The notes below the pieces were generated by a model. The model did no database searches. It saw only the letters and a list, made by a program, of their open reading frames with translations, and was not told the origin of the DNA. DNA of 38,977 nucleotides, taken from IMG/VR virus record IMGVR_UViG_3300045988_170240. One strand, written 5' to 3'. The translations under genes were made by a program, and so were the position numbers. This stretch comes from a virus. Below, one piece after another: positions 1-38,977 of this stretch (positions within the stretch are counted from its first letter, which is position 1; the number at the start of each line of letters is the position of its first letter).

Positions 1-119
1 CTTTTTTTTTATTTAAGTATTTCAACCCTTTATCGGGCGCTCAGTTAATTCAGGTAGTTACGGAGAATACAATAATTTCAGGTATTTAAAAATGCTTAGT
101 TAAATCAGGTGCTTTGGAC
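1..119. repeat. Left direct terminal repeat (119 bp), identical to 38859-38977
   Basis: Sequence 1-119 (c + T9 + atttaagtatttcaaccctttatcgggcgctcag...gctttggac) recurs exactly at the right end of the window. Confidence 0.85.
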
Positions 120-264
120 GTTTTTCATGAATACGATGAACACGTTTATCAAAGTTAAGTATTTCAACTGTTTATGAGGCGCCCAGTTAATTCAGGTAGT
201 TACGGAGAATACAATAATTTCAGGTACTTGACTTTGTTTAATTAAATCAAGTGCTTTGGACGTT
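13..264. repeat. Two tandem imperfect ~110-bp direct repeats (13-122 and 155-264, period 142 bp, roughly 85% identical); a third partial copy lies outside this interval at 301-360
   Basis: ttaagtatttcaacNNtttatNgggcgcNcagttaattcaggtagttacggagaatacaataatttcaggta...gtgctttggacgtt read twice; aataatttcaggtac recurs again at 340-354. Confidence 0.7.
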
Positions 265-710
265 ATTTCCGATAAAAGTGTATATAAAAATTAAAGACAA
301 TCATTTCAACCATTTAATTTTTTCCCCTTGAGGTTAATAATTTCAGGTACTTATCTCAGAGTGAAAATCGAAGTAAATTTCCAATAGGGTATAAGTACTT
401 GAAATATATGAGGATTCGCGGAATATCGATTTTAGCGGCACTCTCCCCAAAAACCTTTATATATATACTCCTTTAGAACTAATTTTTACTAGGTTATTAA
501 TTTATTTTTATTACTTTATCACTTTATTACTTTATAATAATAAAATAATATAATAAATATAAGGGTTTACGTGGTGCCCAAATGAAAGTGCGGAGGCCTA
601 AGCGATTTTTCGCGACACTTTAGTATTTTTGCCCTCCGTTCTGCCAATATTTTGCCGAGAGTTTTTCTGAAAGAGCAGATCCGCGAGTCCCCGAATCCTG
701 AGTATAAAAG

Positions 711-738
711 AAGGCCCGCATCGTGAAATGCGGGCCTT
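711..738 (-). terminator. Rho-independent terminator downstream of the leftward HTH gene
   Basis: Perfect 11-bp stem aaggcccgcat / atgcgggcctt with a 6-nt loop; on the - strand it is followed by CTTTTATAC; 21 nt past the stop of the 760-1056 gene. Confidence 0.55.
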
Positions 739-759
739 GAAAGTAAGAATTTTTACTGA

Positions 760-1056
760 TTAAGAAGCAGCTTCCCAAATGAACTTCTTGCCAAGCGGGT
801 CAGTGGCAATCATGATGCCCGCCTTCTTGAGATAGGACAAATTGGAACTAATGACCGCGGGCGACGTGTTGCAGGTCTCAGCAAGTTCCTTGATGCTCAT
901 ATGAGTGCCATTGGCGAGGGCTGCCTGAATCTTGTTCTTAATAGAATCAGGATTGTTGAACTTCTGCTGATACGTCTGTACCGCGAGAACCAAGTCTTCA
1001 TGAGAGAGGGCATTGAGGGCTTCGAGCGACAGATTGTTGAGTTCGTTGATGGTCAT
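760..1056 (-). CDS. Winged-helix/HTH DNA-binding regulator (98 aa) transcribed toward the left genome end
   Basis: ORF with AGGAG 7 nt upstream of the ATG; segment MSIKELAETCNTSPAVISSNLSYLKKAGI resembles an HTH recognition region. Confidence 0.6.
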   Translation of the reverse strand: MTINELNNLSLEALNALSHEDLVLAVQTYQQKFNNPDSIKNKIQAALANGTHMSIKELAETCNTSPAVISSNLSYLKKAGIMIATDPLGKKFIWEAAS

Positions 1057-1114
1057 GGTAGATCTCCTAATGGTTAGAATTTATTTAGCGTCATCACGCT
1101 CATTTGTTGAATTC

Positions 1115-1142
1115 AGTATACGCCTATTCTAGAGGGTTGTAA
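1115..1142 (-). promoter_or_regulatory. Sigma70-like promoter for the HTH gene (-35 TTACAA, 16-bp spacer, -10 TATACT)
   Basis: Read on the - strand: TTACAAccctctagaataggcgTATACT; overlaps the inverted repeat agggttgtaaaccct (candidate operator). Confidence 0.4.
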
Positions 1143-1178
1143 ACCCTTTTCTGAATAAAATTTAAAAATATTTTCTGT

Positions 1179-1207
1179 CCATTTTGCTTTCTCTATACGG
1201 GTATAAT
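1179..1207 (+). promoter_or_regulatory. Possible rightward promoter with a perfect TATAAT (1202-1207) and weak -35; divergent from the HTH promoter
   Basis: ccatttTGCTTTCTCTATACGGGTATAATtg; would transcribe the non-coding leader 1210-1900. Confidence 0.25.
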
Positions 1208-1327
1208 TGAGGACTTGGGTTGTCCTGCAATTCATTCTATCATGTATTGCAGACTTTGTACACGCCAAAACCTGGGCGCCTAAGGACCTGGGCAACCCTC
1301 ATGGTCAGTGACAGCTAATGATAGCGA

Positions 1328-1389
1328 GTGACTCCTGAATGCTCAATCAGGGGTAGGTGACTGCAGGTGACTCCTGAATGCTCAATCAG
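1328..1389. repeat. Two perfect 23-bp direct repeats gtgactcctgaatgctcaatcag (1328-1350, 1367-1389), a partial third (gtgactgcag 1357-1366), flanked by gtcagtgaca repeats (1304-1313, 1409-1418)
   Basis: Read directly; iteron-like arrangement with 39-bp period in a region lacking any credible ORF. Confidence 0.85.
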
Positions 1390-1815
1390 TGGGTGTCTGT
1401 CATCAGCTGTCAGTGACACCCGGTTGAACGCACGATCAGCCGGTCCGTCTTGCCCGCGGCGGCCGATCTGGTGGTACGGTGAACGGGAGTGAACCATATC
1501 ATCATAGCTGAACAAAGTGAAGCGCTATTATCTGTGGAACAGAGTGACACATTGTCCCAATGGTTGAACCAACGGTGAAACACCTCACGAGAAGCAAGGG
1601 CGGAGTCCCGAAGCGTATCTGCTGATTCGAGCGAATAACATGAGCGAGCTTCCACTATTAAGAGTTGAGGCGGAGCCTCAAGCTCGTATATGTTCAGTTA
1701 CAGCGTAGCAGCGCTAGCTGTATGAGCGATTAGGCTTGTAAGTGAGGGTGGAACCCGAAACGAAGAGCCGTAGCGAATACCATACTAGCGAAGCGGGCCT
1801 AATAGTTGCGAATGA

Positions 1816-1871
1816 ATCAAATTATTTTATTTGCGTTCACCGGAAGGTGAATGCGAGTAAAATAATTTGAT
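1816..1871 (+). other. Long near-perfect hairpin: 14-bp AT-rich stem (atcaaattatttta / taaaataatttgat) enclosing a 9-bp stem capped by a GGAA (GNRA) tetraloop
   Basis: Read directly; not followed by a U tract; lies 50 bp upstream of the early promoter. Confidence 0.6.
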
Positions 1872-1921
1872 TGAGCCACCACGCTGTACGCTTGTGAATA
1901 AAAGAATTATCCATAATATTG

Positions 1922-1950
1922 TTGACAGCTATCAATGATTCTGATAAGGT
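1922..1950 (+). promoter_or_regulatory. Strong host-type early promoter: -35 TTGACA, 17-bp spacer, TGaTAAGGT extended -10-like
   Basis: TTGACAgctatcaatgattctgaTAAGGT followed by RBS AAGGGAGG and the ATG at 1974. Confidence 0.5.
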
Positions 1951-1973
1951 GTATCTAACGAAAGGGAGGAAAT

Positions 1974-2180
1974 ATGAATAATGAAATATTGGATAGTTTG
2001 AGAAGAATTAGTTGTGGTATGGAAATTGTTATGAGAGATGTAATAGAAGAAAAGTATAATATGGATAGAGATTATATTGAGATAGAAGATTGGGAATTGG
2101 AATTAGAGGAAATTATTGGTAAGGGTGTAGTAGAAGGTTGGAAGGAAATAAATAGAGTTATAGAAAAGATGGAGAAGTAA
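1974..2180 (+). CDS. Small hyper-acidic early protein (68 aa, 19 D/E against 10 K/R), C-free coding sequence; candidate DNA-mimic / anti-restriction (Ocr-like) protein
   Basis: RBS AAGGGAGG 9 nt upstream; protein contains no A, H, P, Q or T because the coding strand has zero cytosines. Confidence 0.6.
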   Translation: MNNEILDSLRRISCGMEIVMRDVIEEKYNMDRDYIEIEDWELELEEIIGKGVVEGWKEINRVIEKMEK

Positions 2181-2181
2181 A

Positions 2182-2418
2182 ATGAATGTTAATGAATTGA
2201 TGTATGATTTGGAAGAATGTAAGTTGGAAGTTGAGAGTGTATTGTGGGAGATAGTTTGTGATAATAGAGGTGTAGAGAGTGTGGAAGATTTGGATGATAG
2301 ATTGTTATTGGTAGAGTGTATGGATGATTTTTATGGAGGTGATAATTGGGAGTTGTTTAAGTGGTGGATGGAGTTAGAGGAAGTGTTTATGTGGTTGTAT
2401 GATTTAAGTAATGAGTAG
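2182..2418 (+). CDS. Second small hyper-acidic early protein (78 aa, 23 D/E against 4 K/R, 5 Trp), C-free coding sequence; candidate DNA mimic / anti-defence protein
   Basis: Start ATG lies 1 nt after the TAA of the upstream gene, with a GGAG RBS; same restricted 15-letter amino-acid alphabet. Confidence 0.6.
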   Translation: MNVNELMYDLEECKLEVESVLWEIVCDNRGVESVEDLDDRLLLVECMDDFYGGDNWELFKWWMELEEVFMWLYDLSNE

Positions 2419-2423
2419 GAATG

Positions 2424-2464
2424 TGATAGAGGAACTTATAATGGTTCCTCTATCATTTTCTTTC
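2424..2464 (+). terminator. Intrinsic terminator of the early transcript: 12-bp perfect stem, loop containing TATAAT, then TTTTCTTTC
   Basis: tgatagaggaac-ttataatg-gttcctctatca-ttttctttc, immediately after the stop at 2418. Confidence 0.6.
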
Positions 2465-2606
2465 AATCGGCTGGCAACGCCAGATCCGACGAGTAATACT
2501 ATTATTCTTAATGGGGTATTAGGGAACAACGTGACCGTCCCATTAAGAATAATAGTGTTATGAGGAGGATAGATTGAAAGAAAATGATAGAGGAACCATT
2601 ATAATG
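2424..2606. repeat. Nested inverted-repeat element: 33-bp perfect IR arms (2436-2468 / 2572-2604) around a 103-bp core that has its own 18-bp perfect IR (2498-2515 / 2539-2556) and a small hairpin ctggcaacgccag (2471-2483)
   Basis: Arms verified base by base; the right arm is followed by a second tgatagaggaaccattataatg copy. Confidence 0.8.
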
Positions 2607-2720
2607 CACATGATATGAGAAATACCTAAATACTTTGCTGCTTAGGTATGAATTATGTCATAAAGAAATGTTTTTCTAGAAAAATTGGGGGCCCCGGGGG
2701 CAAGGACGCGGAGAAAAAGT

Positions 2721-2995
2721 AGTTCTTAGGTCATCCCGCATTATATTTGTCTCTTTTTCCTATTTCTCTACAACATTTGTTGATAATTCCTTATACGTGC
2801 GCGTCATGCGAAGAATCCTCATAACACATGAGTTCTATGCACAGAACTCGAGTTCTATAGAAAAAGCATGAGGGGCCTTGGTATTTTATCATTTCCACAT
2901 TTTTCTCTATAGAACTCACCCCTCATGCCAATTTCACCTCTATAGAACTACTGAGTTCTAAAGCTCCGAGTTCCGTAACTCAGGGCTTTAGAACT
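2721..2995. promoter_or_regulatory. Cluster of at least 8 copies of the AGTTCT/AGAACT motif, including the perfect palindrome half-site GAGTTCTATAG, upstream of the late operon
   Basis: AGTTCT at 2721, 2831, 2851, 2954; AGAACT at 2843, 2911, 2944, 2990; also IR catgagggg / cccctcatg (2867-2875 / 2919-2927). Confidence 0.6.
2767..2783. promoter_or_regulatory. 17-bp motif CTCTACAACATTTGTTG, repeated identically at 32627-32643; contains the inverted repeat caaca-tt-tgttg
   Basis: Exact 17-mer found twice in the genome, both in intergenic leaders. Confidence 0.5.
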
Positions 2996-3013
2996 AATGA
3001 GTTTAGAGACGTG

Positions 3014-3042
3014 GCCAAAATTCTTGTGTACATTTCCCAAAA
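3014..3042 (+). promoter_or_regulatory. Candidate late-operon promoter (-35 TTGTGT, 17-bp spacer, -10 TGATAT; weak -10, possibly activator-dependent)
   Basis: Positioned between the motif cluster and the RBS AAGGAG (3064-3069) of the first late gene. Confidence 0.3.
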
Positions 3043-3075
3043 TACTTGATATGGTACTTGTGTAAGGAGAAAATC

Positions 3076-3543
3076 ATGGATATTTCGACCCGGTGTGACA
3101 ATATGCAGCAGCAAGTTAGGTTGCTGTATGAGATATTCGGCTTTGAGGCGGATGAAATCGCCCCATTTGTCGGTCTCGCGCCCACCATGGTCAAAATGAT
3201 GATAGCTGATGGGCAGTACATAAAGGCCCCGACTAAATTTTCCAGTTTTTCGAAGAACGCAGACGACGCAAGGGACCAACTGATTGAAGTGATAATGCGT
3301 AAACAGATGGCCTTTGCGCCTATTTACGCACAAACTGAACTCATTCTTCTGCAAAAAGTAGCTGAATTAGCATCAAATATGGATGCAGATGACCCCAATG
3401 CGGCTCGAAAGCTCGACCTTCTTGCAAAAACTACGGCTACCCTCAATCAGGCAACTGTTGCGGCCATTTTGTCACAAGTGTCACAGAACAAATCTAATGA
3501 TAGTGGGATGAAGATAGAAGTAGTCAATACATTTTCAAACTAG
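3076..3543 (+). CDS. Putative terminase small subunit / DNA-binding protein (156 aa from ATG 3076; the ORF-track start at 3046 is a TTG)
   Basis: Sits directly upstream of the large terminase; RBS AAGGAG 7 nt upstream; N-terminal helix-rich region. Confidence 0.45.
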   Translation: MDISTRCDNMQQQVRLLYEIFGFEADEIAPFVGLAPTMVKMMIADGQYIKAPTKFSSFSKNADDARDQLIEVIMRKQMAFAPIYAQTELILLQKVAELASNMDADDPNAARKLDLLAKTTATLNQATVAAILSQVSQNKSNDSGMKIEVVNTFSN

Positions 3544-3554
3544 GGACCTTCGTC

Positions 3555-4871
3555 ATGGCCATAGCCCCAAAAGTCATAACCATACCACGCAATTTCACAC
3601 CGCGCGATTACCAAATTCCTCTGTACAATTGCCTGGCAGAAGGATATAAGCGTGGGTTGGCTGTGTGGCATCGACGGGCTGGCAAAGATAAAGTGTTTGT
3701 TAACATCCTGGCCAGAGAGTCGATCAAACGCGTTGGAACCTATTTTTATATTCTTCCGTATTATAAACAGGCGCGCGCGATCATCTGGGAAGGGATGGAC
3801 AAAACAGGGTTTCGTCTGATAGAGCATATCCCTAAAGAGTTGTGGGTTCGCAAGGACAATCAGCAGATGACCTTAGAACTCGCCAATGGCTCATTTATTA
3901 GATTCCTTGGGTCAGACAATATCGATTCCATTGTGGGTACGAACCCCGTGGGCGTCATATTTTCAGAGTTTTCGTTGCATAAGCCTGAGGCTTGGCACTA
4001 CCTAAGGCCAATCCTGCTAGAAAACGATGGGTGGGCCTTGTTTAATGGGACGCCTCGGGGTCATAACCATCAGTGGGAAATGGACCTGTACGCACGTACC
4101 TCCGACGACTGGTTTTACTCCAAAGCGACCATAGATGACACCCATGTGATGACAGAGGAGCAGGTGCAAGAGGAAATTGATGCAGGTCTTCCTCCGGCCC
4201 TAGCAAAGCAAGAATTTTATTGCTCATATGAGGCTGCATTGGTTGGTGCATATTACGGTGAGCGCATGGAGGCCATCTCGTCACACATACTCCCTACCAT
4301 TTCATGGGAGCCCAATCTCTTGGTCAATACTGCATGGGACCTGGGCATTGATGACGAGTTAGTCATATGGCTGTATCAGAAGGTGCATAATGAAATCAGA
4401 ATCCTTGATTGTATCCATGATAATGGACATGCTCTGGATTACTATGTGCGTCTGCTCAATCAACGTCCATATGCCTATGGATACCATATCCTCCCTCATG
4501 ACGTTGAAGTCAGAGAGTTATCTTCTGGTCGCAGTCGCAAGCAGACACTGATGGACCTGGGACTCCAAGACATACGTGTCAATAAGCGCATACCTGTGGA
4601 AGATGGGATCAATATGGCCCGTAATATACTCCCCAGGTGTTGGTTTAGTGAAGATAAATGCTCAAAAGGCATTGAAGCCTTGAAGGGCTATCGTGCACAA
4701 TATGACTCGAAAACGAAGACATATGGGGCGCCAGTCCATGATTGGATGTCACATTATGCGGATGCGTTTAGAATGATGGCGCAGCACGAGCGTTACCAAG
4801 AGTTTGCAACACGCACTCTGCCACAACGCACACGAGATTATGACTATAATCCGTTGACATATGGAGAATAA
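3555..4871 (+). CDS. terL: Terminase large subunit (438 aa)
   Basis: Position upstream of the portal gene; P-loop-like VWHRRAGKDKV near the N-terminus; C-terminal RNaseH-like nuclease Asp motif AWDLGIDDELV. Confidence 0.7.
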   Translation: MAIAPKVITIPRNFTPRDYQIPLYNCLAEGYKRGLAVWHRRAGKDKVFVNILARESIKRVGTYFYILPYYKQARAIIWEGMDKTGFRLIEHIPKELWVRKDNQQMTLELANGSFIRFLGSDNIDSIVGTNPVGVIFSEFSLHKPEAWHYLRPILLENDGWALFNGTPRGHNHQWEMDLYARTSDDWFYSKATIDDTHVMTEEQVQEEIDAGLPPALAKQEFYCSYEAALVGAYYGERMEAISSHILPTISWEPNLLVNTAWDLGIDDELVIWLYQKVHNEIRILDCIHDNGHALDYYVRLLNQRPYAYGYHILPHDVEVRELSSGRSRKQTLMDLGLQDIRVNKRIPVEDGINMARNILPRCWFSEDKCSKGIEALKGYRAQYDSKTKTYGAPVHDWMSHYADAFRMMAQHERYQEFATRTLPQRTRDYDYNPLTYGE

Positions 4872-5121
4872 CATGGGCGGTACAGTCAAGAAAGTTTTTG
4901 GTGGCGGATCTTCCAAGCCTGATACGAGCGCGTATGAGGCCCAGCTTGAGGAGCAGCGCAAGGCGACGGAGGCTGCTGAGGCCAAGGCTGCAGCAGCTGA
5001 TGCACGTGCTAGAGACCAGCAGCAGCGGTTACAGCAGGGCAGAGCGACCACCATTTTCACCAGTGGTGAGGGCGACACAAACATCAAGACGAAGAAACCC
5101 ACTCTGGGTTCTGGGATGTAG
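4861..5121 (+). CDS. Small Ala/Gln-rich protein (86 aa) ending in ...TIFTSGEGDTNIKTKKPTLGSGM
   Basis: ORF between terL and portal; its C-terminal about 22 aa is paralogous to the C-terminus of the next gene. Confidence 0.5.
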   Translation: MENNMGGTVKKVFGGGSSKPDTSAYEAQLEEQRKATEAAEAKAAAADARARDQQQRLQQGRATTIFTSGEGDTNIKTKKPTLGSGM

Positions 5122-5123
5122 TT

Positions 5124-5525
5124 ATGGCATCGCCCGTTGATATTGCGTCTATCTTCAAACGCAAGGGACAGACTCCGACTCCTGAGACTCAGACACCGAG
5201 TCAGGGGTCGTCTATCATCAGATCATTCTTTGTTCGTGAGGGCGGGACTGAGGCTACTCCTGCGCCACAGCGACCCAATCCTGTGTTGAGCTATTTTGAT
5301 CCGGTGGCGTACTCTCAGCAGCGGGCGGCGTACAACAAGTCACAGGGCATTGAAGAAACTGCGCCTAAGGCAGAAGTCAAAGAACTGACTGAAGAAGAAA
5401 AGCGTAATGCTGAGCAACGCAATAAGAACAAGGCATTTGCCTCTGGACGTCCGGCGACTATTTTTAGTCAACCTGAGTCGTCCAATATCAAGATCAAGAA
5501 GCCTACGTTAGGCTCTGGGAGCTAA
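5124..5525 (+). CDS. Small Pro/Thr/Glu-rich protein (133 aa) ending in ...TIFSQPESSNIKIKKPTLGSGS
   Basis: ORF; shares the C-terminal motif TIF...NIK(T/I)KKPTLGSG with the upstream gene. Confidence 0.5.
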   Translation: MASPVDIASIFKRKGQTPTPETQTPSQGSSIIRSFFVREGGTEATPAPQRPNPVLSYFDPVAYSQQRAAYNKSQGIEETAPKAEVKELTEEEKRNAEQRNKNKAFASGRPATIFSQPESSNIKIKKPTLGSGS

Positions 5526-5528
5526 TTC

Positions 5529-7199
5529 ATGACAGTAGGTCGTTCCACAGAGGCCTCTCAGCGAGAGCGGGATGAAGTCAAGCGTATCATTAAGCGCTTA
5601 GACCAGCTCAAGTCTGATAGGGCGAATTTTGAAGCTCACTGGCAAAAAATTGCCAAAGTAGTGATGCCTTTTGATATGTCCTTTCTCTCGCAGTATCAGA
5701 CTGAGGGAGTGGACACTGACCCTCGTGTGTACGACTCGACTGGTATTCACTCCAATGAGCTGTTGGCATCAGGCTTTTATTCTTTGTTGACAAACCCTGC
5801 ATCGCCCTGGTTTGACCTGAGTGTAGCCAATCAGAAACTGGCAAATAACTCGGCAGTCAAAAGATGGTTGGCAGATGTAACGCGCATCATGGCCTATGAA
5901 ATTCAGCGTCCTCAGTCGGGCTTTACTACTTCTCTTCATGAAGGGTATCGCTCATATGGCGCGTATGGCAACATGTGCATGTTTGTCACAGAGAAAAAGG
6001 ACCTGACTGGGCTTCAAATCAATTCTCTGCCTCTCTCTGAATGCTATTTTGCAGAGAACGCTGAGGGGCAGATAGGATCGCTCTACCGAGTATACAGACG
6101 CACCGTCCTTCAATTGGTCGAGGCGTTCGATAAGGCTAACCTGCATCCGGAGATCGTTAAGGCGTATGATGATGGGGAACTGAGCACCAAGTTTGAGATC
6201 CTCCATGTGGTGGCTCCGAACATTGAAGCAGACCCCCTCAGCATCAAAGCAGCCAAGGCCATGCCTTACAAATCCACGTATGTGGACACGAAGCATGGAC
6301 TTGTCATTCAGGAATCGGGATACAATGAACGTCCTTTCATGGCAGCAAGATTCTATAAAGCATCACATGAGACGTATGGTCGTGGCCCAGGTTCCAATGC
6401 TCTTCCCGATCTCCGGATGCTGCAGCAGATAGTTTCGACTAATCTGCGTGCGGCACAGAAAATGATTGATCCGGCTCTTATGATTCCGGACCAGGGTTTT
6501 GTGTCACCCATCTCGACCAAGCCTGCGGCGATTAACTATTATCGTACCGGCTCCATGGATCCTAAGGGCGTAGTTTCTATGCAAACAGGTGGACGCCCTG
6601 ATCTTGGTCTTGATATCATTAAAGACCTTCAGATGCGCATTCGGGAAATCTTCTTTGTGGACCAGCTTCAGCTGAACACAGGACCCCAGATGACGGCTAC
6701 TGAGGTTATGCAGAGAACTGAAGAGAAGCTTCGTCTTATGGGCCCGGTTGTGGGCCGTGCTGAGAATGAGCTTCTCTCGCCTCTGATCATTCGGTGTTTT
6801 GGTATTCTTATGAGAGCAGGCAAATTTGATACTCCTCCTGAGGAGTTGATGCAGCCTGGTGTGAAACTGCAGATTGTGTATACATCGCCCATTGCAAAAG
6901 CTCAGCAACAGGTTGAGGCTAATAACCTTACCAGAGCTATGCAAGTTCTTACTCCGTTCCTGTCATTTGATCCTGCCGCAATGGATAAGTTCAATACTGA
7001 CAAGACTGTGGAAGGCGTGTGCGATATGTATTCAATCAATCCTGAATACTTGCGAGATGATTCTGAAACTGCAGAAGTCCGGCAAGCTAGAGCAGAAGCT
7101 CAGCAGCAGGCTCAAATGGCAGAGCAAATCAAGAACGCAGGTATCGGTATGAATAACATCGCCTCGGGTATGGATACCTTAGGCCAGATGGAGCAGTAA
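5529..7199 (+). CDS. Portal (head-tail connector) protein (556 aa)
   Basis: Size and position between terminase and scaffold/capsid; Gln-rich C-terminus. Confidence 0.6.
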   Translation: MTVGRSTEASQRERDEVKRIIKRLDQLKSDRANFEAHWQKIAKVVMPFDMSFLSQYQTEGVDTDPRVYDSTGIHSNELLASGFYSLLTNPASPWFDLSVANQKLANNSAVKRWLADVTRIMAYEIQRPQSGFTTSLHEGYRSYGAYGNMCMFVTEKKDLTGLQINSLPLSECYFAENAEGQIGSLYRVYRRTVLQLVEAFDKANLHPEIVKAYDDGELSTKFEILHVVAPNIEADPLSIKAAKAMPYKSTYVDTKHGLVIQESGYNERPFMAARFYKASHETYGRGPGSNALPDLRMLQQIVSTNLRAAQKMIDPALMIPDQGFVSPISTKPAAINYYRTGSMDPKGVVSMQTGGRPDLGLDIIKDLQMRIREIFFVDQLQLNTGPQMTATEVMQRTEEKLRLMGPVVGRAENELLSPLIIRCFGILMRAGKFDTPPEELMQPGVKLQIVYTSPIAKAQQQVEANNLTRAMQVLTPFLSFDPAAMDKFNTDKTVEGVCDMYSINPEYLRDDSETAEVRQARAEAQQQAQMAEQIKNAGIGMNNIASGMDTLGQMEQ

Positions 7200-7433
7200 A
7201 TGGCAGAACTCTCATTTGAACAGAGACAGGCCAAGCAAGCCGAGGTCATCCGGGCTTATAATCGGTTGTTTAATACGACCGATGGTAAGTTGGTTCTGGA
7301 AGACCTTAAACAGGCTCATTGGATTAACCGTCCCACGTTTGACGTTAACACAAACCTTATGAGCATGCGCGAAGGCGAGAGAAACGTGGTTCTCCGCATT
7401 ATGGCGCTTGTCGAAGATGGAAGGACCCTCTAA
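7200..7433 (+). CDS. Small hypothetical protein (77 aa)
   Basis: ORF tightly packed between portal and scaffold; start overlaps the portal stop. Confidence 0.45.
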   Translation: MAELSFEQRQAKQAEVIRAYNRLFNTTDGKLVLEDLKQAHWINRPTFDVNTNLMSMREGERNVVLRIMALVEDGRTL

Positions 7434-8335
7434 TGGATAATCCCACTCCGATTTCTGGCGGCGAAATTGCCGCTGGTGGATCCACCACTACTTCTCCGGC
7501 CCCTTCCCAGCCGGCTTCCCCGCCGCCAGCCCCCGCTGATGCTCCTAGCACTCAGGCTGGCAATCCTCCGGCCTCAGGGAGTTGGTTTGACCAGCTCTCT
7601 GAGGAACTGAAGGGAAGCAAGAGTCTGGCGAAGTTTAAGGACGTCAACAATCTTGCTCAGGCCTATGTTCATGCGGAATCGCTTATTGGACGCGATAAAA
7701 TTCCGGTACCGAAGACCGATGAAGACTGGCAAGACGTCTATAACCGCCTTGGGCGCCCTGCTACGCCTGATGATTATTCTCTCAATGCTGATGCTCTTAA
7801 GCAAATGCAGCTTCCTGAGGATATAGTATCAGTCCTGGAAGAGGACCTTAAATGGTTCAAGCCCACGGCGCACAATCTCGGTCTTAATGACCGACAGGCG
7901 ACGGCACTTATGCAGGCCTTTGTGGCTAACGTGAGTGAAACTATGTCTTCGAGAACTATGGACCAAGATACCGAACTGAAGCAGTGCGAAAATATGCTTC
8001 GTAAGGAATATGGTCAAGCGTACGACTCGAAGATTACCATTGCACAGCGTGCTCTGTTTACCCTGGGTGGCGAAAAGCTGGTTGACGAAGTGAACAAGAC
8101 GAGTCTGGGTCGCAACCCTGCATTCGTCAATATGTTCGTTCGTATTGGTGAACAGATGCATGAAGAACTCGGTTTGGATCTCGGTGGGCAACCGGATACC
8201 CCTGCAGATCTTGATTCTCAGATTCAGGAACTGCAGCGTCATCCGGCCTTCCTCGATTCGACTCACCCCGAGCATAAGTCTGTTGTTGACAGGATCCGCG
8301 TTCTGTTTGAACGTCGGTATCCCAATGGGTCGTGA
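7433..8335 (+). CDS. Putative scaffolding protein (300 aa), Pro/Ala-rich N-terminus, acidic
   Basis: Position immediately upstream of the major capsid gene; low-complexity acidic composition. Confidence 0.5.
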   Translation: MDNPTPISGGEIAAGGSTTTSPAPSQPASPPPAPADAPSTQAGNPPASGSWFDQLSEELKGSKSLAKFKDVNNLAQAYVHAESLIGRDKIPVPKTDEDWQDVYNRLGRPATPDDYSLNADALKQMQLPEDIVSVLEEDLKWFKPTAHNLGLNDRQATALMQAFVANVSETMSSRTMDQDTELKQCENMLRKEYGQAYDSKITIAQRALFTLGGEKLVDEVNKTSLGRNPAFVNMFVRIGEQMHEELGLDLGGQPDTPADLDSQIQELQRHPAFLDSTHPEHKSVVDRIRVLFERRYPNGS

Positions 8336-8397
8336 GTCGCCCATTGAATGAGGGCCCGAAAGGATAACCCCTCACTCAAACTTTATGGAGAAAACCA

Positions 8398-9261
8398 ATG
8401 AGTTTTCAGATTACTGAAGCCTTTGTGCAGCAGTACAACAGCACTGTGTCGCTGGTTTCCCAGCAGAAACAGTCGCGTCTGGAACCCGCTGTGCGCGTGG
8501 AAACCATCCGTGGCACGCGTGAAGCTTTCGATTCCATCGGTACTGTTGAAGCCCAGCCTCGTGGCGGTCGTCACGCTGACACCCCTCAGATGGACACTCC
8601 GCATATGCGCCGGTGGGTTACGTCTGCCCCGTACAACTGGGCGGACCTCGTCGACAAGCCCGACCGTCTGCGTATGCTGTATGATCCCACGTCACCCTAT
8701 GTGCAGAACGCCGTCATGGCCTTCAACCGCGCGAAAGACAAAATCATCATCAATGCCGCCTTTGCCCCTGTCTGGACGGGCGAACATGGCGATGTCCAGA
8801 AAACGTTCCCGACCAGCAACATCATCCCGCATAACAACACCGGTCTGACCATCGAAAAGCTTATTCAGGCCCGCGGCATGCTGTGGCGGAATGAAATCGA
8901 TGAAAGTGAACCCCTGTTCGCCGCCGTCACCAGCTTCCAGCTGGAAGACATGCTGAACAACACCAAGGTTCAGTCGGCTGACTACAACACCATCAAGGCC
9001 CTTGTACGCGGTGAAATCAATTCTTTTATGGGATTCACGTTCATCCGTACCGAGCAGCTTGAAAAGGACGGCGCGGCGCGTAAGTGCATCGTGTGGTCCA
9101 AGCCTGGTCTGCTCCTTGCCAAGGCGGAAGACATCACCACCAAGATCTCTGAACGTGGTGACAAGAACTACTCCACGCAGGTCTACGCTGAAATGGACCT
9201 CGGCGCGGTGCGTATGGAAGACGAAAAGGTCCTGCAGTTGCAGTGCAAGGAAGGTGCGTAA
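8398..9261 (+). CDS. Major capsid protein (287 aa)
   Basis: Position after the scaffold; strong RBS GGAGAAAACCAATG; overlaps the next gene start as TAATG. Confidence 0.6.
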   Translation: MSFQITEAFVQQYNSTVSLVSQQKQSRLEPAVRVETIRGTREAFDSIGTVEAQPRGGRHADTPQMDTPHMRRWVTSAPYNWADLVDKPDRLRMLYDPTSPYVQNAVMAFNRAKDKIIINAAFAPVWTGEHGDVQKTFPTSNIIPHNNTGLTIEKLIQARGMLWRNEIDESEPLFAAVTSFQLEDMLNNTKVQSADYNTIKALVRGEINSFMGFTFIRTEQLEKDGAARKCIVWSKPGLLLAKAEDITTKISERGDKNYSTQVYAEMDLGAVRMEDEKVLQLQCKEGA

Positions 9262-9692
9262 TGCAGTACTCCAACGTTGCTGGAAAGCAGAAGTCCAATG
9301 ACGTATACCGGTATCCGGCGGAACTGACCTCCGGCAAGGTACGTCGCCTGAAATTCGAAACTGTGACCGACGCGGCTGACACCGATATTACCATCGGGTT
9401 TTTGCCGTCCGGCACGACCAGTATTCTCGGCATTTCTCGTATGTCGGCGTCTGTCGCCACCACGGCGTCCATTGTCATTCCCGCCCATAAGTCCATGGGT
9501 GGAGAAGACGTAGCTGAGAAGACCATTCGTGCCGCAGCCACGGCTAACACTGCGGGCGGTGTGCCCATGACGGATACGCTTACCGGCGTGGATATCGATT
9601 CTCAGACTCAGGTCCCGGTTATTCTGAAGTTCTCGACCTCCGCTGCGAAGGGCACCAAGCTCGACGGCGAACTGTACTTCACCTACGAATAA
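9261..9692 (+). CDS. Putative minor capsid / decoration protein (143 aa, beta-rich)
   Basis: RBS AAGGAAGG; start overlaps the capsid stop; Thr/Ser/Ala-rich. Confidence 0.45.
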   Translation: MQYSNVAGKQKSNDVYRYPAELTSGKVRRLKFETVTDAADTDITIGFLPSGTTSILGISRMSASVATTASIVIPAHKSMGGEDVAEKTIRAAATANTAGGVPMTDTLTGVDIDSQTQVPVILKFSTSAAKGTKLDGELYFTYE

Positions 9693-9703
9693 GGAGCAAA
9701 GCC

Positions 9704-10261
9704 ATGGCGTCCTCTATCGAAATTTGTAACGATGCATTGACTATGTTGAGTCAGGAACCTGTTATGGCTCTTGATGATACAACTAAGGCTTCTCGCCTGT
9801 GCAAGCAGCGTTATGAACCGGTACGGGACGCCTTGCTTCGCTCTTATCCGTGGTCCTTTGCCATGAAGCGGGAGATTCTTGCACGAGATCTCGAATCTCC
9901 CGCTTTTGGCTATGCCAACGCGTATTCTCTTCCTGTGGACTGCGTACGTGTAGTCAGCATCAATGATAGGACGCAAGAATGGCAGGTAGAAGGTCGTAAG
10001 GTCTTGACTAACGCTGACAGGGCGAATCTTCGATACATACGCAAGGTTGAAGATCCTAACGAAATGGATGCGATGTTCAGAGAGTGTTTGACACTCAAGT
10101 TGGCCGCTGATATGTGCATTTCGTTGACCAGCAATATTGATCTCAAGTCGATGTACGAACAACTTCTTGAGCGCAAGATCAATCTGGCCTATAATGCTTC
10201 TGCCATTGAGAGCACTCCTCCTGAGGTCATCGAAGGTAACTGGATTCTGTCGAGGTATTAA
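9704..10261 (+). CDS. Tail tubular protein A-like (185 aa)
   Basis: Position and size correspond to T7 gp11 in a T7-like structural order. Confidence 0.4.
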   Translation: MASSIEICNDALTMLSQEPVMALDDTTKASRLCKQRYEPVRDALLRSYPWSFAMKREILARDLESPAFGYANAYSLPVDCVRVVSINDRTQEWQVEGRKVLTNADRANLRYIRKVEDPNEMDAMFRECLTLKLAADMCISLTSNIDLKSMYEQLLERKINLAYNASAIESTPPEVIEGNWILSRY

Positions 10262-10263
10262 AC

Positions 10264-12066
10264 ATGCAGGACGCAATTCCAATTCAAGTATCATTCGCTT
10301 CCGGCGAACTTAGCCCACGGATGCATAATCGCATTGACGTGGATGCTTATTTTGCCGGTGCTGCTGAGATGCGTAACCTGATTGCACTCCCGCATGGACC
10401 AATGACTCGTAGGATGGGTTCACGATTCGTCATCAATTGTAAGAGTGAGAAAGTTAAACTCATTCCATTTAAATTTAGTACCAATCAATCGTTCATTCTT
10501 GAATTCGGTAAGACTGCGAATACTGGTTATGGTGGATATATGCGTGTCCATTATAACGGTGGTACAGTTGTAAATGACAATGGATCTATTTACGAACTGC
10601 CAACCTATTTTATTGATGATGCATGGTATGACCAGGTAACCTGGGCACAGTCCGGCGACGTATTGTGGTTGTGTTATTACAACTATTCACCCCAGCGCCT
10701 CATTCGTAAGGCAAATAATAACTGGGAATTGGATACTCCTATTGCTCATACGTCAGACAATGACCCAGTTCCGCCACAGTGGCAGAATTTTAACTGGCCA
10801 AGAGTTGTTGCGTATCATGAACAGCGTTTGGTCATGGGAAGTACTCCTGCACAACCATTGACATTGTGGTTTTCTGAGATCGGGGATACTACCCGATTCT
10901 ATCGTAATCGGGCTTCCTCTGACCCGGTTCTTGATACTGACCCGATGAACTATACCATGGCCACTGATATGGCAGATGGTATTAAATGGTTGCACTCTAC
11001 TGACGTACTTTTGTGCGGAACTGGTAGTGCAGAATACCGTATTGCGCCATCATCCTTGGGTGAAGCTCTTACACCGAGTAATATCAAGATTACAAAGCAG
11101 ACCAATTATGGTTCTATGGCTGCACAAGCTGTCCAATTGGGCTCATCTGTATTGTTCATTCAAAACAGTCGAGATCGTGTGCGTTCTCTTGATTACTCGG
11201 TTCTTGATAACCAGTTTGCAGCCACAGATTTGACTATCTTTGCAGACCACATTCTTAAAGGCAAAGTCAAAGATGTGGCATATATGAGCGCGCCAGACAC
11301 GTATTTGTGGTGTATTACTGATACTAATCAGTTGATTGGCATGACATATGAAAAGCAACAGAAAGTACTTGCTTGGCATGCCCATTCATTCGAAGCTCAG
11401 ACCCAATCTGGATATGAGAATGTCGAACTGAAGAGTATTAGTTGTATCCCTGGTCCTAATGGCGACCAACTATGGCTTGTTATTAAAAGAGGAAATCGTA
11501 CATCTACGATTGAGTATATTGACAAGATTGTTAATGAGTCACCAAATTTGAGTGTTGAGTCTTTTGCTGATGGTCAGGCAGTATATCAAGGTACTGCTAC
11601 TTCAACCATTACTGGTCTCAATCATTTAGAAGGACTTAAAGTTGCTCCTCTTATTAATGGATGGGTCCATCCTGAAGTGTATGTACAAAATGGCGCAATT
11701 ACGCTTAATCAAGCAGTAACTAACTGTGTCATTGGTGTTCCATATACTTCACGGTTTAAGTCTATGGTTATTCAGGCATCTGACCAGGTATCTACAGGAG
11801 CATCGAGAAAGATTGTTAGTGCTACATTCTCTTTGCTGAATTCTCTGGGATTGAGATTCGGCATTGAGGGCCAAAGCATGCAAGAGAAGTTCTTTGGCCC
11901 GACCAAAATTATGAATAAGGCACAGCAGTTGTTTACAGGAGATTTTACTGAGTCTGTAGCGTCTTCTAACAATGAAACGCAACAGCTCGTAATTGAACAC
12001 AAGACACCCTATCCTCTCATGGTTAGGGCCATTGTGTATCATATCAATCCGAGGCGGGTTAACTAA
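10264..12066 (+). CDS. Tail tubular protein B-like / tail protein (600 aa)
   Basis: Large ORF in the gp12 position. Confidence 0.4.
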   Translation: MQDAIPIQVSFASGELSPRMHNRIDVDAYFAGAAEMRNLIALPHGPMTRRMGSRFVINCKSEKVKLIPFKFSTNQSFILEFGKTANTGYGGYMRVHYNGGTVVNDNGSIYELPTYFIDDAWYDQVTWAQSGDVLWLCYYNYSPQRLIRKANNNWELDTPIAHTSDNDPVPPQWQNFNWPRVVAYHEQRLVMGSTPAQPLTLWFSEIGDTTRFYRNRASSDPVLDTDPMNYTMATDMADGIKWLHSTDVLLCGTGSAEYRIAPSSLGEALTPSNIKITKQTNYGSMAAQAVQLGSSVLFIQNSRDRVRSLDYSVLDNQFAATDLTIFADHILKGKVKDVAYMSAPDTYLWCITDTNQLIGMTYEKQQKVLAWHAHSFEAQTQSGYENVELKSISCIPGPNGDQLWLVIKRGNRTSTIEYIDKIVNESPNLSVESFADGQAVYQGTATSTITGLNHLEGLKVAPLINGWVHPEVYVQNGAITLNQAVTNCVIGVPYTSRFKSMVIQASDQVSTGASRKIVSATFSLLNSLGLRFGIEGQSMQEKFFGPTKIMNKAQQLFTGDFTESVASSNNETQQLVIEHKTPYPLMVRAIVYHINPRRVN

Positions 12067-12506
12067 TGAAGCCGATTTTCCGGGAAGTAAATCTGGCACA
12101 TCACATTGGTAGAGCGATTCATTTGATTGATGCGCACTGCCAAGAGGTAGTTGGACAGGGTAAGAAGTATAATCCAGACATTGATTATCTCTGTATGGGG
12201 TCAAATACTGGGTTACTGCATACGTTTGATATTGAGGACAATGACAAGGTAGTAGGATATGCGGTTTTTATGATCGCAAAAGATTTTATTACCAGTGAAC
12301 GGTCGGCGTCTAATGTGGCCATTTATGTGTCACCTGAATATAGAGGGCGTACAGCAGTTAGGTTTATGCAGTACACTGAAATGATGCTTTTGTCCAAGGG
12401 TATTAAGCAAATAAATTTTCATGTACCTCCGAGTTCTATGGCAGAAAAGTGCCTCGCTCATTTAGGGTACAATCTTCGTGAGAAGGTTTACTACAAAGAG
12501 TTCTAA
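12066..12506 (+). CDS. GNAT-family N-acetyltransferase (146 aa) in the internal-virion-protein (gp13-like) position
   Basis: GNAT motif-A-like YRGRTAVRF preceded by beta-strand VVGYAVFMIAKD and followed by an NFHV segment typical of the GNAT fold. Confidence 0.5.
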   Translation: MKPIFREVNLAHHIGRAIHLIDAHCQEVVGQGKKYNPDIDYLCMGSNTGLLHTFDIEDNDKVVGYAVFMIAKDFITSERSASNVAIYVSPEYRGRTAVRFMQYTEMMLLSKGIKQINFHVPPSSMAEKCLAHLGYNLREKVYYKEF

Positions 12507-12525
12507 AGCTCATTGGGAGTAGAAT

Positions 12526-13002
12526 ATGGCAATGTCCACCCTTGCTATGGCTGCAGTCGTAGGTTCCACACTTGTTGGAACTATCGGTTCTTTGCAGCAA
12601 GCTGAAGCACAATCTGCTGCGTATAAAGCCCAACAGGCGCAATCTCAGTATCAAGCAGAACTTTACGAGCTGAATTCGCGTAAAGAAGCGGCTAATATGG
12701 GTGTAGAAGCCACCAGACTGCAAGCTAAACAGATTGCTGCGGCATCTGCTAGCGGCTATGAACTTGACAGCGGTTCTTTTATGGACCTGGTTAATGAATC
12801 CGCGGAGAATGCCAAACTTGATCGTGAGGATGTTCTTCGTACAGGGCGTTTACAAGCTGAAGCCAAACGAGTTGAAGCAGATTCATATGGTAAAGCAGCA
12901 AAGGATTCTAAAACCGGTGGATGGGTTAACGCTGCAGCATCTTTGTTCAAGGGTACAACTAGTGGGTACCTGGTTGGTAATAAAGCAGGATGGTGGGACT
13001 AA
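12526..13002 (+). CDS. Internal virion protein (158 aa), hydrophobic N-terminus, Ala/Gln-rich
   Basis: ORF in the gp14-like position. Confidence 0.4.
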   Translation: MAMSTLAMAAVVGSTLVGTIGSLQQAEAQSAAYKAQQAQSQYQAELYELNSRKEAANMGVEATRLQAKQIAAASASGYELDSGSFMDLVNESAENAKLDREDVLRTGRLQAEAKRVEADSYGKAAKDSKTGGWVNAAASLFKGTTSGYLVGNKAGWWD

Positions 13003-14528
13003 TGGCTAAGGAAATTCCACGCTATTTTGGTGACCCACAAATTGACCAAGTTCCTGTAGGAGCAGTGCCTAGCGCTAGTGCTATGGCTGCTCCTGCCGAT
13101 GCAGAACGTTCATTCATTACTGGTCTTGGTAGGTTAATGGGTGCGGCAGACGATTTTGCTCAGACTTTTATGGACAAAATTGTCGAACGTCAAGCACGCG
13201 ATGCTGATATCGAGATGACCAAGTTGTTTCGTGACCGCGAAATGGAAATCCGCAAAACGAAACTTGGTGCCCAAACTGATGGTCTTCTGAATGCAGAAGA
13301 AGAGTGGTCTAATAAGACTGCTGGTGAGCTTCGCGAGAAGATGAAAGTACCTGGGTACATCTTTGATAAGCTGTGGCATAAGCATACGTCCAGTTATCTG
13401 AATGAAATGGGTACATATCAGATTCAACAGCAGACGATTGCTGATAAGCAGTCTCGTGCCGCATATGTTGATACCCTGAAAGACGGTCTTATTAGAACGC
13501 CATTAGGAGATGTTGATGCCCTCACAAGCTACTTCGAACAAGTTCGTAAGACATACCCTAATGATAACATTGCAGCTGAAAAAGCAATCGATGACGGTAT
13601 TCTTGTGGCGGTCCAATCGTGGGCTCGAGATAATCCGTCGGCAACTATCGCATGGTTTAGGCAAAACAAAAAAGACCTGGAGACTGTGGTCGGCCGTCAA
13701 ACCATTAAAATTGATACTATCATTCAGCAAGCTGAAAATCGCATACATGCAGAGGCTTCATACCGCAATTCGTTAGAATCGGTAGCATGGACGCGGGAAC
13801 AGCGAGCTCAGAAGCGTGCAGATAACGCAGCATTCAATGATTTCATTACTGACGCTATCAGTGGTGAAATGGATGATGCTAAGTTTTATGACTATATGGG
13901 TAACCAAGCCGTGTCTGGTGAAACTCGCAAAAACATGTACAGCTTTTTTAAAGGCATGGCTAAAGATGACATGTCTAAAATCAGCAAGGCTGTATATGGC
14001 GATCTTATGGTATCTGTCTATGAGAATCAGGCTGACGACCAATGGGTTGCTCGTGCTCAAAAAGCGGTAGCGGCAGGTCAGATTACTGGTACTGAATACA
14101 AGACGCTTCTTAATGCTCGTGATACTATTGCAAGCAAGATGGATACATCCATTAAACCTATGCTGACGGATGCATCGAAGTATATTAAGAACTTCATCAG
14201 TCCTAGTAATGGGCTTATGGGAAAAACCAATCCTGATGCTGAAAATAAGTATCTGAAAGTCAATCAAGCTTTGTATCGCGAGGCGCAAGGGAAGACGCCT
14301 GAGCAAGTGGCTAAACTGGTAGACTTCAATGACCCAGGTAGCTTCATCAATAAACTGATTGATGCGAACACAAGTGACAAGCCAAACTTTAGGGGTGCAA
14401 TGTCTGTACCTAAAACAAACTGGGTACCGACTATTCCGGAGAAAGGTACTCCAGTTATTTCACCTGATAAGGTCAGACAGCCTGGTGAGACTTTCTCTGA
14501 ATGGAAAAAGCGTACACAAGGGAAGTAA
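13002..14528 (+). CDS. Internal virion / ejection protein (508 aa from ATG 13002, which overlaps the upstream stop as TAATG)
   Basis: ORF in the gp15-like position. Confidence 0.4.
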   Translation: MAKEIPRYFGDPQIDQVPVGAVPSASAMAAPADAERSFITGLGRLMGAADDFAQTFMDKIVERQARDADIEMTKLFRDREMEIRKTKLGAQTDGLLNAEEEWSNKTAGELREKMKVPGYIFDKLWHKHTSSYLNEMGTYQIQQQTIADKQSRAAYVDTLKDGLIRTPLGDVDALTSYFEQVRKTYPNDNIAAEKAIDDGILVAVQSWARDNPSATIAWFRQNKKDLETVVGRQTIKIDTIIQQAENRIHAEASYRNSLESVAWTREQRAQKRADNAAFNDFITDAISGEMDDAKFYDYMGNQAVSGETRKNMYSFFKGMAKDDMSKISKAVYGDLMVSVYENQADDQWVARAQKAVAAGQITGTEYKTLLNARDTIASKMDTSIKPMLTDASKYIKNFISPSNGLMGKTNPDAENKYLKVNQALYREAQGKTPEQVAKLVDFNDPGSFINKLIDANTSDKPNFRGAMSVPKTNWVPTIPEKGTPVISPDKVRQPGETFSEWKKRTQGK

Positions 14529-14531
14529 ATT

Positions 14532-17500
14532 ATGGCATATACTCAGCAGACTAACGAAGCCCTGGCAGCAGGCTTTTCTCTGTCAGAGATTCGTGAACAG
14601 GCTAAGCGTGAAGCTGATGAAGCAATTCAGGCAGGCTTTACTGCTGATGAAGTCTATGAGGGCATCAAAACTGAGTATGGGTTTTCCTTAAAAGATGATC
14701 CTGCAGACCTTGAAGCAGCACAGGATTTTATAGAGGTTGCCACAGTAGATCCTGTATTGGCAGAGAAAGCCGATATGGAAGTTGCACAAGGTAATCCTCG
14801 TCCTGTAGTTGACTGGAAAGAAGCCGTACTTGCTGGGTATCAAAATTCTATCACTGGGTTAGCAGTTCGTGGTGAATTGCCAAATTTGGTCGTACCAGAG
14901 ACTGGAAGTGTTGCACAAAAAGTATTTGCGATGGCTGGTCAAGCTATTGGGGATATACCTGCTCTTGTTGTGGGTGGTGCTGCTGGTGCTACGACTGGCC
15001 CTGCCGCGCCCATAACATCTCCTGCAGCTGCGATGGGTCTTACTGAAGGCCTGCGTACATATATGACTGACATGTATCGTGAGGGTAAGGCAACAACTTG
15101 GACTGAAGTTGTTGACCGTACTCTCAATACTTTGTCATCTGCAGGTAAAGGCGCAGTCATTGGTGCAGCTACTGGTGGAGCAGGTAAATATACTGGTAAG
15201 TTCTTTTCTGAAGCCACTCCGGCTATGAAAACTACGGCGCAGTTATTTTCTGAAATCACCACCATGACTACTGCAGGTTCACTGATGGAAGGCAAAATGC
15301 CTACTGCTGAAGACTTCATGATTGCCAGTATGGGTTTAGGCGGAATGAAGGCTGCAGGTTTTTATTCGAATCGTCTTATGGGCGTATTTGAAGTTACCGG
15401 TAAAACGCCTGAAGCAGTACGCATCAATTCTATCATTGAACCTACTATCAGAGAAGACGTTGCATCTATTAATCTTGAGGTGCCCCGTGCCTATCGATCC
15501 TCGTATCGTCGAGTCTTCACTGAGGGAGTCAATCTTAATCCGGAATCTGCGCCTGCGGGAGTGTGGTATTCTACTAGCAAAAACGCGGCAGAAGCCGCAG
15601 CGAAGAAAACTGAAGGGGCGTCTGTACAAGAATATCAAGTCCACCGCAGCGTTCCAATGTTCCATTATACCGATGCGCGCGGCGCAAGGCTGTTCAAAGA
15701 ATTCCTGAAGACGCCCGAAGGCAAAGCTTCTATGGAGAAAATGGATCCTGAGTTCTTCCAGGAATATCCTAACTTTATTGAGAAGTATAAGAGCGTATCT
15801 CAGGAACGACTGATTCCCACATCTCGTAAGATGTTTGAGAATCCTACACCTGAATTTATTGAATGGTTATCATCTGACAAGTTGTCTCCTGAAGCTATTG
15901 AAACACTGGCTGGAGCAACTAAGGGTAAAAAGGTTCGCGAACTTACGCGTAACATCGAGGGCATTCAAATGGGCTCTCGTATGTTTATTTTCGACCAGAA
16001 AAAAGTATCGGCGGCAAAGGCTGCGCCTAAGGGTGAAATGCCCATAGACGCCGCTCAAGCTGAGTTGCGGCAGAATATTTCCTTGGGTGAAGAGAAAGGT
16101 ACTCGTACATGGTCGGAAATCAAGGATTCGACATACCAGTCATTGGTAGATAAATTTGCTCCTCTCAATACTGGAGCATCTCCGGGTAAAATGACTGAAT
16201 CTCGTGCTATGGCTTCGGCTCTTATGGGGTCGCCTAAAATGGCTATGCACTGGATTGAACATTCGCCATTTAAGTTTGGCAGTCGTGAGAACTTTGGCAT
16301 ACCTCTTGATAAGATAATTAAGGAAGCAGGTGATCCTCGTGGGTTATCTGAATACTTGATTGCTAAGCGTACCATGGAACTGTCTGAGCAAGGTGTAGAT
16401 ACGCGTATTAATCCGGAAGTAGCCTATTCTGTAGGTAAAAATCCGGAGAATGTTGCAAAGTATGACACTGCAGCACAGAAGATCTACGACTACAATAATA
16501 ACCTGCTCGATTACATGAAAGATGCAGGTCTTATCAGTGAACGCCAACTGCGTGACATCAAAGCGAAGAACAAGAAGTACGTTCCCCTTAACGAGGTTGT
16601 TACTGAATTTGAACCGTCATTTGGGGAAGACTTTGCTGCACCCAAGGCCGTCATTATTGACCCACTTGAGAGTGTAGTTCGGAATACCTTTAGTGTCATT
16701 CGAATGGCTGAGTCTAATGCGGTCAAGAAGCAGATTGCCAAGGACTTCGGTCAAGCTGTAGAAGTCAGTCAGCGTGAAAGTCCGCTGTCTCATGATGTAT
16801 CGCGTAAAACGCAGATTACTGTCAGAGAAAATGGTCGTAAGCGCGTATATGCTGTGCCTGAAGAAATTGCTAAGACTGCCAGACAACTGGATATGGATTC
16901 GGCACTCATTTATAATGGTATAATGAAAGGATTGACTGAGGTTGCATCTTGGACTCGTGCAGGTTCTATTACTACGCCTGAATTTGTTGTACGTAACTTG
17001 TTCCGTGACCAGTTTACTGCGGCCATTAGTAATCCAGGTTATATTTATGGATTGAGCGCACTGAAGGGCTTTACTTCGGTTATCAGTAAGCGAACTGGCG
17101 GACGACTCTTTCCCAAGATGGAACAGTATTATTGGGACTGGGCAAAGAACGGCGGTGGCAATGCATCTCTTGTAGCTCTTGACAGAAAGTTCACTCAGGA
17201 AATGATTACTGAGATGGCTAAAGTTCCTGCACGTAATTTGCTCAAGGACCCTGTCAAGAATTATAAAGAAGTCATCAGTATGATTAATCCGTTGAACCTT
17301 CGTAAGGCTCCGGGTATCGTTAAGAGAGCGCTGCAGAGTGCTACTGAGATGACTGATGAAGCCACACGCATTGGTGGGTTTATTGAAGATGTGAATCGTG
17401 GTATATCGCCTTTCGAAGCCGCAGTTAAGTCTAGAGATATTACTCAGGACTCTATGAGAATTGGAGCGGTTACTAAAGGATTCAATGCCATTACGGCATT

Positions 17501-18620
17501 CTTTAATGCCCAGGTTCAAGGTCTCGATAAAACCTATCGTATGGCTAAGGGTGACCCTATCAGGTTTATGTCAGGTGTGGGGGCAGGAATAGTTCTGCCA
17601 TCTTTGCTTCTGTCATTAGTTAATAATGACATTATGTACAATAGCCCTGACTCTGATACTGCTAAGGCATTGAGGAACGTACCGGACTGGCAGCGTGCTA
17701 CATGTTGGATTGTTCCTACTCCTTGGGCGGTATTGCGTATTCCTAAGCCCCAGGAATTGGCAGTAATTGCAGCAGCCCCAGTCGAAATGTTTGTTGACTG
17801 GGTATATGAAAACAAAGATAGAAGTCTCCTGCAGAAAATGTGGGATGACGGATTTTTTGACGCCGTTAGTGATCAGATTATACCTAGTGTTATGCCTTCA
17901 GCTATTGCACCTGTATATGAATCTGCGGCTAACTATAGTTTCTTTACCGGAAACCCCATTATTCCATCATTCATGGAAGATATGTTTCCGCAGACGCAAT
18001 ATAAGGCCAACACAACTGAGATTGCTAAGAGCCTGTCGCGTGTCCTCAATTATCTGGACCCTGTAGCAGAAACAGCAATTGGTAGACGTGCATCTTCTCC
18101 ACTTATTATGGAACATCTTGTGAGAGGATGGACGGGTCAGGTAGGACAATATGTCCTTTCTGCCTTGGATACTGCGGCGCAAGAAGCGGGAATTATAGAC
18201 AAAGTAGAACGCGCGGCGCCGACTCTTGCTGACTTACCAGTAGTTAAGTCGTTTGTTTTCAGATATCCTAGCGTGAGTGCTAAAGCAATTGAAGACTTTC
18301 AGACAAAGGCAGGTCGGCTTGAGAATCGTCTGAAGTCAGTAAATATGCTTATGAAAGAGGGTACTGGCGTTGCAGCAGCTATGGCTGAAGAGCTTATGAA
18401 TAGCGGACCTATGGGCCAGTTTACTGGTGTACGGTCTTCTCTAAATAACATGAGCAAAGCTGTCAGAATGATTCAGTTCAATGAAGATATGGATGCGGAT
18501 GAAAAGCGACAGCTAGTCGATCAGATTTATAGTGAAATGATCGATGTCGCAGAACAAGGTCTTCTTGTCATCGACGAGGTTAATAAGGCCTATAAGGAGG
18601 TGAAGAATGCTGATAAGTAA
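14532..18620 (+). CDS. Large internal virion / ejectosome protein (1362 aa)
   Basis: ORF of gp16-like size immediately before the tail-fibre genes. Confidence 0.5.
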   Translation: MAYTQQTNEALAAGFSLSEIREQAKREADEAIQAGFTADEVYEGIKTEYGFSLKDDPADLEAAQDFIEVATVDPVLAEKADMEVAQGNPRPVVDWKEAVLAGYQNSITGLAVRGELPNLVVPETGSVAQKVFAMAGQAIGDIPALVVGGAAGATTGPAAPITSPAAAMGLTEGLRTYMTDMYREGKATTWTEVVDRTLNTLSSAGKGAVIGAATGGAGKYTGKFFSEATPAMKTTAQLFSEITTMTTAGSLMEGKMPTAEDFMIASMGLGGMKAAGFYSNRLMGVFEVTGKTPEAVRINSIIEPTIREDVASINLEVPRAYRSSYRRVFTEGVNLNPESAPAGVWYSTSKNAAEAAAKKTEGASVQEYQVHRSVPMFHYTDARGARLFKEFLKTPEGKASMEKMDPEFFQEYPNFIEKYKSVSQERLIPTSRKMFENPTPEFIEWLSSDKLSPEAIETLAGATKGKKVRELTRNIEGIQMGSRMFIFDQKKVSAAKAAPKGEMPIDAAQAELRQNISLGEEKGTRTWSEIKDSTYQSLVDKFAPLNTGASPGKMTESRAMASALMGSPKMAMHWIEHSPFKFGSRENFGIPLDKIIKEAGDPRGLSEYLIAKRTMELSEQGVDTRINPEVAYSVGKNPENVAKYDTAAQKIYDYNNNLLDYMKDAGLISERQLRDIKAKNKKYVPLNEVVTEFEPSFGEDFAAPKAVIIDPLESVVRNTFSVIRMAESNAVKKQIAKDFGQAVEVSQRESPLSHDVSRKTQITVRENGRKRVYAVPEEIAKTARQLDMDSALIYNGIMKGLTEVASWTRAGSITTPEFVVRNLFRDQFTAAISNPGYIYGLSALKGFTSVISKRTGGRLFPKMEQYYWDWAKNGGGNASLVALDRKFTQEMITEMAKVPARNLLKDPVKNYKEVISMINPLNLRKAPGIVKRALQSATEMTDEATRIGGFIEDVNRGISPFEAAVKSRDITQDSMRIGAVTKGFNAITAFFNAQVQGLDKTYRMAKGDPIRFMSGVGAGIVLPSLLLSLVNNDIMYNSPDSDTAKALRNVPDWQRATCWIVPTPWAVLRIPKPQELAVIAAAPVEMFVDWVYENKDRSLLQKMWDDGFFDAVSDQIIPSVMPSAIAPVYESAANYSFFTGNPIIPSFMEDMFPQTQYKANTTEIAKSLSRVLNYLDPVAETAIGRRASSPLIMEHLVRGWTGQVGQYVLSALDTAAQEAGIIDKVERAAPTLADLPVVKSFVFRYPSVSAKAIEDFQTKAGRLENRLKSVNMLMKEGTGVAAAMAEELMNSGPMGQFTGVRSSLNNMSKAVRMIQFNEDMDADEKRQLVDQIYSEMIDVAEQGLLVIDEVNKAYKEVKNADK

Positions 18621-19545
18621 TAACGTGTTTAAGAACCGTTATGTTTGGGACGGTTCACAAACCAACTTCCCAATTTCATTCCCATTCCTCGATAACAGCC
18701 ATATCCAGGTATGGTATGCTATGCCGGGTAAGCCGGATACTGACGCGGCCATTTTGGACCAGCAATATTATTCGGTTACTGGAGCCGGCAATCCTGTAGG
18801 TGGTGTTCTCACGCGTACTAAGCCATGGGATGTTGGTGCTATCATTGCTATCGTGCGAAATGTACCTATCACGCAGTTGCATCAGTACACGCAGTATGAC
18901 AACTTCCCCGCCAAGTCGCATGAAGATGCCTTGGCCAAACTGACAATGATTTGTCAGCAATTGGATGAAATCTGCTCGCGTGCGATGACTGTGCCGGTCA
19001 CGTCTGAGAAAAACCCCCAGGAATACTGGCAGCATATCCTCGAACAGAACCAAATTGCTCTTGAAGCATCCTTGCGTGCTGTTGCTGCTGCTGAACAAGC
19101 TGAGACTTGTAAGACACAAGCTTGCCGGTGTGCAACGGAAGCTCAAGAAATCCGGTCTGAACTTTTCGGCCTATCCTTCTCCGCACATCTTTCCCCGTCT
19201 CCCAATGTTGCGGTCCAGTACACGCCGGAAACGGGGATGGTACATTTCTATGTTCCCCCAGGGCCGCAGGGGCCACAGGGTAACCCTGGTATTGGACTTA
19301 TAGGCGAAAGAGGACCTATAGGTGAAAAAGGAGATAAAGGAGATAAAGGAGAAAAGGGAGATCAAGGAAATCCTGCTCCGGCTGGCGAACGTGGGGAAAA
19401 AGGCCCTATGGGTGATGCGCCATGGGCTACCTGTTTTGGACATTTCCGCCTTTCCGGTGCTGATCTTCTTCTCGACTACACAGGGGCGACACTGGATTCA
19501 GCTTTTTCTGTCAACGCCAATGGGCAACTTGAGGTAACATTCTGA
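18607..19545 (+). CDS. Tail fibre protein with a collagen-like Gly-X-Y run (about 17 triplets: GPQGPQGNPGIGLIGERGPIGEKGDKGDKGEKGDQGNP...)
   Basis: Collagen-like repeat read in translation; tandem 9-bp DNA repeats ggagataaa at 19320-19375. Confidence 0.6.
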   Translation: MLISNNVFKNRYVWDGSQTNFPISFPFLDNSHIQVWYAMPGKPDTDAAILDQQYYSVTGAGNPVGGVLTRTKPWDVGAIIAIVRNVPITQLHQYTQYDNFPAKSHEDALAKLTMICQQLDEICSRAMTVPVTSEKNPQEYWQHILEQNQIALEASLRAVAAAEQAETCKTQACRCATEAQEIRSELFGLSFSAHLSPSPNVAVQYTPETGMVHFYVPPGPQGPQGNPGIGLIGERGPIGEKGDKGDKGEKGDQGNPAPAGERGEKGPMGDAPWATCFGHFRLSGADLLLDYTGATLDSAFSVNANGQLEVTF

Positions 19546-20651
19546 TGCCTACTCTTAATCTCGGACAAGTACGTCCAGTTTATCGCGGCGCTTGGAATTC
19601 TATAGACACGTATGTCACATATGATTTTGTTATTTATAACGGTTCTGCATATTTGGCATTGAAAGACGTTCCAGCCAATTATGAACCGCCTAGTCAGACT
19701 GAGTATTGGGTTCTCTTCGGTGCAAAAGGCGAACCTGGCGCACGGGGTGCAGACGGGGCAGACGGGGCACAGGGTGAGCGTGGACCCTCTCCGGCATACC
19801 GCTGGGATGGTACTTTTTTGTCAATACAAAACCCTGACGGAACATTTCCCGATCAGGGTGTAAACTTACAAGGCCCTGCCGTACCGCTTTCTAATAGCGT
19901 CACAAGTACAAGTGAAACTGACGCTGCTTCTTCATTGGCTGTAAAAACGGCCTATGATGCCGCCAAATCCAATTTGTCACTGTCCGGCGGGACAGTGACT
20001 GGAAGTCTTTCGATCAAGAATATGCTTGATACCATCGGGACTGCGCCAGCTACGGAGCAAGAACTTGGGCTGTACAATCTCGATAAAAATGGCAATATCA
20101 TGGGAGGCCATGATTTTGTACATAATACGGAGAACCTTAAAGTTTCTCAGATGTATGCTCGAAACAGCAGCGGTTTGATTTCTTCCCTGGGTGTTTATGC
20201 CGAAGAAGACGGAACGCGGTACACGTTGTCGTCACACAACTTGATTTTGACAAGCGATGTCGAGATTGGACGGTTATATGCTGACGGCGTAAGGCTCATA
20301 ACATTTTCGGGAACAAAAAGCAGCCCCGGCCTTACGATGCGGTACAGCCCGGATAACGGTGAGCTATATCTCGACGGCAGAGCCATACATGGGAAAGCAG
20401 ATACGGCAAAAAATGCCGATTTTGCGACTGAGGCACAGAACAGCTACGGGCTCAAAGGCATGGATATGATCATTGCAAAACAGACGCATACATTACCTGG
20501 GTACGGTACGTGGAAATACATGTATTTTATTGCTGACAGTGAACATTTTTATGATGTAGTCATAGGCGAAGATCCGGGTGGAACCGTTTTGTCGGTGTCA
20601 GCTTGGGGGAGCTCCGCTTTCATGGACGGGATAGCTTTCAGAAGCGCATAG
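19545..20651 (+). CDS. Second tail fibre / receptor-binding protein with a collagen-like run (GAKGEPGARGADGADGAQGERGPS)
   Basis: ATGA overlap with the upstream fibre gene; fibre-like N-terminal region YRGAWNSIDTYVTYDFVIYNGSAY. Confidence 0.55.
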   Translation: MPTLNLGQVRPVYRGAWNSIDTYVTYDFVIYNGSAYLALKDVPANYEPPSQTEYWVLFGAKGEPGARGADGADGAQGERGPSPAYRWDGTFLSIQNPDGTFPDQGVNLQGPAVPLSNSVTSTSETDAASSLAVKTAYDAAKSNLSLSGGTVTGSLSIKNMLDTIGTAPATEQELGLYNLDKNGNIMGGHDFVHNTENLKVSQMYARNSSGLISSLGVYAEEDGTRYTLSSHNLILTSDVEIGRLYADGVRLITFSGTKSSPGLTMRYSPDNGELYLDGRAIHGKADTAKNADFATEAQNSYGLKGMDMIIAKQTHTLPGYGTWKYMYFIADSEHFYDVVIGEDPGGTVLSVSAWGSSAFMDGIAFRSA

Positions 20652-20661
20652 GAGAAGCAAA

Positions 20662-21093
20662 ATGGCGAAAGACTACGGAACCATCATCTACAGAAAAGAG
20701 ACACGCTCATACGTTGTCGGTAAGCTCTGCGTGCCGCATCCCGATGATGATAATGTCCCCGATGAAGTACGCCGTCAGTTCTCAGCACTGTGGGCTGATG
20801 TCGATGCTTATGCAAAAGCGCATCCGGACATGGTGACGGAAGAGCAAGCATACGTCCCGCCCGTACCGACAGTAAAAGAACTTGCGGCTCGCGTACGTGC
20901 CGAGCGTAATAGACGCATCACCGCAACAGATTACCTTGTCATGCCTGACTATCCTCTTGATACTGACAAGCTTGAAGAGATCAAGGTGTATCGGCAAGCG
21001 CTCCGCGATTTGCCGCAACAGCCGGGGTTCCCGTGGGGTGGGCCGGATGATCCTGCCTGCCCGTGGCCTGTAGTGCCTATCCTTAATAGGTAA
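20662..21093 (+). CDS. Tail fibre assembly chaperone (Tfa-like, 143 aa)
   Basis: C-terminal motif TDYLVMPDYPL...YRQALRDLPQQPGFPW characteristic of caudoviral tail-fibre assembly proteins. Confidence 0.65.
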   Translation: MAKDYGTIIYRKETRSYVVGKLCVPHPDDDNVPDEVRRQFSALWADVDAYAKAHPDMVTEEQAYVPPVPTVKELAARVRAERNRRITATDYLVMPDYPLDTDKLEEIKVYRQALRDLPQQPGFPWGGPDDPACPWPVVPILNR

Positions 21094-21097
21094 CGCT

Positions 21098-21235
21098 ATG
21101 GCAAACAGAACGCAGATACTTAACACGGCACTGATGCGTGCCGGGGCGCAGGACATCAACCTAGCGTTTCAGGATACACCAGCGGTACAGGCGGTAGAGG
21201 AAGTGACCCGGCGAATTCAGTATTCACATGATTAA
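21098..21235 (+). CDS. Possible small ORF (45 aa) ending inside the left 32-bp cassette-boundary repeat
   Basis: ATG with weak AGGT upstream; below the 60-aa ORF-track threshold. Confidence 0.25.
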   Translation: MANRTQILNTALMRAGAQDINLAFQDTPAVQAVEEVTRRIQYSHD

Positions 21236-21250
21236 GGGGTAACTGATGAA

Positions 21251-21634
21251 ATGGGCGGTATCATTAACAATATTATCATGTGCGCAGACGATTTTCCTGA
21301 AGCGCCCAATGAGCGTATTGATATTACTTCTAGCCCTTGGCTTCGTATAGGAGATCCCATTGATTTGGAAGATCCTTCGACCATTGAATTGGAGACGATT
21401 GAAGCGCGTGAGCAAGAGTTTATGGCAAGGATGGACAATCTTGACAAACAGCAAATTCGTCCATTAGCCACACTCTATGTACTTAAACAAGCGTCACCAG
21501 AAGACGAGAATATTTTGTATATGGCTGAGATGCAGAAACAGGCATATAGGAATGTGCACGATGAACTTATGATTACGGCGATTCGTGACTGGCAACCGAT
21601 CGTCGAAGCCGAATATGTGCGAATCACGTCATAA
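21251..21634 (+). CDS. Acidic hypothetical protein (127 aa); first gene of the repeat-flanked cassette
   Basis: ORF; an alternative ATG at 21246 opens a different frame (34-aa hydrophobic peptide). Confidence 0.45.
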   Translation: MGGIINNIIMCADDFPEAPNERIDITSSPWLRIGDPIDLEDPSTIELETIEAREQEFMARMDNLDKQQIRPLATLYVLKQASPEDENILYMAEMQKQAYRNVHDELMITAIRDWQPIVEAEYVRITS

Positions 21635-21752
21635 TTAAATATTCTCTACGAGAAATGTCTGAGAAAAATAATGTACAAATCCCAGACATTGTGGTATTAT
21701 ACTAACAATGTCTGGGCTATCCCATAACCCTGTAACATGTAGGAGGTTTGTA

Positions 21753-22685
21753 ATGTTCAAGTATGCACCGGGTATGGAATCCGGTCTTGGCGCGACTCTT
21801 AACATGATGCGTAAGCATGCGGAGCCCGATGGTGACGAGGGAACTACTGTTACCAACATTTTTAACATGGAAGACAAGGAGTCTGGTATAAACGACATCG
21901 CTGGCCTTATGGCACTCATGCAGAACAACAAGGGTATGGACCTTCCCGGCATTCTCGCGCTTTGTCAGCAGAAGGGCTACGGCCGTGAAGGCGGCGGTTG
22001 GGGCGACGGCATGGGTCTGCTCGTCATCCTGTTGTTCTTCCTCATGTTCAACAACGGTGGTTGGGGCAATAATGGCAACAAGGCCTGTGCTGAAGGTCTG
22101 GTCGGCGCCGATAACTGCCAGCGTATCATTGGTCTGTATGACCGCATTTCCGCCGCTCAGGCTGCAAGCACTCAGGGCTTCTTCCAGCTCGACACCAAGC
22201 TGTGTTCGTCCATTGCCGAAGTCATCGCGTCCGTGCGCAACCAGGGTGACCGCACCTACGATGCCACGCGCAACGTGGGCGACGCCGTGCGCGATTGCTG
22301 CTGCAAGGTTGAAGCACAGCTTGCTACCGTATTGTGCGAAATCCGTGGTGTCCAGCGTGATATCCGCGAATCCTCCGGCCTCATCAACGCCAAGATTGAG
22401 CTTGAAGCCCTGAAGGCTGAAAATGCCCGTGCCGCTATGGAATGCCGCCTTGTGCAGGCCCAGAAGGACTGCTGCTGCGAAATGAACCAGCGGTTTGACC
22501 GCCTCGATTGCAAGCTGGACAACATGCAGCGTGACAGCGAAATTGCTCGCCTGACGCGCGAAAATGAAGCGCTCAAGAACAAGGCCATTGCCGATTCCAC
22601 GGCCGCCTCGGTTGTGCAGTCCCTGCAGGACTTCGCCATCAGCCACTATAAGCCCACTCAGACTGCTACGGCTCCGACCGCGTAA
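21753..22685 (+). CDS. Membrane-anchored coiled-coil protein (310 aa) with two D-C-C-C motifs
   Basis: RBS AGGAGG before ATG 21753; central hydrophobic segment GMGLLVILLFFLMFNNGGWG; C-terminal coiled-coil repeats each containing a DCCCK/DCCCE motif. Confidence 0.5.
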   Translation: MFKYAPGMESGLGATLNMMRKHAEPDGDEGTTVTNIFNMEDKESGINDIAGLMALMQNNKGMDLPGILALCQQKGYGREGGGWGDGMGLLVILLFFLMFNNGGWGNNGNKACAEGLVGADNCQRIIGLYDRISAAQAASTQGFFQLDTKLCSSIAEVIASVRNQGDRTYDATRNVGDAVRDCCCKVEAQLATVLCEIRGVQRDIRESSGLINAKIELEALKAENARAAMECRLVQAQKDCCCEMNQRFDRLDCKLDNMQRDSEIARLTRENEALKNKAIADSTAASVVQSLQDFAISHYKPTQTATAPTA

Positions 22686-22697
22686 GGGAGGTAGCCA

Positions 22698-23300
22698 ATG
22701 GCAGAAGATCAGGGGTATCGGGGACCTTTTGCTCCGACGAGTCCTGCTCCTAAGCAGGGCTTCGCACACAATGAGGAATCCTCCCATGAACGTAGGAAGG
22801 AATACCGTGATCAGGGCTCGTTGTTTACGTATGTCCCGAATGGCGGTGAAGTAGAACCCCAACACCAACACCATGACCGTGAACGTGAACATGACCGTCG
22901 CGATGATCGCAGAGATGAACGTCGCAACGACCGTTATGATGATCGCCGTGATTGGAACCAAGACCGGTATTCGGAAAGGTCTGAACATCCGTTCAAGGAA
23001 CTGATGGGCATAGTGCGACCCCTTATCAAGGACTTGAGAGAGTCCTATGGTAAAAAGAATGAATACGCCAACGAAAAGGGATTCGACGATATTGAACGTA
23101 TCGAAGATGAACTTGAAGGTTGGTTGGGGTACCGAGATCTGGCGAAAAAGGATCCGCGTTACAAGCATGTGTCGAAGCAGGAATTCGGCCATATGCTTCT
23201 CGCAATTCAGGATCTCCTTCAATACATTTACGAGGAAACTCGTGAAAATCCTGAAGAACACCAGGAACTGTACAACTTCATTCACATGATTAAGGGGTAA
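22698..23300 (+). CDS. Highly charged protein (200 aa) with an RD/RE dipeptide repeat tract (HDREREHDRRDDRRDERRNDRYDDRRD)
   Basis: RBS AAGGGAGG; low-complexity Arg/Asp repeat read in translation. Confidence 0.5.
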   Translation: MAEDQGYRGPFAPTSPAPKQGFAHNEESSHERRKEYRDQGSLFTYVPNGGEVEPQHQHHDREREHDRRDDRRDERRNDRYDDRRDWNQDRYSERSEHPFKELMGIVRPLIKDLRESYGKKNEYANEKGFDDIERIEDELEGWLGYRDLAKKDPRYKHVSKQEFGHMLLAIQDLLQYIYEETRENPEEHQELYNFIHMIKG

Positions 23301-23303
23301 GTG

Positions 23304-23750
23304 ATGGAATGGCCCAGACAGCTGCTCGATAAGGTGGAAGAGTTTGAAGGCTTCAGTGAAAAGCCATATATCTGTCCAGCCGGATATTGGACTATCGGCT
23401 TTGGCACTCTCTGTGATAAATCGCATGCTCCTGTGACCAGAGAAGAAGCCGAGGCCTTGCTCATTGAAGAGCTGGACAGATGTTATAATGAAGCACTCAT
23501 CCAGTGCTCAGTGCTTCGCAAAGAGCCTGCTCATCGCGCTCAGGCTATTGCGGTATGGATGCACAATCTTGGCTCTGGAGCTTTTGCCTCTTCCACTTTC
23601 AAAAAGAAGGTGAATGCAAAAGAATGGTATGATGCCGCTCGTGAAATGATTCGTTGGACTAAGGCCACAGTGAAAGGCCAAAAGGTCGAACTTGGTGGGC
23701 TGGTTCGGCGGAGATTTTACGAGGCAAGCGTCTTCCTGAATGGTGCGTAA
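23304..23750 (+). CDS. Endolysin, T4-lysozyme-like GH24 muramidase (148 aa from ATG 23304; the track start 23301 is GTG)
   Basis: N-terminal catalytic region EFEGFSEKPYICPAGYWTIGFGT typical of phage lysozymes. Confidence 0.8.
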   Translation: MEWPRQLLDKVEEFEGFSEKPYICPAGYWTIGFGTLCDKSHAPVTREEAEALLIEELDRCYNEALIQCSVLRKEPAHRAQAIAVWMHNLGSGAFASSTFKKKVNAKEWYDAAREMIRWTKATVKGQKVELGGLVRRRFYEASVFLNGA

Positions 23751-24111
23751 AATGAGTATCCATGATATCTCAATAGATACATGGTTAGTCATTTGTAACA
23801 TTGTCTGGGCGCTAGTTGTCTGGGCCATGAAACGCGAGGTCATTATCATAAAAAGTGACCTCATAACTAAAGACGAGTTTGATTCTTATACGTCATTTGA
23901 AGATGCTGAACGTGAATCCTTAAGAAAGGATATGCACGCAATGGAAATAGAAGCTGCTCGAACTAAGGCGATTCTCGAGCAGCTTCCAACCAAGGATGAT
24001 ATTATAGATATCCAGACTCGTTTGCAAACTCTTTCAGAGCATTTAACAGTTGTTGCTGCGTCGTGTCCTTCCGAGTTAAGGTGCTCAGCACGCGATCATC
24101 AACGGTCTTAG
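23740..24111 (+). CDS. Lysis-associated membrane protein: N-terminal TM helix plus charged coiled-coil (i-spanin-like or holin-like), 123 aa
   Basis: TM segment TWLVICNIVWALVVWAM followed by a charged helical region and a C-terminal Cys pair; overlaps the lysozyme stop. Confidence 0.45.
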   Translation: MVRKMSIHDISIDTWLVICNIVWALVVWAMKREVIIIKSDLITKDEFDSYTSFEDAERESLRKDMHAMEIEAARTKAILEQLPTKDDIIDIQTRLQTLSEHLTVVAASCPSELRCSARDHQRS

Positions 24112-25333
24112 GAATTATTATATGGTCGACTAGCACCGGTTTGGTTTGTCCAGGCCGGCGCAGTCGACCATTTAATTGTTGATAGGTTTCGAGGGACCAA
24201 GTAAGTCCAAGCCAGCATATGCGGTGACCGCCATACTGTAGATTAAGGCCGTGGGATAATGAATTGGGGTGACAGAAAAGTACAGGGAGATTTCCTTTGT
24301 TCCATTCATGAACGTACTGCTTAGACAATTCGGTAGGAGTGCCCCCAATAATAGCTGGCGCCTCTGGAAGTCTCTTTCTAATTTCGATAAGTTCACTTCT
24401 AAACTGAATGGGAACGAGCATGGGATCGCCAGCTGCTTCCTCAATTCGGTCAAAGAGGGTATCCACTTTTGCGGTATTATCGAATATAATGTTACGCTGC
24501 TCGTCATAGATAGAACCTTGTAAGAGCTGGCGTAACCGTAATGAGAGTATTCCAGCAGTAGCTGCCGTAAGAGTACTTTCATTTGCAAGAGTCGTAATAA
24601 ATTCTGTCTGAAACTCTTTATATCGTTGCATGGACGCTGGAGGGAGATATGCGGGAATAGATGAAAAGATGTATGGTTCAAGTTTAAGATAGTCATTTGC
24701 ATCCAACCTGAAAGTTATATCTTTAATTTTATCAATCACAATATCCATTGCACCGTCGTTCTCAATCCATATGAATCTATCAATTTGAATATGATAGGTC
24801 ATCATGAATTGAGTTTTCTTTTTTCCAAGGCGCTCTCCATCATCCAAAAGAAAATACTGCGACCACAAATCTCGTACGCCATTTGGTGCGGGAGTTCCTG
24901 ATAGGGCATATGCGCGTTTAAAAAGTCGTTTAAACTCTTTCATGAGTTTGAAGCGTTTAGAACTAGAATCCTTGAGCTTTGTCATTTCATCCCAGATAAT
25001 CATGCCATCACGCATATAATTGGTCATTTCAATGGTCCAAGCCTTGCTCAACCAGTTGATACCATCATAATTTATGATATACACATCAAGACCTGGTTGC
25101 AAGTATCTTGTCTTTCCATGAAGTACTTGATACTTAAGATCAGGTCGCCATTTAGCTATTTCTTCAGGCCACGTAATAGCGGCTACAGTAAGAGGTGCAA
25201 ATATGATTGTGGGACGATCAATCATATGAAGTAGAATTGCGGTCTTTCCCATGCTCATATCGACAGCAAAATATCCTACATCATGGCTATTGCCCCATTC
25301 TACAGCCTTTTTCTGATAATCACGAAGTTCCAT
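24002..25333 (-). CDS. SNF2-family DNA-dependent ATPase/helicase (about 443 aa from ATG 25333; ORF-track start 25399 is a TTG)
   Basis: Motifs DYQ, Walker A DMSMGKT, DEMT (motif II), SGTPAPN (motif III), QLNGRLRRPGQ (motif VI). Confidence 0.75.
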   Translation of the reverse strand: MELRDYQKKAVEWGNSHDVGYFAVDMSMGKTAILLHMIDRPTIIFAPLTVAAITWPEEIAKWRPDLKYQVLHGKTRYLQPGLDVYIINYDGINWLSKAWTIEMTNYMRDGMIIWDEMTKLKDSSSKRFKLMKEFKRLFKRAYALSGTPAPNGVRDLWSQYFLLDDGERLGKKKTQFMMTYHIQIDRFIWIENDGAMDIVIDKIKDITFRLDANDYLKLEPYIFSSIPAYLPPASMQRYKEFQTEFITTLANESTLTAATAGILSLRLRQLLQGSIYDEQRNIIFDNTAKVDTLFDRIEEAAGDPMLVPIQFRSELIEIRKRLPEAPAIIGGTPTELSKQYVHEWNKGNLPVLFCHPNSLSHGLNLQYGGHRICWLGLTWSLETYQQLNGRLRRPGQTKPVLVDHIIIPKTVDDRVLSTLTRKDTTQQQLLNALKEFANESGYL

Positions 25334-25363
25334 AGTGCTTAACTCATTGGTATATATGACAAA

Positions 25364-25450
25364 CTCTATAGAACTCTTCTCAATTTTCACGCGATACAAT
25401 ATTCACGCTTTTCATTTTAAAGAGTTCTATAGAGTTCTATAATTAGTTCA
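25364..25450. promoter_or_regulatory. Second cluster of the AGTTCTATAG-family motif (ctctatagaactc 25364-25376; tandem agagttctat x2 then aattagttca at 25421-25450) between the 118-aa gene and the SNF2 helicase
   Basis: Read directly; same motif family as 2721-2995 and 471-483. Confidence 0.55.
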
Positions 25451-25455
25451 ATAGG

Positions 25456-25812
25456 CTAATCCGAGGATTTTTCGATTCCCAATGCTGTATCAGGTAAAAA
25501 GAGGAAGCAATTTTCAGGACTGAAAGGAAACCGAATATCTTTCCGTCGTAAACGCAATGACAGAACTGGGTATCGCATGATATTGGCTTGAGTCTTCCAC
25601 CAATCAATAAATGACTGGGGCTCGTCCAACCATTTATCACATATCAGATTCTTTTCTGCTAGAGTATATTTGCAGATAAGAGCACGCAAACGCTGTGCAA
25701 GAGCATAAGCTACAGTACTCTTATTGAAAGAATTGCATATCTTACGTGCCTTAGTCACGCGTTCAAGATATTCACCATACCGCTCTTCTTGAATCTTCTT
25801 ATTCGATCTCAT
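25456..25812 (-). CDS. Hypothetical protein (118 aa)
   Basis: ORF with RBS AAGGAGG lying inside the end of the ligase gene. Confidence 0.5.
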   Translation of the reverse strand: MRSNKKIQEERYGEYLERVTKARKICNSFNKSTVAYALAQRLRALICKYTLAEKNLICDKWLDEPQSFIDWWKTQANIMRYPVLSLRLRRKDIRFPFSPENCFLFLPDTALGIEKSSD

Positions 25813-25823
25813 GATATACCTCC

Positions 25824-26993
25824 TTATTTATCAATTCGAATTGTCTTAAGGCGAGGATGACGCATGCTGCCAGCTGGTGTGATTTCTTGGCACGCTACTT
25901 CAACAGTTTGTCCAATAATTTCAGAACGATCTTGGAAAAAAATCGTGCGCTGTGCGTCAGACAACCCGCTACCGACACGAACAGGGACGCCATGAAAGTC
26001 AATAATAACGCCACCAGCCATGCCAGCGTATTTTCCAGTACCTTCAAACACGTCGATAACTTTACAGTCATAGGTGTCCTCGTTTTTGATTTTCATCCAT
26101 GCATGAGAGCGCTTACCAATATAGGTAGCGTCCGGCCATTTTACCATTGCTCCTTCATACCCATCAGATCTGAATTGATTATACAGGTTGAATGCGCCAT
26201 TTTCCGTATTTACCATATAATGAGGCACTAGTTTAATATTACTCGTTTCCTTTACACAGTCAAGAAGAATACCAAGACGGTTATGTAAGGACTCGTCATG
26301 AAAATCAGGTGTATCGAAGACGTTAAACACCACTTCATCAGTCTGAGCAAATGACCGAATATCACCACTCGAATCCTGGAAAGATTTACCAGGTATAAGC
26401 AGCTCACCATCAAGTCTGAAAGAATATTTTTTCAATTCACTCATTACACGGTCAAGGCCTTTCAATTCAAAGCCCTTACGTGACCTGATAGTAGGAGTTT
26501 CACCTGGCATATACATGGCACGCAGGCCATCGAGTTTAGGACTGACATAACAAGGCCAACTAGCCTTTTTCGGGTCGTAAAGGTGAGCGAGAGCGATGGG
26601 AAATTCAGGAACAGTATCAGGTAAGGCGCGATTAATGAGAGTGGCGCCCATTCCAAGACGAAGATCTTTTTCCACCATGCCAGCCAAAAGAAGAGCCGAT
26701 TCATGGGTGAGTGTATTCATATGGTCATAAAAAGCTTTCTTCGCTTCGCGACCTCCTGACTGCCTAAGGCCATTCAAGACTTTGTTGGTATCGGCAGAGA
26801 ATTCATGAAGGCCCAAACCAGAGAAGTTCGACCAATTGACCTTGTTGATATTAAAATGGATGAAGGGCGAATAGGTAGTACGCAAAACCTTTCGCAACTC
26901 AGGATGCTTGCGGAGAAAATCTACTTTAGCGTTGGTGCCACGAGTATTACGCAGTATCCTGAGAGTGTTATACATGTCGTTGGATGAAGTCAT
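25824..26993 (-). CDS. ATP-dependent DNA ligase (389 aa)
   Basis: Adenylation motif KxDG in SPKLDGLRAMY; size typical of phage ATP-dependent ligases. Confidence 0.8.
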   Translation of the reverse strand: MTSSNDMYNTLRILRNTRGTNAKVDFLRKHPELRKVLRTTYSPFIHFNINKVNWSNFSGLGLHEFSADTNKVLNGLRQSGGREAKKAFYDHMNTLTHESALLLAGMVEKDLRLGMGATLINRALPDTVPEFPIALAHLYDPKKASWPCYVSPKLDGLRAMYMPGETPTIRSRKGFELKGLDRVMSELKKYSFRLDGELLIPGKSFQDSSGDIRSFAQTDEVVFNVFDTPDFHDESLHNRLGILLDCVKETSNIKLVPHYMVNTENGAFNLYNQFRSDGYEGAMVKWPDATYIGKRSHAWMKIKNEDTYDCKVIDVFEGTGKYAGMAGGVIIDFHGVPVRVGSGLSDAQRTIFFQDRSEIIGQTVEVACQEITPAGSMRHPRLKTIRIDK

Positions 26994-27270
26994 CTACTTG
27001 CTCCTTGGTAGATAAAGTTTCAATCTTACAATTAAAGCTCTTAATCAAATCATGAACGTATTCTTGAAGTTTACGCAGTTTCTTGCCTGGCGCTTTAAGC
27101 TCTACAAAGATACATCCATGATTTGGAAGAAACACTATTCTATCAGGAACGCCATTTCTTCCTGGAGAAACAAACTTCCAGCATTGACCTCCATGGCGTT
27201 CTACCTCTTGTTTGAGATAGCCTTCTATGCTTATCTCTCGAGTCCGAATGCGTGCAAAAGGTGATTCCAT
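26968..27270 (-). CDS. VRR-NUC domain nuclease (100 aa)
   Basis: Pattern GYLKQEVERHGG...GVPDRIVFLPNHGCIFVELKAPGKK matches the VRR-NUC PD-(D/E)XK signature. Confidence 0.65.
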   Translation of the reverse strand: MESPFARIRTREISIEGYLKQEVERHGGQCWKFVSPGRNGVPDRIVFLPNHGCIFVELKAPGKKLRKLQEYVHDLIKSFNCKIETLSTKEQVDDFIQRHV

Positions 27271-27548
27271 TCTTCTGCCTTCCTGAAAGAAATATAACGT
27301 GTAAAAAGCCGATGAATGACAGAAGTTCTACGCTTGTTTTCAAGCTCGTATTTGAGAAACAGAAGCGTGCCATTCTTGTCTATATTTTTGGTTTGCAGAA
27401 AGATATTGATGTATGTCCAGTTAGACATGATAGCATCAATATCAGGATACACTACCTTAGGGTCTTGGGATATACTTTTCAATTCGTTGGACAAGTTCAC
27501 AAATGGCCTCCTTACGTGCTTCAAGTAATTTAGAGTTATCAATATCAA
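27231..27548 (-). CDS. Hypothetical protein (105 aa or shorter; start uncertain)
   Basis: ORF between the DNA polymerase and VRR-NUC; overlaps neighbouring ORFs; alternative 49-aa ORF at 27457-27606. Confidence 0.3.
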   Translation of the reverse strand: MILITLNYLKHVRRPFVNLSNELKSISQDPKVVYPDIDAIMSNWTYINIFLQTKNIDKNGTLLFLKYELENKRRTSVIHRLFTRYISFRKAEEWNHLLHAFGLER

Positions 27549-27611
27549 TATCGAATTTAAGGTTAAGTATCACTTGTTGTAAATACTTAACATATTCGTT
27601 ATCCATAGCTG

Positions 27612-29555
27612 TTAAGCTTTCTTGTATCGCGGTCCATACCAACCTTCGGCTCTCAAGGGTAGACCTTTTGCCCAGGGCTCGGTGTGACACATACATGTTT
27701 CTAATAATGCAAGACGTTCCTTTGGGTCGTGTTCGAAAGATTCTTCGCATATTACCTCGTCATAAATAGATCCTATAATATTTAAGCCGTTTTCACGACA
27801 CTTAAATTTGCCATCATACAATATATCCCGGCCCAATGCCTGAATGACGTTTTCTGTCAATTTACCTGGAGTGCTATACTGCCGCATGTAAGTCTTAGTG
27901 GTCTGATTCATACCCATATATGACAGAGTGTCGCCGTAGAGACCTGGGGCAATCTTAGGGTCGTAATAATACATAGCACGACCAGAGGGAAGGAGCATCT
28001 GTAGCCAACGATGATTATTACGATCAATAACTACCTTAAACTGAACACGATTTGTTGTAAAGGTATATCCCTCATTTCTAAGAGCATTCATTGCGCATTT
28101 CATGAGAGCATACCACATTTTTACAACAAGGTGATACTTGGTTCTATAAGCTTGAACAATAGTCTGAGCTTCAGACATAGAAAGAATTACGCCAATACGT
28201 TCTGCATAAGCAATAAGCTTTTGTGCGCCCATGCCGTATCCACAACCAAGAATGCCAACTTTACCTGTTTGCCTTTGGTCCTTGACTACTTGTTCATAAG
28301 TCGTATTATAGATTTCTGCGGCCATATCGATATATTGATCGAATTTTTGAGCGAAACGCTGTACTGCCACATAATCTTCAGCAAGCCAGATAAGTAAAAT
28401 ATATTCAATAGCAGAGTAGTCTGCGGCCAGAATATATTTACCATCTGGTGCTTTAATCATTGACCGAATGAGAGCACGAGCAGACTTAACAGGATTACGC
28501 TCGCATATGGAAAAATCAAAATACGCTGCAATCTCGGACTCAACGTCCTTAACACTAGCGCGAGGGAGATTAAGCAACTGAAAACCCATACCAGTAATGC
28601 GACCGGTGTGGGCACCGTAGTATCGACTGTTATCGTGCATGCGGCCATTATGTTCCATAGACATAATGCGCTTATACTTTCCGATCGAAGACAAGCCAAG
28701 GGAAGCGCGCAGTTCAATAAGGCTAACAACAGAATCAGGCAATTCAAGAAAGTGTTCATCATTCATTACCTTTTCTAACTTGTCAGCTGTAAGGCTTTCC
28801 AGGAATTCATATCCCATAACCTCATTGATAAATTCTTTTATGCGTTTAACCTGAGTTATCTTTGTAACTTTGCCATTGGTAATGTCTGGCAGAATATTGT
28901 TCTGCTCTTCCATATACACAGTAGTTACTTCAAGGATCTTGGCTGCTTCATCAACCGCCATGGGAAGCCCTGTCGCGTTAATATCACAGTTAAGTTCCCA
29001 TATGGCTTGTTCTCGTTTAGAAAGAGAAGAAGAGGGCAGTGCAGCCAATAGTGCCTTAGTAGAAGTAACGTCCTGCATGTTATACATGACGTAACGGTCC
29101 CACTGAGGGCCTGTAAGAATGGTACTTGCGAGATGTTTAGGTACGGTACAAAAGTGTTTAATGAGAGAAGAACCCGCAGAATCTTTAACTTGCTGTGGAC
29201 ACATGACTGCTGTGGCTTTTTCAAGAGATTGCGGTAATCCATAGCGTCCACAGACCGCCTGAACGTCAATAAAGTCATGAGGAGTAACCTCCAAGCCCAG
29301 AATATAATGGATGACGTCCATTTCAAACTGGGCATTAAAAGCTACAATCTTTGCTTGCTTAGTTATGACGTATTCACTTATCGCTTTAGCAAATGATTGA
29401 AAGCCAGTATGCACTGTTTCAGTTATCATTGGCTCGTCATCAATTTGAAAGGAACAAATTTGGACATAGGTAGAAGGGTGGTGCATATATCGCGCACGAC
29501 CTTCTACCATAAGATCCACATCTGAACCTGTTTCAAAGTCAAGATATATGTGCAT
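27612..29555 (-). CDS. Family-A DNA polymerase with N-terminal 3'-5' exonuclease (about 647 aa from ATG 29555)
   Basis: Exo I YLDFETGSD; Pol A motif A DYSAIEYIL; motif B RQTGKVGILGCGYGMG; motif C SIYDEV. Confidence 0.85.
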   Translation of the reverse strand: MHIYLDFETGSDVDLMVEGRARYMHHPSTYVQICSFQIDDEPMITETVHTGFQSFAKAISEYVITKQAKIVAFNAQFEMDVIHYILGLEVTPHDFIDVQAVCGRYGLPQSLEKATAVMCPQQVKDSAGSSLIKHFCTVPKHLASTILTGPQWDRYVMYNMQDVTSTKALLAALPSSSLSKREQAIWELNCDINATGLPMAVDEAAKILEVTTVYMEEQNNILPDITNGKVTKITQVKRIKEFINEVMGYEFLESLTADKLEKVMNDEHFLELPDSVVSLIELRASLGLSSIGKYKRIMSMEHNGRMHDNSRYYGAHTGRITGMGFQLLNLPRASVKDVESEIAAYFDFSICERNPVKSARALIRSMIKAPDGKYILAADYSAIEYILLIWLAEDYVAVQRFAQKFDQYIDMAAEIYNTTYEQVVKDQRQTGKVGILGCGYGMGAQKLIAYAERIGVILSMSEAQTIVQAYRTKYHLVVKMWYALMKCAMNALRNEGYTFTTNRVQFKVVIDRNNHRWLQMLLPSGRAMYYYDPKIAPGLYGDTLSYMGMNQTTKTYMRQYSTPGKLTENVIQALGRDILYDGKFKCRENGLNIIGSIYDEVICEESFEHDPKERLALLETCMCHTEPWAKGLPLRAEGWYGPRYKKA

Positions 29556-29576
29556 AGAGGCTACTCCCATTACGTA

Positions 29577-29837
29577 TTAGTGATAATTGAAATGACTGCG
29601 GCCAAATGCGCGTACAGCTATGTAATAGAGTTGTGCACGAATGCCGTGCCCCATGCGCTTCATGCAGTCCCTGAGAGCTTTATCCGCTTCTTTGCGGTCT
29701 GCTTCAGTACCACCCCAGTTGTACGCTTCATCATGCTTGTTACAACACCCTTCCCACGCAGGTGGTGTGCCAAGAACTTTTCTCCAAAACTTGGATATTC
29801 CAGCGGAACATCCATCGCCCTTTTCAACAATTGCCAT
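29577..29837 (-). CDS. Phospholipase-A2-like small protein (86 aa)
   Basis: Motif GCCNKHDEAY matches the PLA2 catalytic CCxxHDxxY signature; RBS AGGAGA. Confidence 0.45.
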   Translation of the reverse strand: MAIVEKGDGCSAGISKFWRKVLGTPPAWEGCCNKHDEAYNWGGTEADRKEADKALRDCMKRMGHGIRAQLYYIAVRAFGRSHFNYH

Positions 29838-29875
29838 AATCTCTCCTACAAATTTTGTAGAAAGGTGGATAAAAG

Positions 29876-29907
29876 AAAGGCCGGTAACTCGTGGGTGCTA
29901 CCGGCCT
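29876..29907 (-). terminator. Rho-independent terminator after the SSB gene (10-bp perfect stem aaggccggta / taccggcctt, then TCTTTTAT on the - strand)
   Basis: Read directly; 10 nt downstream of the SSB stop. Confidence 0.55.
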
Positions 29908-29916
29908 TTGTATTAG

Positions 29917-30492
29917 TTATTGCAGATCATCATCGCCGGCCGGCTCAGTATCAGCCACACCAGCAAATACCGATGTAGCGTCGCCAGAGCGTCCATCGAG
30001 TCGGTCATCGTCGCGGCGCTTCATGATATTGTTCAATCCGCATCCGACGCCGATGGATCCGCTGTTGTTGAACGGGAAGAAGTTGCAATCAACCATGGCC
30101 CATACGCCACTATAAATCGCGCCTTCTTCGAAGATGGGCTTGGCATACCGGTCAACGATTCCCGGCTTGTCATTGGAAGACGCCGACACGAACATGTGGC
30201 CACGATAAGAGGCTCGCGAATCCTTCTTGTCATCCGTAGCTATTTCGTAATAGGCGTCGCCATCACGAAGAGGATACTTGAACGTGGGATTCTGGGACCC
30301 GGCCTTGTTGAACTTGCCCTTCTGGATACCCTTTTCAATGGCCGCGTCGATCTGGCGCTTGAACCAATCGATGGCGTCCTTGTTGGTCTTGGGAATCAGG
30401 ATACCAACAGAGTACTTCAGAACGCCACTCTGATTGGCTTTGGGTTCATCAACGGACACGTACGTAAGGCGAACTTCGGGAGTGATAGCCAT
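29917..30492 (-). CDS. Putative single-stranded DNA-binding protein (gp2.5-like, 191 aa) with an acidic C-terminal tail
   Basis: Position in the replication module; acidic C-terminus ...EPAGDDDLQ; leader contains the direct repeat GTTTGTCAGA x2 (30504-30529). Confidence 0.4.
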   Translation of the reverse strand: MAITPEVRLTYVSVDEPKANQSGVLKYSVGILIPKTNKDAIDWFKRQIDAAIEKGIQKGKFNKAGSQNPTFKYPLRDGDAYYEIATDDKKDSRASYRGHMFVSASSNDKPGIVDRYAKPIFEEGAIYSGVWAMVDCNFFPFNNSGSIGVGCGLNNIMKRRDDDRLDGRSGDATSVFAGVADTEPAGDDDLQ

Positions 30493-30549
30493 AATACTCT
30501 CCAGTTTGTCAGATTGAGGTTTGTCAGAATGTTTGCGTGCAGTCTGACG

Positions 30550-30942
30550 TTAGCGAGTTTTGCTATAGCCAAGTTTGATGCGCTCATAATTGATGTGCAT
30601 CTTTCTCTTGAACACATCCTCAACTTGCTCCCACGACAGCGAGTTGTTTTCCATAAATGCGCCCAAGAAGAAAAGTATATCAACCACCTCTTCCGCCATA
30701 TTGTCCATATTGTAGGACTTATAGCCCAACGGACGCCAAGGCTTCCAAGGGGTAGATTCTTGCAGTTCGGTCACTTCATTATGAAGCGCCGCAATCAGTT
30801 GATTGTTCATATCGCGCCGGTCAATAGCAGACCGTACAGTAGAGTTCTGATCTTCCTTGGCAATCGGATAACCAAGGATCTCATGATACTCTTTAATCAT
30901 CGCGAACATATTTGCCGCAGTGAGAGACTTTTCAGTTTCCAT
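30550..30942 (-). CDS. MazG-like nucleotide pyrophosphohydrolase (about 130 aa from the internal ATG)
   Basis: All-alpha NTP-PPase-like acidic motifs HNEVTELQE and EEVVDILFFLGAF. Confidence 0.45.
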   Translation of the reverse strand: METEKSLTAANMFAMIKEYHEILGYPIAKEDQNSTVRSAIDRRDMNNQLIAALHNEVTELQESTPWKPWRPLGYKSYNMDNMAEEVVDILFFLGAFMENNSLSWEQVEDVFKRKMHINYERIKLGYSKTR

Positions 30943-31369
30943 AGCTAAGCCCCATATGTATCCATGTATCTTCAGGCCGTACACGTGACCACAAACCATG
31001 ACCGGTTTTGTTATGATTGGTCTCATTCACGAACAGCACTTTAGTACATCCAGCATTTATAAGTGCCGCAGTACATTGGATACATGGTTCGAGTGTGCAA
31101 TATGCCACAAAAGGTACATTGCTTGACCGCTGAATGAGGGCGTTTATTTCGGCGTGCACAGCATAGCAAGGCAGGCCGTCATTCTTAACACAACAATTCT
31201 CATCGCAGCAGTTGAACACGCCTTTGGGATTGCCGTTGTAGCCTGTAGACAGAATATTGCCTGTCTTCTCGTCTACCAGCACGCATCCGACCTGCTTGTC
31301 AATACAAGTAGACCGCTGCGCGACTGCCGTAGCTACTTGGATATAATACTGGTGACGGGAGATCCGCAT
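30932..31369 (-). CDS. dCMP deaminase (145 aa from ATG 31369)
   Basis: Zinc-binding motifs HAEINAL and PCIQCTAALINAG (CDA fold H(A/C)E ... PCxxC). Confidence 0.8.
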   Translation of the reverse strand: MRISRHQYYIQVATAVAQRSTCIDKQVGCVLVDEKTGNILSTGYNGNPKGVFNCCDENCCVKNDGLPCYAVHAEINALIQRSSNVPFVAYCTLEPCIQCTAALINAGCTKVLFVNETNHNKTGHGLWSRVRPEDTWIHMGLSYGN

Positions 31370-32001
31370 GACATCTTTCCCTGGTTGCAGCGGCCATTGT
31401 GCATAAAGCAGTATGGCCCGATCATTGAGAACAGTTCGGGAAACCAGTCGCAGCACATAGAGTGCATAGCCGCGGCCAACATCTGCATTTCCTGAACGTT
31501 GCGGTGACAAAGCCGGAGCTGCAAGAAGTTAATGAGTGAGCGTGCGTTCATGGTCACAACCACATTGACGCCGGCGCTCATGGGAAGCAGCATACGAGCT
31601 TCTTCTTTTGCTTCACCATCCTGCATAAGAAGAGCATACGCGTTTACAGCTTCAGCATGCGCCTTTTGTATGCGTTCATCATTGACCATATAAGGATGCA
31701 CAAAGCAGTCATAGGACGTATAATCCTGATAATGCTGACTGCTGGACGTGTAAGATGCAATACGATGCCGCACATGCTGATCAAAGCAAGCCCGAGATAC
31801 GTCGGTAATGCGGAAGCAAATGACCGCGTGTTCCACAGGATTGAGATGATCAGCCGAGATCAAGAACGATAATAGAGCACTCGGATTTCCCTTGATCTCG
31901 GGGTTCTTCTTCATCGTTTGCTGGGCAGCCAGGGCAACCACATTTGCAGGATACGGGGTCGACCATATTACTTGGGCTTTCGGGGCATACGGCTTCAGCA
32001 T
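31333..32001 (-). CDS. thyX: FAD-dependent thymidylate synthase ThyX (222 aa from ATG 32001, RBS AAGGAG)
   Basis: ThyX signature RHRIASYTSSS (RHR-x7-S). Confidence 0.8.
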   Translation of the reverse strand: MLKPYAPKAQVIWSTPYPANVVALAAQQTMKKNPEIKGNPSALLSFLISADHLNPVEHAVICFRITDVSRACFDQHVRHRIASYTSSSQHYQDYTSYDCFVHPYMVNDERIQKAHAEAVNAYALLMQDGEAKEEARMLLPMSAGVNVVVTMNARSLINFLQLRLCHRNVQEMQMLAAAMHSMCCDWFPELFSMIGPYCFMHNGRCNQGKMSCGSPVTSIISK

Positions 32002-32617
32002 TTTCGTATTCTCCTTCGATTGTGTGATAAACAGGATGATAGACCCGCAGGCCATGAAAACGTGGTGATTTCACGTAATTATCGCCGTAATTGCATGCTT
32101 TACACATGCGCCCTTTAGGACGAGAAGACCATTCGCAGGTATCACAGCCCTTAATTACAAACTGTTCTACCGCATGGTCATAAGGATATCCACAATCTTT
32201 GACTACAAAGTTGTTGTCACCCTCATCATTGTTCTTGTAGTATGTACATGCAACGCACTTGTTATTGGTAACAAGATTGTTGCTCAGTGCACTATATACA
32301 CAATTTTTGCACCCCATTTCGACAGACTTTGCACTATCATTTTTGGGATTACACGCGAACCAATGCAGAAACATAGCATTAGCTGCAATATGAGCAAGGT
32401 GAGACTGACCCGATTCAGGATCATTCATCTCACCGCGCTCGAAGGCATTCAGATGACGATGCAGAGCATCAAGATAGCGCCGATGTGCGTTATCTGTAGT
32501 TTTCCAGTCCTCAGGCCCGTATTTTTCCGCGCCCATGGTAAGAACCTTTGCTAGCTCAAGAGCAAACTTAGGTTCAATAAGCGAGAAAAGGGGCTTTCCA
32601 GAATCAAATTTCGACAT
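31850..32617 (-). CDS. dATP/dGTP pyrophosphohydrolase-like N-terminal domain fused to a Cys-rich (putative Zn-binding) C-terminal domain (255 aa)
   Basis: N-terminal KPLFSLIEPKFALELAKVLTMGAEKYGPEDWK...HLAHIAANAMFLHWF; C-terminal multiple CxxC pairs; the 3' 150 nt overlap thyX in another frame. Confidence 0.4.
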   Translation of the reverse strand: MSKFDSGKPLFSLIEPKFALELAKVLTMGAEKYGPEDWKTTDNAHRRYLDALHRHLNAFERGEMNDPESGQSHLAHIAANAMFLHWFACNPKNDSAKSVEMGCKNCVYSALSNNLVTNNKCVACTYYKNNDEGDNNFVVKDCGYPYDHAVEQFVIKGCDTCEWSSRPKGRMCKACNYGDNYVKSPRFHGLRVYHPVYHTIEGEYENAEAVCPESPSNMVDPVSCKCGCPGCPANDEEEPRDQGKSECSIIVLDLG

Positions 32618-32664
32618 ATTAAGCTCCTCTACAACATTTGTTGGAGATTAAAACATCTTTTAAA

Positions 32665-32751
32665 GCCCGCCCGAGAGCAGCCTTATACTCGGGCGGGCAG
32701 CCATAAGGTGGCGATTATGACGTGATTAAAGCGGCTTCCGTCATAATCGCC
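32665..32751 (-). terminator. Two tandem GC-rich perfect hairpins (11-bp stem 32665-32698; 13-bp stem 32710-32751) after the HTH gene; the distal one is followed by TTTAAAAGATGTTTT on the - strand
   Basis: Stems gcccgcccgag / ctcgggcgggc and ggcgattatgacg / cgtcataatcgcc read directly. Confidence 0.45.
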
Positions 32752-32768
32752 ATGCTCATGACTGGACC

Positions 32769-33254
32769 TTAGATGAGTTCTTCGTCCGCGGTATCAGCGG
32801 TCGTGTCCACGTCCAGGTCCTGATTCGGCTGGCCTTCAACTTCCGAGAGCAGTACGCTGGCGAGCTCAAGCTCAAGCTCAGCGATGCGATGGCGCAGCTG
32901 CAGTTCACGGGAATCGGGGTTCATGTTGAGGCGGGCGCTGGCGGTGGTCAGGGCCTTGGACGCCCTCGTTTCGCGAGCCTTGGCCTTTTCGAGGGCCTGG
33001 GCGGGCGTAAGGGCGACACGGGGCTTGCGATTGGCAGCAGCGGCGGCCTTCTTGGCTTCGAATTCATCAGCGGTACCGATGCGATAGACGCCGTTTTCGT
33101 CAGCCATGGGATACTTGCCCATGAGGCGAAGCTGGGCGAAAATCGTGCCGCGGCTCTTGTTGGAAATACCGACCGTCTCTTCGATGATTTCGTTGGTGGC
33201 GCCGCCCTGTTCGATGAGCCAAAGGGTGTGTTCGCGCTTGTTCTGAAATTCCAT
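32769..33254 (-). CDS. HTH DNA-binding protein (161 aa) with an Ala/Lys-rich coiled C-terminal region
   Basis: N-terminal HTH-like TNEIIEETVGISNKSRGTIFAQL; RBS CAGGAGC. Confidence 0.45.
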   Translation of the reverse strand: MEFQNKREHTLWLIEQGGATNEIIEETVGISNKSRGTIFAQLRLMGKYPMADENGVYRIGTADEFEAKKAAAAANRKPRVALTPAQALEKAKARETRASKALTTASARLNMNPDSRELQLRHRIAELELELASVLLSEVEGQPNQDLDVDTTADTADEELI

Positions 33255-33273
33255 GATAATGCTCCTGTGTTTG

Positions 33274-33334
33274 TTTTAAATGCATTGTGCACTTGATGTA
33301 AATTTAATATGCCTCAATTTCATCTTGATGTAAA
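33274..33334 (-). promoter_or_regulatory. Tandem sigma70-like promoters sharing the -35 element TTTACATCAAG (P1 33306-33334: TTTACA-17-CATATT; P2 33274-33302: TTTACA-17-TTAAAA)
   Basis: Direct repeat cttgatgtaaa on the + strand at 33292-33302 and 33324-33334. Confidence 0.4.
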
Positions 33335-33390
33335 CCCTTTTTTCACCATTTTTAGAAAAATTTTCTCTGGTGTAGGGTTCCAAAGTTATG

Positions 33391-33804
33391 TTACTCCTCA
33401 GTAACATTAGGCAAAAGAGCGGTGTATTCATCCAAAAGACGCTTGAGATCGGGATCTTGCTCTGCCATGTTATAGCACATTTCAAGGAACTTGGACTCGG
33501 TCAGCCGAGTTTCCATGGCCTTTCTGAGCGCGGTCATACGGAACAAAAAGTTTCGCGCCGCGTTCACATCTGCAACATGATTGGTAACATTACAGATGAG
33601 AAACGCCGAAGCCTTTTCCTTATACTCAAAGCCATCTGCCACAACCTTGACGATCTTATAACCATCGTGGCATTCAGCTACCACCAGGTCGCCAATGTTG
33701 CACTTGAATGTGGCCTGATATGAGTATACTTTATCGGACATATGGTCAGAATCGGTTCCTTCCGCGTACTTGAAGAACCTTACGCCGTAATAATAGAGCT
33801 TCAT
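33391..33804 (-). CDS. Hypothetical protein (137 aa)
   Basis: ORF whose start overlaps the stop of the upstream gene. Confidence 0.5.
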   Translation of the reverse strand: MKLYYYGVRFFKYAEGTDSDHMSDKVYSYQATFKCNIGDLVVAECHDGYKIVKVVADGFEYKEKASAFLICNVTNHVADVNAARNFLFRMTALRKAMETRLTESKFLEMCYNMAEQDPDLKRLLDEYTALLPNVTEE

Positions 33805-34022
33805 ACCTCAGTTACCTCTTTGGTGTTAACGTTGATTGCGCCCCACGCCCAGGTGTGGTAATCGTCATCTTCAGCAGAGCCGAAAGTACACATACCACAC
33901 ATGCAAGTATCATACACCTCGTCAGGGTTGTCGTCATCAAGCCAGGCTACAGTACCTAGCTTACCACAGACAATACAATACCTTTCCAGGTTGACATATG
34001 CGTAATCTTGTTGAGCTTTCAT
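33801..34022 (-). CDS. Small zinc-ribbon-like protein (73 aa; CIVCGK...CMCGMC)
   Basis: Two Cys pairs read in translation. Confidence 0.45.
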   Translation of the reverse strand: MKAQQDYAYVNLERYCIVCGKLGTVAWLDDDNPDEVYDTCMCGMCTFGSAEDDDYHTWAWGAINVNTKEVTEV

Positions 34023-34024
34023 CG

Positions 34025-35164
34025 CTACTCCTCCGTATCTGCCACAGATGCAAAGACAGTCGCCGCGTCTCGAGTGAGGCTTATAGTAGGACGTGGGTCA
34101 GACGCAGGCACAATAGATGCCGCGCCGTACTCAGTCTGATAGAGCTTGTTGAATTCAGGGTCAGTCTTAAGGCCCTTAACCAGCTTTTCAATGGCCGCTA
34201 CAGACTTGAGGTCGGCGTCAAACAGCTCACCGGCATCGATGCCCTTTTGTTCCATGAACTGAATGACACGATCAGAAGATACAGACCACTTGCGTGACCC
34301 TCGTCCCTGAACGACCTTGTAACCTGGGATAGCTTCTGCCCCCTTCAGATAACATTGGGTACGCACATAGTCCTTGACAGCCTTAATGGCGTTTTCAAGA
34401 GACGGAATCTTGGCATAGAATTCCGCGATCTTCTTATGGTCTACGCGCTGCGCCTCAATATCCGCGTACATTGCGAAGGCTTCAGCGGCCTGCTGATTGA
34501 CCTGGGCATGGCGTGCAGGACACACAGCATTGGCTCTGCACCACCTGCATGCGTCAAGAGATGGCCTAAGCACAGGATTGTCAATCCGTTCTGCCGTTCT
34601 GAGAGCCGGCGAAAGAACGGACTTGTACCAGTTATCCACGTACTCTCGTGTTACAGTCTGGTAATCGAAGTTGTCGAGGCGAGGCTGCGCGACATGCACA
34701 GTCACCTGGTTGATAGACGGAAACTTTTCCAACAACAACCACGCATATGCCAGAAACTGAGGATTGTCCAGCACAGCCACATGCACGCCGCCGCCAAACT
34801 TCCAGTCAATGATATGTGCTGCTGACGTGGTAGGATTGATCAGCACCACGTCAGCAGTACCAGCCACGTCTGTTTCAACAGCGGAAATCATATACATTTC
34901 AGTAAAGATCGCACTGTTGTTGTCACGAATGGACGTGAGGTAGTCCATGCACCGTTCCAAGAGGACCTTGTAATCAGTGCGCACATCAGGCATGACACCG
35001 GAATCAATGTACTGCTCCATATAACTGTGGAGCATAGTCCCTTCAGCAGCATAAGGAGAGGTTGGAAGTTGCTCAATTCCTTCGCTCATGAAAACAGAAC
35101 CTGGGCATGCAATGATGCGAGACAATTGAGACGGGGAATACTTGGCGTGCTTTGCATTACTCAT
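34025..35164 (-). CDS. PD-(D/E)XK exonuclease with C-terminal Cys cluster (Cas4/RecB-like, 379 aa)
   Basis: Motif IIDWKFG ((D/E)xK) and C-terminal CRWCRANAVCPA; RBS AAAGGAG. Confidence 0.55.
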   Translation of the reverse strand: MSNAKHAKYSPSQLSRIIACPGSVFMSEGIEQLPTSPYAAEGTMLHSYMEQYIDSGVMPDVRTDYKVLLERCMDYLTSIRDNNSAIFTEMYMISAVETDVAGTADVVLINPTTSAAHIIDWKFGGGVHVAVLDNPQFLAYAWLLLEKFPSINQVTVHVAQPRLDNFDYQTVTREYVDNWYKSVLSPALRTAERIDNPVLRPSLDACRWCRANAVCPARHAQVNQQAAEAFAMYADIEAQRVDHKKIAEFYAKIPSLENAIKAVKDYVRTQCYLKGAEAIPGYKVVQGRGSRKWSVSSDRVIQFMEQKGIDAGELFDADLKSVAAIEKLVKGLKTDPEFNKLYQTEYGAASIVPASDPRPTISLTRDAATVFASVADTEE

Positions 35165-35396
35165 CGAGAAGCTCCTTTAGTTCTAACATGTTATATACAG
35201 CAGGAATTGCTATACTTTCAAGGTTATCGTTGTGAAGATAGAAGCCTTGTACCGAGAAGCTGCACAGGCCATAGGCGTCATGCCATGCTAAAAGCAGATC
35301 TCCAACCATGTGTGCCTTATGCGACTTGATCACCCATTTGCTGTTGCCTAGTATATCCTGGCCCCTGCCATTTATTAAATGACATAGGTACAGCAT
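35157..35396 (-). CDS. Hypothetical protein (79 aa from the internal ATG 35396)
   Basis: Start overlaps the stop of the upstream membrane-protein gene as TGATG. Confidence 0.35.
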   Translation of the reverse strand: MLYLCHLINGRGQDILGNSKWVIKSHKAHMVGDLLLAWHDAYGLCSFSVQGFYLHNDNLESIAIPAVYNMLELKELLDE

Positions 35397-35545
35397 CAGT
35401 AGTCCTCCAGCATACCGCCGAAAATGGTGAGACCGATGCCTACACCTAGGCTCAGCGCCTGCCCATGCTGGCTCATGTCGCATGTGAATGCCAGTATAAT
35501 GAGGAGAACGCCAATGGACGAGAAGAAAAATCGGAGGTTAGTCAT
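35396..35545 (-). CDS. Small two-TM membrane protein (49 aa from ATG 35545, RBS AGAGGTG)
   Basis: Hydrophobic segments FFFSSIGVLLIILAF and ALSLGVGIGLTIFGGML. Confidence 0.4.
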   Translation of the reverse strand: MTNLRFFFSSIGVLLIILAFTCDMSQHGQALSLGVGIGLTIFGGMLEDY

Positions 35546-35668
35546 GAGGATAACACCTCTTAAGTACGATCGGCGCAATGACTGCTAAGAAGGCACCACG
35601 CCAATCATTAATGAAAATATACGCCACTGCCGCGCTGTGAAACGCCACGAATGAGAGCCGAGTCCAGT

Positions 35669-35958
35669 TTACCATAGACATATCCTGCACGCCTTTGCCA
35701 CGGAATGGGCCTTCTGATTGTCCAAATGATGGAGCTGAAGCAGAAAATAATGCTGCAGGCCTCCGCCTATACGTCCCCAGGTGTCTTCATCTGCGCGCTG
35801 TTGGAGCGCTGCAACATGCTTAGAATAAGGACAATTGTAGCCTTCTGCCTCAGGAATAGAATTCCAGACTGCAGATTGATCATCCATTGGTTCTAAGGCC
35901 ATATGCGTATAAAACTGAATTTGCGCCCGTTCTTCCATTGTCAGATTCGTGCTATTCA
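35669..35958 (-). CDS. Hypothetical protein (96 aa from ATG 35958, RBS AGGAGG)
   Basis: ORF with a strong SD sequence. Confidence 0.5.
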
Positions 35959-35991
35959 TAATAAGCCTCCTATTCGTTTCATTCATAAAGA

Positions 35992-36021
35992 TAGAATAGC
36001 ACGAATCTGTTTTGATGTACA
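35992..36021 (-). promoter_or_regulatory. Sigma70-like promoter (-35 TGTACA, 18-bp spacer, -10 TATTCT) sharing the TGTACATCAA element
   Basis: - strand reads TGTACAtcaaaacagattcgttgcTATTCT. Confidence 0.35.
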
Positions 36022-36050
36022 TTGCTATAACATCATTATTTTTAGTTGAT

Positions 36051-38504
36051 TTATTTGGTTATGAACTCTTTAAAGGCTTGGGCTCGTACCTCTTCTAACG
36101 TCCATGGAACCACATAATAGGTTTTAAGAGTGCGACCTGCGCCTATTTGTATAACGCCATCAATAAACCGTGCTGATTTAAAAGGTAAAGTTAACGATTG
36201 TGATACTCCAGTTTGCAAATATTCCATAGCATATCTACGTGCTGCATTCTTTATTGCAGGAAGGCTACCGCGGAAATCAGGCCATCTCATCTGAATAAGA
36301 GTTGTGAGTTGCTTGGCTGTTAGTAGCAATTTAGACGTTTGAACACTACCAATGTCTGCTAGAACGCTTTTTGGGTCAAATGAATCATCAATTGGGAAAC
36401 ACTCTCTCAAGATCATATCGACCTCAGTCATGGCCGTACCCTGTACATTTGACTCATCTAACTGCTTCATTATGTCTTGAGGAAGAATCCAGGGCTGCTT
36501 ACCTTGTGCTACCAATTGCTCAAATTCTAGCTTCATCTGGCGATAAAAGGCGTGCCAATTAAAGTATATGAGGTCCTCAGTATGGATATGTTGGACACGC
36601 ACCCACCACATTTTGCGAGTGCCATTGCGCATCATCCGCTGCTCATAGTCATTGGATGAGCCCAATACAAAGGCCTTGCGCTGGAGTCGTATAGAGTCTG
36701 AAGAGTAGATTGGTGTCACATCCAACCATGCTTTTGACATAATGGCCTTGAACTGGGAGCTAGATTCCTGGAAATTGATGAATCCCTCTGCCTCATCTAT
36801 CACTAAAAAAGATGATGCAGCGAGAGCCAACTGGAAGTCCCGGAGCCCTTTTTCACTGCGTATAACGCTTGTGAGAGACCTAACAAGGTATTTCTTGAGT
36901 GCTTGAGGTACCAGAGACTCGCAAAATGTGGATTTGTATGAGCTCTGAGGCCCGGTCAAATAGAGAAAGCCCTCTGCAGAGTCTATCCCAGTATTGGGAA
37001 AGCAGTTGAGTTTTATTATAAGCATGAATGAGGCATAAAATATGGCTCGTGCCACCTTCAGGTCCTGTGCCTCATCGAATTCTATAAATGTCATGAGTTG
37101 GTCAAGAGTAGGAGACCAGGTGTGAGGTGGCGTGCGTGGCGGAACAGGCAACAGTGGCCGCGTGTTAGTGGAGTATATAGGTGTCAATGAGTCGTCTGAC
37201 TTCAACCACATATCAAAGATATTAGGTTGGATAGCCTGTTCTAACAGCACCTTGCATATGGCCTGCGCTCCCTTAAGAGTGACATGAGAGCTAGGAAACA
37301 TCGACCGCTGTATCATGGTTATGAGATGCGTTTTAAATGTTTTGCCATCAAACGGTCCCATCATATGTGGGAGAATAAAGGGAGAATTGAAGTGCTTTGT
37401 AAGGATCTCCTCATTTCCGGTAATATAATAGTTCTGAAAATCAGAATAGATCTTGAGGTCATAATACTTCATAAAGTAAAGATAGTTATCTATCGCCTCA
37501 ATATCTGGGATTCTGGCACCTTTTGTTGTTTGTTTCATAACAGGGAACTGCATTCTTAGCTCTTGAGCGAGAGCAAAAATTGTAGCTTTAGTCAGGTATC
37601 TATCATGAGGGATAGCGTTAAATGACGACCATTTTTGAATACATGAATCGCTACCAGTATAATGTGTGGGGTCTGTAGCGGACCATTCATCAAATGACAT
37701 AGCCGCTTTCATTGTCAACTTTTGTGAAACTGATGAATGTAAGGCCATCCCGATTGACAACCAAAAGTCATAATGCTCATATGTACGACCAGTTAAGGCT
37801 TCCCATGCGAGCTTGACTTTAGGTGATTGATTTAAGGGAATAAGTTTCAGTGCTTGAATTAGCTCTTCAAATTCCTCAGGTGAGTCAATGGTTGCAGTGG
37901 AGTTGGTAGTAGTAGAAGGTATGAGAGCGGTTTTACGGGCTTGTGCGCGTTCCTCATATGTGGTAGGAAGGTCAGTGATGGCATGAAACTCTTCATCAGT
38001 CAGAACGTGAAGAGTAGGCGAAGAAATTGGCGCCACCTTCCCTGTCACAACCATGAAATTGCTATGAATTGATGTTTGCCCTTCGCCCAGTGCAGTTTGA
38101 ACGGGATGCTTGCAATATGCTGGATATTGAAATGACTTATTCTGGTACAGGTAGTATAGGTGCAGTTTATTGTTTAAAGAAAACTCTGTATACGTATTGG
38201 GGAGAAGAGAGGTAAGAGTTGGGTCATGCTGGTCAAGATACCGCTGACAAATTTGAGGATCATCTAAATCCACTACAATCAGTTGATTATAGATGGATGT
38301 AAAGATTCCTGCGTTAAATGTCGGATGCTCTGTCAGGAATGGGAGCAGAGAGATAAGAGTTTGACCGGTTTCACTACGCGGAGCATCTTGAGGGTTTGCC
38401 CACAGAGGGACCTTAGCCTGTGGCGAATTATCCGCGCCAGTGGATCGTGTCCAATTTGGAATAGACGCTAGAGTAGCAGGGATATTTTGTGTATTAATGG
38501 CCAT
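36051..38504 (-). CDS. Putative DNA primase/helicase (817 aa) with a degenerate P-loop
   Basis: Walker-B-like LVIDEAEGF; P-loop-like LTGPQSSYKST; size and position typical of phage primase-helicases. Confidence 0.45.
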   Translation of the reverse strand: MAINTQNIPATLASIPNWTRSTGADNSPQAKVPLWANPQDAPRSETGQTLISLLPFLTEHPTFNAGIFTSIYNQLIVVDLDDPQICQRYLDQHDPTLTSLLPNTYTEFSLNNKLHLYYLYQNKSFQYPAYCKHPVQTALGEGQTSIHSNFMVVTGKVAPISSPTLHVLTDEEFHAITDLPTTYEERAQARKTALIPSTTTNSTATIDSPEEFEELIQALKLIPLNQSPKVKLAWEALTGRTYEHYDFWLSIGMALHSSVSQKLTMKAAMSFDEWSATDPTHYTGSDSCIQKWSSFNAIPHDRYLTKATIFALAQELRMQFPVMKQTTKGARIPDIEAIDNYLYFMKYYDLKIYSDFQNYYITGNEEILTKHFNSPFILPHMMGPFDGKTFKTHLITMIQRSMFPSSHVTLKGAQAICKVLLEQAIQPNIFDMWLKSDDSLTPIYSTNTRPLLPVPPRTPPHTWSPTLDQLMTFIEFDEAQDLKVARAIFYASFMLIIKLNCFPNTGIDSAEGFLYLTGPQSSYKSTFCESLVPQALKKYLVRSLTSVIRSEKGLRDFQLALAASSFLVIDEAEGFINFQESSSQFKAIMSKAWLDVTPIYSSDSIRLQRKAFVLGSSNDYEQRMMRNGTRKMWWVRVQHIHTEDLIYFNWHAFYRQMKLEFEQLVAQGKQPWILPQDIMKQLDESNVQGTAMTEVDMILRECFPIDDSFDPKSVLADIGSVQTSKLLLTAKQLTTLIQMRWPDFRGSLPAIKNAARRYAMEYLQTGVSQSLTLPFKSARFIDGVIQIGAGRTLKTYYVVPWTLEEVRAQAFKEFITK

Positions 38505-38779
38505 TAATTACGCTCCATGGCTTCGAAAATGTCAGACATAAAAGCAGGGATAAAGGTCTCGCAAAGCTCTGTCATTAACGCTCCTTGGATTGCCTGATAT
38601 GGCTTAAGAAATGGGTAAATACGATACCTATCTACTTTCAGATATGCTGCAATATTAGAGACAGGGAATCCCGCAGCATAAAGACAAACGGCTAATTTTT
38701 GGTCTCTGTCATCAAGTACGGGGGTTGTGCTCTTGATATTTTTTATTACTGCCAGAATTTCAGAACGCGTCATACCCAT
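38504..38779 (-). CDS. Small HTH protein resembling sigma-70 region 4 (91 aa); first gene of the right-end early operon
   Basis: LDDRDQKLAVCLYAAGFPVSNIAAYLKVDRYRIY fits the region-4/ECF-sigma HTH pattern; stop overlaps the primase start as TAATG. Confidence 0.4.
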   Translation of the reverse strand: MGMTRSEILAVIKNIKSTTPVLDDRDQKLAVCLYAAGFPVSNIAAYLKVDRYRIYPFLKPYQAIQGALMTELCETFIPAFMSDIFEAMERN

Positions 38780-38827
38780 GATTTTTTTTCCTGTGTTGAT
38801 GGTGAAATTAATAGCCTTTATAAAAAC

Positions 38828-38856
38828 ATCTTAACAAATTTTTATTATGATGTACA
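38828..38856 (-). promoter_or_regulatory. Right-end early promoter (-35 TGTACA, 17-bp spacer, -10 TAAGAT), 2 bp inside the right terminal repeat boundary
   Basis: - strand reads TGTACAtcataataaaaatttgtTAAGAT; shares TGTACATCA with the other - strand promoters. Confidence 0.4.
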
Positions 38857-38858
38857 TA

Positions 38859-38977
38859 CTTTTTTTTTATTTAAGTATTTCAACCCTTTATCGGGCGCTC
38901 AGTTAATTCAGGTAGTTACGGAGAATACAATAATTTCAGGTATTTAAAAATGCTTAGTTAAATCAGGTGCTTTGGAC
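38859..38977. repeat. Right direct terminal repeat, identical to 1-119
   Basis: Exact match to the window start. Confidence 0.85.

What the first reader, a model, noticed from the sequence alone, without database searches (positions are those of the whole stretch)
1057..1973. 900-bp gene-free leader with 23-bp iterons, divergent promoters and a 56-nt GNRA-capped hairpin: candidate origin or non-coding RNA locus
In an otherwise tightly packed genome, 1057-1973 carries no credible ORF.

It contains:
- Divergent sigma70-like promoters (- strand 1115-1142; + strand with a perfect TATAAT at 1202-1207).
- Two perfect 23-bp direct repeats 39 bp apart (1328-1350, 1367-1389) plus a partial third, flanked by gtcagtgaca repeats.
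- A GC-rich 400-bp stretch.
- A long hairpin (1816-1871): 14-bp AT-rich perfect stem, 9-bp inner stem and a GGAA tetraloop.

This resembles an iteron-containing replication origin, a regulatory-protein binding array, and/or a structured ncRNA transcribed from 1210 to about 1875.
Basis: partly seen in the sequence, partly recalled or inferred. Interest (0 to 1): 0.55.

Follow-up and report, generated by a model that had tools for sequence, protein, structure and literature searches.

The report
Candidate large structured phage non-coding RNA
The 900-bp gap in this gut-phage genome is probably not an iteron origin: it holds promoters for the neighbouring regulator gene, a variable hairpin-repeat array and a conserved, heavily base-paired ~450-nt element that is most likely a new large phage non-coding RNA, and it sits just upstream of an operon whose mRNA has essentially no cytosine.

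Summary
The region splits into four parts.

- **1057-1265:** two tandem leftward sigma70 promoters for the wHTH gene. Both are conserved in three phage clades.
- **1265-1438:** a fast-evolving array of small CCUGA...UCAGG hairpin units, which includes the "23-bp iterons". Copy number varies from 1 to about 5.
- **1439-1885:** a conserved element with a plus-strand-specific multi-branched fold. An invariant long-range helix closes it and a 27-bp GGAA-capped hairpin ends it.
- **1886-1973:** a conserved sigma70 promoter (P2) and ribosome-binding site for the downstream operon.

The alignment fold has 183 pairs, and 36 show compensatory changes, against 4-11 in slid controls. The plus strand folds 24-39 kcal/mol better than the minus strand in four lineages. 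There is no match in Rfam, GenBank phages, plasmids or E. coli genomes.

The "perfect TATAAT" is not conserved, and I found no conserved promoter for the RNA. That is the main weakness.

An origin is less likely here. An AT-rich repeat region at 1-560, next to the primase operon, fits one better.

Best reading: a new large structured phage RNA of unknown role (confidence about 0.5).

The adjacent 475-nt cytosine-free operon is the most surprising thing seen.

The parts
1115..1143 (-). Proximal promoter of the wHTH gene (760-1056, minus strand): TTTACA-17-TATACT
   Evidence: The hexamers and the 17-nt spacing are conserved in clades B and C.
1234..1262 (-). Distal promoter of the wHTH gene: TGTACA-17-TAGAAT with TG upstream. 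The blocks 'TTCATTCTA' and 'TGTAAAC' on the plus strand are its -10 and -35 elements.
   Evidence: The homologous sites are TTTACA-17-TACAAT in L023, TTTACA-17-TATGAT in L020 and TTTACA-17-TAGAAT in L019 (read). The hexamers are kept while the spacer varies.
1202..1207 (+). TATAAT hexamer: not a conserved promoter element
   Evidence: It has no -35 element. It is replaced by TGCGGT in L027 and L028, and by TGTGGT, TACGGT or TGCGGC elsewhere.
1304..1417 (+). Variable hairpin-repeat array. It holds two 35-nt units (1319-1353 and 1358-1392, with identical 23-nt cores at 1328-1350 and 1367-1389), enclosed by the inverted repeat 1304-1324 / 1397-1417.
   Evidence: L016 has one unit; L023 has about 3 and L020 about 5 related units ending in ATCAGGTG. 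Identity to clades B and C is only about 48-50%. The consensus fold is weak and shows no strand preference across all 16 sequences (-27.6 against -27.5), with a modest plus-strand preference in the six representatives.
1439..1805 (+). Conserved multi-branched core of the structured element
   Evidence: RNAalifold and pair counts. Identity to clade B is 80%, the same as TerL. The consensus energy favours the plus strand: -93.5 against -82.0 for the core alone, and -132 against -110 with the hairpin.
1442..1453 (+). 5' strand of the long-range closing helix H12 (GGUCCGUCUUGC). It pairs with 1788-1799.
   Evidence: There are 11 pairs, and 100% of cells are paired in 16 sequences. The two variable pairs change as G-C to G-U and U-G to U-A.
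1788..1799 (+). 3' strand of H12 (GCGAAGCGGGCC). It contains GCGAAGC.
1478..1523 (+). Two copies of one structural module, stem - tandem G.A - AC/GU - loop: GGU-GA-AC-GGGA-GU-GA-ACC (1478-1495) and GCU-GA-AC-AAA-GU-GA-AGC (1507-1523)
   Evidence: Read directly from the sequence. In L023 the first copy is GAU...AUC, a G-C to A-U covariation (pair 347-362). These modules explain much of the 13:1 strand bias of the motif RKTGAM.
1598..1681 (+). Two GGC-GGA-GYC triloop hairpins (1598-1608 and 1665-1681)
   Evidence: GAGG/CCUC in the window is GGGG/CCCC in clades B and C (pair 547-558).
1815..1872 (+). 27-bp hairpin with a GGAA loop and three G.U pairs, terminator-like, followed by the conserved tail GAGCCACC (1873-1880)
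   Evidence: There are six compensatory pair changes in L020 (helix 33). With the tail it is 97.5% identical in clade B, the best-conserved segment.
1922..1950 (+). Promoter P2 of the downstream operon: TTGACA-17-TAAGGT
   Evidence: The homologues are TTGACA-17-TATAGT in L020 and TTGACT-17-TAGAGT in L023.
1960..2434 (+). Adjacent cytosine-free transcription unit (ORFs 1974-2180 and 2182-2418), ended by the terminator hairpin 2423-2456

Best explanation
Window 1439-1885, possibly with the variable array from about 1265, encodes a large plus-strand structured RNA that is not in Rfam.

It has a multi-branched core closed by an invariant 11-pair long-range helix. The core is built from recurring small modules: tandem-G.A hairpins, GGA-loop hairpins and AGC-loop hairpins. 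These modules are gained, lost and swapped between clades. A 27-bp GGAA-capped hairpin ends the element and probably acts as its terminator.

The stretch to the left (1057-1265) is not part of the RNA. It is the double promoter of the divergent wHTH regulator gene.

**Inferred, not shown:** the RNA is made early, next to the hypervariable early operon. It acts in trans as a multivalent scaffold or decoy for a protein. Alternatively it self-assembles, as the large phage RNAs GOLLD and ROOL do.
For: - Coding: no ORF is conserved across the three clades.
- Known families: no Rfam, tRNA or tmRNA match in the window or in relatives.
- Structure: on a 16-sequence alignment, 183 consensus pairs are 97.2% paired. 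36 pairs carry compensatory changes, against 6.5 +/- 2 in shuffles and 4-11 when partners are slid.
- Strand: single-sequence MFE favours the plus strand by 24-39 kcal/mol in four lineages. The consensus energy is -132 against -110 for core plus hairpin. About 19 G.U pairs are seen, and many one-sided changes run G-C to G-U to A-U.
- RNA versus DNA parameters: z-score is -5.1 with RNA parameters and -3.3 with DNA parameters.
- Conservation: the core matches TerL at 80% identity to clade B, and the 3' hairpin reaches 97.5%. The promoter and array DNA are about 50-58% identical.
- RNA-type modules: tandem sheared G.A beside a GGGA loop, with G-C to A-U covariation.
- Resemblance: a conserved 3' part with a variable 5' part is also described for GOLLD (PMC12286853).
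Against: - No conserved sigma70-type promoter faces the core on the plus strand in any clade, although P2 and the wHTH promoters are canonical. Transcription is inferred only.
- Only three clades exist in everything searched. The covariation events are therefore few, and the structure was derived from the same alignment it was tested on.
- Many hairpins have 3-nt C-GNA-G loops, and an exact GCGAAGC is present. From my own knowledge these are typical of very stable DNA mini-hairpins.
- The core lies in a gap with no recognisable promoter, between divergent transcription units. An origin could sit there.
- Against other 700-nt windows of this genome, corrected for GC, the region is not among the five strongest folders.
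Confidence: 0.5

Rival explanations
1. A single-stranded-DNA or DNA-level element: a replication origin or primase-helicase loading site. The plus-strand hairpins, extruded or exposed during replication, would be recognised by the phage's PriCT_2/VapE-type primase-helicase.
For: - The core sits in a stretch with no recognisable promoter, between divergent transcription units.
- It lies near the cumulative GC-skew minimum of the genome.
- It has many C-GNA-G triloops and an exact GCGAAGC.
- RKTGAM occurs 13 times on the plus strand and once on the minus strand, against 1.6 expected.
- The plus strand also folds better with DNA parameters (z -3.3 against -2.9).
- GGTGAAC resembles the reverse complement of the P4 ori iteron TGTTCACC (own knowledge, untested).
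Against: - The region is GC-rich and lacks an AT-rich unwinding element. A separate AT-rich gap (GC 0.32-0.35) conserved in all clades lies next to the primase operon, and it carries 142-bp repeats in the main clade.
- The skew is confounded by gene orientation.
- The motif copies sit in helices and internal loops, and they covary (GGUGAAC to GAUGAAC with a matching partner change), rather than being conserved as sequence.
- Helices spanning 45-350 nt and about 10% G.U pairs fit RNA better than DNA.
- The RNA z-score is stronger than the DNA one (against 101).
Confidence: 0.18
2. A cis-acting structured leader or insulator. Transcription entering from the left is folded and stopped, or attenuated, at the 27-bp hairpin. 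This would set how much read-through reaches P2 and the early operon, or protect that transcript.
For: - The order core - hairpin - P2 - operon is the same in all three clades.
- The hairpin is flagged as terminator-like.
- The hairpin and its tail are the best-conserved piece.
Against: - P2 is a strong, conserved, independent promoter between the element and the operon.
- About 450 nt of branched structure is far more than a terminator or attenuator needs.
- No upstream plus-strand promoter was found.
Confidence: 0.12
3. For 1265-1438 only: a DNA array of binding sites for the wHTH protein or another regulator, lying between the leftward wHTH promoters and whatever starts to the right. This does not exclude an RNA gene further right.
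For: - The units are direct repeats, each with an internal CTGA...TCAG inverted repeat.
- They lie next to two autoregulation-type tandem promoters.
- The consensus RNA fold here is weak. It shows no strand preference across all 16 sequences, and only a modest plus-strand preference in the six representatives.
Against: - Spacing between the half-sites varies from 6 to 10 nt, and unit length from about 21 to 39 nt. That is poor for a rigid dimeric site.
- Unit sequences differ between clades although the wHTH recognition region is nearly invariant.
- A different clustered motif, CTCTATAGAACT, looks more like the phage's operator or promoter signal, and it is absent here.
Confidence: 0.2
4. A hidden protein-coding gene with an unusual start.
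For: A 42-aa GTG ORF (1742-1870) is shared with clade B.
Against: - That ORF spans the hairpin.
- It is absent in clade C.
- All of its differences from clade B change the amino acid.
- No other ORF is conserved.
- Relatives carry indels of 1, 9, 10 and 39-42 nt.
Confidence: 0.02

Closest known systems
GOLLD and ROOL (large 'ornate' RNAs of phages and prophages; Rfam families)
   Same: Phage-encoded and non-coding, several hundred nt long, multi-branched, with function unknown. As in GOLLD, the 3' part is conserved and the 5' part is variable (PMC12286853).
   Different: No covariance-model match even at E up to 10. No neighbouring tRNA genes. Known so far from only three related phage clades. 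Expression and oligomerisation are untested.
Iteron-type replication origins (plasmid Rep/iteron origins, lambda ori, P4 ori/crr)
   Same: Direct repeats in a gene-free stretch near replication genes. A GGTGAAC-like word recurs in one orientation.
   Different: Only 1-2 copies of the 23-mer. The units are not conserved between clades. No AT-rich unwinding element and no Rep-type initiator nearby. The motif copies covary as base pairs.
Type III antitoxin RNAs (ToxI) and phage 'pseudo-ToxI' mimics
   Same: Tandem repeat units of about 39 nt, variable in copy number, in a phage early region, followed by a hairpin.
   Different: No Rfam match. No ToxN-like gene. The units are a small part of a much larger branched structure. 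Own knowledge of the family; not otherwise tested.
N4 early promoters (DNA hairpins GAAGC-GGA-GCTTC on the template strand)
   Same: The window has GAGGC-GGA-GCCTC and GGGC-GGA-GTCC hairpins. I confirmed the N4 hairpin in the N4 sequence at 555-575.
   Different: The phage has no virion RNA polymerase. Its 1362-aa virion protein is a DarB-like polyvalent protein with an LPD38 domain. The resemblance is therefore probably coincidental.
G-less cassette used in in-vitro transcription; ACA-less mRNAs resistant to MazF (own knowledge). These are analogues for the neighbouring operon, not for the RNA.
   Same: A transcription unit that lacks one nucleotide entirely, from the start region to the terminator.
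   Different: It is natural, conserved across clades, under strong purifying selection, and it encodes real proteins.

Membership tests
Iteron-containing replication origin | Three or more similar direct repeats of about 17-22 bp, conserved among relatives | tested here: not met
   There are two 23-nt cores in the window and one in L016. The units differ in sequence, length and number in clades B and C.
Iteron-containing replication origin | An adjacent AT-rich DNA-unwinding element | tested here: not met
   GC is 0.49-0.56 across 1201-1800. The AT-rich stretch (GC 0.29-0.33) is at 1-560, on the other side of the wHTH gene.
Iteron-containing replication origin | A cognate Rep-type initiator encoded next to the iterons | tested here: not met
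   The neighbour is a 98-aa single wHTH with only weak regulator-type matches (DeoR, GntR, Rrf2, Ren-like).
Iteron-containing replication origin | A strand-composition switch at the site | tested here: inconclusive
   The cumulative GC skew is lowest near the window ends and highest at about 24 kb. This coincides with gene orientation.
GOLLD / ROOL / other Rfam large RNAs | Match to the family covariance model | tested here: not met
   There were 0 hits at gathering score and none from these families at E up to 10, in the window and in L020 and L023.
Structured non-coding RNA (generic) | Conserved secondary structure supported by compensatory changes | tested here: met
   36 of 183 pairs have compensatory changes, against 4-11 in slid controls. 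No shuffle out of 500 reached the observed value. Caveats: only three clades, and the structure came from the same alignment.
Structured non-coding RNA (generic) | Strand specificity of the fold | tested here: met
   The plus strand is better by 24-39 kcal/mol in four lineages, and in the consensus folds of the core.
Structured non-coding RNA (generic) | Own promoter and terminator, and a detectable transcript | tested here: inconclusive
   A terminator-like hairpin is present in all clades. No conserved plus-strand promoter was found. No expression data are available with these tools.
Sigma70 promoter at 1202-1207 | -10 and -35 hexamers at 16-18 nt spacing, conserved in relatives | tested here: not met
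   There is no -35 element. TATAAT is replaced by TGCGGT, TGTGGT, TACGGT or TGCGGC.
Intrinsic terminator (hairpin 1815-1872) | A stable stem followed by a U-tract | tested here: inconclusive
   The stem is -34.7 kcal/mol. The tail UUUGAUUG is U-poor and partly lies inside the stem. The scan flags it in all three clades.
Type III antitoxin RNA / pseudo-ToxI | Tandem 34-45-nt repeats homologous to a ToxI-type family, with or mimicking a ToxN partner | tested here: not met
   Two 39-nt-spaced units exist. There is no Rfam match and no ToxN-like protein among the ORFs scanned.
CsrB/RsmZ-type protein sponge | Many GGA motifs in hairpin loops, and a family model match | tested here: inconclusive
   There are 4-5 GGA-loop hairpins in the window, 3-4 in clade B and 2 in clade C. 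No Rfam match was found. The loop context (UGGAA, CGGAG) differs from ANGGA (own knowledge).

The most novel reading that the evidence does not exclude
The structured RNA and the cytosine-free operon form one early counter-defence module.

The operon's mRNAs would be built without C so that they survive, or can still be made, under a host attack that acts through cytidines. Candidate attacks are:
- MazF/PemK/MqsR-type mRNA interferases, whose known sites all contain C;
- ddhCTP chain terminators from prokaryotic viperins, or CTP shortage;
- Rho loading;
- cytosine deaminases acting on the non-template strand.

The large modular RNA would be a decoy or antitoxin mimic that soaks up the same or a related RNA-binding effector.

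Nothing in my data excludes this. Nothing tests it directly either.
Probability: 0.15. Interest if true: 0.9.

Novelty: new member of a known kind. Interest (0 to 1): 0.6.

Why it matters
Large (over 400 nt), intricately folded bacterial and phage RNAs are rare. Those studied have turned out to be ribozymes, assemblies or other sophisticated machines.

This candidate is carried by a phage lineage that recurs in hundreds of public metagenome contigs. One of the fetched contigs is labelled human gut metagenome.

It sits in the early, hypervariable region where counter-defence functions usually lie. If transcription is confirmed, it adds a new family to the short list of ornate phage RNAs.

Its neighbour, a natural operon whose mRNA has no cytosine and which is kept that way by strong selection, offers a directly testable lead. 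It may point to a cytidine-dependent host defence or a transcription constraint that I could not find described in the literature I searched.

Tried and rejected
- **Known RNAs.** Rfam at gathering and permissive thresholds, on the window and on clades B and C, gave nothing relevant. ARAGORN found nothing.
- **DNA similarity.** blastn of the region against GenBank phages, plasmids and E. coli genomes gave no match.
- **Pattern scans.** IMG/VR returned only the same five contigs. JGI metagenomes returned the same clade plus chance hits in P-loop coding sequence of high-GC genomes.
- **Protein-guided searches.** TerL and the wHTH alignment brought no new clades.
- **N4-type hairpin promoters.** I considered them because of the GC-GGA-GC hairpins, and confirmed the N4 hairpin itself. 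I rejected the idea because the phage has no virion RNA polymerase.
- **11-nt tetraloop receptor (CCUAAG).** It is present only in the window-type allele and is deleted in others.
- **tRNA-like 3' end (GCCACC).** No acceptor partner exists and ARAGORN was negative.
- **Sigma54 -24/-12 reading of GG...TTGC.** The spacing is wrong.
- **ORF3 structure.** It is a confident 3-helix bundle with no PDB fold or sequence relative, so it gives no functional clue.
- **Literature.** Searches for cytosine-free phage genes found nothing relevant.
- **Helices H1-H3 of the alignment fold (1181-1252).** I now consider them doubtful, because that stretch is the distal wHTH promoter.
Full report
**Context.** The window is a roughly 39-kb tailed-phage genome.
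- Plus strand: terminase (3555-4871), portal, capsid and tail genes.
- Minus strand: DNA polymerase, helicase, ligase, exonuclease, nucleotide-metabolism genes and a PriCT_2/VapE primase-helicase.
- Its closest cultured relatives share only 35-44% TerL identity and infect Proteobacteria.
- The lineage is common in public assemblies. Variants of the small ORF1 protein occur on hundreds of ~40-kb contigs, and one fetched contig is labelled human gut metagenome.
- No host or prophage was identified.

**Observation.**
- No ORF of 40 aa or more is shared by the three clades.
- The minus-strand promoter TTTACA-17-TATACT lies at 1143-1115.
- TATAAT lies at 1202-1207.
- The two 23-mers are identical. 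They sit inside 35-nt units 39 nt apart and are enclosed by a 21-nt inverted repeat.
- GC is 0.49-0.56, against about 0.3-0.4 in the flanks.
- The hairpin at 1815-1872 has 27 pairs and a GGAA loop, at -34.7 kcal/mol.

**Relatives.** I found three clades.
- Clade A is the window plus many contigs that are 93-99% identical. It has two alternative alleles of the leftmost 260 nt (L019 and L030).
- Clade B is L023-L025, with 86% wHTH identity.
- Clade C is L020-L022, with 66% wHTH identity.
- All three keep a 940-980-nt gene-free gap between the wHTH gene and a small-ORF operon.
- Nothing more distant turned up in IMG/VR, JGI metagenomes, GTDB genomes, GenBank phages, plasmids or E. coli genomes.

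**Anatomy.** The gap is composite.

1. *1057-1265: promoter DNA for the leftward wHTH gene.* Besides the promoter at 1143-1115 there is a second one at 1262-1234 (TGTACA-17-TAGAAT). Its hexamers and 17-nt spacing are kept in L019, L023 and L020 while the spacer varies. The plus-strand TATAAT has no -35 element. It reads TGCGGT in L027 and L028, which are 97-99% identical elsewhere, and differs again in other alleles. I take it to be a lineage-specific coincidence.

2. *1265-1438: the "iteron" array.*
   - Units share a CTGA...TCAG inverted repeat with a 6-10-nt variable centre, followed by GUGWC.
   - Copy number is 1 in L016, 2 in the window, about 3 in clade B and about 5 in clade C.
   - Identity between clades is about 50%.
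   - The consensus fold is weak. It shows no strand preference across all 16 sequences, and only a modest plus-strand preference in six representatives.

3. *1439-1885: the conserved part.*
   - RNAalifold on 16 sequences gives 183 pairs for the whole 1180-1885 alignment. 97.2% of cells are paired.
   - 36 pairs carry compensatory changes, against 6.5 +/- 2 in shuffles and 4-11 when partners are slid by 1-3 columns.
   - An invariant 11-pair helix (1442-1453 with 1788-1799) closes a multi-branched core. Its only two variable positions change G-C to G-U and U-G to U-A.
   - The core holds two copies of a module with tandem G.A pairs: GGU-GA-AC-GGGA-GU-GA-ACC, which is GAU...AUC in clade B.
   - It also holds GGC-GGA-GYC hairpins (GAGG/CCUC against GGGG/CCCC) and UASC-AGC-GSUA hairpins. 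The last type occurs once in the window, four times in clade B and three times in clade C, in both G-C and C-G versions.
   - These modules account for much of the strand-biased word RKTGAM: 13 copies on the plus strand, 1 on the minus strand, 1.6 expected.
   - The terminal hairpin keeps pairing through six double changes in clade C.

4. *1886-1973: promoter P2 and a strong ribosome-binding site.* P2 is TTGACA-17-TAAGGT. It is TATAGT or TAGAGT with the same spacing in the other clades.

**Strand and molecule.**
- The plus strand folds 24-39 kcal/mol better than the minus strand in four lineages.
- It also wins in the consensus folds of the core: -132 against -110 with all 16 sequences, and -117 against -89 with six representatives.
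- The z-score of 1439-1885 is -5.1 with RNA parameters, and -3.3 (plus) or -2.9 (minus) with DNA parameters.
- About a tenth of the pairs are G.U, and many helices show one-sided changes running G-C to G-U to A-U.
- Conservation matches that of coding genes: the core is 80% identical to clade B, TerL 80% and the hairpin plus tail 97.5%.
- These points favour a plus-strand RNA.

**Weaknesses.**
- I found no conserved plus-strand promoter upstream of the core in any clade.
- Only three clades exist, so the covariation events are few.
- The structure was derived from the alignment it was tested on.
- Many loops are 3-nt C-GNA-G loops, and GCGAAGC is present. From my own knowledge these are hallmarks of stable DNA mini-hairpins.
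- The core sits between divergent transcription units.
- An ssDNA-level role, such as an origin or a primase loading site, is therefore a real rival.
- Against that rival: the stretch has no AT-rich element, whereas an AT-rich gap (GC 0.32-0.35) lies next to the primase operon in all clades and carries 142-bp repeats in clade A. GC skew cannot decide, because it follows gene orientation.
- N4-like hairpin promoters were a tempting parallel. The phage has no virion RNA polymerase: its 1362-aa virion protein is a DarB-like polyvalent protein.

**Comparison with known systems.**
- The nearest kind is the large ornate phage RNAs GOLLD and ROOL. They are phage-borne, several hundred nt long and of unknown function, and GOLLD also has a conserved 3' part and a variable 5' part (PMC12286853).
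- Membership is excluded by the covariance models, and no tRNA genes are nearby.
- The defining features of an iteron origin were tested and not met.

**The neighbour.**
- From 1960 to 2434 the plus strand has no C at all. This stretch runs from the expected P2 start region to the first half of the terminator hairpin. The first C (2435) lies 17 nt after the last stop codon.
- One C, at 1959, may fall at +2 or +3 of the transcript.
- Nineteen distinct versions of this cassette occur in the three clades. They are 364-747 nt long, hold 2-3 small acidic ORFs, and differ in content between otherwise near-identical phages. They carry 0-5 C.
- Six versions carry 47-69 C, about 11%, against 22% for the genome.
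- Among the C-free alleles, 240 derived substitutions include only 2 to C. T to C occurs 2 times against 77 for T to A or G. In TerL, all 6 changes from T are to C.
- Recoding such as CGC to AGA shows selection rather than simple deamination.
- I found no description of this in the literature.
- Hypotheses are listed in the notebook. None was tested.

**Verdict.** The origin and iteron interpretation, and the proposed plus-strand promoter, are not supported. The structured-RNA interpretation is supported for 1439-1885, but transcription is unproven. This is a probable new family of large phage RNA in a notable genomic neighbourhood.

Noticed in passing
window 1960-2434 (ORFs 1974-2180 and 2182-2418); L001 6401-7143; L020 and L023: A transcription unit with no cytosine on the coding strand: 475 nt here and 743 nt in relatives. 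It is conserved in three clades. Selection against C is very strong, with 2 of 240 substitutions to C. The encoded proteins necessarily lack P, H, Q, T and A. A few near-identical phages carry a C-containing (11%) version of the cassette instead.
   Followed up: partly
window 1974-2418 versus L001, L009, L026-L030: Cassette content between the conserved promoter P2 and the terminator is hypervariable. There are 2-3 small acidic ORFs of 47-88 aa in different combinations, in phages that are 97-99% identical elsewhere. That pattern is typical of counter-defence hot spots. ORF3 is a confident 3-helix bundle (pLDDT 93.6) with no known relative.
   Followed up: partly
window 6-360 and 480-565: About 2.1 tandem copies of a 142-bp direct repeat (three partial copies of its sub-motifs), followed by 8-nt TTATTACT-type repeats, lie in a stretch of 28-33% GC between the wHTH gene and the primase operon. 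The AT-rich gap is kept in all clades. The 142-bp repeats occur only in the main clade. This is a better origin candidate than the region examined.
   Followed up: partly
window 2436-2604: A perfect 33-bp inverted repeat (2436-2468 with 2572-2604) encloses a second 22-bp inverted repeat (2494-2515 with 2539-2560). Its left arm overlaps the operon terminator. It is 87% identical in clade B. Several relatives' contigs end here, so it may be a genome end or packaging site, or simply an assembly breakpoint.
   Followed up: no
window 2851-2949 and 25326-25434: The 12-mer CTCTATAGAACT occurs in two clusters of three, in both orientations, at two intergenic sites: upstream of the small-terminase-like gene and beside the helicase gene. 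It is essentially absent elsewhere. It is likely an operator or phage-specific promoter signal.
   Followed up: partly
window 30550-32617 (minus strand): A nucleotide-metabolism cluster: a MazG/dUTPase-like protein, a dCMP/cytidine deaminase-family protein with weak MafB19 and AID/APOBEC-like matches, ThyX, and a protein with the N-terminal domain of dATP/dGTP diphosphohydrolases. This may hint at modified DNA. No PurZ-like gene was seen.
   Followed up: no
window 14532-18620 (plus strand): A 1362-aa protein encoded among the tail and structural genes, with an LPD38 domain. It is related to 'large polyvalent' and DarB-like antirestriction proteins.
   Followed up: partly
window 711-738: A 12-bp GC-rich hairpin is flagged as a terminator on the minus strand, directly after the wHTH gene. 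Being a palindrome it could act in both directions, but only the minus-strand site was scored.
   Followed up: no
window 1836-1863 (plus) and 1851-1824 (minus); L020 597-638: The arms of the long hairpin also read as weak mirror-image promoter-like sites: TTCACC-16-TAAAAT here, and TTGACC-17-TACAAT (10 of 12 matches) in clade C. This is probably a by-product of the AT-rich palindrome.
   Followed up: no

Follow-up and report, generated by a model that had tools for sequence, protein, structure and literature searches.

The viral genome analysed here (IMG/VR record IMGVR_UViG_3300045988_170240; the whole stretch of 38,977 nt is referred to as the window) carries a complete, naturally evolved transcription unit whose coding strand contains no cytosine. 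The 475-nt block (Table 1) consists of 171 A, 154 G, 150 T and no C on the + strand, as a first-pass annotation made from the letters had reported, and the second-longest C-free run anywhere in the window is 54 nt. Coding-strand C amounts to 20-29% in all 18 large genes, and each base occurs at least 20 times in every 200-nt interval outside the block, so that the sliding-window count proposed as a check on uniqueness gave the expected result. The annotation had also dismissed a chance origin, and with the genome composition as null the probability of zero C in the block is indeed about 1e-51. Taking the two encoded proteins as fixed and using the phage's own codon usage, the probability of C-free synonymous codons throughout is 1e-13 for ORF1 and 1e-17.5 for ORF2, and the probability of 146 residues without Ala, His, Pro, Gln or Thr is 1e-19.8. 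The constraint acts on the nucleotides, as had been proposed: C is missing from both UTRs and from the intercistronic junction as well, and a C-containing allele of the same locus differs by recoding. The three consequences that had been drawn from the composition follow logically, as the block has no G/C palindromes and there is no C in its non-template strand or in its mRNA. Full-text literature searches gave no description of a C-free gene block, in agreement with the annotation, which knew of none in phages.

Table 1. Position of the C-free block and of the elements around it in the window
Feature	Position	Strand	Description
Hairpin, GGAA loop	1815-1872	+	27 bp; inverted repeat
Sigma-70 promoter	1922-1950	+	-35 TTGACA 1922-1927, 17-nt spacer, extended -10 TGaTAAGGT 1942-1950
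Cytosine-free block	1960-2434	+	475 nt; from +4 of the predicted transcript into the terminator's ascending arm
ORF1	1974-2180	+	68 aa; acidic three-helix orphan protein
ORF2	2182-2418	+	78 aa; very acidic (net -19) three-helix orphan protein
Intrinsic terminator	2423-2466	+	14-bp stem, 6-nt loop, U-rich tail
Perfect inverted repeat	2436-2604		33-bp arms 2436-2468 / 2572-2604
Packaging module start	3046-4871	+	165-aa ORF, then large terminase 3555-4871 (phrog_2)

The C-free block coincides with a transcription unit

Judging from its signals, the block is one transcription unit made up of a promoter, two coupled ORFs and an intrinsic terminator. The elements expected of a sigma-70 unit can all be recognised: -35 and -10 sequences at 17-nt spacing, a Shine-Dalgarno sequence with a start codon, and a GC hairpin followed by a U tract. 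The TTGACA promoter that the annotation had placed just before the block is present and is joined by an extended -10 element, and this geometry is kept in the lineages L001, L002 and L005 as TTGAC(A/T)-17-TA(A/T/G)(G/A)GT. A simple promoter scanner overlooked it, since its -10 matches at 3 of 6 positions only. Transcription is predicted to start at about A1957. ORF1 is preceded by the Shine-Dalgarno sequence GGGAGG (1964-1969), and translational coupling of ORF2 to ORF1 is indicated by GGAG at 2171-2174 and by the junction TAAaATG. The block contains 24 GGA motifs against 17.9 +/- 3.2 expected, a difference that is not significant, and we rejected a role as a CsrA sponge.

The boundaries of the C-free stretch follow those of the transcript. 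C first appears in the transcript at 2435, where the ascending arm of the terminator stem has its last base. The terminator has a folding energy of -25.7 kcal/mol (z -7.3) and shows a compensatory change (A>G / T>C) in L005. Upstream, the C-free stretch begins at about -22 in L002 and L005; in the window lineage a C stands at +3, counted from the predicted start, and another at -3. A second strong hairpin lies 50 nt upstream of the operon promoter and closes a conserved, ORF-less structured region (about 1200-1880). Its folding energy is -37 kcal/mol (z -11), six base pairs show compensatory change in L002, and G.U pairs form on the + strand alone; the terminator scan rated it terminator-like, and we predict that it serves as a terminator-like insulator. 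In Rfam no family reached the gathering score, and what matched at E <= 1 was noise.

Two genuine genes for small helical proteins

The two tandem ORFs of 68 and 78 aa that had been announced are genuine protein-coding genes. With 11.5% stop codons in C-free sequence, the probability that frames of 68 and 78 codons stay open is 2.5e-4 and 7.5e-5, respectively. Both genes are under purifying selection (dN/dS 0.07-0.09 for ORF1 and 0.07-0.23 for ORF2), and AlphaFold predicts foldable products with a pLDDT of 94.3 for ORF1 and 92.4 for ORF2. A search among 1.8 billion representative proteins placed the ORF1 family in this phage group only, and ORF2 has 52 homologues, nearly all of which lack A, H, P, Q and T. 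We rejected the two as paralogues of each other (hhalign probability 0.2%).

The strong acidity described in the annotation is real, with 19 acidic residues of 68 (net -9) in ORF1 and 23 of 78 (net -19) in ORF2, well above the roughly 13% D/E expected from the C-free codon set. The proteins had also been called Trp-rich, which is correct for ORF2 (5 W) and incorrect for ORF1, and about 3.7% Trp is expected from C-free codons anyway. A link between acidity and the C-free state does not hold: the C-free proteins of a second lineage are net basic, of winged-helix and zinc-ribbon type, so acidity belongs to these particular proteins and not to the C-free phenomenon. The proposed likeness to DNA mimics of the Ocr/ArdA type, acidic and usually dimeric inhibitors of Type I restriction enzymes whose surface charges copy the phosphate spacing of B-DNA, found no support either. 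Searches for sequence kinship with Ocr or ArdA gave nothing relevant in Pfam at E <= 1, no match in PHROGs or PADLOC, and nothing below E = 0.12 in a PDB profile search. With the predicted structures, Foldseek against the PDB reached best E values of 4.5 and 2.8, with neither Ocr nor ArdA listed, and the best value overall was E = 0.86 against BFVD. By these predictions the proteins are confident small helical orphans, and no test supports Ocr/ArdA kinship.

Selection against C in related phages

The block is natural. Hundreds of contigs from human-gut metagenomes, obtained in independent projects and with independent assemblers, carry it, with single protein variants on 124-210 contigs, and its naturally varying forms in independent JGI, ENA and Logan assemblies dispose of the synthetic or cloning artefact against which the annotation had cautioned. 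Related phages show the exclusion that the annotation had suggested looking for, with cassettes of 385-746 nt that contain 0-3 C. Synonymous divergence between lineages reaches pS 0.34-0.53 with only 0-3 C gained, which indicates that the C-free state is held by selection. ORF1 of L002 and L005 shares just 22-37% identity with that of the window and is still C-free; the large terminase of L005 is 92% identical to the window's and the primase of L002 61%. Polymorphism shows the same tendency, as 5 of 59 minor alleles in the block are changes to C compared with 43 of 179 in the flanks, and T>C polymorphisms number 4 in the block and 32 in the flanks.

A minority allele at the same locus contains 11% C, and such alleles co-circulate with C-free ones in the same metagenome. 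The two forms are recoded relative to each other, NNC for NNT and CGC for AGA; in the latter both changes are between C and A and Arg is kept, and at 8 of the 18 sites where the alternative allele has C, the C-free block has A. Because the recoding includes changes between C and A, it is not a C>T deamination footprint. Judged by these comparisons, selection removes C itself while keeping the proteins. That the C-free state should have no adaptive meaning, as a product of strand-specific C>T hypermutation or as an assembly, sequencing or synthetic artefact, has next to nothing to recommend it and, insofar as sequence data are able to, they refute it. Hypermutation by a deaminase does yield strand-coordinated loss of one base, but T is not inflated (31.6% in the block and 26.8% in the genome), the changes to A include double changes that preserve Arg, and the C-free state survives saturating synonymous turnover; the many independent contigs and the recurrence in unrelated phages described below count against an artefact.

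The wholly absent synonymous NNC codons, together with the C tolerated at +3, fit a cost that is paid per C and is independent of context; abortive products or a 3-nt 5' clip would make a C at +3 cheap. We rejected MazF cleavage at ACA as an explanation by itself, because all C's are gone, including those of non-ACA NNC codons, and the rare C's tolerated in L002 and L036 create ACA.

Within the phage group the cassette is accessory and plastic. Fuller relatives encode three proteins instead of two, and a deletion between two TAAAATGA junctions has removed one cassette gene. In a different phage (L043), a homologue of the 70-aa gene from the C-containing cassette stands first in an operon that also includes an ArdC-N/metallopeptidase gene. 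For ORF1, ORF2, the middle ORF and the 70-aa alternative ORF, no function emerged from PHROGs, Pfam, PADLOC, a PDB sequence search, Foldseek against the PDB, BFVD or an exhaustive HMMER search, and weak matches to Acb2, an epsilon-antitoxin and PadR had E values above 2 and were rejected as noise.

A message kept free of C might also be one kept free of structure. Without G-C pairs or YC dinucleotides, an mRNA would be translated promptly and would escape Rho, whose primary site binds YC-rich, G-poor RNA, as well as sensors and nucleases of structured or double-stranded phage RNA. The folding energies are as such an explanation would have them, at -39 kcal/mol for the block mRNA against -145 +/- 19 for 51 same-length coding windows, and -52 against -262 kcal/mol in L052, an unrelated lineage; by the genetic code, moreover, only C of the two partners in a G-C pair can be dispensed with. 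We nevertheless consider structure avoidance an improbable cause. The first few C's add almost no structure and no rut site, so the prediction is of a C-poor and not a C-free message, and both the near-total exclusion and the deficit of T>C polymorphisms are left unexplained. The 11%-C alleles persist, and even their folding energy is only -0.19 kcal/mol per nt.

C-free operons in unrelated phages

Complex C-free operons recur in unrelated phages, a case of convergence. We found them in the lineages L052 (1,024 nt), L073 (1,108 nt), L066 (280 nt), L069 (444 nt), L071 (477 nt), L067 (308 nt) and L070 (at least 1,945 nt). IMG/VR was searched by anchored pattern scans that sampled only a small part of the possible cases, and 14 loci were discarded as low-complexity purine or AT repeats. 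The proteins encoded in these other lineages are unrelated and partly basic, and L052 also possesses a C-containing paralogue (39% identity) of its own C-free winged-helix gene. The C-free operon adjoins terS/terL in L052, L073, L066, L069, L071 and L067, that is, in six of the seven lineages and in every one with identifiable neighbours (all but L070). This position lends support to the earlier suggestion that the genes are among the first to be expressed. In L052 and L070 the C-free run spans about 200 nt or more without ORFs of at least 40 aa.

The surroundings of the operon could be taken to mean that the block is a DNA element in which small genes are merely embedded, its purine-rich strand promoting a replication-priming R-loop or acting in packaging or ejection. 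Purines make up 68% of the + strand in the window block and 75% in L052, the operon of the window has terminase genes, iteron-like 142-nt repeats and an AT-rich stretch as neighbours, and the phage encodes PolA and a primase-polymerase. Such a role is very improbable, since neither R-loops nor packaging signals need zero C over 0.3-2 kb, purifying selection on the ORFs, which fill the block, is strong, the sequence inside the block shows high turnover, and viable relatives have it deleted or replaced by the 11%-C allele.

A possible genome end and the entering DNA

The start of the packaging module lies downstream of the operon, and its 165-aa ORF may be the small terminase, by position only. 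Between them stands the perfect inverted repeat, with a 22-bp inverted repeat (2494-2515 / 2539-2560) nested inside it. The whole region is identical in the window, L014 and L017, and may function at a genome end, in packaging or as RNA. All Logan contigs (k=31) break there; we rejected these breaks as genome termini because a 33-bp perfect inverted repeat explains them at this k. Two independent full-length contigs end at window position 2639, 205 nt past the block, and these ends are suggestive of a genome terminus. The window itself is a circular assembly with a 119-nt overlap.

The position of the operon brings in the main rival to a transcript-level cost, namely that the C-free strand keeps the leading end of the DNA free of palindromic G/C sites and of most Type I/III sites until its products protect the genome. 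Cos/pac sites and genome ends usually lie near terminase genes, and the C-free operon adjoins terS/terL in six very divergent lineages; terminase adjacency fits a DNA-entry explanation equally well as a transcript-level one. The contig ends at 2639, the stretches without sizeable ORFs in L052 and L070 and the cassette-gene homologue beside an ArdC-like gene are in line with it too, and co-existing C-containing alleles are expected if the benefit depends on the host. The FST DNA of T5 reportedly lacks EcoRI sites, and ris mutants that create one are said to become restrictable. However, the DNA that would be exposed early is not site-free as a whole: G/C palindromes lie 5-260 nt from the block on both sides (GTAC at 1886, GATC at 2476, and GGGCCC/CCCGGG/GGCC/CCGG at 2686-2700), with many more in 1060-1900. 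By our estimate roughly 60% of single C's added to a strand that otherwise has none create no 4-6-bp palindrome; on this explanation they should build up at synonymous sites, yet at pS 0.34-0.53 there are almost none. The sites beside the block and the absence of C's that would be palindrome-neutral weaken the restriction-site reading, and the boundaries in the window group follow promoter and terminator and not any DNA landmark. We regard the protection of leading-end DNA as an unlikely explanation that still deserves serious attention.

The phage has few known connections. A megablast of window positions 1-6000 found no near relative among deposited phages, and its portal shares only 37% identity with those of pelagiphages and T7-like phages. 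A host search by terminase gave no match in 185,579 species genomes, and a separate comparison gave no E. coli match. The only host lead is the tail fibre, which is 78% identical to a Bilophila wadsworthia contig, and the host may be Bilophila.

A proposed cost of C in the transcript

The explanation that we favour, and to which we would give a little less than an even chance, is that C is costly in the transcript or while the transcript is being made, and that a C-free first message delivers accessory takeover or anti-defence proteins. A strong host-type promoter would drive an unstructured mRNA of A, G and U only, encoding two small acidic helical proteins, and C would become a physical necessity only in the terminator stem. 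Any C in the first phage message would expose it to being stopped, cut or altered, whether by scarce CTP, by a chain-terminating C analogue such as the ddhCTP of viperin, or by an RNase or deaminase that is directed at C and comes from host or phage. A message without C would never be held up in this way and would supply its takeover or anti-defence proteins in every case, and ordinary C-containing genes would follow. C alone can be dropped with AUG, all three stop codons and the Shine-Dalgarno sequence kept, which accounts for C being the letter removed.

We infer immediate-early timing, action at the RNA level and an anti-defence role from these patterns. The C at +3 in the main lineage, if the predicted start is correct, argues against a strictly CTP-free initiation. 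We know of no C-specific RNase, RNA deaminase or CTP-depleting defence in the presumed host. Viperin products are said to act mainly on phage-type RNA polymerases, and an ORF scan found no RNA polymerase gene in this phage. Given the ORF-poor C-free stretches of L052 and L070, an RNA-level model needs long UTRs there, and a DNA-level constraint fits these stretches too.

A per-C, context-independent cost with the same transcription-unit boundaries would also arise if it were the transcribed DNA that is protected, either because the bubble offers no target to a deaminase or because a G-free template spares the polymerase modified or ADP-ribosylated guanines. The absolute strand asymmetry agrees with this, but no other transcription unit of the phage has such a skew, no guanine-modification genes were found among the ORFs scanned, and the C at -3 in the window lineage lies inside the open-complex bubble. 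To our knowledge no bacterial defence of this kind acts on transcription bubbles, and we hold the protection of transcribed DNA to be distinctly improbable.

A wider form of the transcript-level explanation, which we put forward more tentatively and with some doubt, is that a three-letter (A, G, U) immediate-early operon, located at the genome end next to the terminase genes, serves numerous unrelated lineages as a bootstrap message under attack on cytidine or CTP. Behind the attack could stand a host barrier (ddhCTP-type terminators, CTP depletion, C-directed RNases or deaminases) or the phage's own shut-off weapon. The small proteins would lift or exploit the attacked state, and C-containing alleles and paralogues would mark hosts or phases without the barrier.

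Comparison with known systems

Gene 0.3 of T7 (Ocr), like other early anti-restriction genes that lie at a leading end and are read by the host polymerase, has a strong sigma-70 promoter, encodes a first small acidic protein and has a position comparable to the probable genome-end position of the C-free operon, and the two may share the logic of a protector that is expressed before the rest of the genome is exposed; the C-free operon differs in having no Ocr sequence or fold similarity, and no base is depleted in the early region of T7. The FST DNA of T5 offers an analogy for the composition of first-entering DNA being shaped by host nucleases, as a C-free strand removes all G/C palindromes. 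T5 FST DNA, which enters in two steps, and site avoidance in general drop particular words, whereas here a whole nucleotide is dropped and sites abound beside the block. The leading-region islands of conjugative plasmids (ArdA, ArdC) may be analogous as small accessory genes that are first in and first expressed, and the cassette-gene homologue beside an ArdC-N gene in L043 parallels such anti-defence islands. No compositional exclusion is described for plasmid leading regions, however, and their expression is from single-stranded DNA promoters.

Other parallels concern the message. ACA-less mRNAs that resist MazF, whether by natural bias or engineered for single-protein production, could be compared with the block in that synonymous recoding keeps the protein, but there one trinucleotide is removed and here every C is gone, including those in non-ACA contexts. 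Synthetic C-less or G-less cassettes can be transcribed with three NTPs and halt at the first missing base, as the block would; they are artificial and non-coding, whereas the block occurs in nature, encodes proteins and is both conserved and polymorphic in natural populations. CpG suppression in evasion of ZAP and depletion of APOBEC3 motifs may be comparable as cases in which an innate factor reads a base or dinucleotide and purges it from the viral message. Those cases are dinucleotide-level, genome-wide and found in eukaryotic viruses, in contrast to the loss of one mononucleotide from one operon.

Implications

The C-free operons point to an undescribed way of protecting the first-expressed transcript. 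If each C in the first message is a liability, an unrecognised barrier directed at C or CTP, or a phage shut-off mechanism, is probable. This hypothesis is testable, as the phage is abundant in human-gut metagenomes and possibly has a Bilophila host. If it is true, C-free operons would be a simple signature for immediate-early or anti-defence genes, and perhaps for genome ends, in uncultured phages. The operon also implies that natural selection can run a working sub-code of three nucleotides and 15 amino acids for whole folded proteins, which is relevant to recoding and to the design of robust, structure-free mRNA.

The cytosine-free transcription unit

As the first-pass annotation had described, the block at 1960-2434 (+) is free of C (171 A, 154 G and 150 T), and its two ORFs of 68 and 78 aa are devoid of Ala, His, Pro, Gln and Thr. 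Sliding base counts, proposed there as a check on uniqueness, leave the block alone in the window: the second-longest C-free run in the entire 38,977 nt is 54 nt, every 200-nt window outside the block has at least 20 of each base, GC skew is +0.80 in the 500-nt bin of the block and at most 0.23 elsewhere, and C makes up 20-29% of the coding strand in all 18 large genes. Given the composition of the window, the chance of such a run is ~1e-51. The absence of the five residues has p = 1e-19.8 over 146 residues, and C-avoiding synonymous choice throughout, given the proteins and the phage's own codon usage, has p = 1e-13 and 1e-17.5. With 11.5% of triplets in C-free sequence being stops, the probability that a frame of 68 or 78 codons remains uninterrupted is 2.5e-4 or 7.5e-5, respectively.

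Transcription is predicted to start near A1957, the last C's ahead of the block being at 1955 (-3) and 1959 (+3), and the promoter geometry TTGAC(A/T)-17-TA(A/T/G)(G/A)GT is retained in diverged relatives. The first C of the predicted transcript after +3, C2435, is the final base of the terminator's ascending arm. With these boundaries, the C-free zone is therefore the entire predicted transcription unit, as far as a G-C terminator hairpin permits. The minus strand of the block has no G, and therefore no ATG, GTG or TTG start.

Table. Features of the phage and C-free blocks in other viral contigs
Feature	Contig	Position	Strand	Details
-35 TTGACA	window	1922-1927	+	17-nt spacer to extended -10
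Extended -10 TGaTAAGGT	window	1942-1950	+	
ORF1, 68 aa	window	1974-2180	+	GGGAGG upstream
ORF2, 78 aa	window	2182-2418	+	coupled to ORF1 via GGAG...TAAaATG
Terminator hairpin	window	2423-2466	+	14 bp + U tract; -25.7 kcal/mol, z -7.3
Structural module	window		+	large terminase, portal, major capsid protein, T7-like tail-fibre N-terminus, lysozyme
Replication module	window		-	primase-polymerase/helicase, DUF2800 nuclease, PolA, Enc34 SSB, ligase, SNF2, ThyX, dCMP deaminase, two NTP pyrophosphohydrolases
C-free, 1,024 nt	L052 (= L051 1070-2093)	7946-8969		ORFs of 78, 107, 67 aa
C-free, 1,108 nt	L073 (= L068 702-1809)	5586-6693		five ORFs
C-free, 280 nt	L066	10208-10487		single 65-aa ORF
C-free, 444 nt	L069	611-1054	-	small ORFs
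C-free, 477 nt	L071	9457-9933	-	ORFs of 46, 68 aa
C-free, 308 nt	L067	4796-5103		small ORFs; 112-kb phage, 60% GC
C-free, at least 1,945 nt	L070	10970-12914	-	145-aa ORF and others; AT-rich 105-kb contig

Selection against cytosine

A natural control is provided by four relatives (L017, L026, L041 and L039) that have the same promoter and downstream element as the window and a cassette with 11% C (47 C's in 430 nt and 69 in 595 nt). The large terminase of L017 is 99% identical to the window's, and both alleles are present in metagenome 3300045988. ORF1 of the C-containing alleles shows 74-89% protein identity to the window's, with codons exchanged as AAC/AAT, AGC/AGT, TGC/TGT, GAC/GAT, GGC/GGT and CGC/AGA. 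By this alignment, the difference between the alleles is recoding under protein constraint; such codon-by-codon recoding, and the C-free state of the whole transcription unit, uphold the earlier proposal that the constraint acts on nucleotides. A C-to-T deamination footprint was ruled out, because 8 of the 18 C positions of the alternative allele are A in the window and the T content of the block is not inflated. The C-containing alleles lack ORF2 and have a 70-aa ORF of ordinary composition in its place. Mosaic versions, in which one to three residues are Ala or Thr, occur commonly.

Homologues in ENA, JGI, NCBI and Logan assemblies number 139 for ORF1 and 52 for ORF2, individual ORF variants occur on 124-210 contigs, many of them 37-41 kb, and the name of one contig includes "human gut metagenome"; an artefact is very unlikely. 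The exclusion of C recurs in related phages, where the first-pass annotation had suggested looking for it: among 35 fetched loci the C-free block spans 385-746 nt, with 0-3 C's besides the +3 C. The fullest cassette (L014) has 743 C-free nt and three ORFs (68, 88 and 78 aa); the middle gene is missing from the window's cassette by a deletion between two TAAAATGA junctions, and in-frame deletions and ORF1/ORF2 chimeras are numerous among the homologues.

The C-free state is kept in relatives whose large terminase is 92% (L005) or primase 61% (L002) identical to the window's, and whose ORF1 is merely 22-37% identical, the nucleotide sequence being mostly turned over. Informative comparisons give dN/dS values of 0.07-0.09 (ORF1) and 0.07-0.23 (ORF2), and pS reaches 0.34-0.53 between lineages with virtually no C gained. 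Among close haplotypes, 5 of 59 minor alleles within the block create C, compared with 43 of 179 in the flanks; the block shows 4 T>C, 12 A>G and 28 G>A changes, and the flanks 32 T>C and 22 A>G. Tolerated C's, present as polymorphisms or as lineage variants, number two in L002, one in L005, three beyond +3 in L010 and two in L036. Despite saturating synonymous divergence, a change from NNT to NNC is almost never seen in any context, and this pattern, with the few tolerated C's, is consistent with a small cost of each C, largely independent of its context. Avoidance of a long RNase word, for instance ACA, is disfavoured, since NNC is rare whatever its neighbours and some tolerated C's create ACA. 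Evasion of Rho or loss of structure could also be served by removing C, and the effect on predicted mRNA folding is large (-39 kcal/mol for the block versus -145 +/- 19 for same-length windows), but the first few C's would have little effect, which argues against either as the sole cause.

Cytosine-free blocks in other viral lineages

We ran five pattern scans of IMG/VR anchored on a promoter or SD + ATG followed by 170 non-C bases; since these cover a narrow slice of possible start contexts, the seven further blocks in the Table are a lower bound. The scans also recovered this phage group itself, and another 14 matches were discarded as low-complexity repeats. Large terminases of L052, L073, L066 and L069 share 22-31% identity pairwise, save for L066 and L069 at 64%; by BLASTP, those of these four and of L071 had no match to the window's, and the C-free proteins show no convincing similarity across lineages. 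The C-free proteins of L052 are net basic, namely a TrmB-like winged helix (E=0.0015) and a CxxC...CxxC protein, and 1 kb downstream of the winged-helix gene, following a TTGACA promoter, lies a C-containing paralogue of it (9320-9565; 39% identity, E 4e-15).

Small or large terminase genes directly adjoin the C-free block in every lineage with identifiable neighbours, that is, in the window and six of the seven other contigs (L052, L073, L066, L069, L071 and L067); the neighbours of the L070 block gave no terminase match in the 13 kb covered. The blocks are mostly transcribed away from the terminase genes. This adjacency favours the main rival explanation, a restriction-proof leading DNA end, as do those parts of the C-free runs of L052 and L070 that hold no sizeable ORF, and the fact that two independent full-length contigs (ERZ839823 NODE_788, 40,414 nt, and OHGW01000102.1, 39,873 nt) end exactly at window 2639. 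That position lies in the loop of an imperfect 20-nt hairpin (2610-2661); it may mark a physical end of the genome, or both assemblies may simply break at the same point. Against palindrome avoidance as the sole cause, we estimate that ~60% of single C's in a C-free strand create no 4-6-bp palindrome, and GTAC, GATC, GGCC, CCGG, GGGCCC and CCCGGG closely flank the block. On balance we regard the restriction-proof end as unlikely.

The encoded proteins

AlphaFold gave confident three-helix models for ORF1 (pLDDT 94.3) and ORF2 (92.4), neither with a significant Foldseek match (best E 2.8 and 4.5 in PDB, 0.86 in BFVD). Pfam, PHROGs, PADLOC and PDB sequence searches returned no relatives, ORF1 and ORF2 have no detectable relationship to each other, and HMMER, run exhaustively against 1.8 billion representative proteins, found the ORF1 family in this phage group alone. 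The two had been likened to Ocr/ArdA-type DNA mimics; their acidity stands, while membership of those families failed each test run, and the structural models leave that reading unsupported. D/E is 28-29% versus ~13% expected from the C-free codon set, and acidity is therefore a property of these proteins. Gene context gives one hint: the 70-aa alternative gene has a 79%-identical homologue in another phage contig (L043 10001-11192; 71.7 kb, 56% GC), as the first operon gene behind a TTGACT-17-TATATT promoter and ahead of an ArdC-N/MPTase-PolyVal (metallopeptidase) gene.

The phage and neighbouring elements

The podovirus-like phage (~39 kb) was assembled as a circle whose final 119 nt (38859-38977) repeat 1-119, leaving ~38,858 unique bases; 119 is a MEGAHIT k value. 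No RNA polymerase gene was found among its genes. A nucleotide-pool cluster at 30550-32617 (-) encodes MazG/dUTPase_2-like, dCMP deaminase and ThyX proteins and the N-domain of a dATP/dGTP diphosphohydrolase, as would suit a phage of 46% GC that adjusts nucleotide pools in a host of higher GC; the deaminase also matches MafB19 and AID/APOBEC-like models. The 1,362-aa product of 14532-18620 has an LPD38 ("large polyvalent protein") domain and is probably an ejected virion protein with enzymatic modules.

Upstream of the operon, a conserved ORF-less region (1200-1880) contains hairpins with compensatory changes, a 27-bp terminal hairpin with G.U pairs on the + strand only, and 39-nt spaced repeats (1319-1353 and 1358-1392; further copies in L002). 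It had no Rfam match and is probably a structured non-coding RNA of ~600 nt; alternatively, the repeats are iterons. At 2436-2604, identical among relatives, a perfect 33-bp inverted repeat surrounds a 22-bp one, and both outer arms bear an outward TTGAAA-17-CATTAT promoter-like site, the left one antisense into the operon; every k=31 Logan contig is broken at this element. Three direct repeats at 142-nt spacing (13-400; two 113-nt copies and a partial third), followed by a 69-nt G-free, AT-rich stretch (494-562), look like an origin or terminal-repeat region. Direct and inverted copies of CTCTATAGAACT / GAGTTCTATAGA at 2823-3003, just upstream of the packaging/structural operon, are likely operator sites for a regulator.

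Possible causes and biological meaning

A G-less mRNA has no AUG, GUG or UUG, and an A-less or U-less one has neither AUG nor a stop codon, while a C-less mRNA retains AUG, UAA, UAG, UGA, GGAGG and 15 amino acids. Any selection for a message of three letters, or for DNA with no strand holding both G and C, must therefore remove C from the coding strand, and chemical specificity for cytosine is not required of the selective agent. The per-C cost, with the evidence against word, structure and palindrome avoidance, favours a cost paid in transcript synthesis or survival, for example through limiting CTP, chain termination by a C analogue, or C-directed cleavage or editing; the operon would then be a bootstrap message delivering accessory early proteins. 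We hold this reading tentatively, at somewhat short of an even chance. Protection of the template or non-template strand, and an R-loop or packaging element, are minor alternatives.

The operon would work like the Ocr-first early region of T7, the site-free pre-early DNA of T5, ACA-less MazF-resistant messages and laboratory C-less cassettes, but is a member of none. Full-text literature searches turned up no natural gene block reported to lack one nucleotide, in agreement with the first-pass annotation, and the natural C-free operon appears to be new as a phenomenon.

The phage encodes a T4-type lysozyme and a tail-fibre chaperone and has no E. coli match. The sole host lead comes from tail-fibre residues 112-300 (gene 19545-20651), which share 78% identity with a contig of Bilophila wadsworthia ATCC 49260 (NZ_JNJP01000012.1, 3001-3567), and a Desulfovibrionaceae host is plausible; the contig sharing the 70-aa cassette gene is itself 56% GC. 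If the host is GC-rich, a C-free, 32%-GC message with AGA, AUA and UUA-type codons should be translationally costly, which underlines the strength of the selection that maintains it.

Follow-up and report, generated by a model that had tools for sequence, protein, structure and literature searches.

A nested inverted repeat closing the variable early cassette of an uncultured gut podovirus-type phage, read as a plus-strand structure with a putative terminator partner switch

The stretch of DNA analysed here, hereafter the window (38,977 nucleotides), is a circular assembly of about 38.9 kb whose ends overlap by 117 nt, and it represents an uncultured podovirus-type phage from the human gut. 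Its + strand carries a terS-like gene, terL, and genes for a T7-type portal, capsid and tail, and its − strand carries those for a family A DNA polymerase, a primase-helicase, a ligase, an exonuclease, an SSB and nucleotide metabolism. Among the phage ORFs scanned with Pfam and PHROGs, no RNA polymerase, integrase, recombinase, transposase, reverse transcriptase or RNase III was found; given that no gene for an RNA polymerase or RNase III was found in the phage, transcription and RNA processing must be the host's. A close cultured relative is absent, the portal being 37% identical to pelagiphage portals, and a distant-mode blastn search with positions 1900-3100 matched none of 50,697 phage records. 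In public data the phage is frequent, a single variant of its ORF1 protein being present on 210 contigs, and those contigs that state a source come from human-gut metagenomes.

The element under study is located in a 3-kb control region between two divergent gene blocks, where a TTGACA-type promoter, two genes devoid of cytosine on the coding strand (C-free genes), the element itself, the motif GGGGGCCCCGGGGGCAAGGACG, a CTATAGAAC cluster and terS (at 3076) follow one another. The features of this region are listed below.

1922-1950, + strand: presumed early promoter (TTGACA at 1922-1927, 17-nt spacer, TAAGGT at 1945-1950), followed by SD AGGGAGG and an ATG at 1974
1974-2418, + strand: two early genes with no C on the coding strand (ORF1, 1974-2180; ORF2, 2182-2418), a variable cassette closed by the element
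2423-2464, + strand: terminator-like hairpin, with X at 2423-2436, loop TATAAT, X' at 2443-2456 and T-tract TTTCTTTC; wobbles G2423·U2456 and U2436·G2443
2436-2468, + strand: left arm of the 33-bp perfect inverted repeat, holding the terminator loop, X', the T-tract and CAATC
2471-2483, + strand: small side hairpin CTGGC-AAC-GCCAG, from the MFE fold
2491-2562, + strand: inner long hairpin, stem 2494-2515 / 2539-2560 with 18 perfect pairs, wobbles T2497·G2557 and G2493·T2561, apical loop 2516-2538
2572-2604, + strand: right arm of the 33-bp inverted repeat, holding X2 (2584-2597), a second copy of the terminator 5' half; X2:X' pairs are Watson-Crick only
2687-2708, + strand: unique motif GGGGGCCCCGGGGGCAAGGACG, 83 nt downstream of the element; context, not a part of the hairpin
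2687-2704: motif stretch GGGGGCCCCGGGGG

The presumed early promoter went unlisted in our consensus scan because its -10 hexamer is weak, and relatives L036 and L037 have its TTGTTGACA -35 block ahead of their early genes as well. The element directly follows the C-free genes, as a previous reading made from the sequence only had indicated: the C-free run spans exactly 1960-2434 (475 nt, the next longest in the window being 54 nt), and the first C after it is the top of the terminator 5' arm. At least three different types of cassette end at the same junction in relatives, directly before GATAGAGG, namely the C-free genes, a C-containing ORF1 homologue together with another gene, and a third type. 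Since the element is invariant while the cassettes on its left flank differ, sequence comparison identifies it as the constant right-hand edge at which changing early cassettes end, and not as an insertion. This cassette is hypervariable and apparently has an anti-defence role; it comprises exchangeable small acidic genes, some of them recoded without any cytosine. The literature on C-free phage genes and on cos-linked inverted repeats in podoviruses yielded nothing directly relevant other than a cos prediction for phage phiVC8, considered below.

On the other side of the element, the core GGGGCCCCGGGGG of the motif has an exact match in the window at this one place only, and an exact motif search beyond the window returned the same phage only; in relatives the motif is kept at 57-86% TerL identity, and in many at 42-50%. 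The recognisable regulator motif of the phage, CTATAGAAC, occupies 2851-2995, before terS, and 25326-25436, in the other operon, and a regulated promoter of its own, lying further downstream, probably drives the packaging/structural operon.

All structural statements of the sequence-only reading proved correct base for base. An inverted-repeat search recovered the outer arms, 2436-2468 and 2572-2604, as 33 nt of 100% complementarity placed 103 nt apart, ranked the element as the longest inverted repeat within 400 nt in the whole window, and confirmed the perfect 18-nt core of the inner repeat (2498-2515 / 2539-2556); the latter is longer than its core, extending over 2494-2515 / 2539-2560 (22 nt, 95%) with T2497:G2557 as its sole mismatch. 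The arm occurs in the window in just those two places at up to 3 mismatches, and no shuffle showed any match (0/100). The small hairpin at 2471-2483, also described before, is present in the MFE fold, and folding of 2400-2620 as RNA, a check that had been suggested, gave −98.3 kcal/mol (z = −13.4). The left hairpin had been proposed to act as the early terminator, and a terminator scan did pick up 2423-2456 with its T-tract, scoring 12 Watson-Crick and 2 G-T pairs around a TATAAT loop with TTTCTTTCAA as tail; folded alone, this hairpin reaches −26.2 kcal/mol (z = −7.2). Its 14 pairs (5 G-C, 2 G-T) and 6-nt loop have the dimensions of an intrinsic terminator (5-14 bp with G-C pairs, loop of 3-8 nt), the TTTCTTTCAA tail provides the U-tract 3' of the stem, and the ORF2 stop codon (2416-2418) stands 5 nt upstream. 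The 3' half of this terminator is the start of the left arm, and no U-tract follows the right arm in the window. A search of the window against Rfam 15 gave 0 matches at gathering score, and in 1-3100 nothing beyond sub-threshold chance matches; neither tRNA nor tmRNA was found, and a search for trans targets of the apical loop and the junctions gave only chance matches of 9-10 nt. A candidate mini-ORF of 14 aa, which begins with a TTG at 2574 that has GAGGAGG ahead of it, gained no support other than its sequence and was set aside.

The pairing potential is kept in relatives of different sequence, which answers the comparison recommended by the sequence-only reading. The relative at 86% TerL identity (Logan contig SRR10822055_855, which starts and stops within the arms) has 5 substitutions and 2 indels in its arms relative to those of the window, and its arms are still perfect complements over at least 30 nt, the left arm being CTTATTAAGTTTCTCTACCATTCTTTTATC and the right arm, GATAAAAGAATGGTAGAGAAACTTAATAAG, its exact complement; this arm is absent from IMG/VR. 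Its small hairpin reads CGGC-GAA-GCCG, a paired deletion (CTGGC/GCCAG to CGGC/GCCG) that keeps the stem. Relatives at 57-63% TerL identity have unrelated sequence and long nested hairpins at the same site, with L061 as an exception. In L036 (63%), the 3' half of a good terminator and its T-tract come back in inverted orientation about 165 nt further on, and the stretch in between contains an inner hairpin and two perfect nested repeats of 14 bp (−100 kcal/mol, z = −11.8). In L054 (62%), 40-nt arms of 98% complementarity are flanked by an A-tract and a T-tract, and each arm contains an outward-facing terminator-like hairpin with a T-tract; L055 (61%) shows three hairpins closed by a 10-bp stem, and L056 (57%) has 34-nt arms that close a palindrome of about 310 nt. 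No long repeat was found at the site in L061 (59%), nor in most of 80 more distant relatives (42-57%), although the GGGCCC...GGGG motif, about 400-560 nt ahead of terL, is retained in many. Because L061 and most relatives at 42-57% are without a long inverted repeat at the site, the distribution points to an element that is not essential to the family; similarly, many relatives carry the motif without a long inverted repeat, so that the two are not obligatory partners and the hairpin is best described, from these genomes, as a clade-restricted accessory.

The kind of molecule on which selection acts is suggested by the mismatches between the arms. Comparing left halves with the reverse complement of right halves, we counted 21 G:T and 1 A:C mismatches (binomial p = 1.1e-5), and the adjacent intergenic DNA shows no G+T excess, so that a regional mutation bias does not explain the excess of G:T. 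In line with this count, the + strand folds better than the − strand in 5/5 lineages, by MFE gaps of 13-44 kcal/mol versus 5-18 between the means of the shuffles, and the folds of the five lineages contain 25 G·U pairs on the + strand and 6 on the − strand. Only one polymorphism recurs within the element: T2561 to C, in three contigs, which converts G2493·U to G-C. Pairing is kept through compensatory change, as seen in the mirrored arm changes of the 86% relative, in the architecture of L036, L054 and L056, and in the ratio of G:T to A:C of 21 to 1. An excess of this size means that the form under selection is the + strand in a single-stranded state, and the element is, very probably, a selected single-stranded structure of the + strand. 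A cruciform in double-stranded DNA, which had been among the earlier proposals, is disfavoured by the strand-asymmetric mismatches, as are identical protein sites, because a dsDNA role predicts no asymmetry between G:T and A:C. The strand bias alone fails to separate RNA from + strand ssDNA, because hairpins of ssDNA tolerate G·T wobbles as well. Speaking against an RNA-level role, perfection over 33/33 positions is unusual for RNA stems, and gene conversion between the arms could contribute to it.

Within the + strand, the terminator and the long hairpin share one segment. In the window, in the 86% relative and in L036, X' can pair either with X, forming the terminator, or with X2, forming the long hairpin. 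The X:X' pairing contains G·U wobbles (2 in the window, 1 in L037, 1 in L036), and X2:X' is Watson-Crick at the same positions: in the window, G2423·U2456 stands against A2584-U and U2436·G2443 against C2597-G; in the 86% relative the pattern is GGTAGAGGAAC versus GGTAGAGAAAC, and in L036 it is GGGCCATC versus GGACCATC. The pairing with X2 also takes in the terminator loop and the U-tract, and since it adds these to its Watson-Crick pairs, the long duplex is strongly favoured once X2 is transcribed. As in a sib-type element, the long duplex can form only on read-through past an internal terminator, X2 (2584-2597) lying 120 nt beyond the U-tract, and the same layout of terminator and X2 is present in L036 and L037. 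The terminator overlap together with the X / X' / X2 wobble pattern reads as the logic of an RNA conformational switch, with no obvious rationale at the DNA level. No N- or Q-like antiterminator was recognised by Pfam or PHROGs in this phage, many of whose ORFs are unannotated, and no other device that would increase read-through was found. Of the four candidate explanations offered previously, a structured RNA or RNase III processing site fits best, on account of the conserved pairing and the G·U bias of the + strand; the structured + strand is upheld, and cleavage by RNase III is a prediction.

We propose that the element works as RNA, in the + strand transcript, to set the variable early cassette apart from the packaging/late control region, and we assign a rough probability of 0.4 to its being a terminator combined with an alternative long RNA duplex that forms on read-through only, acting as an RNase III-type fail-safe insulator or retroregulator. 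In this model, in which passage of the polymerase through the element, refolding of the RNA, its cutting by RNase III and what follows from that are all inferred, transcription of the two C-free genes by host RNA polymerase would begin at the early promoter, and most early transcripts would stop at the X:X' terminator (2423-2456 and U-tract), ending in a short stable 3' hairpin. On read-through, X2 would be transcribed and would outcompete X for X', and with 33 perfect base pairs the RNA would refold into a hairpin of about 170 nt consisting of the 33-bp perfect duplex, the small side hairpin and the 24-bp inner duplex. Bacterial RNase III cuts perfectly paired dsRNA from a length of about two helical turns upwards, and the predicted + strand fold offers a 33-bp perfect stem and a 24-bp inner stem, where about 20 bp or more is expected of an RNase III site; because perfect duplexes of that length are standard substrates, the refolded RNA is a predicted substrate of the enzyme. 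Cutting of the duplexes by host RNase III would strip the early message of its protective 3' hairpin and would leave the downstream RNA with a 5' monophosphate, and the net effect would be destruction of the read-through RNA on both sides, that is, a fail-safe insulator; read-through from the strong early promoter would then occur without expression of the packaging and structural operon. If read-through rose late in infection, the same arrangement would also be a retroregulator, silencing the early genes in the way that lambda sib silences int. In favour of an RNA-level role, the hairpin starts 5 nt past the ORF2 stop; against it, L056 has no + strand gene upstream of its hairpin, and transcription there is assumed.

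This last relative is among the reasons for weighing a role at the DNA level, the main alternative, in which a + strand ssDNA hairpin or another DNA structure linked to GGGGCCCCGGGGG would serve replication, packaging or genome-end biology; we regard this as unlikely, with a chance large enough to be taken seriously. Such a structure might help to end packaging in a cosQ-like manner, shield or hold up the genome end that is injected first, or have its role on the lagging-strand template, and the GGGGCCCCGGGGG site could be a cos or pac cleavage site. The hairpin lies 35-113 nt upstream of the GGGGCCCCGGGGG motif, which itself precedes terS, and the order of long inverted repeat, GGGGCCCC motif, phage-specific repeats, terS and terL recurs in the window, L033, L036, L054, L055 and L056; the genome has the motif once only, relatives keep it down to a TerL identity of about 42%, L056 has kept its hairpin without an upstream + strand gene, and a fork travelling rightward from the iteron/AT-rich region at 1-560 would have the + strand as its lagging-strand template. 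Further, the distant podovirus phiVC8, which has a related terminase, has cohesive ends with a cos upstream of terS as a bioinformatic prediction only (PMC4802629). However, most relatives with the motif have no long inverted repeat nearby, L061 among them, and the overlap of terminator stem and U-tract in four lineages, together with the wobble pattern, follows the logic of RNA. Contig ends show no consistent physical terminus either: full-length Logan contigs stop in the arm as an effect of assembly, a k of 31 falling short of the 33-bp repeat, and the other ends are scattered, for which reason we rejected contig ends as evidence of physical termini or of inversion. A break at 2516/2517 in IMG/VR loci L002/L005 lies off any contig end and was taken as a storage boundary, and a protelomerase site was discarded, since the palindrome is not contiguous and no protelomerase is present. 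More doubtful still is an undescribed cis element at the last-packaged/first-injected end, where the folded + strand, as ssDNA or RNA, would work with GGGGCCCCGGGGG in packaging termination, end protection or stepwise entry, or where an RNA switch would tie expression of the cassette to its own destruction. The arms could also be paired protein-binding or promoter units through which a phage regulator, for instance the 98-aa winged-helix protein, loops DNA or controls divergent promoters, which we deem improbable. It is true that GATAGAGGAAC appears three times (2425, 2444 on the − strand, and 2586), that each arm has an outward TTGAAA-17-CATTAT, at 2574-2602 (+) and 2466-2438 (−), and that the distant relative L071 has an inverted repeat of GATTGCCAC-type sites flanking its iterons; yet the 86% relative (right arm GATAAAAGAATGGTAGAGAAACTTAATAAG) retains neither the -35 nor the -10 hexamer, which led us to reject outward-facing promoters as a function of the arms, the region shows no enrichment of promoter-like matches (14 versus 10.1 ± 3.3 in shuffles), the recognisable regulator motif of the phage is a different one, CTATAGAAC, and binding to dsDNA does not predict 21 G:T against 1 A:C.

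Two readings that involve rearrangement or mobility fare worse when the occurrence of the element is considered. The exact arm was found in IMG/VR in contigs of the same phage only, a pattern of flank plus arm recovered 14 further metagenome contigs, and across about 20 independent contigs the element is near-identical (three point or indel variants), with one interior orientation and one right flank. No arm was found in bacteria or archaea (0 matches in 185,579 genomes, one per species), and no relatives of the phage were found in bacterial genomes. Inversion of the 103-bp interior by recombination between the arms, as in an inverton, would agree with the 33-bp perfect repeats around a short segment, the anatomy sought by inverton finders, and one full-length ENA contig terminates within the interior; the inverted junction would read GATAGAGGAAC and left arm joined to TATCCTCCTC. 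Nevertheless, all of the roughly 20 independent contigs that span flank, arm and interior, assembled contigs only, have the same orientation (0 inverted), no invertase or recombinase domain was found in the scanned ORFs, no promoter was seen within the segment, and the interior is itself a hairpin prolonging the arm pairing into one continuous stem-loop. The recombination site suggested at first is thus not supported, nor is an inversion site, and we consider an inverton very improbable. A MITE-like mobile insertion, also put forward on sequence grounds, is the least credible of all: perfect terminal inverted repeats of 33 bp and a small size (169 bp) speak for it, and the palindrome TTATAA with which the arms start and finish could hide a target-site duplication, from which it is indistinguishable, no direct repeat being present outside the arms. 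Against this, there is a single copy per genome, each occurrence in IMG/VR and in the metagenome contigs is this phage at this junction, with no copies at unrelated loci and no presence/absence polymorphism, the 185,579 bacterial and archaeal genomes gave 0 matches, no empty site was found among close relatives, diverged homologues occupy the syntenic position in the 86% relative, and the phage has no transposase. By these counts the element is not mobile.

Should the partner-switch model be true, a phage that depends on the host polymerase would make a leaky terminator effectively tight, early-gene shut-off could be timed with about 180 nt of RNA and a host RNase, and the compact design would be of interest for synthetic insulators. 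Further, the strand-biased wobble test constitutes a simple and reusable means to separate RNA or ssDNA palindromes from dsDNA ones in metagenomic phages.

Several known systems share parts of this design. Intrinsic and bidirectional terminators have the same hairpin and U-tract right after a stop codon, and the arms of L054 have outward terminator-like hairpins; however, a terminator can do without its 3' half being repeated in inverted form over 33 bp, 103 nt further on. Invertons resemble the element in having inverted repeats of 15-35 bp around a segment of about 100-300 bp, from which it departs in its single orientation in about 20 contigs, the absence of a recombinase and the strand-biased wobbles. 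The msr-msd RNA of retrons also shows a long a1/a2-like terminal pairing around a small and a long hairpin, but here a reverse transcriptase is lacking, relatives do not share the architecture of the interior and Rfam gave no match; a retron-like reading was rejected, no RVT domain being found in the phage. Plasmid sso and the Frpo of plasmid F are likewise long imperfect palindromes that act as folded single strands in a strand-specific manner, whereas they belong to replicons with an obligatory ssDNA stage and the present phage is a dsDNA podovirus with its own primase-helicase, whose arm hexamers are not conserved.

The closest known systems are lambda sib/tI retroregulation and the early RNase III sites of T7. 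The early RNase III sites of T7/T3, which reportedly accompany the terminator TE, are similar in being hairpins between or after the early genes of a podovirus transcribed by the host polymerase and in their processing by host RNase III, here proposed; unlike the element, the T7 sites are stems of about 20-25 bp with internal loops that are cut once, leaving a 3' hairpin that stabilises the upstream mRNA, while the perfect 33-bp duplex of the element would be cut on both strands, and it has no Rfam match. In lambda sib/tI retroregulation, a duplex formed on read-through is said to be cut by RNase III, exposing the upstream message. Both there and here, a terminator lies inside a larger dyad symmetry, the terminated RNA ends in a short stable hairpin, and the long duplex arises on read-through only. 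The lambda stem, however, extends the same hairpin, whereas the element would switch X' to a downstream X2 over a perfect 33 bp with a structured interior of 103 nt; in addition, an N-like antiterminator is not known for the element, where cleavage is only predicted. On this comparison, the element is most likely a variation on known phage tricks and not a new kind of system, differing in the partner switch and in the length and perfection of the duplex.

The early genes preceding the long hairpin are distinguished by their base composition: the coding strand of ORF1 and ORF2 contains zero C, versus 21.9% across the genome, and their small, acidic products returned zero Pfam or PHROG matches. 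This trait extends to a close relative (locus L007) in which a 743-nt run without C holds three C-free genes, and the relative with 86% identity in the large terminase (TerL) has 2 C in a total of 439 nt. Since a 79-aa ORF1 homologue in other close relatives has 9.7% C, the C-free genes must be recoded versions. The features compared within and around the control region are the following:

Window 1960-2434, C-free run with ORF1 (1974-2180) and ORF2 (2182-2418)
L007 4137-4879, C-free run of a close relative
L037 1-490, - strand, early genes of the 86% TerL relative
L010 2054-2290, further locus compared for C-free early genes
Window ~1186-1900, GC-rich (50-60%), ORF-poor stretch
Window 2687-2780, unique motif GGGGGCCCCGGGGGCAAGGACG, followed by two conserved blocks, TTAGGTCATCCCGCATTATATTTG and CTCTACAACATTTGT
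L033 111, L034 113, L036 4262, L061 3372 and many of L076-L135, motif GGGGGCCCCGGGGGCAAGGACG in relatives
Window 2851-2995 and 25326-25436, clusters of palindromic motif CTATAGAAC (AGTTCTATAGAACT-like)
Window 760-1056 (- strand), L036 3614-3952 and L054 2582-3001, gene of a 98-aa winged-helix protein
L056 2868-3179 and L071 2276-2673, long inverted repeat enclosing tandem direct repeats of ~16-17 nt

Upstream of the early genes, the GC-rich stretch is bounded by a TATAAT-type promoter (~1186-1210) and a terminator-like hairpin with 27-bp arms (1815-1872), and carries the internal repeat GTGACTCCTGAATGCTCAATCAG twice (1328-1390). Close relatives keep it, Rfam gave no match for it, and L036 (63% TerL identity) has a GC-rich counterpart at 2880-3400; the stretch of the window may correspond to a non-coding RNA of ~650 nt.

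On the side of the small terminase gene terS, GGGGGCCCCGGGGGCAAGGACG itself is retained upstream of this gene as far as ~42% TerL identity, and the two blocks that follow it were seen in closer relatives only (57-86%); the motif is a candidate cos/pac site or late-control element. The CTATAGAAC palindromes (8 matches vs 1.6 expected) form clusters in two places only, namely upstream of terS and before the SNF2-helicase gene (- strand), where a phage regulator probably has its sites. The winged-helix protein displays family-wide conservation, but the strand and position of its gene in the control region differ; the + strand gene immediately upstream of the long hairpin encodes this protein in both L036 and L054.

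Among the distant relatives, the left and right repeat blocks of L056 are mutually complementary, with mismatches comprising 10 G:T and 0 A:C. In L071, repeated GATTGCCAC-type sites make up the arms and surround iterons, which looks like a different, DNA-level arrangement.

The two ends of the window share a 117-nt overlap (right end 38861-38977), which points to a circular assembly. Within 1-560, ~110-nt direct repeats at 13-125 and 155-267, a third copy that is partial, and a stretch at ~450-560 where GC falls to 14% together have the appearance of a replication origin.

Elsewhere in the genome, one further group of genes was identified:

Window 30550-32617, - strand, nucleotide-metabolism gene cluster

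Its members encode a MazG/dUTPase_2-like protein, a dCMP/cytidine deaminase, ThyX, and a protein carrying a domain that 2-aminoadenine phages are known to have, the dATP/dGTP diphosphohydrolase N-terminal domain. No PurZ was seen.

Follow-up and report, generated by a model that had tools for sequence, protein, structure and literature searches.

A short, orientation-free repeat in an uncultured podovirus, clustered before the structural operon and two further transcription units

Several phages that depend on the host RNA polymerase have late-gene activators that act upstream of terS, such as RinA and ArpU in phages of Gram-positive bacteria, C in Mu and Ogr in P2, each with no more than one or two sites, at about -35 to -55. 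Another arrangement is that of Escherichia coli gal (OE and OI) and lac (O1 and O3), where repression proceeds by looping between operators that bracket the promoter. In the early-to-late switch region of Bacillus phage phi29, p4 (with p6) is a small DNA-binding protein with several intergenic control sites, which bends or bridges the DNA and times the host RNA polymerase (PMC3100819, PMC1904284). The p4 site reads AACTTTTT-15 bp-AAAATGTT (PMC1904284).

The genome studied here is that of an uncultured, circular podovirus of about 38.86 kb. It was analyzed as a stretch of 38,977 nucleotides, hereafter the window, whose ends overlap (38859-38977 are identical to 1-119). The lineage is frequent in metagenomes, with dozens of 37-40-kb contigs, and has no cultured relative: the nearest cultured matches of TerL, portal and polymerase, podoviruses for the closest, are 31-44% identical, and megablast of positions 2000-6000 against cultured phages gave no match. 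The portal is a head-tail connector as in T7-like podoviruses, and relatives match Pfam Head-tail_con. In this genome a short word, TATAGAACTC, is crowded in both orientations before the structural-gene operon and two other transcription units.

The proposed system resembles that of phi29 in that a small phage protein would occupy several intergenic sites and time promoters, as far as can be judged from sequence. However, the p4 site is unrelated to TATAGAACTC and absent from 2700-3075, no p4 or p6 homologue was found, no Pfam, PHROG or NCBIfam match of a small ORF points to p4, and the present sites lie at three or four loci with a fixed distance of ~66 bp and are not similarly arranged between divergent early and late promoters. 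As in gal and lac, they flank a promoter-like box at a constrained distance and in free orientation, and an oligomerizing helix-turn-helix (HTH) binder is plausible, but a loop of ~66 bp would be very short, the promoters are placed by prediction and the protein family is unrelated. With the late activators, the proposal shares a dedicated phage factor for the packaging, structural and lysis operon and sites just upstream of terS. The difference is that the sites form arrays of at least ten, and searches for RinA, ArpU, Ogr and Mor/C domains gave no match.

We described the word by a 13-mer position weight matrix (PWM), TCTATAGAACTCn, trained on 12 of the sites. Over the whole window it gives 17 matches of at least 12 bits for 1.4 expected; six are not among the training sites, against the same expectation of 1.4. 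The matches group in four places: 2719-3008 (hub A), 25365-25455 (hub B), the pair at 12430 and 12497 (hub D) and 470-482. Eleven of the 17 fall in non-coding DNA, which represents 9.6% of the genome (binomial P = 5e-8). The hexamer AGTTCT/AGAACT occurs 41 times in the window (18.9 +/- 4.3 in shuffles), with a density of 3.2 per kb outside genes and 0.83 per kb within them, and exact TATAGAACT is found there only at 2851, 2908, 2941, 25367, 25423 and 25433. A sequence-only reading of the window had reported at least eight AGTTCT/AGAACT copies within 2721-2995 (eight are there), a 13-mer (CTTTAGAACTAAT) identical at 471-483 and 2986-2998, and a recurrence of the family near 25364-25450; all three were found again, the last as PWM sites at 25365-25455. 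It had also proposed a whole-genome PWM search for intergenic confinement, and a uniform spread through coding sequence was not seen.

On the other hand, that reading took a palindrome as the unit of the motif. The full 14-bp palindrome AGTTCTATAGAACT has no copy in the window, where the closest matches carry two mismatches, and the unit is an asymmetric site of ~11 bp, (C)T(A/T)TAGAACT(C/A). Hexamers form dyads with N2, N4 or N6 between them as well as 10-bp direct tandems. A dimeric-repressor operator, with inverted half-sites at one fixed spacing, was thus rejected: the palindrome is absent, the spacings vary and direct tandems are present. The second cluster had been placed at a replication/lysis boundary, whereas it separates a 118-aa gene from that of the SNF2 helicase within the leftward operon. 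The copy assigned to the left end is a real site, but since the window ends overlap this end is the non-coding region upstream of the replication operon. The pair at 12430-12442 and 12497-12509 comes in addition to the sites listed by that reading.

The elements of hub A are as follows.

2719-2731, minus strand: outlying weak site ACCTAAGAACTAC, with AGTTCT at 2721-2726 (11.1 bits).
2771-2782, no strand assigned: a second, different conserved palindrome, CAACATTTGTTG, within CTACAACATTTGTTGAT at 2767-2784.
2829-2861, no strand assigned: distal triple site GAGTTCTATGCAC / CACAGAACTC / GAGTTCTATAGA, which includes the palindrome AGAACTCGAGTTCT at 2843-2856.
2873-2891, plus strand: conserved box GGGCCTTGGTATTTTATC, a candidate extended -10 (TG at 2879-2880, TATTTT at 2882-2887) between the distal and proximal sites.
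2906-2918, plus strand: proximal site TCTATAGAACTCA, the top PWM match (20.2 bits).
2939-3008, no strand assigned: imperfect palindrome of ~60 bp with six sites, at 2939-2951 (plus), 2952-2964 (minus), 2966-2972 (GAGTTCC), 2976-2982 (GTAACTC, which is AGAACTC in most relatives), 2985-2997 (plus) and 2998-3008 (weak, GAGTTTAGAG).
3027-3055, plus strand: candidate late promoter (TGTACA at 3027-3032, 17-nt spacer, TGaTATGGT at 3047-3055).

Near-identical relatives (L001-L006) vary too little for footprinting, but in relatives down to 56-61% protein identity the hexamers are retained while the flanks have diverged. L300 has seven hexamers within 150 bp ahead of terS, and they align with those of the window. 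The three hexamers of the distal triple all stand in conserved columns of L301, L306 and L300, and this triple-site module is also found upstream of SNF2 in L131, L133 and L134. In the column of the proximal site, which lies 60 and 68 bp from distal sites, the hexamer of L300 is reversed to AGTTCT. The outlying weak site is present in L301 and L306 and lost in L300. The mismatches between the arms of the 60-bp palindrome fall in the spacers and never in the hexamers (window, L301 and L306), and this unit occurs as a 46-bp tandem duplication in L005/L120. The CAACATTTGTTG block is invariant in the window, L300, L301 and L306 and duplicated in L301; upstream of terS, the distant relative L310 has the related CTACAACATTTGACGAT and two ATCrTCAAATGATGAT palindromes.

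The box at 2873-2891, conserved in L301, L306, L300 and the B3 module of hub B (see below) and present as GAGGCCTTGTAGAATTACC in B5, may function as a promoter. The element at 3027-3055 has the TGn, the A at position 2 and the T at position 6 that define a sigma70 extended -10 promoter on a sequence criterion. Its predicted start is near 3062, at the distance of about 7 nt from the hexamer that such a promoter requires, followed by a Shine-Dalgarno sequence (AAGGAG, 3064-3069) and the ATG of terS at 3076, and its counterparts are TGtTATGGT in L301, TGaTATGGT in L306 and TTTACT-17-TGgTATATT in L300. The promoter before terS would be of a conserved, sub-optimal extended -10 type. Sigma70-consensus promoters were found for small early genes only, and none for the replication or late operon.

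The sites outside hub A, with one such early promoter, are listed below.

470-482, plus strand: isolated site CCTTTAGAACTAA (15.7 bits), the weakest member.
1935 to 1906, minus strand: sigma70-like early promoter of the 98-aa gene.
12430-12442, minus strand: hub D distal site (plus strand GAGTTCTATGGC), 16.4 bits, outside the training set, in the 3' end of gene 12066-12506.
12497-12509, minus strand: hub D proximal site (plus strand AGAGTTCTAAAGC), 17.1 bits, spanning the stop codon.
25365-25377, plus strand: hub B proximal site, 19.5 bits; the sense (minus) strand reads GAGTTCTATAGAG.
25421-25455, minus strand: hub B distal tandem sites TATTGAACTA ATTATAGAACTC TATAGAACTC (sense strand), of 19.5, 14.7 and 11.2 bits.

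Hub B has its proximal site 31 nt ahead of the SNF2 ATG at 25333 and a distal tandem with a period of 10-12 bp. Among relatives it exists in six sequence types (B1-B6), all of which have two distal sites and, 63-69 bp from them, a single proximal one, in free orientation; three sites are retained upstream of SNF2 in L304. The distal tandem is present in B1, B2, B5 and B6, whereas B3 and B4 have a palindrome in its place. The proximal site points one way in B1/B2 and the other way in B3-B6, although its distance to the start codon is similar, as expected for the site of a factor and not for a core promoter element.

In hub D, the proximal site lies 67 bp from the distal one and 17 nt ahead of the ATG at 12526. 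L300 has the same 67-bp spacing and an identical AAA GAG TTC TAA, and it retains the distal hexamer through synonymous serine codons. All six codons that the two sites cover are the same in the window and in L300, against 5 of 16 for the other conserved residues of the stretch (hypergeometric ~0.006). The comparison points to selection on the DNA within the gene. The isolated site at 470-482 adjoins an 85-bp, very A+T-rich, non-coding stretch (484-565) upstream of the replication operon; an AGAACT stands in the corresponding region of L304, and the hexamer has no counterpart in L305 and L306.

Altogether, in eight unit sequence types (six at hub B) and 12 instances, the distal and proximal sites are 63-69 bp apart for the outer pair and 53-61 bp for the inner one. 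The sites are non-random, largely intergenic, conserved against diverging flanks, constrained in spacing and free in orientation. Intergenic enrichment before genes together with conservation above the flanks is what characterizes an array of transcription factor binding sites, the binding itself being predicted. L008, whose TerL is 41% identical, has a single motif, in coding sequence, and fewer hexamers than expected, and relatives with 45% identical SNF2 proteins (L135-L139) have no AGAACT/AGTTCT hexamer upstream of SNF2. L308 (~35% identity) has the same layout upstream of terS with a different repeat, TATAyGGTCCACnGTTATA, in four copies; copies of it stand ~30 nt upstream of two of the three promoter-like boxes. 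A scan of IMG/VR for AGAACTYGAGTTCTAT gave 111 matches, of which those inspected beyond near-identical relatives were coding sequence. A full-text literature search for the motif listed matches that appeared unrelated to phage regulation.

We consider it reasonably probable that a winged-helix protein of the phage binds the repeats as double-stranded DNA, and that they are grouped in regulatory units before three transcription units. These units precede the operon that runs from terS through the structural genes to lysis (hub A), the SNF2 gene (hub B) and the distal part of the structural operon from 12526 (hub D); all three would be expressed apart from the early and replication genes. Each unit would comprise one to three distal sites, a proximal site ~66 bp downstream and, between them, a weak extended -10-type box. 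The extra sites of hub A would form a 60-bp symmetric array that ends ~60-70 bp upstream of the conserved extended -10 promoter before terS. The protein would oligomerize across the sites and might link distal with proximal ones, and its binding would set the time at which the host RNA polymerase uses the weak promoters of the late units. The sites would in this way control the early-to-late switch. Protein binding, the identity of the binder, the transcriptional effect and its sign are all what we infer from sequence. We lean to activation by a 161-aa protein encoded by a middle gene; however, with a promoter bracketed at about -45 and +20, repression by looping fits equally well, and a proximal site at about +20 would be unusual for an activator. 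The promoter assignments within the units are weak, the hexamers of B2 and B6 being poor and the TACAAT of hub D not being retained in L300. An operator set for a phage regulator at the entry of the late operon, which the sequence-only reading had put forward, is thus the best-supported explanation, the sites being intergenic, conserved and orientation-free and a distant relative having another repeat; its simple dimer on a 14-bp palindrome is not.

Two small proteins are the main candidates for the binder.

32769-33254, minus strand: the favored candidate, a 161-aa protein with a predicted winged helix and helical hairpin and an acidic tail, whose N-terminal 60 residues are nearly invariant in motif-bearing genomes.
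760-1056, minus strand: the second candidate, a 98-aa winged-helix protein with weak Pfam and NCBIfam winged-HTH matches.

The AF2 model of the 161-aa protein (pLDDT 83) has the H1-H2-H3-beta-hairpin topology of a winged helix, followed by a helical hairpin. Similarity to winged-helix regulators of the MarR/PadR/ArsR-like kind is weak, with Foldseek matches to PadR, MepR, ZitR, MntR, BirA and AspA (E = 0.08-0.5); in the fold search, the best E value (6e-3) went to an unrelated protein and the winged-helix matches were weak. About 40 full-length contigs carry the protein, and its family counts 143 clusters in public data, with sporadic Pfam matches among members. The recognition helices of both candidates are invariant across all motif-keeping genomes, and both differ in L308, which has the other repeat. 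In the 161-aa protein NKSRGTIFAQLRLMG becomes DKSLASIFAQLRLMG in L308, and DKSLASVFAQLRLMG in L307; in the 98-aa protein the whole clade has AVISSNLSYLKKAG, from which L308 departs. This covariation of repeat type and recognition helix is a single contrast between lineages ~35% identical, and since it applies to both candidates it does not identify the binder. The 161-aa protein would be the better candidate. The sequence-only reading had named these two and a third possible regulator, a 91-aa sigma-region-4-like protein (38504-38779). The first two are compatible with binding through their invariant helices, whereas the 91-aa protein, which matches a sigma model at no better than E = 0.04, has a variable HTH that speaks against it; of the candidates it is the one with the lowest conservation. 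Comparison of the three proteins with PDB sequences by phmmer gave no significant match.

The arrays provide a testable handle on the timing of structural genes in a phage without its own RNA polymerase. They also point to two small winged-helix proteins as candidate regulators, and the compact cis-element could mark late units in related genomes. As the most likely docking site of a phage-encoded winged-helix regulator, the element would be genuine, though of a rather common type. Such a mechanism is expected of a lytic phage, so that the gain lies in annotation and experimental design and not in a new principle. A bolder and unlikely version would make the sites docking points for the family of the 161-aa protein, so far uncharacterized, with a winged helix, a coiled coil and a conserved acidic tail; its members would clamp weak promoters between a distal double site and a proximal site ~66 bp away. 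A micro-loop or an extruded cruciform with 17-19-bp arms would then act as a replication- or copy-number-sensitive late switch, the whole forming a portable cassette. On this view the control regions of terS and SNF2 have exchanged the cassette, which has also travelled with an inserted HNH gene.

One would also wonder whether the motif belongs to the core promoter. Either TATAGA or TAGAAC would then be a non-canonical -10 used by the host RNA polymerase with a phage-encoded or phage-modified specificity factor, much as the late promoters of T4 are defined by TATAAATA alone. All six hub B types do have (T/C)(A/T)TAGA in the sense direction, at 31-36 nt from the SNF2 start codon that follows, and the palindromic core TCTATAGA would explain function in either orientation. 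In L310, a perfect TATAAT comes after the analogous T-rich context TTTTCTCT, at the place of TTTTTCTCTATAGA in the window, and no sigma70 consensus promoter was found for the replication and late operons. However, with at least ten copies in both directions inside 280 bp, one would expect numerous convergent and antisense starts. The T at -7 is missing from TATAGA, and many sites read TTTAGA, CTTAGA or CACAGA. In hub D, a transcript that starts 7 nt past the proximal site would lack the greater part of the Shine-Dalgarno sequence, and an ordinary conserved extended -10 promoter exists downstream of hub A. No sigma or RNA polymerase gene was detected in the genome, the 91-aa HTH protein being variable and scoring poorly against the sigma model. 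We thus hold this explanation to be rather improbable; TATAGA as a -10, also suggested by the sequence-only reading, is possible for promoter-proximal sites and fits the bidirectional arrays poorly. Two further promoter assignments were rejected. An ECF-type promoter, GAAC-N15/16-CGTG, fits only two sites and not the B3-B6 types, and AATAAT or TATATA just before the SNF2 Shine-Dalgarno sequence cannot be the -10 because the start of B5 would fall inside that sequence.

Another hypothesis lies in the structures that inverted copies can form. These copies would fold into hairpins of RNA or single-strand DNA (RNase III sites, terminators or attenuators, or cruciforms), with the shared word conserved at the foot of the stems. 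T7 mRNAs carry RNase III processing or stabilizing sites, and the head-tail connector is of the kind found in T7-like podoviruses. The hairpin potential is strong in hubs A and B1-B4 and leaves room for a structural role: the RNA of hub A reaches -68 kcal/mol (z = -8.1), that of B1 -40 kcal/mol (z = -7.9), and B3 has z = -4.3, while arms reach past the motif to a length of 16-19 bp, and both arms change together from A to B3 and from B1 to B2. In B3 and B1, however, a partial second copy of the motif (GAGTT) makes up much of this extra length, so that tandem sites explain it too. In addition, B5 consists of three direct sites without structure (z = -0.66), hub D of direct repeats (z = -1.7), and the hairpin of B6 is built from unrelated sequence. 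In the long palindrome, mismatches in the spacers with hexamers kept are the opposite of selection on a stem. No U-tract follows the motif stems (2851-2949, 2954-2995 and 25370-25440), and a scan for intrinsic terminators retained only 2830-2849 (minus strand) among the motif hairpins and none in 25200-25900. Searches for tRNAs and Rfam families found nothing. A conserved structured RNA was rejected in view of B5 and D, the spacer mismatches and the lack of an Rfam match, and hairpins as the basis of the conservation are in our opinion very unlikely. As motif hairpins are absent in some versions and mismatches fall in spacers, the element looks like protein-binding DNA and not RNA structure.

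The clusters could also be iterons of a replication origin, recognized by the 817-aa primase-helicase with its Prim-Pol, PriCT_2 and VapE/D5-like domains; a precedent is phage P4, which has short iterons at two loci, ori and crr, bound by its alpha protein. As with these type I iterons, the sites are short, bidirectional and present at distant loci, a P4-alpha-like primase-helicase is encoded at 36051-38504, and one site abuts the A+T-rich stretch at 484-565. This is very doubtful, though. The hubs stand directly before genes, at a constrained distance from start codons and promoter-like boxes, and one pair is inside a coding region. The region 1-565, with its own iterons (three 142-bp repeats) and an A+T-rich tract of 8-bp period, is more origin-like, and the site beside that tract is the one without counterpart in L305 and L306. 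GC skew tracks gene orientation only.

Hub A, whose multiple sites in both orientations recall lambda cosB or SPP1 pac, could be a packaging site (pac or cosB-like) bound by the small terminase, as the lambda R sites adjoin Nu1; terS starts 70 bp downstream and TerS has an N-terminal HTH-like segment, but the same sites occur upstream of SNF2 and in the tail-gene region, where they have no packaging role, and the putative recognition helix is APTMVKMMIADG in the window and SKAVVELMIEEG in L300 for the same motif, which makes this extremely unlikely. Hardly more credible is a host LexA box that couples late or SNF2 expression to the SOS response: the GAAC-N4-GTTC of AGAACTCGAGTTCT (core 2844-2855, kept in L301, L306, L300 as AGAACTACTGTTCT, and modules B3 and B4) matches the core of the Gram-positive Cheo consensus, CGAAC-N4-GTTCG, but it explains one dyad of ~17 sites, the other dyads having N6 or N8 core spacing and direct tandems being unfit, while B1, B2, B5 and B6 lack the palindrome and the distant relative has an unrelated repeat.

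A last resemblance came from a scan of IMG/VR for TATAGAACT-N10-40-TATAGAACT, in which the inspected matches listed were, besides near-identical relatives, coding or tandem repeats and ParA-associated arrays. The latter are CTATAGTTCTATAGA arrays upstream of parA in plasmid-like prophages (L016, L041, L046 and L111). They have nearly the same core word, in both orientations and clustered before a gene, but belong to a ParA/ParB-type partition operon, and neither ParA nor its 118-aa partner has a homologue in the window (best E = 0.29). The resemblance is most likely a convergence on an A/T-rich palindromic core.

The AGTTCT/AGAACT arrays of the window form a genuine cis-regulatory system, conserved in a clade of uncultured phages, and are best read as arrays of sites at which a phage winged-helix regulator would bind in front of late transcription units. 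Such a mechanism would be of a familiar kind. The p4 switch of phi29 follows a similar logic (PMC3100819, PMC1904284), although it has neither sites nor proteins in common with the system of the window.

Bases 1-119 are identical to bases 38859-38977; the ends of the window thus overlap, which makes it a circularly assembled phage genome of ~38,858 bp, with the following layout.

3076 (terS) to 24111 (end of the lysis genes), rightward: structural operon, with terL and T7-type portal and capsid genes in between
38779 to 24002, leftward: replication operon, beginning with the gene of a 91-aa HTH protein
760-1056, minus strand: 98-aa winged-helix gene, between the structural and replication operons
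near 1906-1950: two back-to-back sigma70-like promoters, inter-operon region
1974-2418: two small acidic proteins, inter-operon region

Besides the 91-aa HTH protein, the replication operon encodes a Prim-Pol/VapE primase-helicase, a DUF2800 nuclease, a MazZ-like/ThyX/dUTPase-like block, a Gp2.5/Enc34-type SSB, PolA, VRR-NUC, a ligase, a 118-aa protein and an SNF2 helicase. No cultured phage matched the window at the DNA level, and the best protein matches, at 31-44% identity, belong to uncultured phages and to podoviruses that infect diverse Gram-negative hosts. The nucleotide-metabolism block (30550-32617, minus strand) comprises a PF18909 dATP/dGTP diphosphohydrolase N-terminal domain (MazZ-like), ThyX and a dUTPase_2/MazG-like protein, to which relatives add a dCMP deaminase. 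It suggests that the nucleotide pool is altered or a base modified; a PurZ-like gene was not seen.

The hexamer occurs 41 times in the window versus 18.9 +/- 4.3 expected, with eight copies within 2721-2995. A weight matrix of 13 columns, trained on 12 sites, gave 17 matches of at least 12 bits versus 1.4 +/- 1.0 in Markov shuffles, and 11 of the 17 fall in non-coding DNA, which makes up 9.6% of the genome (P = 5e-8). All the sites listed by the sequence-only reading were found where it had placed them. The 14-bp palindrome that headed it is absent from the window, the motif unit being asymmetric, (C)T(A/T)TAGAACT(C/A), and the second cluster, which it had assigned to the replication/lysis boundary, lies between the 118-aa and SNF2 genes. 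It had also missed two sites, at 12430 and 12497, that score high and are not among the 12 used to train the matrix.

IMG/VR yielded no relatives beyond near-identical ones, and graded relatives (L-numbered contigs) were drawn from a larger protein collection.

TerS, identity to the window: L301-303, 88%; L300, 61%
Nuclease, identity to the window: L305, 82%; L306, 81%; L304, 56%; L307-L310, ~35%

L304 and L300 are one contig. The motif is kept in every genome down to 56-61% identity, and L300 has seven hexamers in the 150 bp before terS. When four genomes are aligned, the hexamers fall in conserved columns, with an inverted copy at one column, while most of the sequence between them differs. 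The intergenic region upstream of SNF2 (hub B, 25365-25455 in the window) has been replaced repeatedly: six sequence types, B1 to B6, were counted, and each of them combines a single proximal site with a distal double one, the latter being the palindrome AGAACTCGAGTTCT in some types and a 10-bp tandem in others. Over 12 instances of this unit in eight sequence types, a count that takes in units of hub A (2719-3008, before terS) and hub D (12430-12509) besides the hub-B types, the distal and proximal sites are 63-69 bp (outer) or 53-61 bp (inner) apart. The proximal site has one orientation in B1 and B2 and the opposite one in B3-B6.

The pair at 12430/12497 (hub D) sits in the final 25 codons of a gene, and L300 keeps it with a spacing again of 67 bp. 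The codons under the sites are identical in 6/6 cases between the window and L300, whereas the other conserved residues of the stretch use the same codon in 5/16 only. This codon identity is direct evidence of selection on the nucleotide sequence.

Among near-identical relatives, one (L005/L120) has the palindromic unit (window 2946-3003) duplicated in tandem (46 bp), and GTAACTC at 2976-2982 of the window is AGAACTC in most relatives, so that site number varies within the population. Two others have a small additional gene inserted after the motif module and before the SNF2 start (L132 5731-6003, L133 5716-6000); it shows the Cys and His motifs characteristic of HNH endonucleases and employs the Shine-Dalgarno region of the module.

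A possible reading of lower probability is that the copies act as hairpins. Where copies are inverted, the predicted folds are very stable (z = -8.1 for 2815-3010, -7.9 for B1, -4.3 for B3), with arms that reach past the motif. Against this, the three direct copies of B5 fold no better than shuffles (z = -0.66), the direct copies of hub D reach z = -1.7, and the hairpin of B6 consists of unrelated sequence. Moreover, in three genomes the arm mismatches of the 60-bp palindrome at 2940-3008 fall in spacers and leave the hexamers intact, and much of the added arm length in B1 and B3 comes from a partial second motif copy. A hairpin as primary function is thus disfavoured. No Rfam family matched, and no U-tracts follow the motif stems.

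Between the distal and proximal sites stands a conserved box, GGCCTTGGTATTTTATC in hub A and B3 and GGCCTTGTAGAATTACC in B5, whose sequence resembles a second extended -10; were it a promoter, the distal sites would be placed at about -40 to -50 and the proximal one at about +20. This promoter assignment is weak, because B2 and B6 have poor hexamers. Directly before terS, a conserved promoter of the extended -10 type is predicted (TGTACA-17-TGaTATGGT, 3027-3055), with a counterpart at the same place in L300 (TTTACT-17-TGgTATATT) and a predicted start ~60-70 bp downstream of the end of hub A. In the stretch that separates the upstream gene from the SNF2 start, B5 and B6 carry a hairpin of a separate kind, which in B6 precedes a U-rich run. 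If these hairpins terminate, SNF2 would form its own unit, controlled like the structural operon.

Concerning the regulator that would bind the arrays, the N-terminal winged helix of a 161-aa protein (32769-33254, minus strand), helix NKSRGTIFAQLRLMG included, is almost invariant in the motif-bearing clade, as is helix AVISSNLSYLKKAG of the 98-aa protein; the HTHs of the 91-aa protein and of TerS vary within it. Both winged-helix proteins are changed in these helices in L308, so this contrast does not separate them. We favour the 161-aa protein as predicted binder because its gene is a middle gene, whose product could turn on the late units; the 98-aa protein, expressed from an early sigma70-type promoter, would fit a repressor. 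The 161-aa model shows a winged helix, a long helical hairpin and an acidic tail (pLDDT 83), with only weak structural matches to PadR, MarR, DtxR, BirA and AspA winged helices; its family is unannotated (143 clusters).

Upstream of terS, L308 keeps the order of the window (terminator, giant palindrome, G/C box, repeat array, promoter-like boxes) with a different repeat, TATAyGGTCCACnGTTATA, in four copies; copies lie ~30 nt upstream of 2/3 CTTTGTCATATTTTTAC boxes. L310 has a further different repeat. Such turnover points to a phage-specific factor, since a change of this kind would be unexpected for a host factor. That the motif is itself a promoter element or a LexA box, the clusters origin iterons or hub A a pac site is possible, each at lower probability.

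A second element, CTACAACATTTGTTGAT (2767-2784, palindrome CAAC-ATTT-GTTG), shows no change in any of the close or 60% relatives and can still be recognised upstream of terS in the 35% relative L310, which additionally has two ATCrTCAAATGATGAT palindromes. It is conserved more deeply than the AGAACT motif, and a second factor, itself more conserved, may have its site there.

In unrelated plasmid-like prophages, CTATAGTTCTATAGA arrays with copies in both orientations immediately precede a gene for ParA (KGGVGKTT), after which comes a 118-aa protein.

L016 1450-1760: CTATAGTTCTATAGA array
L041 9750-10010: CTATAGTTCTATAGA array
L046 260-480: CTATAGTTCTATAGA array
L111 9470-9700: CTATAGTTCTATAGA array

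These are a centromere or operator array; they share no protein with the window system, although the core word is nearly the same.

Region 1-565 holds a repeat of up to 113 nt in three copies with a 142-bp period (13-125, 155-267, partial from ~290), then an 85-bp very A+T-rich tract with a TTTATYAC repeat of 8-bp period. No sigma70-like promoter was found there, although the replication operon must start in it; the region is a candidate for an origin, for a set of middle promoters, or for both. Between the leftward sigma70-like promoter (1935 to 1906) and the 98-aa gene, 1100-1970 has ~850 nt without credible ORF, of normal G+C, with a direct repeat GTGACTCCTGAATGCTCAATCAG at 1328 and 1367 and neither tRNA nor Rfam match; the stretch could represent either a non-coding RNA or a long leader. 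L307, L308 and L309 also have long ORF-free, repeat-rich stretches, between small early genes and the primase gene. Finally, the inter-operon region contains a nested palindrome of 186 nt (2419-2604; 33-nt arms 100% complementary, inner 22-nt arms 95%) that opens with a terminator-like hairpin (2423-2456). The giant palindromes of L308 and L310 at this position differ in sequence, so that it is the structure that is conserved.

Follow-up and report, generated by a model that had tools for sequence, protein, structure and literature searches.

The stretch of DNA analyzed here, referred to as the window, comprises 38,977 nucleotides of IMG/VR virus record IMGVR_UViG_3300045988_170240, and the gene of interest lies within its structural module (Table 1). 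Upstream of this gene, the tubular-tail-A-like gene has tblastn matches to the tubular-tail-A genes of HTVC024P, DU_RP_II, phiV10 and BPP-1, and the tubular-tail-B-like gene matches 197 phage records, including the "tail tubular B" gene of Pelagibacter phage HTVC024P, Bbp13 of BPP-1 and the tail protein of phiV10. Downstream, the small ejection protein is of the class of T7 gp14 and P22 gp7, the IVP-B proteins (IVP, internal virion protein), and has a hydrophobic N-terminus, MAMSTLAMAAVVG, which we compared with those of other IVP-B proteins. The gene at the IVP-C position, whose listed 512-aa product found no match in PHROG and Pfam searches, probably has its true start at the ATG at 13002; its homologue on contig L017 starts one base inside the IVP-B stop codon. 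The giant protein at the IVP-D position carries a Pfam LPD38 domain (residues 1047-1224, E 3.5e-38). The order of the tubular-tail-B-like, GNAT and IVP-B-like genes matches that of T7, and the assignment of the ORF to the slot of T7 gp13 (IVP-A), made in a first-pass annotation of this DNA, is correct.

Table 1. Coordinates of the GNAT-fold gene, its sequence features and its neighbors in the window
Feature	Position	Strand	Length	Description
Tubular-tail-A-like (adaptor) gene	9704..10261	+	185 aa	PHROG 394 "tail protein", E 1e-56
Tubular-tail-B-like (nozzle) gene	10264..12066	+	600 aa	PHROG 376, E 1e-145
TAATG stop/start overlap	12064..12068	+		Tail-gene TAA 12064-12066, GNAT ATG 12066-12068; read from the sequence
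GNAT-fold ORF (IVP-A / gp13-position gene)	12066..12506	+	146 aa	ATG 12066, stop codon 12504-12506
Helix alpha1 residues H24-C-Q-E27	12135..12146	+		Pair conserved within the family, on the acceptor side
Motif-A region P90-E-Y-R93-G-R-T-A-V98	12333..12359	+		Beta4-alpha3 loop; conservation among relatives
IVP-B-like small ejection protein	12526..13002	+	158 aa	PHROG 418 "internal virion protein", E 7e-20
Middle internal virion protein (IVP-C position)	12990..14528	+	512 aa as listed	Placed by synteny only
Giant internal virion protein (IVP-D position)	14532..18620	+	1362 aa	PHROG 9854, E 2e-92

The ORF is a genuine gene and evolves under purifying selection: its dN/dS ratio is 0.07 relative to a homologue with 88% identity, and the flanking genes have values of 0.035-0.07. 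Its start codon shares one base with the stop codon of the tubular-tail-B-like gene, and the identical one-base overlap is found on the homologous contigs L017 and L023. On the other side, 19 nt separate its stop codon from the start of the downstream gene, which has its own GGGAG Shine-Dalgarno sequence at 12515-12519; the two genes belong to one operon without overlapping. The translational coupling to both tail and core genes that had been proposed for this ORF therefore holds on the tail-gene side, whereas on the core-gene side the relation is one of a shared operon. Promoter-like and terminator-like sites in a scan of the 9-19 kb region did not exceed the shuffled expectation, and accordingly nothing points to a transcription unit of its own for this gene. 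A megablast search of the same region against GenBank phages returned zero matches, so that the GenBank phage collection holds no close cultured relative, and a search for the locus with the single GNAT protein retrieved identical copies only.

Both sequence profiles and the predicted fold place the protein in the GNAT superfamily. It matches Pfam Acetyltransf_1 with 24.9 bits (gathering cut-off 20.7) and PHROG 1249 ("acetyltransferase") with an E-value of 5e-9; the search against GNAT families that had been suggested as a check thus gave an above-threshold match, and the reading of the 146-aa ORF as a GNAT was borne out. Nothing came near threshold in an NCBIfam scan, in which models of the RimI/RimJ/RimL type scored far below their cut-offs. 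Because phmmer with the single protein against the PDB gave only spurious WD40 repeat matches, a family profile was needed; built from 144 relatives, of which 110 individually match Acetyltransf_1, it matched solved GNATs among the PDB sequences (3jvn, E 2e-9; YpeA, E 6e-7). The AlphaFold2 model has a mean pLDDT of 96.1 and the order of secondary-structure elements expected for a GNAT (beta1-alpha1-alpha2-beta2-4-alpha3-beta5-alpha4-beta6). Its best Foldseek matches in the PDB are all GNATs, including AAC(3)-I and RimI 7n1l (E ~1e-9, TM 0.75-0.82), and matches in BFVD include the N-acetyltransferase of VpV262 (TM 0.89) and the GNAT of Roseobacter phage CRP-4. The closest solved structures are those of small-molecule and protein acetyltransferases, namely AAC(3), RimI and polyamine acetyltransferases; the N-alpha-acetyltransferases RimI, RimJ, RimL and Ard1, which like the window protein are small single-domain GNATs, are among the best structural matches (TM of at most 0.82, for 7n1l).

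In GNATs, the loop between beta4 and alpha3 binds the pyrophosphate of CoA, and in the window protein this loop contains the sequence YRGRTAVRF (residues 92-100), described in the first-pass annotation as motif-A-like. The likeness is partial. R93 is present in all 147 aligned relatives and G94 is common (112/147), and position 97 is G, A or S in 122 of the 147, but position 96 is T, A or N and position 98 is V, I or L across the family, where canonical GNATs carry glycine. Since the two signature glycine positions of Q/R-x-x-G-x-G/A are thus occupied by T96 and V98, YRGRTAVRF is not a canonical motif. Outside the loop, H24 (115/147) and E27 (138/147) are conserved on a helix that spans residues 10-29 of the model, and E27, G64, Y65, A81 and G134 each occur in at least 90% of relatives. 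In an alignment made by eye with E. coli RimI, the positions that we take to be its catalytic Glu and Tyr are not conserved in the window protein, which presumably has no Tyr at the general-acid position.

Proteins of the same family occupy the same slot in other phages. Proteins of Vibrio phage 1.293.O, Pseudomonas phage GP100 and the uncultured phage MW202796 score 108-147 bits with the family HMM, and in all three phages the GNAT gene lies between a gene at the tail or nozzle position and one for a small hydrophobic protein, which is followed by a giant protein. Vibrio phage ICP2 has the order gp9 (tail appendage), gp8 (acetyltransferase), gp7 and gp6 (internal virion protein), an arrangement also found in Pseudomonas phage PfAn1 and on metagenome contig L028, and an acetyltransferase is annotated at the equivalent slot in YA3 and vB_PaeM-G11. 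ICP2 gp8, 1.293.O gp14 and the GP100 protein (PHROG 1249), which represent the acetyltransferase in the IVP-A slot of the phiRIO-1/VpV262 homology group and the Zobellviridae, belong to the same sequence family as the window protein, with tblastn identities of 27-34%. The order of nozzle, GNAT, small hydrophobic and giant protein genes is shared with them, although the portal, capsid and tube proteins of these phages have no tblastn match to those of the window. The window protein therefore combines similarity to the family profile with a place in a podovirus morphogenesis module, and falls into a subfamily of IVP-A proteins with a canonical GNAT sequence. The slot is not universal, since it is empty in BPP-1, and some family members are encoded upstream of the portal gene rather than in the IVP-A slot.

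This conservation of gene order bears on whether the gene might be a passenger in the structural operon, encoding a late, non-packaged enzyme of an "auxiliary metabolic" or anti-defence kind that would acetylate a metabolite or protein of the host, or an antibiotic-like molecule. Genome papers interpret the GNATs of CRP-4/5 (PMC6918029) and MEP301 (PMC8024684) in this way, and an enzyme of this kind would also suit the nature of the nearest solved structures given above. We consider such a role very unlikely, given that synteny with tail and ejection-protein genes persists where the structural proteins themselves no longer give a tblastn match, a pattern that one would not expect if the gene were a movable accessory, that the start codon overlaps the stop codon of the nozzle gene, and that T7 gene 13 is reported to be necessary for morphogenesis (PMC4819975).

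By its structural proteins, the window is closest to Pelagibacter phage HTVC024P, Ralstonia phage DU_RP_II, BPP-1 and epsilon15-like phages. The slot proteins of HTVC024P, DU_RP_II and phiV10 are not matched by the family HMM, lack the Q/R-x-x-G-x-G/A motif, and resemble a diverged, gp13-like type. HTVC024P gp49 is annotated as "putative acetyltransferase", and the best PDB sequence match of its family is Ard1 (E 0.011); DU_RP_II p011 has a weak Acetyltransf_1 match; and phiV10p16, annotated as "internal virion protein" and with its gene immediately following a tubular-tail-B gene matched by that of the window, has a sub-threshold match to PF11090 (E 0.087) and none in a GNAT profile search. 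Comparison by hhalign of the window family with the HTVC024P gp49 family was not significant, and neither hhalign nor HMM searches linked it significantly to phiV10p16 or DU_RP_II p011. The IVP-A proteins of the P22 gp14 and epsilon15/phiV10 gp13-16 types are syntenic, lying ahead of the homologue of IVP-B (P22 gp7), but have no detected sequence link to the window protein.

The best-known occupant of the slot is T7 gp13 (PF11090 Phage_T7_Gp13, formerly DUF2833), which lies between tubular tail B (gp12) and IVP-B (gp14) and, with 138 aa, is similar in size to the window protein. The model of T7 gp13 (pLDDT 94) has only GNATs among its top PDB matches, with RimI structures (5isv, 2cnm; E 8e-6) and also 4pv6 among the best, so that by these models the two proteins appear to share the GNAT fold, with RimI among the best matches of both. 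Both also have a conserved Glu in helix alpha1 (E24 in T7 gp13, E27 in the window protein). They differ at motif A, which holds an invariant Arg in the window family and is not conserved in the gp13 family, where the equivalent loop (R70-L-S-G-K-A in T7) varies freely among close relatives; moreover, a promoter of its own precedes gene 13 in T7, whereas the window gene overlaps the preceding stop codon. At the level of sequence, we detected no relation: the Pfam scan of the window protein found no match to PF11090, the family HMM scored -1.1 bits against T7 gp13, and hhalign gave the window and gp13 families a probability below 1%. As the alignments of the gp13 and HTVC024P gp49 families are shallow (identities of at least 57-64%), these hhalign results are weak negative evidence. 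The link to T7 gp13 thus consists of fold, synteny and published HMM-HMM work, and because no homology to PF11090 or gp13 was detected, membership in the IVP-A class is positional and at the level of the fold rather than that of a sequence family.

That published work goes back to Hardies et al. (2016), who found by HHpred that T7 IVP-A and a syntenic small gene in many podoviruses match acetyltransferases (PMC4819975). The authors called the name of T7 IVP-A "a misnomer", as the protein is needed for morphogenesis and is absent from the virion, and stated that the syntenic acetyltransferase genes are nonstructural IVP assembly proteins; they assigned standard IVP-A homologues to epsilon15 and P22 and described an unrelated protein in place of IVP-A in phiRIO-1, PA11 and CW02. 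Bischoff et al. (2019) equated the GNAT of SIO1 and the cobavirus group with T7 gp13 (PMC6775973), and Hardies (2023) reported an IVPA gene homologous to P22 gene 14 (PMC10386132). A GNAT in this slot is therefore not the unusual find that it had first seemed, with two publications preceding it and T7 gp13 itself modeling as a GNAT. In the literature searched, we found no report of a biochemical function for T7 gp13 or P22 gp14. A P22 preprint with "four internal proteins" was considered as a report of ejected gp14 and set aside, as gp14 is never mentioned there.

The first-pass annotation had proposed a virion-packaged, injected effector, which would travel with the ejection proteins and acetylate a host defence or translation factor, or aminoacyl-tRNA. 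Injected phage enzymes exist, T4 Alt and the N4 virion RNA polymerase among them. The gene adjoins those of packaged and ejected proteins and is co-expressed with them, and the invariant motif-A Arg together with H24 and E27 on the acceptor side is as would be expected of an enzyme whose substrate is fixed. Nonetheless, some family members are encoded upstream of the portal gene, away from the ejection-protein genes, and no defence or toxin family was matched. Absence from virions has been measured for T7-like phages only: T7 IVP-A is reported not to be retained (PMC4819975), and gp14, gp15 and gp16 appear in the virion proteome of phiPsa17, a T7-like phage, from which gp13 is missing (PMC4517105). 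For the canonical-GNAT subfamily to which the window protein belongs, the nonstructural label is a statement by Hardies et al. Taken together, this makes an injected effector highly improbable. A role like that of toxins of the AtaT/TacT/ItaT type found no support either: PADLOC returned no match, Pfam and NCBIfam models for toxin functions were not matched, no toxin GNAT is named in the descriptions of the 50 top PDB matches, and, since the neighboring genes are all structural, there is no antitoxin-like partner. The suggested modification of a receptor or O-antigen fared no better, in that phage O-acetylases are Acyl_transf_3 membrane proteins (e.g., YA3 ORF20), and the 146-aa protein matched neither Acyl_transf_3 nor any Pfam or NCBIfam model for O-antigen functions.

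We therefore consider it likely that the ORF is the IVP-A gene of this phage, encoding a GNAT-fold assembly factor for the ejection proteins that is neither packaged nor injected. T7-, P22-, epsilon15- and SIO1-like podoviruses and the Zobellviridae have such a small GNAT-fold morphogenesis protein, IVP-A, encoded beside their ejection-protein genes. The window protein would be produced late, as would the nozzle and ejection proteins, and most likely acts within the infected cell to render the ejection proteins competent for incorporation; the finished virion most likely lacks it, and it would not be injected. By analogy, we infer that the window protein behaves like T7 IVP-A, with a role in morphogenesis and no place in the virion. 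Because a GNAT fold is the usual occupant of the gp13 slot, the feature is one that has already been described and not a new injected effector. As such it matters little, adding one uncultured podovirus to the published pattern in which the ejection-protein operon begins with a gene for a protein of acetyltransferase fold. For annotation, such genes should be labeled as IVP-A-like assembly proteins, and the names auxiliary metabolic gene, toxin and internal virion protein should be avoided.

What value remains lies in the question of what IVP-A does. For an assembly factor of this kind, we consider catalysis, in which an acetyl group passes from acetyl-CoA to an ejection protein or another substrate in phage assembly, and action solely as a GNAT-shaped chaperone to be about equally probable. 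A chaperone that keeps the GNAT shape, does not bind acetyl-CoA, and either binds the hydrophobic IVP-B or nucleates the core on the portal is plausible since T7 IVP-B is water-insoluble on its own (PMC8954989). The replacement of the motif-A glycines by T/A/N and V/I/L across the whole family points in the same direction, as do the variable loop of the gp13 family, the absence of the motif from the phiV10, HTVC024P and DU_RP_II slot proteins, and the substitution of an unrelated protein for IVP-A in phiRIO-1, PA11 and CW02 (PMC4819975). As the motif-A loop is not conserved in the gp13 family, a shared IVP-A role may not need acetyl-CoA at all. The by-eye alignment with RimI, which puts no Tyr at the general-acid position, likewise counts against catalysis. 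Against such a pseudoenzyme, R93 and G94 sit right at the start of the CoA-pyrophosphate loop with the conservation noted above, most family members still match Acetyltransf_1, and the family profile still matches active GNAT enzymes at E 2e-9, a degree of retention that would be unusual for a dead enzyme. On balance, loss of acetyl-CoA binding seems to us quite possible, if short of probable.

The stronger claim that IVP-A proteins with the canonical motif are working acetyltransferases, and that acetylation of an ejection protein is obligatory in core assembly, we regard as rather unlikely. If it were true, acetylation would constitute a post-translational modification checkpoint in podovirus morphogenesis, one that might later have been lost or replaced in lineages with a T7 gp13-type protein. 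Candidate targets would be the Ala or Ser N-terminus of IVP-B after removal of Met, or a lysine of the giant internal virion protein. A variant of this reading, in which a few copies of the GNAT are packaged and injected, is less likely still. A comparison of IVP-B N-termini between phages with a canonical GNAT and those with a gp13-type protein has no discriminating power here, because all begin with M-[A/S/V/C/G]. Compared with T7 gp13, the subfamily of the window protein has retained much more of the GNAT signature, so that cultured carriers such as ICP2, VpV262 or GP100 might serve better than T7 for asking whether IVP-A is an enzyme and what its substrate would be.

The 146-aa ORF that the first-pass annotation had read as a GNAT acetyltransferase holds that identity by sequence profile and by predicted structure. 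Its protein scores 24.9 bits against Acetyltransf_1 of Pfam (curated threshold 20.7) and has a second match in PHROG 1249 ("acetyltransferase", E 5e-9). Searched exhaustively with HMMER, a set of 1.84 billion representative proteins yielded 606 relatives with E <= 1e-3, almost all of them stand-alone proteins 130-165 aa long; 110 of 144 aligned relatives match Acetyltransf_1 singly, and the profile of these 144 finds solved GNAT enzymes (3jvn, E 2e-9; YpeA, E 6e-7). An AlphaFold2 model based on the relatives' alignment (pLDDT 96.1, pTM 0.88) has only GNATs as its best PDB matches, including AAC(3)-I and RimI 7n1l (E ~1e-9, TM 0.75-0.82), and its BFVD matches include the VpV262 N-acetyltransferase (TM 0.89) and a GNAT of Roseobacter phage CRP-4. 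Against an 88%-identical homologue, dN/dS of the gene is 0.07, and the tube and IVP-B genes on either side give 0.035-0.07 (IVP-A to IVP-D being the internal virion, or ejection, protein positions); purifying selection on the GNAT gene is thus as strong as on its neighbours.

The window is a podovirus genome. Its late block on the plus strand runs from terminase through T7-type portal, scaffold/protease-like gene, major capsid protein, tubular tail A and tubular tail B to the GNAT, an IVP-B-like gene, a 512-aa gene, a 1,362-aa gene (LPD38 domain), tail fibres and endolysin, while a replication block on the minus strand encodes helicase, ligase, family-A DNA polymerase, exonuclease and primase-helicase. 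The order tubular-tail-B-like, GNAT, IVP-B-like (PHROG 418), 512-aa, 1,362-aa parallels gp12, gp13, gp14, gp15, gp16 of T7, so that the proposed placement in the gp13 (IVP-A) slot was borne out, as was translational coupling to the preceding gene by a one-base overlap (see table). Downstream, 19 nt separate the GNAT stop from the next gene start, with a GGGAG Shine-Dalgarno at 12515-12519. The gene content includes no identified RNA polymerase, which makes the phage look unlike an autographivirus despite its T7-type tail and core module. Among GenBank phages, no nucleotide-level relative was found; metagenomes contain identical or near-identical contigs. At the protein level, the nearest counterparts of its portal, capsid and tube genes are those of Pelagibacter phage HTVC024P, Ralstonia phage DU_RP_II, BPP-1 and the epsilon15/phiV10 group.

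Features of the window discussed in the text
Feature	Position	Strand	Remarks
TAA stop of preceding 600-aa gene	12064-12066	+	from the sequence
GNAT ORF ATG	12066-12068	+	one base in common with upstream TAA
GNAT-fold ORF, 146 aa	12066-12506	+	from the ORF listing
Capsid gene stop; following gene ATG	9259-9261; 9261	+	ORF caller instead gives GTG 9243 (9243-9692)
IVP-B stop; following gene ATG	13000-13002; 13002	+	ORF caller instead gives 12990 (12990-14528)
1362-aa internal virion protein	14532-18620	+	LPD38 "large polyvalent protein associated" domain, residues 1047-1224
Endolysin	23301-23750	+	sole lysozyme-like gene found
569-aa ORF	21717-23426	-	no PHROG match; antisense to 21708-22685 (+, PHROG 16490) and 22698-23300 (+)
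Last plus-strand ORF; helicase gene	23740-24111; 24002-25399	+; -	3' ends overlap by ~110 nt

The "unusual" of the first-pass annotation does not hold for a GNAT in this slot. Several phages whose structural genes look unrelated carry the same sequence family there: Vibrio phage 1.293.O (head-closure gene, "acyl-CoA N-acyltransferase", TM-helix protein, ~4.5-kb gene of ~1,500 aa), Vibrio phage ICP2 (gp9 tail appendage, gp8 acetyltransferase, gp7, gp6 internal virion protein), Pseudomonas phages GP100 and PfAn1, uncultured phage MW202796 and the metagenome contig L028. The family HMM scores 108-147 bits on the 1.293.O, GP100 and MW202796 proteins. Arrangements of this kind are already published: T7 IVP-A "also matches as an acetyltransferase", as does the syntenic small gene of many podoviruses, with standard IVP-A homologues in epsilon15 and P22 (Hardies et al. 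2016, PMC4819975); IVPA has been equated with P22 gene 14 (Hardies et al. 2023, PMC10386132), and T7 gp13 with the GNAT found in the SIO1/cobavirus group (Bischoff et al. 2019, PMC6775973); the YA3 and vB_PaeM-G11 genome papers annotate an acetyltransferase in the same slot. T7 gp13 itself is a GNAT fold according to a model built via a 97%-identical homologue and 35 relatives (pLDDT 94), whose top PDB matches are all GNATs, E. coli RimI first (5isv, 2cnm; E 8e-6). In BPP-1 (6001-8753) no gene lies between the tubular-tail-B homologue Bbp13 and the IVP-B homologue Bbp12, and the IVP-A slot is therefore empty in at least one relative of the structural module.

One point goes beyond the existing literature, namely a mismatch between the slot protein and the structural genes. 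The latter group with phages whose slot protein is diverged and gp13-like (HTVC024P gp49, DU_RP_II p011, phiV10p16), whereas the slot protein belongs to the canonical-GNAT family (PHROG 1249) characteristic of Zobellviridae and of phages like VpV262. Either the phage may have kept an ancestral, canonical form, or lineages may have swapped the slot gene; profile comparisons of canonical-GNAT with gp13-type slot proteins, the latter in shallow alignments, gave no sequence link.

The ORF most likely encodes an IVP-A-type GNAT-fold assembly protein. Such a product would act late, absent from the virion or bound to it only in passing, and would render the ejection proteins fit to be assembled into the capsid core. 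The proposal that it is instead packaged and injected as an effector finds no support in our results, and the indirect evidence runs against it. T7 IVP-A is reported to be needed for morphogenesis and not retained in the virion, and the syntenic acetyltransferase genes are described as nonstructural (PMC4819975); the virion proteome of T7-like phiPsa17 contains gp6.7, gp7.3, gp8-12 and gp14-17 without gp13 (PMC4517105). The GNAT ORF matches no defence or toxin family. Moreover, a second conserved placement in the morphogenesis module has the family member immediately before the portal gene, with one small gene following it and the ejection-protein genes at a distance (Aeromonas phage MJG, Limnohabitans phage DC33 (PQ492659.1), metagenome contig L027 5001-5399); a general role in morphogenesis accounts for this better than one as cargo. 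We do not drop injection altogether but give it a low probability, since our literature search turned up no virion proteomics for a phage carrying exactly the canonical-GNAT subfamily. The DC33 record is assigned to Inoviridae, which must be wrong given its 39-kb genome and podovirus-type portal.

Catalysis is a separate matter: the assembly role may or may not involve it, at about even odds. The more specific reading, that this subfamily is enzymatically active and acetylates an ejection protein as a required step of core assembly, strikes us as rather unlikely. In favour of a live enzyme, the family is still clearly profile-similar to active GNATs; R93, with which the CoA-pyrophosphate loop begins, is invariant (147/147 relatives), G94 occurs in 76% and a small residue at position 97 in 83%, and strong conservation of E27 (138/147) and H24 (115/147) in helix alpha1 and of Y65 (142/147) suggests, from the alignment, a fixed acceptor site. 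Against this, the signature glycines of Q/R-x-x-G-x-G/A are replaced (T96 and V98 here; T/A/N and V/I/L family-wide), and a by-eye alignment to E. coli RimI places H119 and L130 where that enzyme has its catalytic Glu and Tyr. Within the T7 gp13 family, the equivalent loop (R-L-S-G-K-A in T7) is freely variable, even between members that share 57% identity or more; the motif is absent from the slot proteins of phiV10, HTVC024P and DU_RP_II, and phiRIO-1, PA11 and CW02 have swapped the slot protein for an unrelated one (PMC4819975). The role shared among podoviruses may thus be independent of acetyl-CoA, though this subfamily could still be using it. RimI/Ard1-type N-alpha-acetyltransferases recur among the best matches of the GNAT ORF protein, T7 gp13 and the HTVC024P gp49 family, and the IVP-B proteins compared all start M-[A/S/V/C/G]; both observations would fit an ejection protein acetylated at its N-terminus, and neither discriminates.

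None of the three putative ejection proteins has a muralytic domain by Pfam, and no tRNA gene was found in the window. The 143-aa post-capsid protein matches neither PHROG nor Pfam. The 569-aa ORF is probably a spurious long antisense ORF within the late operon. One-base stop/start overlaps like that at the GNAT form a chain, with gene starts backed by homologues, and gene calls on the homologous metagenome contig L017 (60-85% identical) show the same pattern. The late and replication blocks converge at about 24000-24110, and G+C is uneven along the genome, at ~0.41 over 1-4 kb and 24-28 kb and 0.54 over the capsid region (8-10 kb).

Follow-up and report, generated by a model that had tools for sequence, protein, structure and literature searches.

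How three unusual genes between a tail-fiber chaperone gene and an endolysin gene came to be bracketed by nearly identical direct repeats is the question raised by this phage locus. The window, i.e., the whole stretch of 38,977 nt that was analyzed (IMG/VR record IMGVR_UViG_3300045988_170240), had been predicted to contain a three-gene moron or cassette at this position, acquired by recombination between gene-boundary sequences. Based on related genomes, the repeats are probably a by-product of successive recombinations at the right edge of the tail-fiber module and not the ends of a cassette; the genes between them are resident in the lineage and not newly inserted. The coordinates of all features are given in Table 1.

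Table 1. Features of the repeat-bracketed locus and its flanks, numbered from the first nucleotide of the window
Feature	Position	Strand	Remarks
Fiber protein 1, 312 aa	18607..19545	+	T7-type N-terminal anchor conserved; collagen-like C-terminal part swapped in
Left crossover zone, homologous join	19078..19142		Type-A homology ends at 19133-19142; donor homology starts at 19078
Fiber protein 2, 368 aa, imported module	19545..20651	+	PF03406 Phage_fiber_2
Tail-fiber assembly chaperone, 143 aa, imported module	20662..21093	+	PF16778, E=5.6e-24; phrog_4912
orf45, 5' stub (~31 codons) of foreign 201-aa adaptor-like gene	21098..21235	+	Reads through into junction
Relic of original long-fiber gene (probable)	21193..21221		GGTAGAGGAAGTGACCCGGCGAATTCAGT, 24/29 identical to long-fiber gene
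Repeat copy 1	21222..21254	+	Displaced duplicate of RD/RE-endolysin junction; 31/33 identical to copy 2
p127, 5'-truncated p135	21251..21634	+	Type-A forms of 135 or 139 aa begin MKVMAILDKGG...
Promoter-like site (TGTACA, 17 nt, TGgTATTAT)	21672..21716	+	Consensus and structure matches only; 118-nt gap before CC
CC, 310 aa, membrane-anchored Cys-rich coiled coil	21753..22685	+	First gene of conserved accessory pair
RD/RE protein, 200 aa, HDREREHDRRDDRRDERRNDRYDDRRD tract	22698..23300	+	C-terminal ~75 aa = conserved CC partner domain
Repeat copy 2	23280..23312	+	Native junction; sole copy in all type-A genomes and L078
Endolysin, 148 aa	23304..23750	+	PF00959, E=5e-27

The direct repeat itself is real and, at 33 nt (31/33 identical, copies 2058 nt apart), one base longer than had been claimed. 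Both copies have the sequence ATTCACATGATTAAGGGGTAA(C/G)TGATG(A/G)AATGG, the 20-nt core of which occurs exactly twice in the window when 3 mismatches are allowed. Since 0 of 100 shuffled controls gave two or more core matches, the repeat is not a generic ribosome-binding site (RBS) motif, and an origin by chance is excluded. As had been observed originally, the copies end genes in different frames and supply the RBS and start codon of the next gene. Copy 2 spans the RD/RE-endolysin boundary: it contains the final 7 RD/RE codons, the RBS, and the 3 codons with which the endolysin gene opens. The RD/RE stop (TAA, 23298 to 23300) is followed there by AAGGGG and the endolysin ATG at 23304. In copy 1, a TAA at 21233 to 21235, in a frame different from that of the RD/RE stop, closes a 45-codon open reading frame (ORF; orf45), and AAGGGG is followed by two ATGs. 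The first (21246), derived from the endolysin, now starts an out-of-frame 34-codon ORF that is a junction artifact; the second (21251) opens the 127-aa ORF of p127. To the left of copy 1 lie the orf45 stub and a probable ~29-nt fiber relic; to its right, the sequence continues at codon 10 of a gene that we refer to as p135. Copy 1 is endolysin-junction sequence that has been relocated. Public assemblies contain the exact endolysin sequence in 2393 indexed blocks, and the uncultured phage lineage is very abundant.

Related genomes display four arrangements of this locus. What is apparently the original one for the lineage (type A; L004, L083, and L086) comprises a long Gly-rich fiber gene, p135, CC, RD/RE, and the endolysin gene. 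In type-A genomes, the fiber measures 1308 to 1314 aa, p135 (or p139) is full length, and a single 33-mer stands at the RD/RE-endolysin boundary. For four close relatives, homology to the window is lost at ~19140 (19133 to 19142) and regained exactly at 21254. Because homology is regained at 21254/21255, inside the first of the three genes, the replaced block is the fiber module to the left. The second arrangement is a hybrid (L078) that keeps p135, CC, and RD/RE intact; here, a 13-mer common to the stub and the long-fiber gene, GGTAGAGGAAGTG, marks the join, beyond which the final 138 codons of the long-fiber gene follow. The third is an empty site (L026 and L082), in which the stub, the fiber relic, and a single 33-mer lead directly into the endolysin gene. 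The suggested check, i.e., whether relatives have the chaperone region followed directly by the endolysin, with one repeat copy only, was thus borne out by these two genomes. The single junction of L026 has the C/A alleles of copy 1 (its endolysin starts MKWPRQ), and that of L082 has the G/G alleles of copy 2. A search of IMG/VR gave no empty-site or L078-type junctions beyond L026.

The fourth arrangement, the two-copy form of the window, was found in at least 11 independent assemblies (L071 and 10 others) from different studies and assemblers. The junction is identical in all of them, with both copies and the same allele pattern, and it stands behind three different receptor-binding modules; this uniformity is partly a sampling effect, as the genomes were found by exact-protein look-up. 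Such recurrence bears on whether the junction could be an assembly chimera, or the repeat a chance similarity, which we find scarcely credible. The window is an assembled genome of an uncultured phage, and type-A and empty-type strain mixtures do co-occur (several contigs are from IMG sample 3300045988). However, the putative parents share only ~2 nt at the copy-1/p127 junction, so k-mer mis-joining cannot create it, and the shuffles speak against chance. The nearest cultured relatives show <40% identity, and DNA of this region gave no match among annotated phage genomes. By appearance, the phage is of the virulent type, with no close cultured relative detectable.

The first of the three bracketed genes belongs with the lost fiber and is separate from the CC and RD/RE pair, so that the three do not form the unit originally proposed. 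The start codon of p127 is made by the junction. p135 is located directly 3' of the long Gly-rich fiber gene in all type-A loci, and a homologue with 68% identity, from an unrelated ~62-kb phage, directly follows the gene for a ~1060-aa fiber (32% identity to the long fiber over ~990 aa); p135 and the long fiber are co-inherited. From this gene context, we infer that p127/p135 is a partner to the long Gly-rich fiber, now lost, and that p127 is a truncated orphan. Since p135 continues leftwards in type-A genomes, the left join did not use the repeat. No match to p127/p135 was found in Pfam, PHROGs, or NCBIfam, and an AlphaFold model of p135 (pLDDT 76) had no Foldseek match at E<=0.001 in the PDB or BFVD. 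Identification of p135 as a divergent PF16778 chaperone was rejected, given a profile-profile probability of 0.7% against the chaperones of these loci.

The origin of the new fiber module can be traced on both sides. Fiber protein 1, which gives weak Pfam matches to PF03906 and Collagen, is 84 to 85% identical to the type-A long fiber over its first 186 aa; from nt 19078, its gene is 87% identical to a donor lineage (L013). Within the crossover zone, an island (GCTGAGACTTG...CTTGCCAGTGTGCA) is kept in the window, type A, and the donor lineage. Fiber protein 2 is missing from type-A relatives, and its C terminus is variable among window-type genomes (258, 275, 332, or 368 aa in length). At least three alternative modules occur on the same backbone: the long Gly-rich fiber, collagen fibers with a chaperone, and a pectate-lyase tailspike.

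On the right side, the N terminus of orf45 (MANRTQIINTALMRAGAQDINIAFQDTPAAQ...) also starts a 201-aa protein in L013, L014, and L030, which in the donor lineage is encoded ahead of a nozzle-like protein of 712 aa (PF25675). Homology to the 201-aa gene stops at ~21190, and orf45 is probably not a gene but a junction artifact. The adjoining 29 nt resemble the long-fiber gene, with differences that include a 9-nt cluster, and the match coincides precisely with the L078 junction between the stub and the fiber's last 138 codons; these nucleotides are a probable long-fiber relic. A long-fiber allele carrying the exact relic sequence was not found, and searches for a full-length orf201 allele with the window's post-stub sequence returned only the L026 contig and chance matches.

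These arrangements can be ordered into a history of the locus. It would have started from the long Gly-rich fiber, p135, CC, RD/RE, and the endolysin, with one 33-mer. In the window, a foreign module (collagen-like fiber part, second fiber, and chaperone) replaces the long fiber, with the left join in the short island that both lineages share, and has dragged along ~31 codons of the following donor-lineage gene. In the window form, an empty-type left arm, extending through endolysin nucleotide 9, is joined over a 2-nt microhomology to codon 10 of p135 from a cassette-bearing genome. This join duplicates the 33-mer, makes a new ATG, and removes 8 residues from p135. The suggested order (original, L078 type, empty, window type) rests on parsimony and two empty-site genomes only. 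The conserved stub may now serve as a homology arm for more fiber swaps, and recombination between the repeats could delete the interval again.

Alternatively, the window form could have arisen in one step from an L078-type hybrid, which we judge unlikely. A single replication slippage or template switch with a templated 33-nt insertion would have copied 33 nt from 2 kb downstream, with loss of the fiber relic and the first 9 p135 codons, and all empty sites would have arisen later by deletion between the repeats. The interval is clearly deletion-prone, repeats of ~30 nt are near the minimum for phage recombinases (PMC3945230), and L082 has exactly the sequence that a crossover within the left 21 nt of the repeats would leave (stub flank and G/G alleles, then endolysin). 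L026, on the other hand, with its C and A fused to the endolysin, would need a crossover in the last 5 nt of the repeat, which with two empty genomes only is a weak test; in addition, a templated 33-nt insertion is a rarer event type than two simple joins. One copy in empty sites and two copies in filled sites is also, formally, the pattern of att-like or target-duplication sites of an element moved by a recombinase, transposase, or homing endonuclease. We regard such an element as extremely improbable, as no recombinase, transposase, or HNH/LAGLIDADG domain was present in any ORF of positions 20600 to 24100, the interval lacks a discrete terminus on its left, the repeat consists of no more than the end of one gene and the start of the next, and the junction is found at this locus only.

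Under the preferred reading of successive recombinations at the fiber module, CC and RD/RE require separate consideration. The gene descriptions given originally were accurate: an acidic 127-aa protein (pI 4.25), a coiled-coil protein with two DCCC motifs, and a protein with an RD/RE tract. CC has one hydrophobic segment (~residues 87 to 104), a long helical C-terminal part, and 13 Cys residues. Its 276 homologues (114 clusters at 50% identity) have no annotated domain; the DCCC motifs, the transmembrane (TM) segment, and an N-terminal motif do not vary among them. The clusters derive almost only from phage contigs, where CC always occurs together with its partner, usually beside receptor-binding or ejection-protein genes. 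A scan of bacterial and archaeal genomes gave a single match, to a contig of 64 kb from the bin of an archaeal metagenome-assembled genome, and thus no clue to the host. The proposed GC and codon-usage comparison identified CC as foreign (GC 0.567 versus 0.459 for the genome; GC3 0.682 versus 0.38 to 0.53 for neighboring genes) but not p127 (GC 0.435). In the RD/RE protein, the RD/RE repeats make up the N-terminal half, an extension that varies and is specific to the lineage; length variants occur. Genes of 92 to 111 aa directly after CC homologues (L008, L072, L101, L102, and L104) align to the RD/RE C terminus, such that five distant phage contexts have CC next to a partner of ~95 aa.

CC and RD/RE are missing or cut to a 50- to 65-aa fusion in L003, L077, and L079 and absent from L026 and L082. 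Deleted, split, and shortened forms thus occur in nature, and the absences in close relatives look like deletions. We conclude that CC and RD/RE constitute a mobile, dispensable, GC-rich bicistronic accessory pair. The pair may have its own promoter. The promoter-like site is overlapped by a perfect 12-bp palindrome (21681 to 21716), and distant CC homologues are always preceded by a noncoding gap (by a divergent gene in L104). The extended -10-type match (21672 to 21700) is weak, and the region holds 3 such matches versus 4.7 expected. The palindrome arm was rejected as a genome-wide regulatory motif (6 matches versus 3.2 expected). No terminator-like site was detected on the + strand between 22685 and 23304, and RD/RE abuts the endolysin gene with a shared RBS region.

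With these data, the original prediction in its strict form, i.e., insertion of a three-gene cassette between chaperone and endolysin via gene-boundary recombination, with a role in anti-defense or superinfection exclusion, is contradicted by the arrangements of type-A genomes and of L078, and we consider it very unlikely. The interval begins at codon 10 of a gene that in type-A genomes extends further to the left, its first gene belongs to the old fiber module, and the same genes are present with one repeat only in L004, L083, and L086, contrary to insertion by recombination between repeat copies. What stands is the accessory nature of CC and RD/RE, which are dispensable and located just upstream of the lysis genes; p127 is instead a truncated fiber-partner gene. 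Moron character is likewise upheld in part, by the absence of CC and RD/RE from close relatives, the existence of empty sites with one repeat copy, and the foreign composition of CC, but not by any terminator. Moreover, a return of the interval into an empty form probably did give rise to the window form.

As for function, nothing supports an anti-defense or exclusion role; searches with PADLOC, Pfam, PHROGs, NCBIfam, the PDB, and predicted folds were all uninformative. For p127/p135, CC, and RD/RE, the profile databases returned only phrog_16490, a family with no assigned function, and noise-level coiled-coil matches, and PDB sequence searches returned nothing. Among defense-system models (PADLOC), only JetA matched (E=0.0032, over the CC coiled coil), which we dismissed as coiled-coil noise; the other proteins matched nothing. 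A tblastn search with CC against annotated phage genomes gave no match, and a deep profile search gave more relatives, none with an informative domain. The AlphaFold model of CC (pLDDT 56) shows long helices and is too poor for a fold search. Our best guess, held with low confidence, is that CC and RD/RE function late in infection at the cell envelope, either in the timing of lysis or in excluding other phages. Only tentatively do we entertain that CC and its partner are a widespread new phage accessory system or, in a related reading, that the stub and duplicated junction form a selected docking site. If the former were true, the pair could block superinfecting phages or tune lysis at the envelope, and its loss and regain with fiber swaps would reflect host-dependent selection; if the latter were true, the lineage could repeatedly capture fiber modules from an unrelated lineage.

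The by-product reading has several consequences. The locus provides a textbook-quality natural record of receptor-binding module change by homology-assisted and illegitimate joins, including leftover gene stubs that may become homology arms for later exchanges and the loss and regain of adjoining accessory genes. For annotation, orf45 and the 34-codon ORF should be treated as junction artifacts and p127 as a truncated orphan. For host-range engineering, it is relevant that natural swap boundaries are pinpointed in a phage lineage that is uncultured and very common, and CC with its partner is a conserved, uncharacterized two-gene module worthy of experimental study.

Several known systems invite comparison. 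Rz-type i-spanins are membrane-anchored periplasmic coiled coils with intermolecular disulfides; CC likewise carries a single TM segment, after which come ~200 residues of coiled coil containing Cys, and it is located beside the endolysin. Unlike Rz proteins, to which it has no sequence similarity, CC has a conserved 85-residue N-terminal domain preceding the TM segment, lacks a lipoprotein partner (RD/RE has no signal or lipobox), and is deleted in viable-looking, otherwise complete ~39-kb genomes. Morons, reportedly described by Juhala et al. in 2000, are additional transcription units that have become inserted amid conserved genes of a phage. CC and RD/RE resemble them in being missing from some close relatives, in their deviant base composition, in the noncoding gap with a predicted promoter-like site before CC, and in recurring beside tail genes of unrelated phages. 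They differ in that no terminator was found and the absences look like deletions, not primitive empty sites; in addition, the window phage is not known to be temperate.

In receptor-binding-protein swapping among T7-like and other podophages, the N-terminal anchor is conserved and the C-terminal or distal part is exchangeable. The window fiber similarly keeps its N-terminal ~186 aa with all distal parts exchanged, and at least three alternative modules occur on one backbone in its lineage. Here, however, the right boundary is a captured donor-gene stub and not a conserved gene end, and the partner gene of the old fiber persists as a truncated orphan. More broadly, phage genomes become mosaic through relaxed homologous together with illegitimate recombination, and the modular evolution of phages has reportedly been set out by Hendrix and colleagues. 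Most mosaics show a homology trace on one side only, phage genomes are usually without repeated sequences, and recent mosaics are rare among virulent phages (De Paepe et al. 2014, PMC3945230). The window module was similarly swapped via one homology-assisted join (19078 to 19142) and one nonhomologous join, with junctions at or near gene boundaries and truncated stubs remaining. It departs from that pattern in that a 33-nt direct repeat was produced, in that the phage looks virulent and has no detectable close cultured relative, and in that most of the proposed intermediates (original, first hybrid, empty, and refilled) survive in public assemblies. The locus is therefore an unusually well-documented case of ordinary phage mosaicism and not a new class of genetic element.

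Close relatives of the window proved numerous in IMG/VR and in public assemblies; no match to the region was found among annotated phage genomes. Four IMG/VR contigs match the window at 93-98% identity; their homology is lost at ∼19140, within the fibre gene, and returns at exactly 21254. In the type A arrangement (L004, L005, and L006; also L083 and L086), the gene order is a large LPD38 protein, a 1308-1314-aa Gly-rich fibre, p135 or p139 (longer forms of the acidic 127-aa protein, p127, of the window), a membrane-anchored, Cys-rich coiled-coil protein (CC; 310 aa), a charged-repeat protein (RD/RE; 200 aa), and the endolysin. Type A genomes carry only one 33-mer, located at the RD/RE-endolysin boundary. 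From these homology limits, the replaced block is therefore 19143-21253 (see the table) and not the 2-kb interval between the repeat copies. The original prediction, in which the interval was a three-gene unit acquired by insertion, is thus only partly right: the proposed comparison with relatives did yield empty sites, with a single 33-mer before the endolysin (L026 and L082), and CC and RD/RE are dispensable, but the interval did not hold up as an inserted unit. It was also rejected as a mobile element because it has neither a recombinase nor discrete ends.

The direct repeat itself, ATTCACATGATTAAGGGGTAA(C/G)TGATG(A/G)AATGG, is borne out and is 1 base longer than first described; its copies, at 21222-21254 and 23280-23312, are identical at 31 of 33 positions. 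The descriptions of the three interval genes were likewise accurate. With ≤3 mismatches tolerated, the window yields two matches, and no more, to the 20-nt repeat core, and two matches were reached in 0/100 shuffles, so the repeat is neither a chance occurrence nor a generic ribosome-binding motif. The endolysin downstream of copy 2 matches PF00959. Copy 1 contains the stop codon of a 45-codon stub open reading frame (orf45), in a frame different from that of copy 2, and carries two ATGs.

Layouts of the arrangements compared and coordinates of individual features (window positions unless a contig is named)
Feature	Position	Description
Replaced block	19143-21253	Fibre C-terminus, second fibre, PF16778 chaperone, orf45, repeat copy 1
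Endolysin-derived ATG	21246	6 nt past AAGGGG; opens an out-of-frame 34-codon ORF
Start of 127-aa ORF	21251	ATG, 11 nt past AAGGGG
Promoter-like site and palindrome before CC	21672-21716	CCCAGACATTGT-N12-ACAATGTCTGGG; extended -10
Repeat copy 2	23280-23312	Last seven RD/RE codons (..IHMIKG, stop), AAGGGG, endolysin ATG GAA TGG
p123	23740-24111	N-terminal TM segment and coiled coil; start overlaps endolysin stop
In-frame deletion, CC codon ∼30 to RD/RE codon ∼180	L003 1140-1337; L077 5844-6029; L079 5845-5997; window 21845/23230	Microhomology ACGAGGnAACT
First hybrid, L078		Foreign module plus stub, fused at GGTAGAGGAAGTG with last 138 long-fibre codons, then full p135, CC, RD/RE, endolysin; one 33-mer
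Empty site, L026		Collagen fibres; stub, relic, single 33-mer straight into endolysin; copy-1 alleles C and A
Empty site, L082		Tailspike with S74 domain; layout as L026; copy-2 alleles G and G
Window type, L071 plus 10 other assemblies		Both repeat copies present; junction identical and allele pattern shared

The first gene after the type A fibre encodes 135 aa, beginning MKVMAILDKGGIINN; window p127 is p135 minus its first 8 residues and minus the native ribosome-binding site, and is an orphan with a makeshift start. This gene is a component of the old fibre module. In an unrelated ∼62-kb SU10-like phage, a p135 homologue (68% identical) directly follows a ∼1060-aa protein that is homologous to the long fibre over ∼990 residues, the Gly-rich C-terminus being most conserved. 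Comparisons of p127/p135 with known chaperones by sequence, profile, and fold gave no similarity; we therefore infer from context that p135 is a fibre partner or assembly factor. Variants include the frameshifted P0133 and P0134 and the intact recombinant P0126.

As for the incoming module, the collagen-type fibre part, second fibre, and chaperone also occur in a distinct phage lineage (L013, L014, and L030), in which the chaperone is followed by a 201-aa adaptor-like gene and then a 712-aa nozzle-like gene (PF25675). The stub orf45 is the first ∼31 codons of this donor 201-aa gene, with homology stopping at ∼21190. The left crossover lies within a short island (∼19093-19140) conserved across type A, the window, and the donor lineage, directly after the retained N-terminal ∼186 fibre residues. 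Upstream of the window-type junction, the receptor-binding module is either a pectate-lyase tailspike or a set of collagen fibres, in which the second fibre comes in four different versions. The persistence of the stub behind differing modules, with a variable 5′ part (MANRTQILN.. versus MSQNRTAIIN..), suggests, short of proof, that it now provides the right-hand homology for additional exchanges with phages of the donor type.

The intermediate forms bear on how the second repeat copy arose. The stub and the long-fibre gene have the 13-mer GGTAGAGGAAGTG in common. Of the 29 nt to the left of window copy 1, 24 agree with the fibre gene, exactly at the L078 junction point. This segment is probably a long-fibre relic, although no fibre allele matching it exactly was found. 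The endolysin of L026 begins MKWPRQ, as dictated by the alleles of its 33-mer. An assembly artefact was ruled out, as the putative parents have only ∼2 nt in common at the copy-1/p127 join.

The most parsimonious path leads from type A through the L078 and empty types to the window type. With type A as the starting arrangement, the L078 type would have arisen through homologous recombination at the left join and a 13-nt microhomology at the right join, and the empty type through a deletion extending from the fibre relic up to a point 21 nt short of the RD/RE stop. An empty-type left arm, ending just after endolysin nucleotide 9, would then have been fused across a GG microhomology to a cassette-bearing genome at codon 10 of its p135. 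Such a path would account for the endolysin codons in copy 1, for the L026 alleles in copy 1, and for a p127 start codon made of the second and third endolysin codons. Alternatively, a one-step event with a templated 33-nt insertion could have produced the window type, the empties arising later by repeat-mediated deletions; L082 agrees with this history, whereas L026 requires a crossover inside the last 5 nt of the repeat, in a comparison that draws on these two empties only. Under either the stepwise or the one-step history, the repeats were left behind by recombination at the edge of the fibre module. Given that the minimum identity reported for a phage recombinase is close to 30 nt (PMC3945230), the two copies can probably mediate another loss of the interval.

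The family that includes CC is uncharacterised; it numbers 276 homologues, which form 114 clusters at 50% identity. Its invariant features are an N-terminal motif, the TM segment, and the two DCCC motifs. The family is virtually absent from bacterial genomes. Its only member in a species-representative genome collection, L105 (JAFQBW010000009.1), comes from a goat caecum MAG assigned to Methanocorpusculum; the 64-kb contig that bears it is likely of phage origin and was mis-binned. Five distant phage contexts have, 10-25 nt after CC, a 92-111-aa gene that aligns to the C-terminal ∼75 residues of RD/RE. Since these partners match only that part, the conserved unit is CC plus a small helical partner, and the RD/RE-repeat half is a variable, lineage-specific extension. 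On a 66-kb phage contig (L072, 2943-6796), a diversity-generating retroelement (Mtd-like target protein and reverse transcriptase) closely precedes genes for a PF16778 chaperone and a homologue of CC.

The CC and RD/RE pair is GC-rich (GC3, 0.68), and its coding on the + strand is supported by the family alignment. An antisense 569-aa ORF (21717-23426, - strand; 568-aa equivalent in L004) covers both genes entirely and is probably a by-product of GC3-rich sense genes. The pair is preceded by a non-coding gap, which in the window has a promoter-like site overlapping a perfect 12-bp palindrome that could be an operator or RNA hairpin. An 11/12 copy of one palindrome arm lies inside p123 (23798-23809); the arm motif showed no genome-wide enrichment in the window, and a search for a terminator of the pair found none.

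In otherwise complete genomes, CC and RD/RE are often shortened, split, fused, or deleted. One recurrent deletion, at ACGAGGnAACT, is found with different p135/p139 alleles and has thus either recurred or been spread by recombination. Among individual proteins, P0016 is a CC-RD/RE fusion, and two others have a fragment of a pectate-lyase tailspike joined to RD/RE from ∼residue 14, in frame in P0136 and frameshifted in P0157. The locus collects recombination scars, and the two genes behave like a dispensable, mobile, moron-like accessory pair. Defence-related protein models gave no match to the interval proteins. The membrane anchor, Cys-rich coiled coil, and gene neighbourhood prompt a low-confidence guess that the pair acts late, at the envelope, either on the timing of lysis or in exclusion.

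The window represents a complete phage genome (∼38.9 kb). Its 119-bp terminal repeat is exact (1-119 and 38859-38977), with an 84% copy at 143-261, and the 18-mer AATAATTTCAGGTAYTTR occurs at 71, 213, and 336; together, 1-353 and 38859-38977 look like a genome terminus with internal tandem-like copies. Downstream of the endolysin, p123 is a candidate holin or i-spanin, in which no embedded lipoprotein ORF was seen; its last 110 nt lie within the convergently oriented gene for an SNF2 helicase (24002-25399, - strand). The phage lineage (the window and L077-L096) is extremely common, the exact endolysin sequence being indexed in 2393 blocks of public metagenome assemblies. No close cultured relative was found: the portal is 37% identical to that of Pelagibacter podophages, and DNA polymerase A is 33% identical to an uncultured Caudoviricetes record (Manatee Spring) and ∼31% identical to Brevundimonas phages.

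Besides the fibre exchange, our analysis points to a conserved pair, CC and its partner gene, that is so far uncharacterised; the interval as a whole fits the definition of a moron only in part. The mechanism matches phage mosaicism as previously described (PMC3945230), with homology aiding the exchange at one end and a join lacking homology at the other, and agrees with the known modularity of podophage receptor-binding proteins. The exchange represents an unusually well-documented new case of an established type of event in a very abundant uncultured phage.
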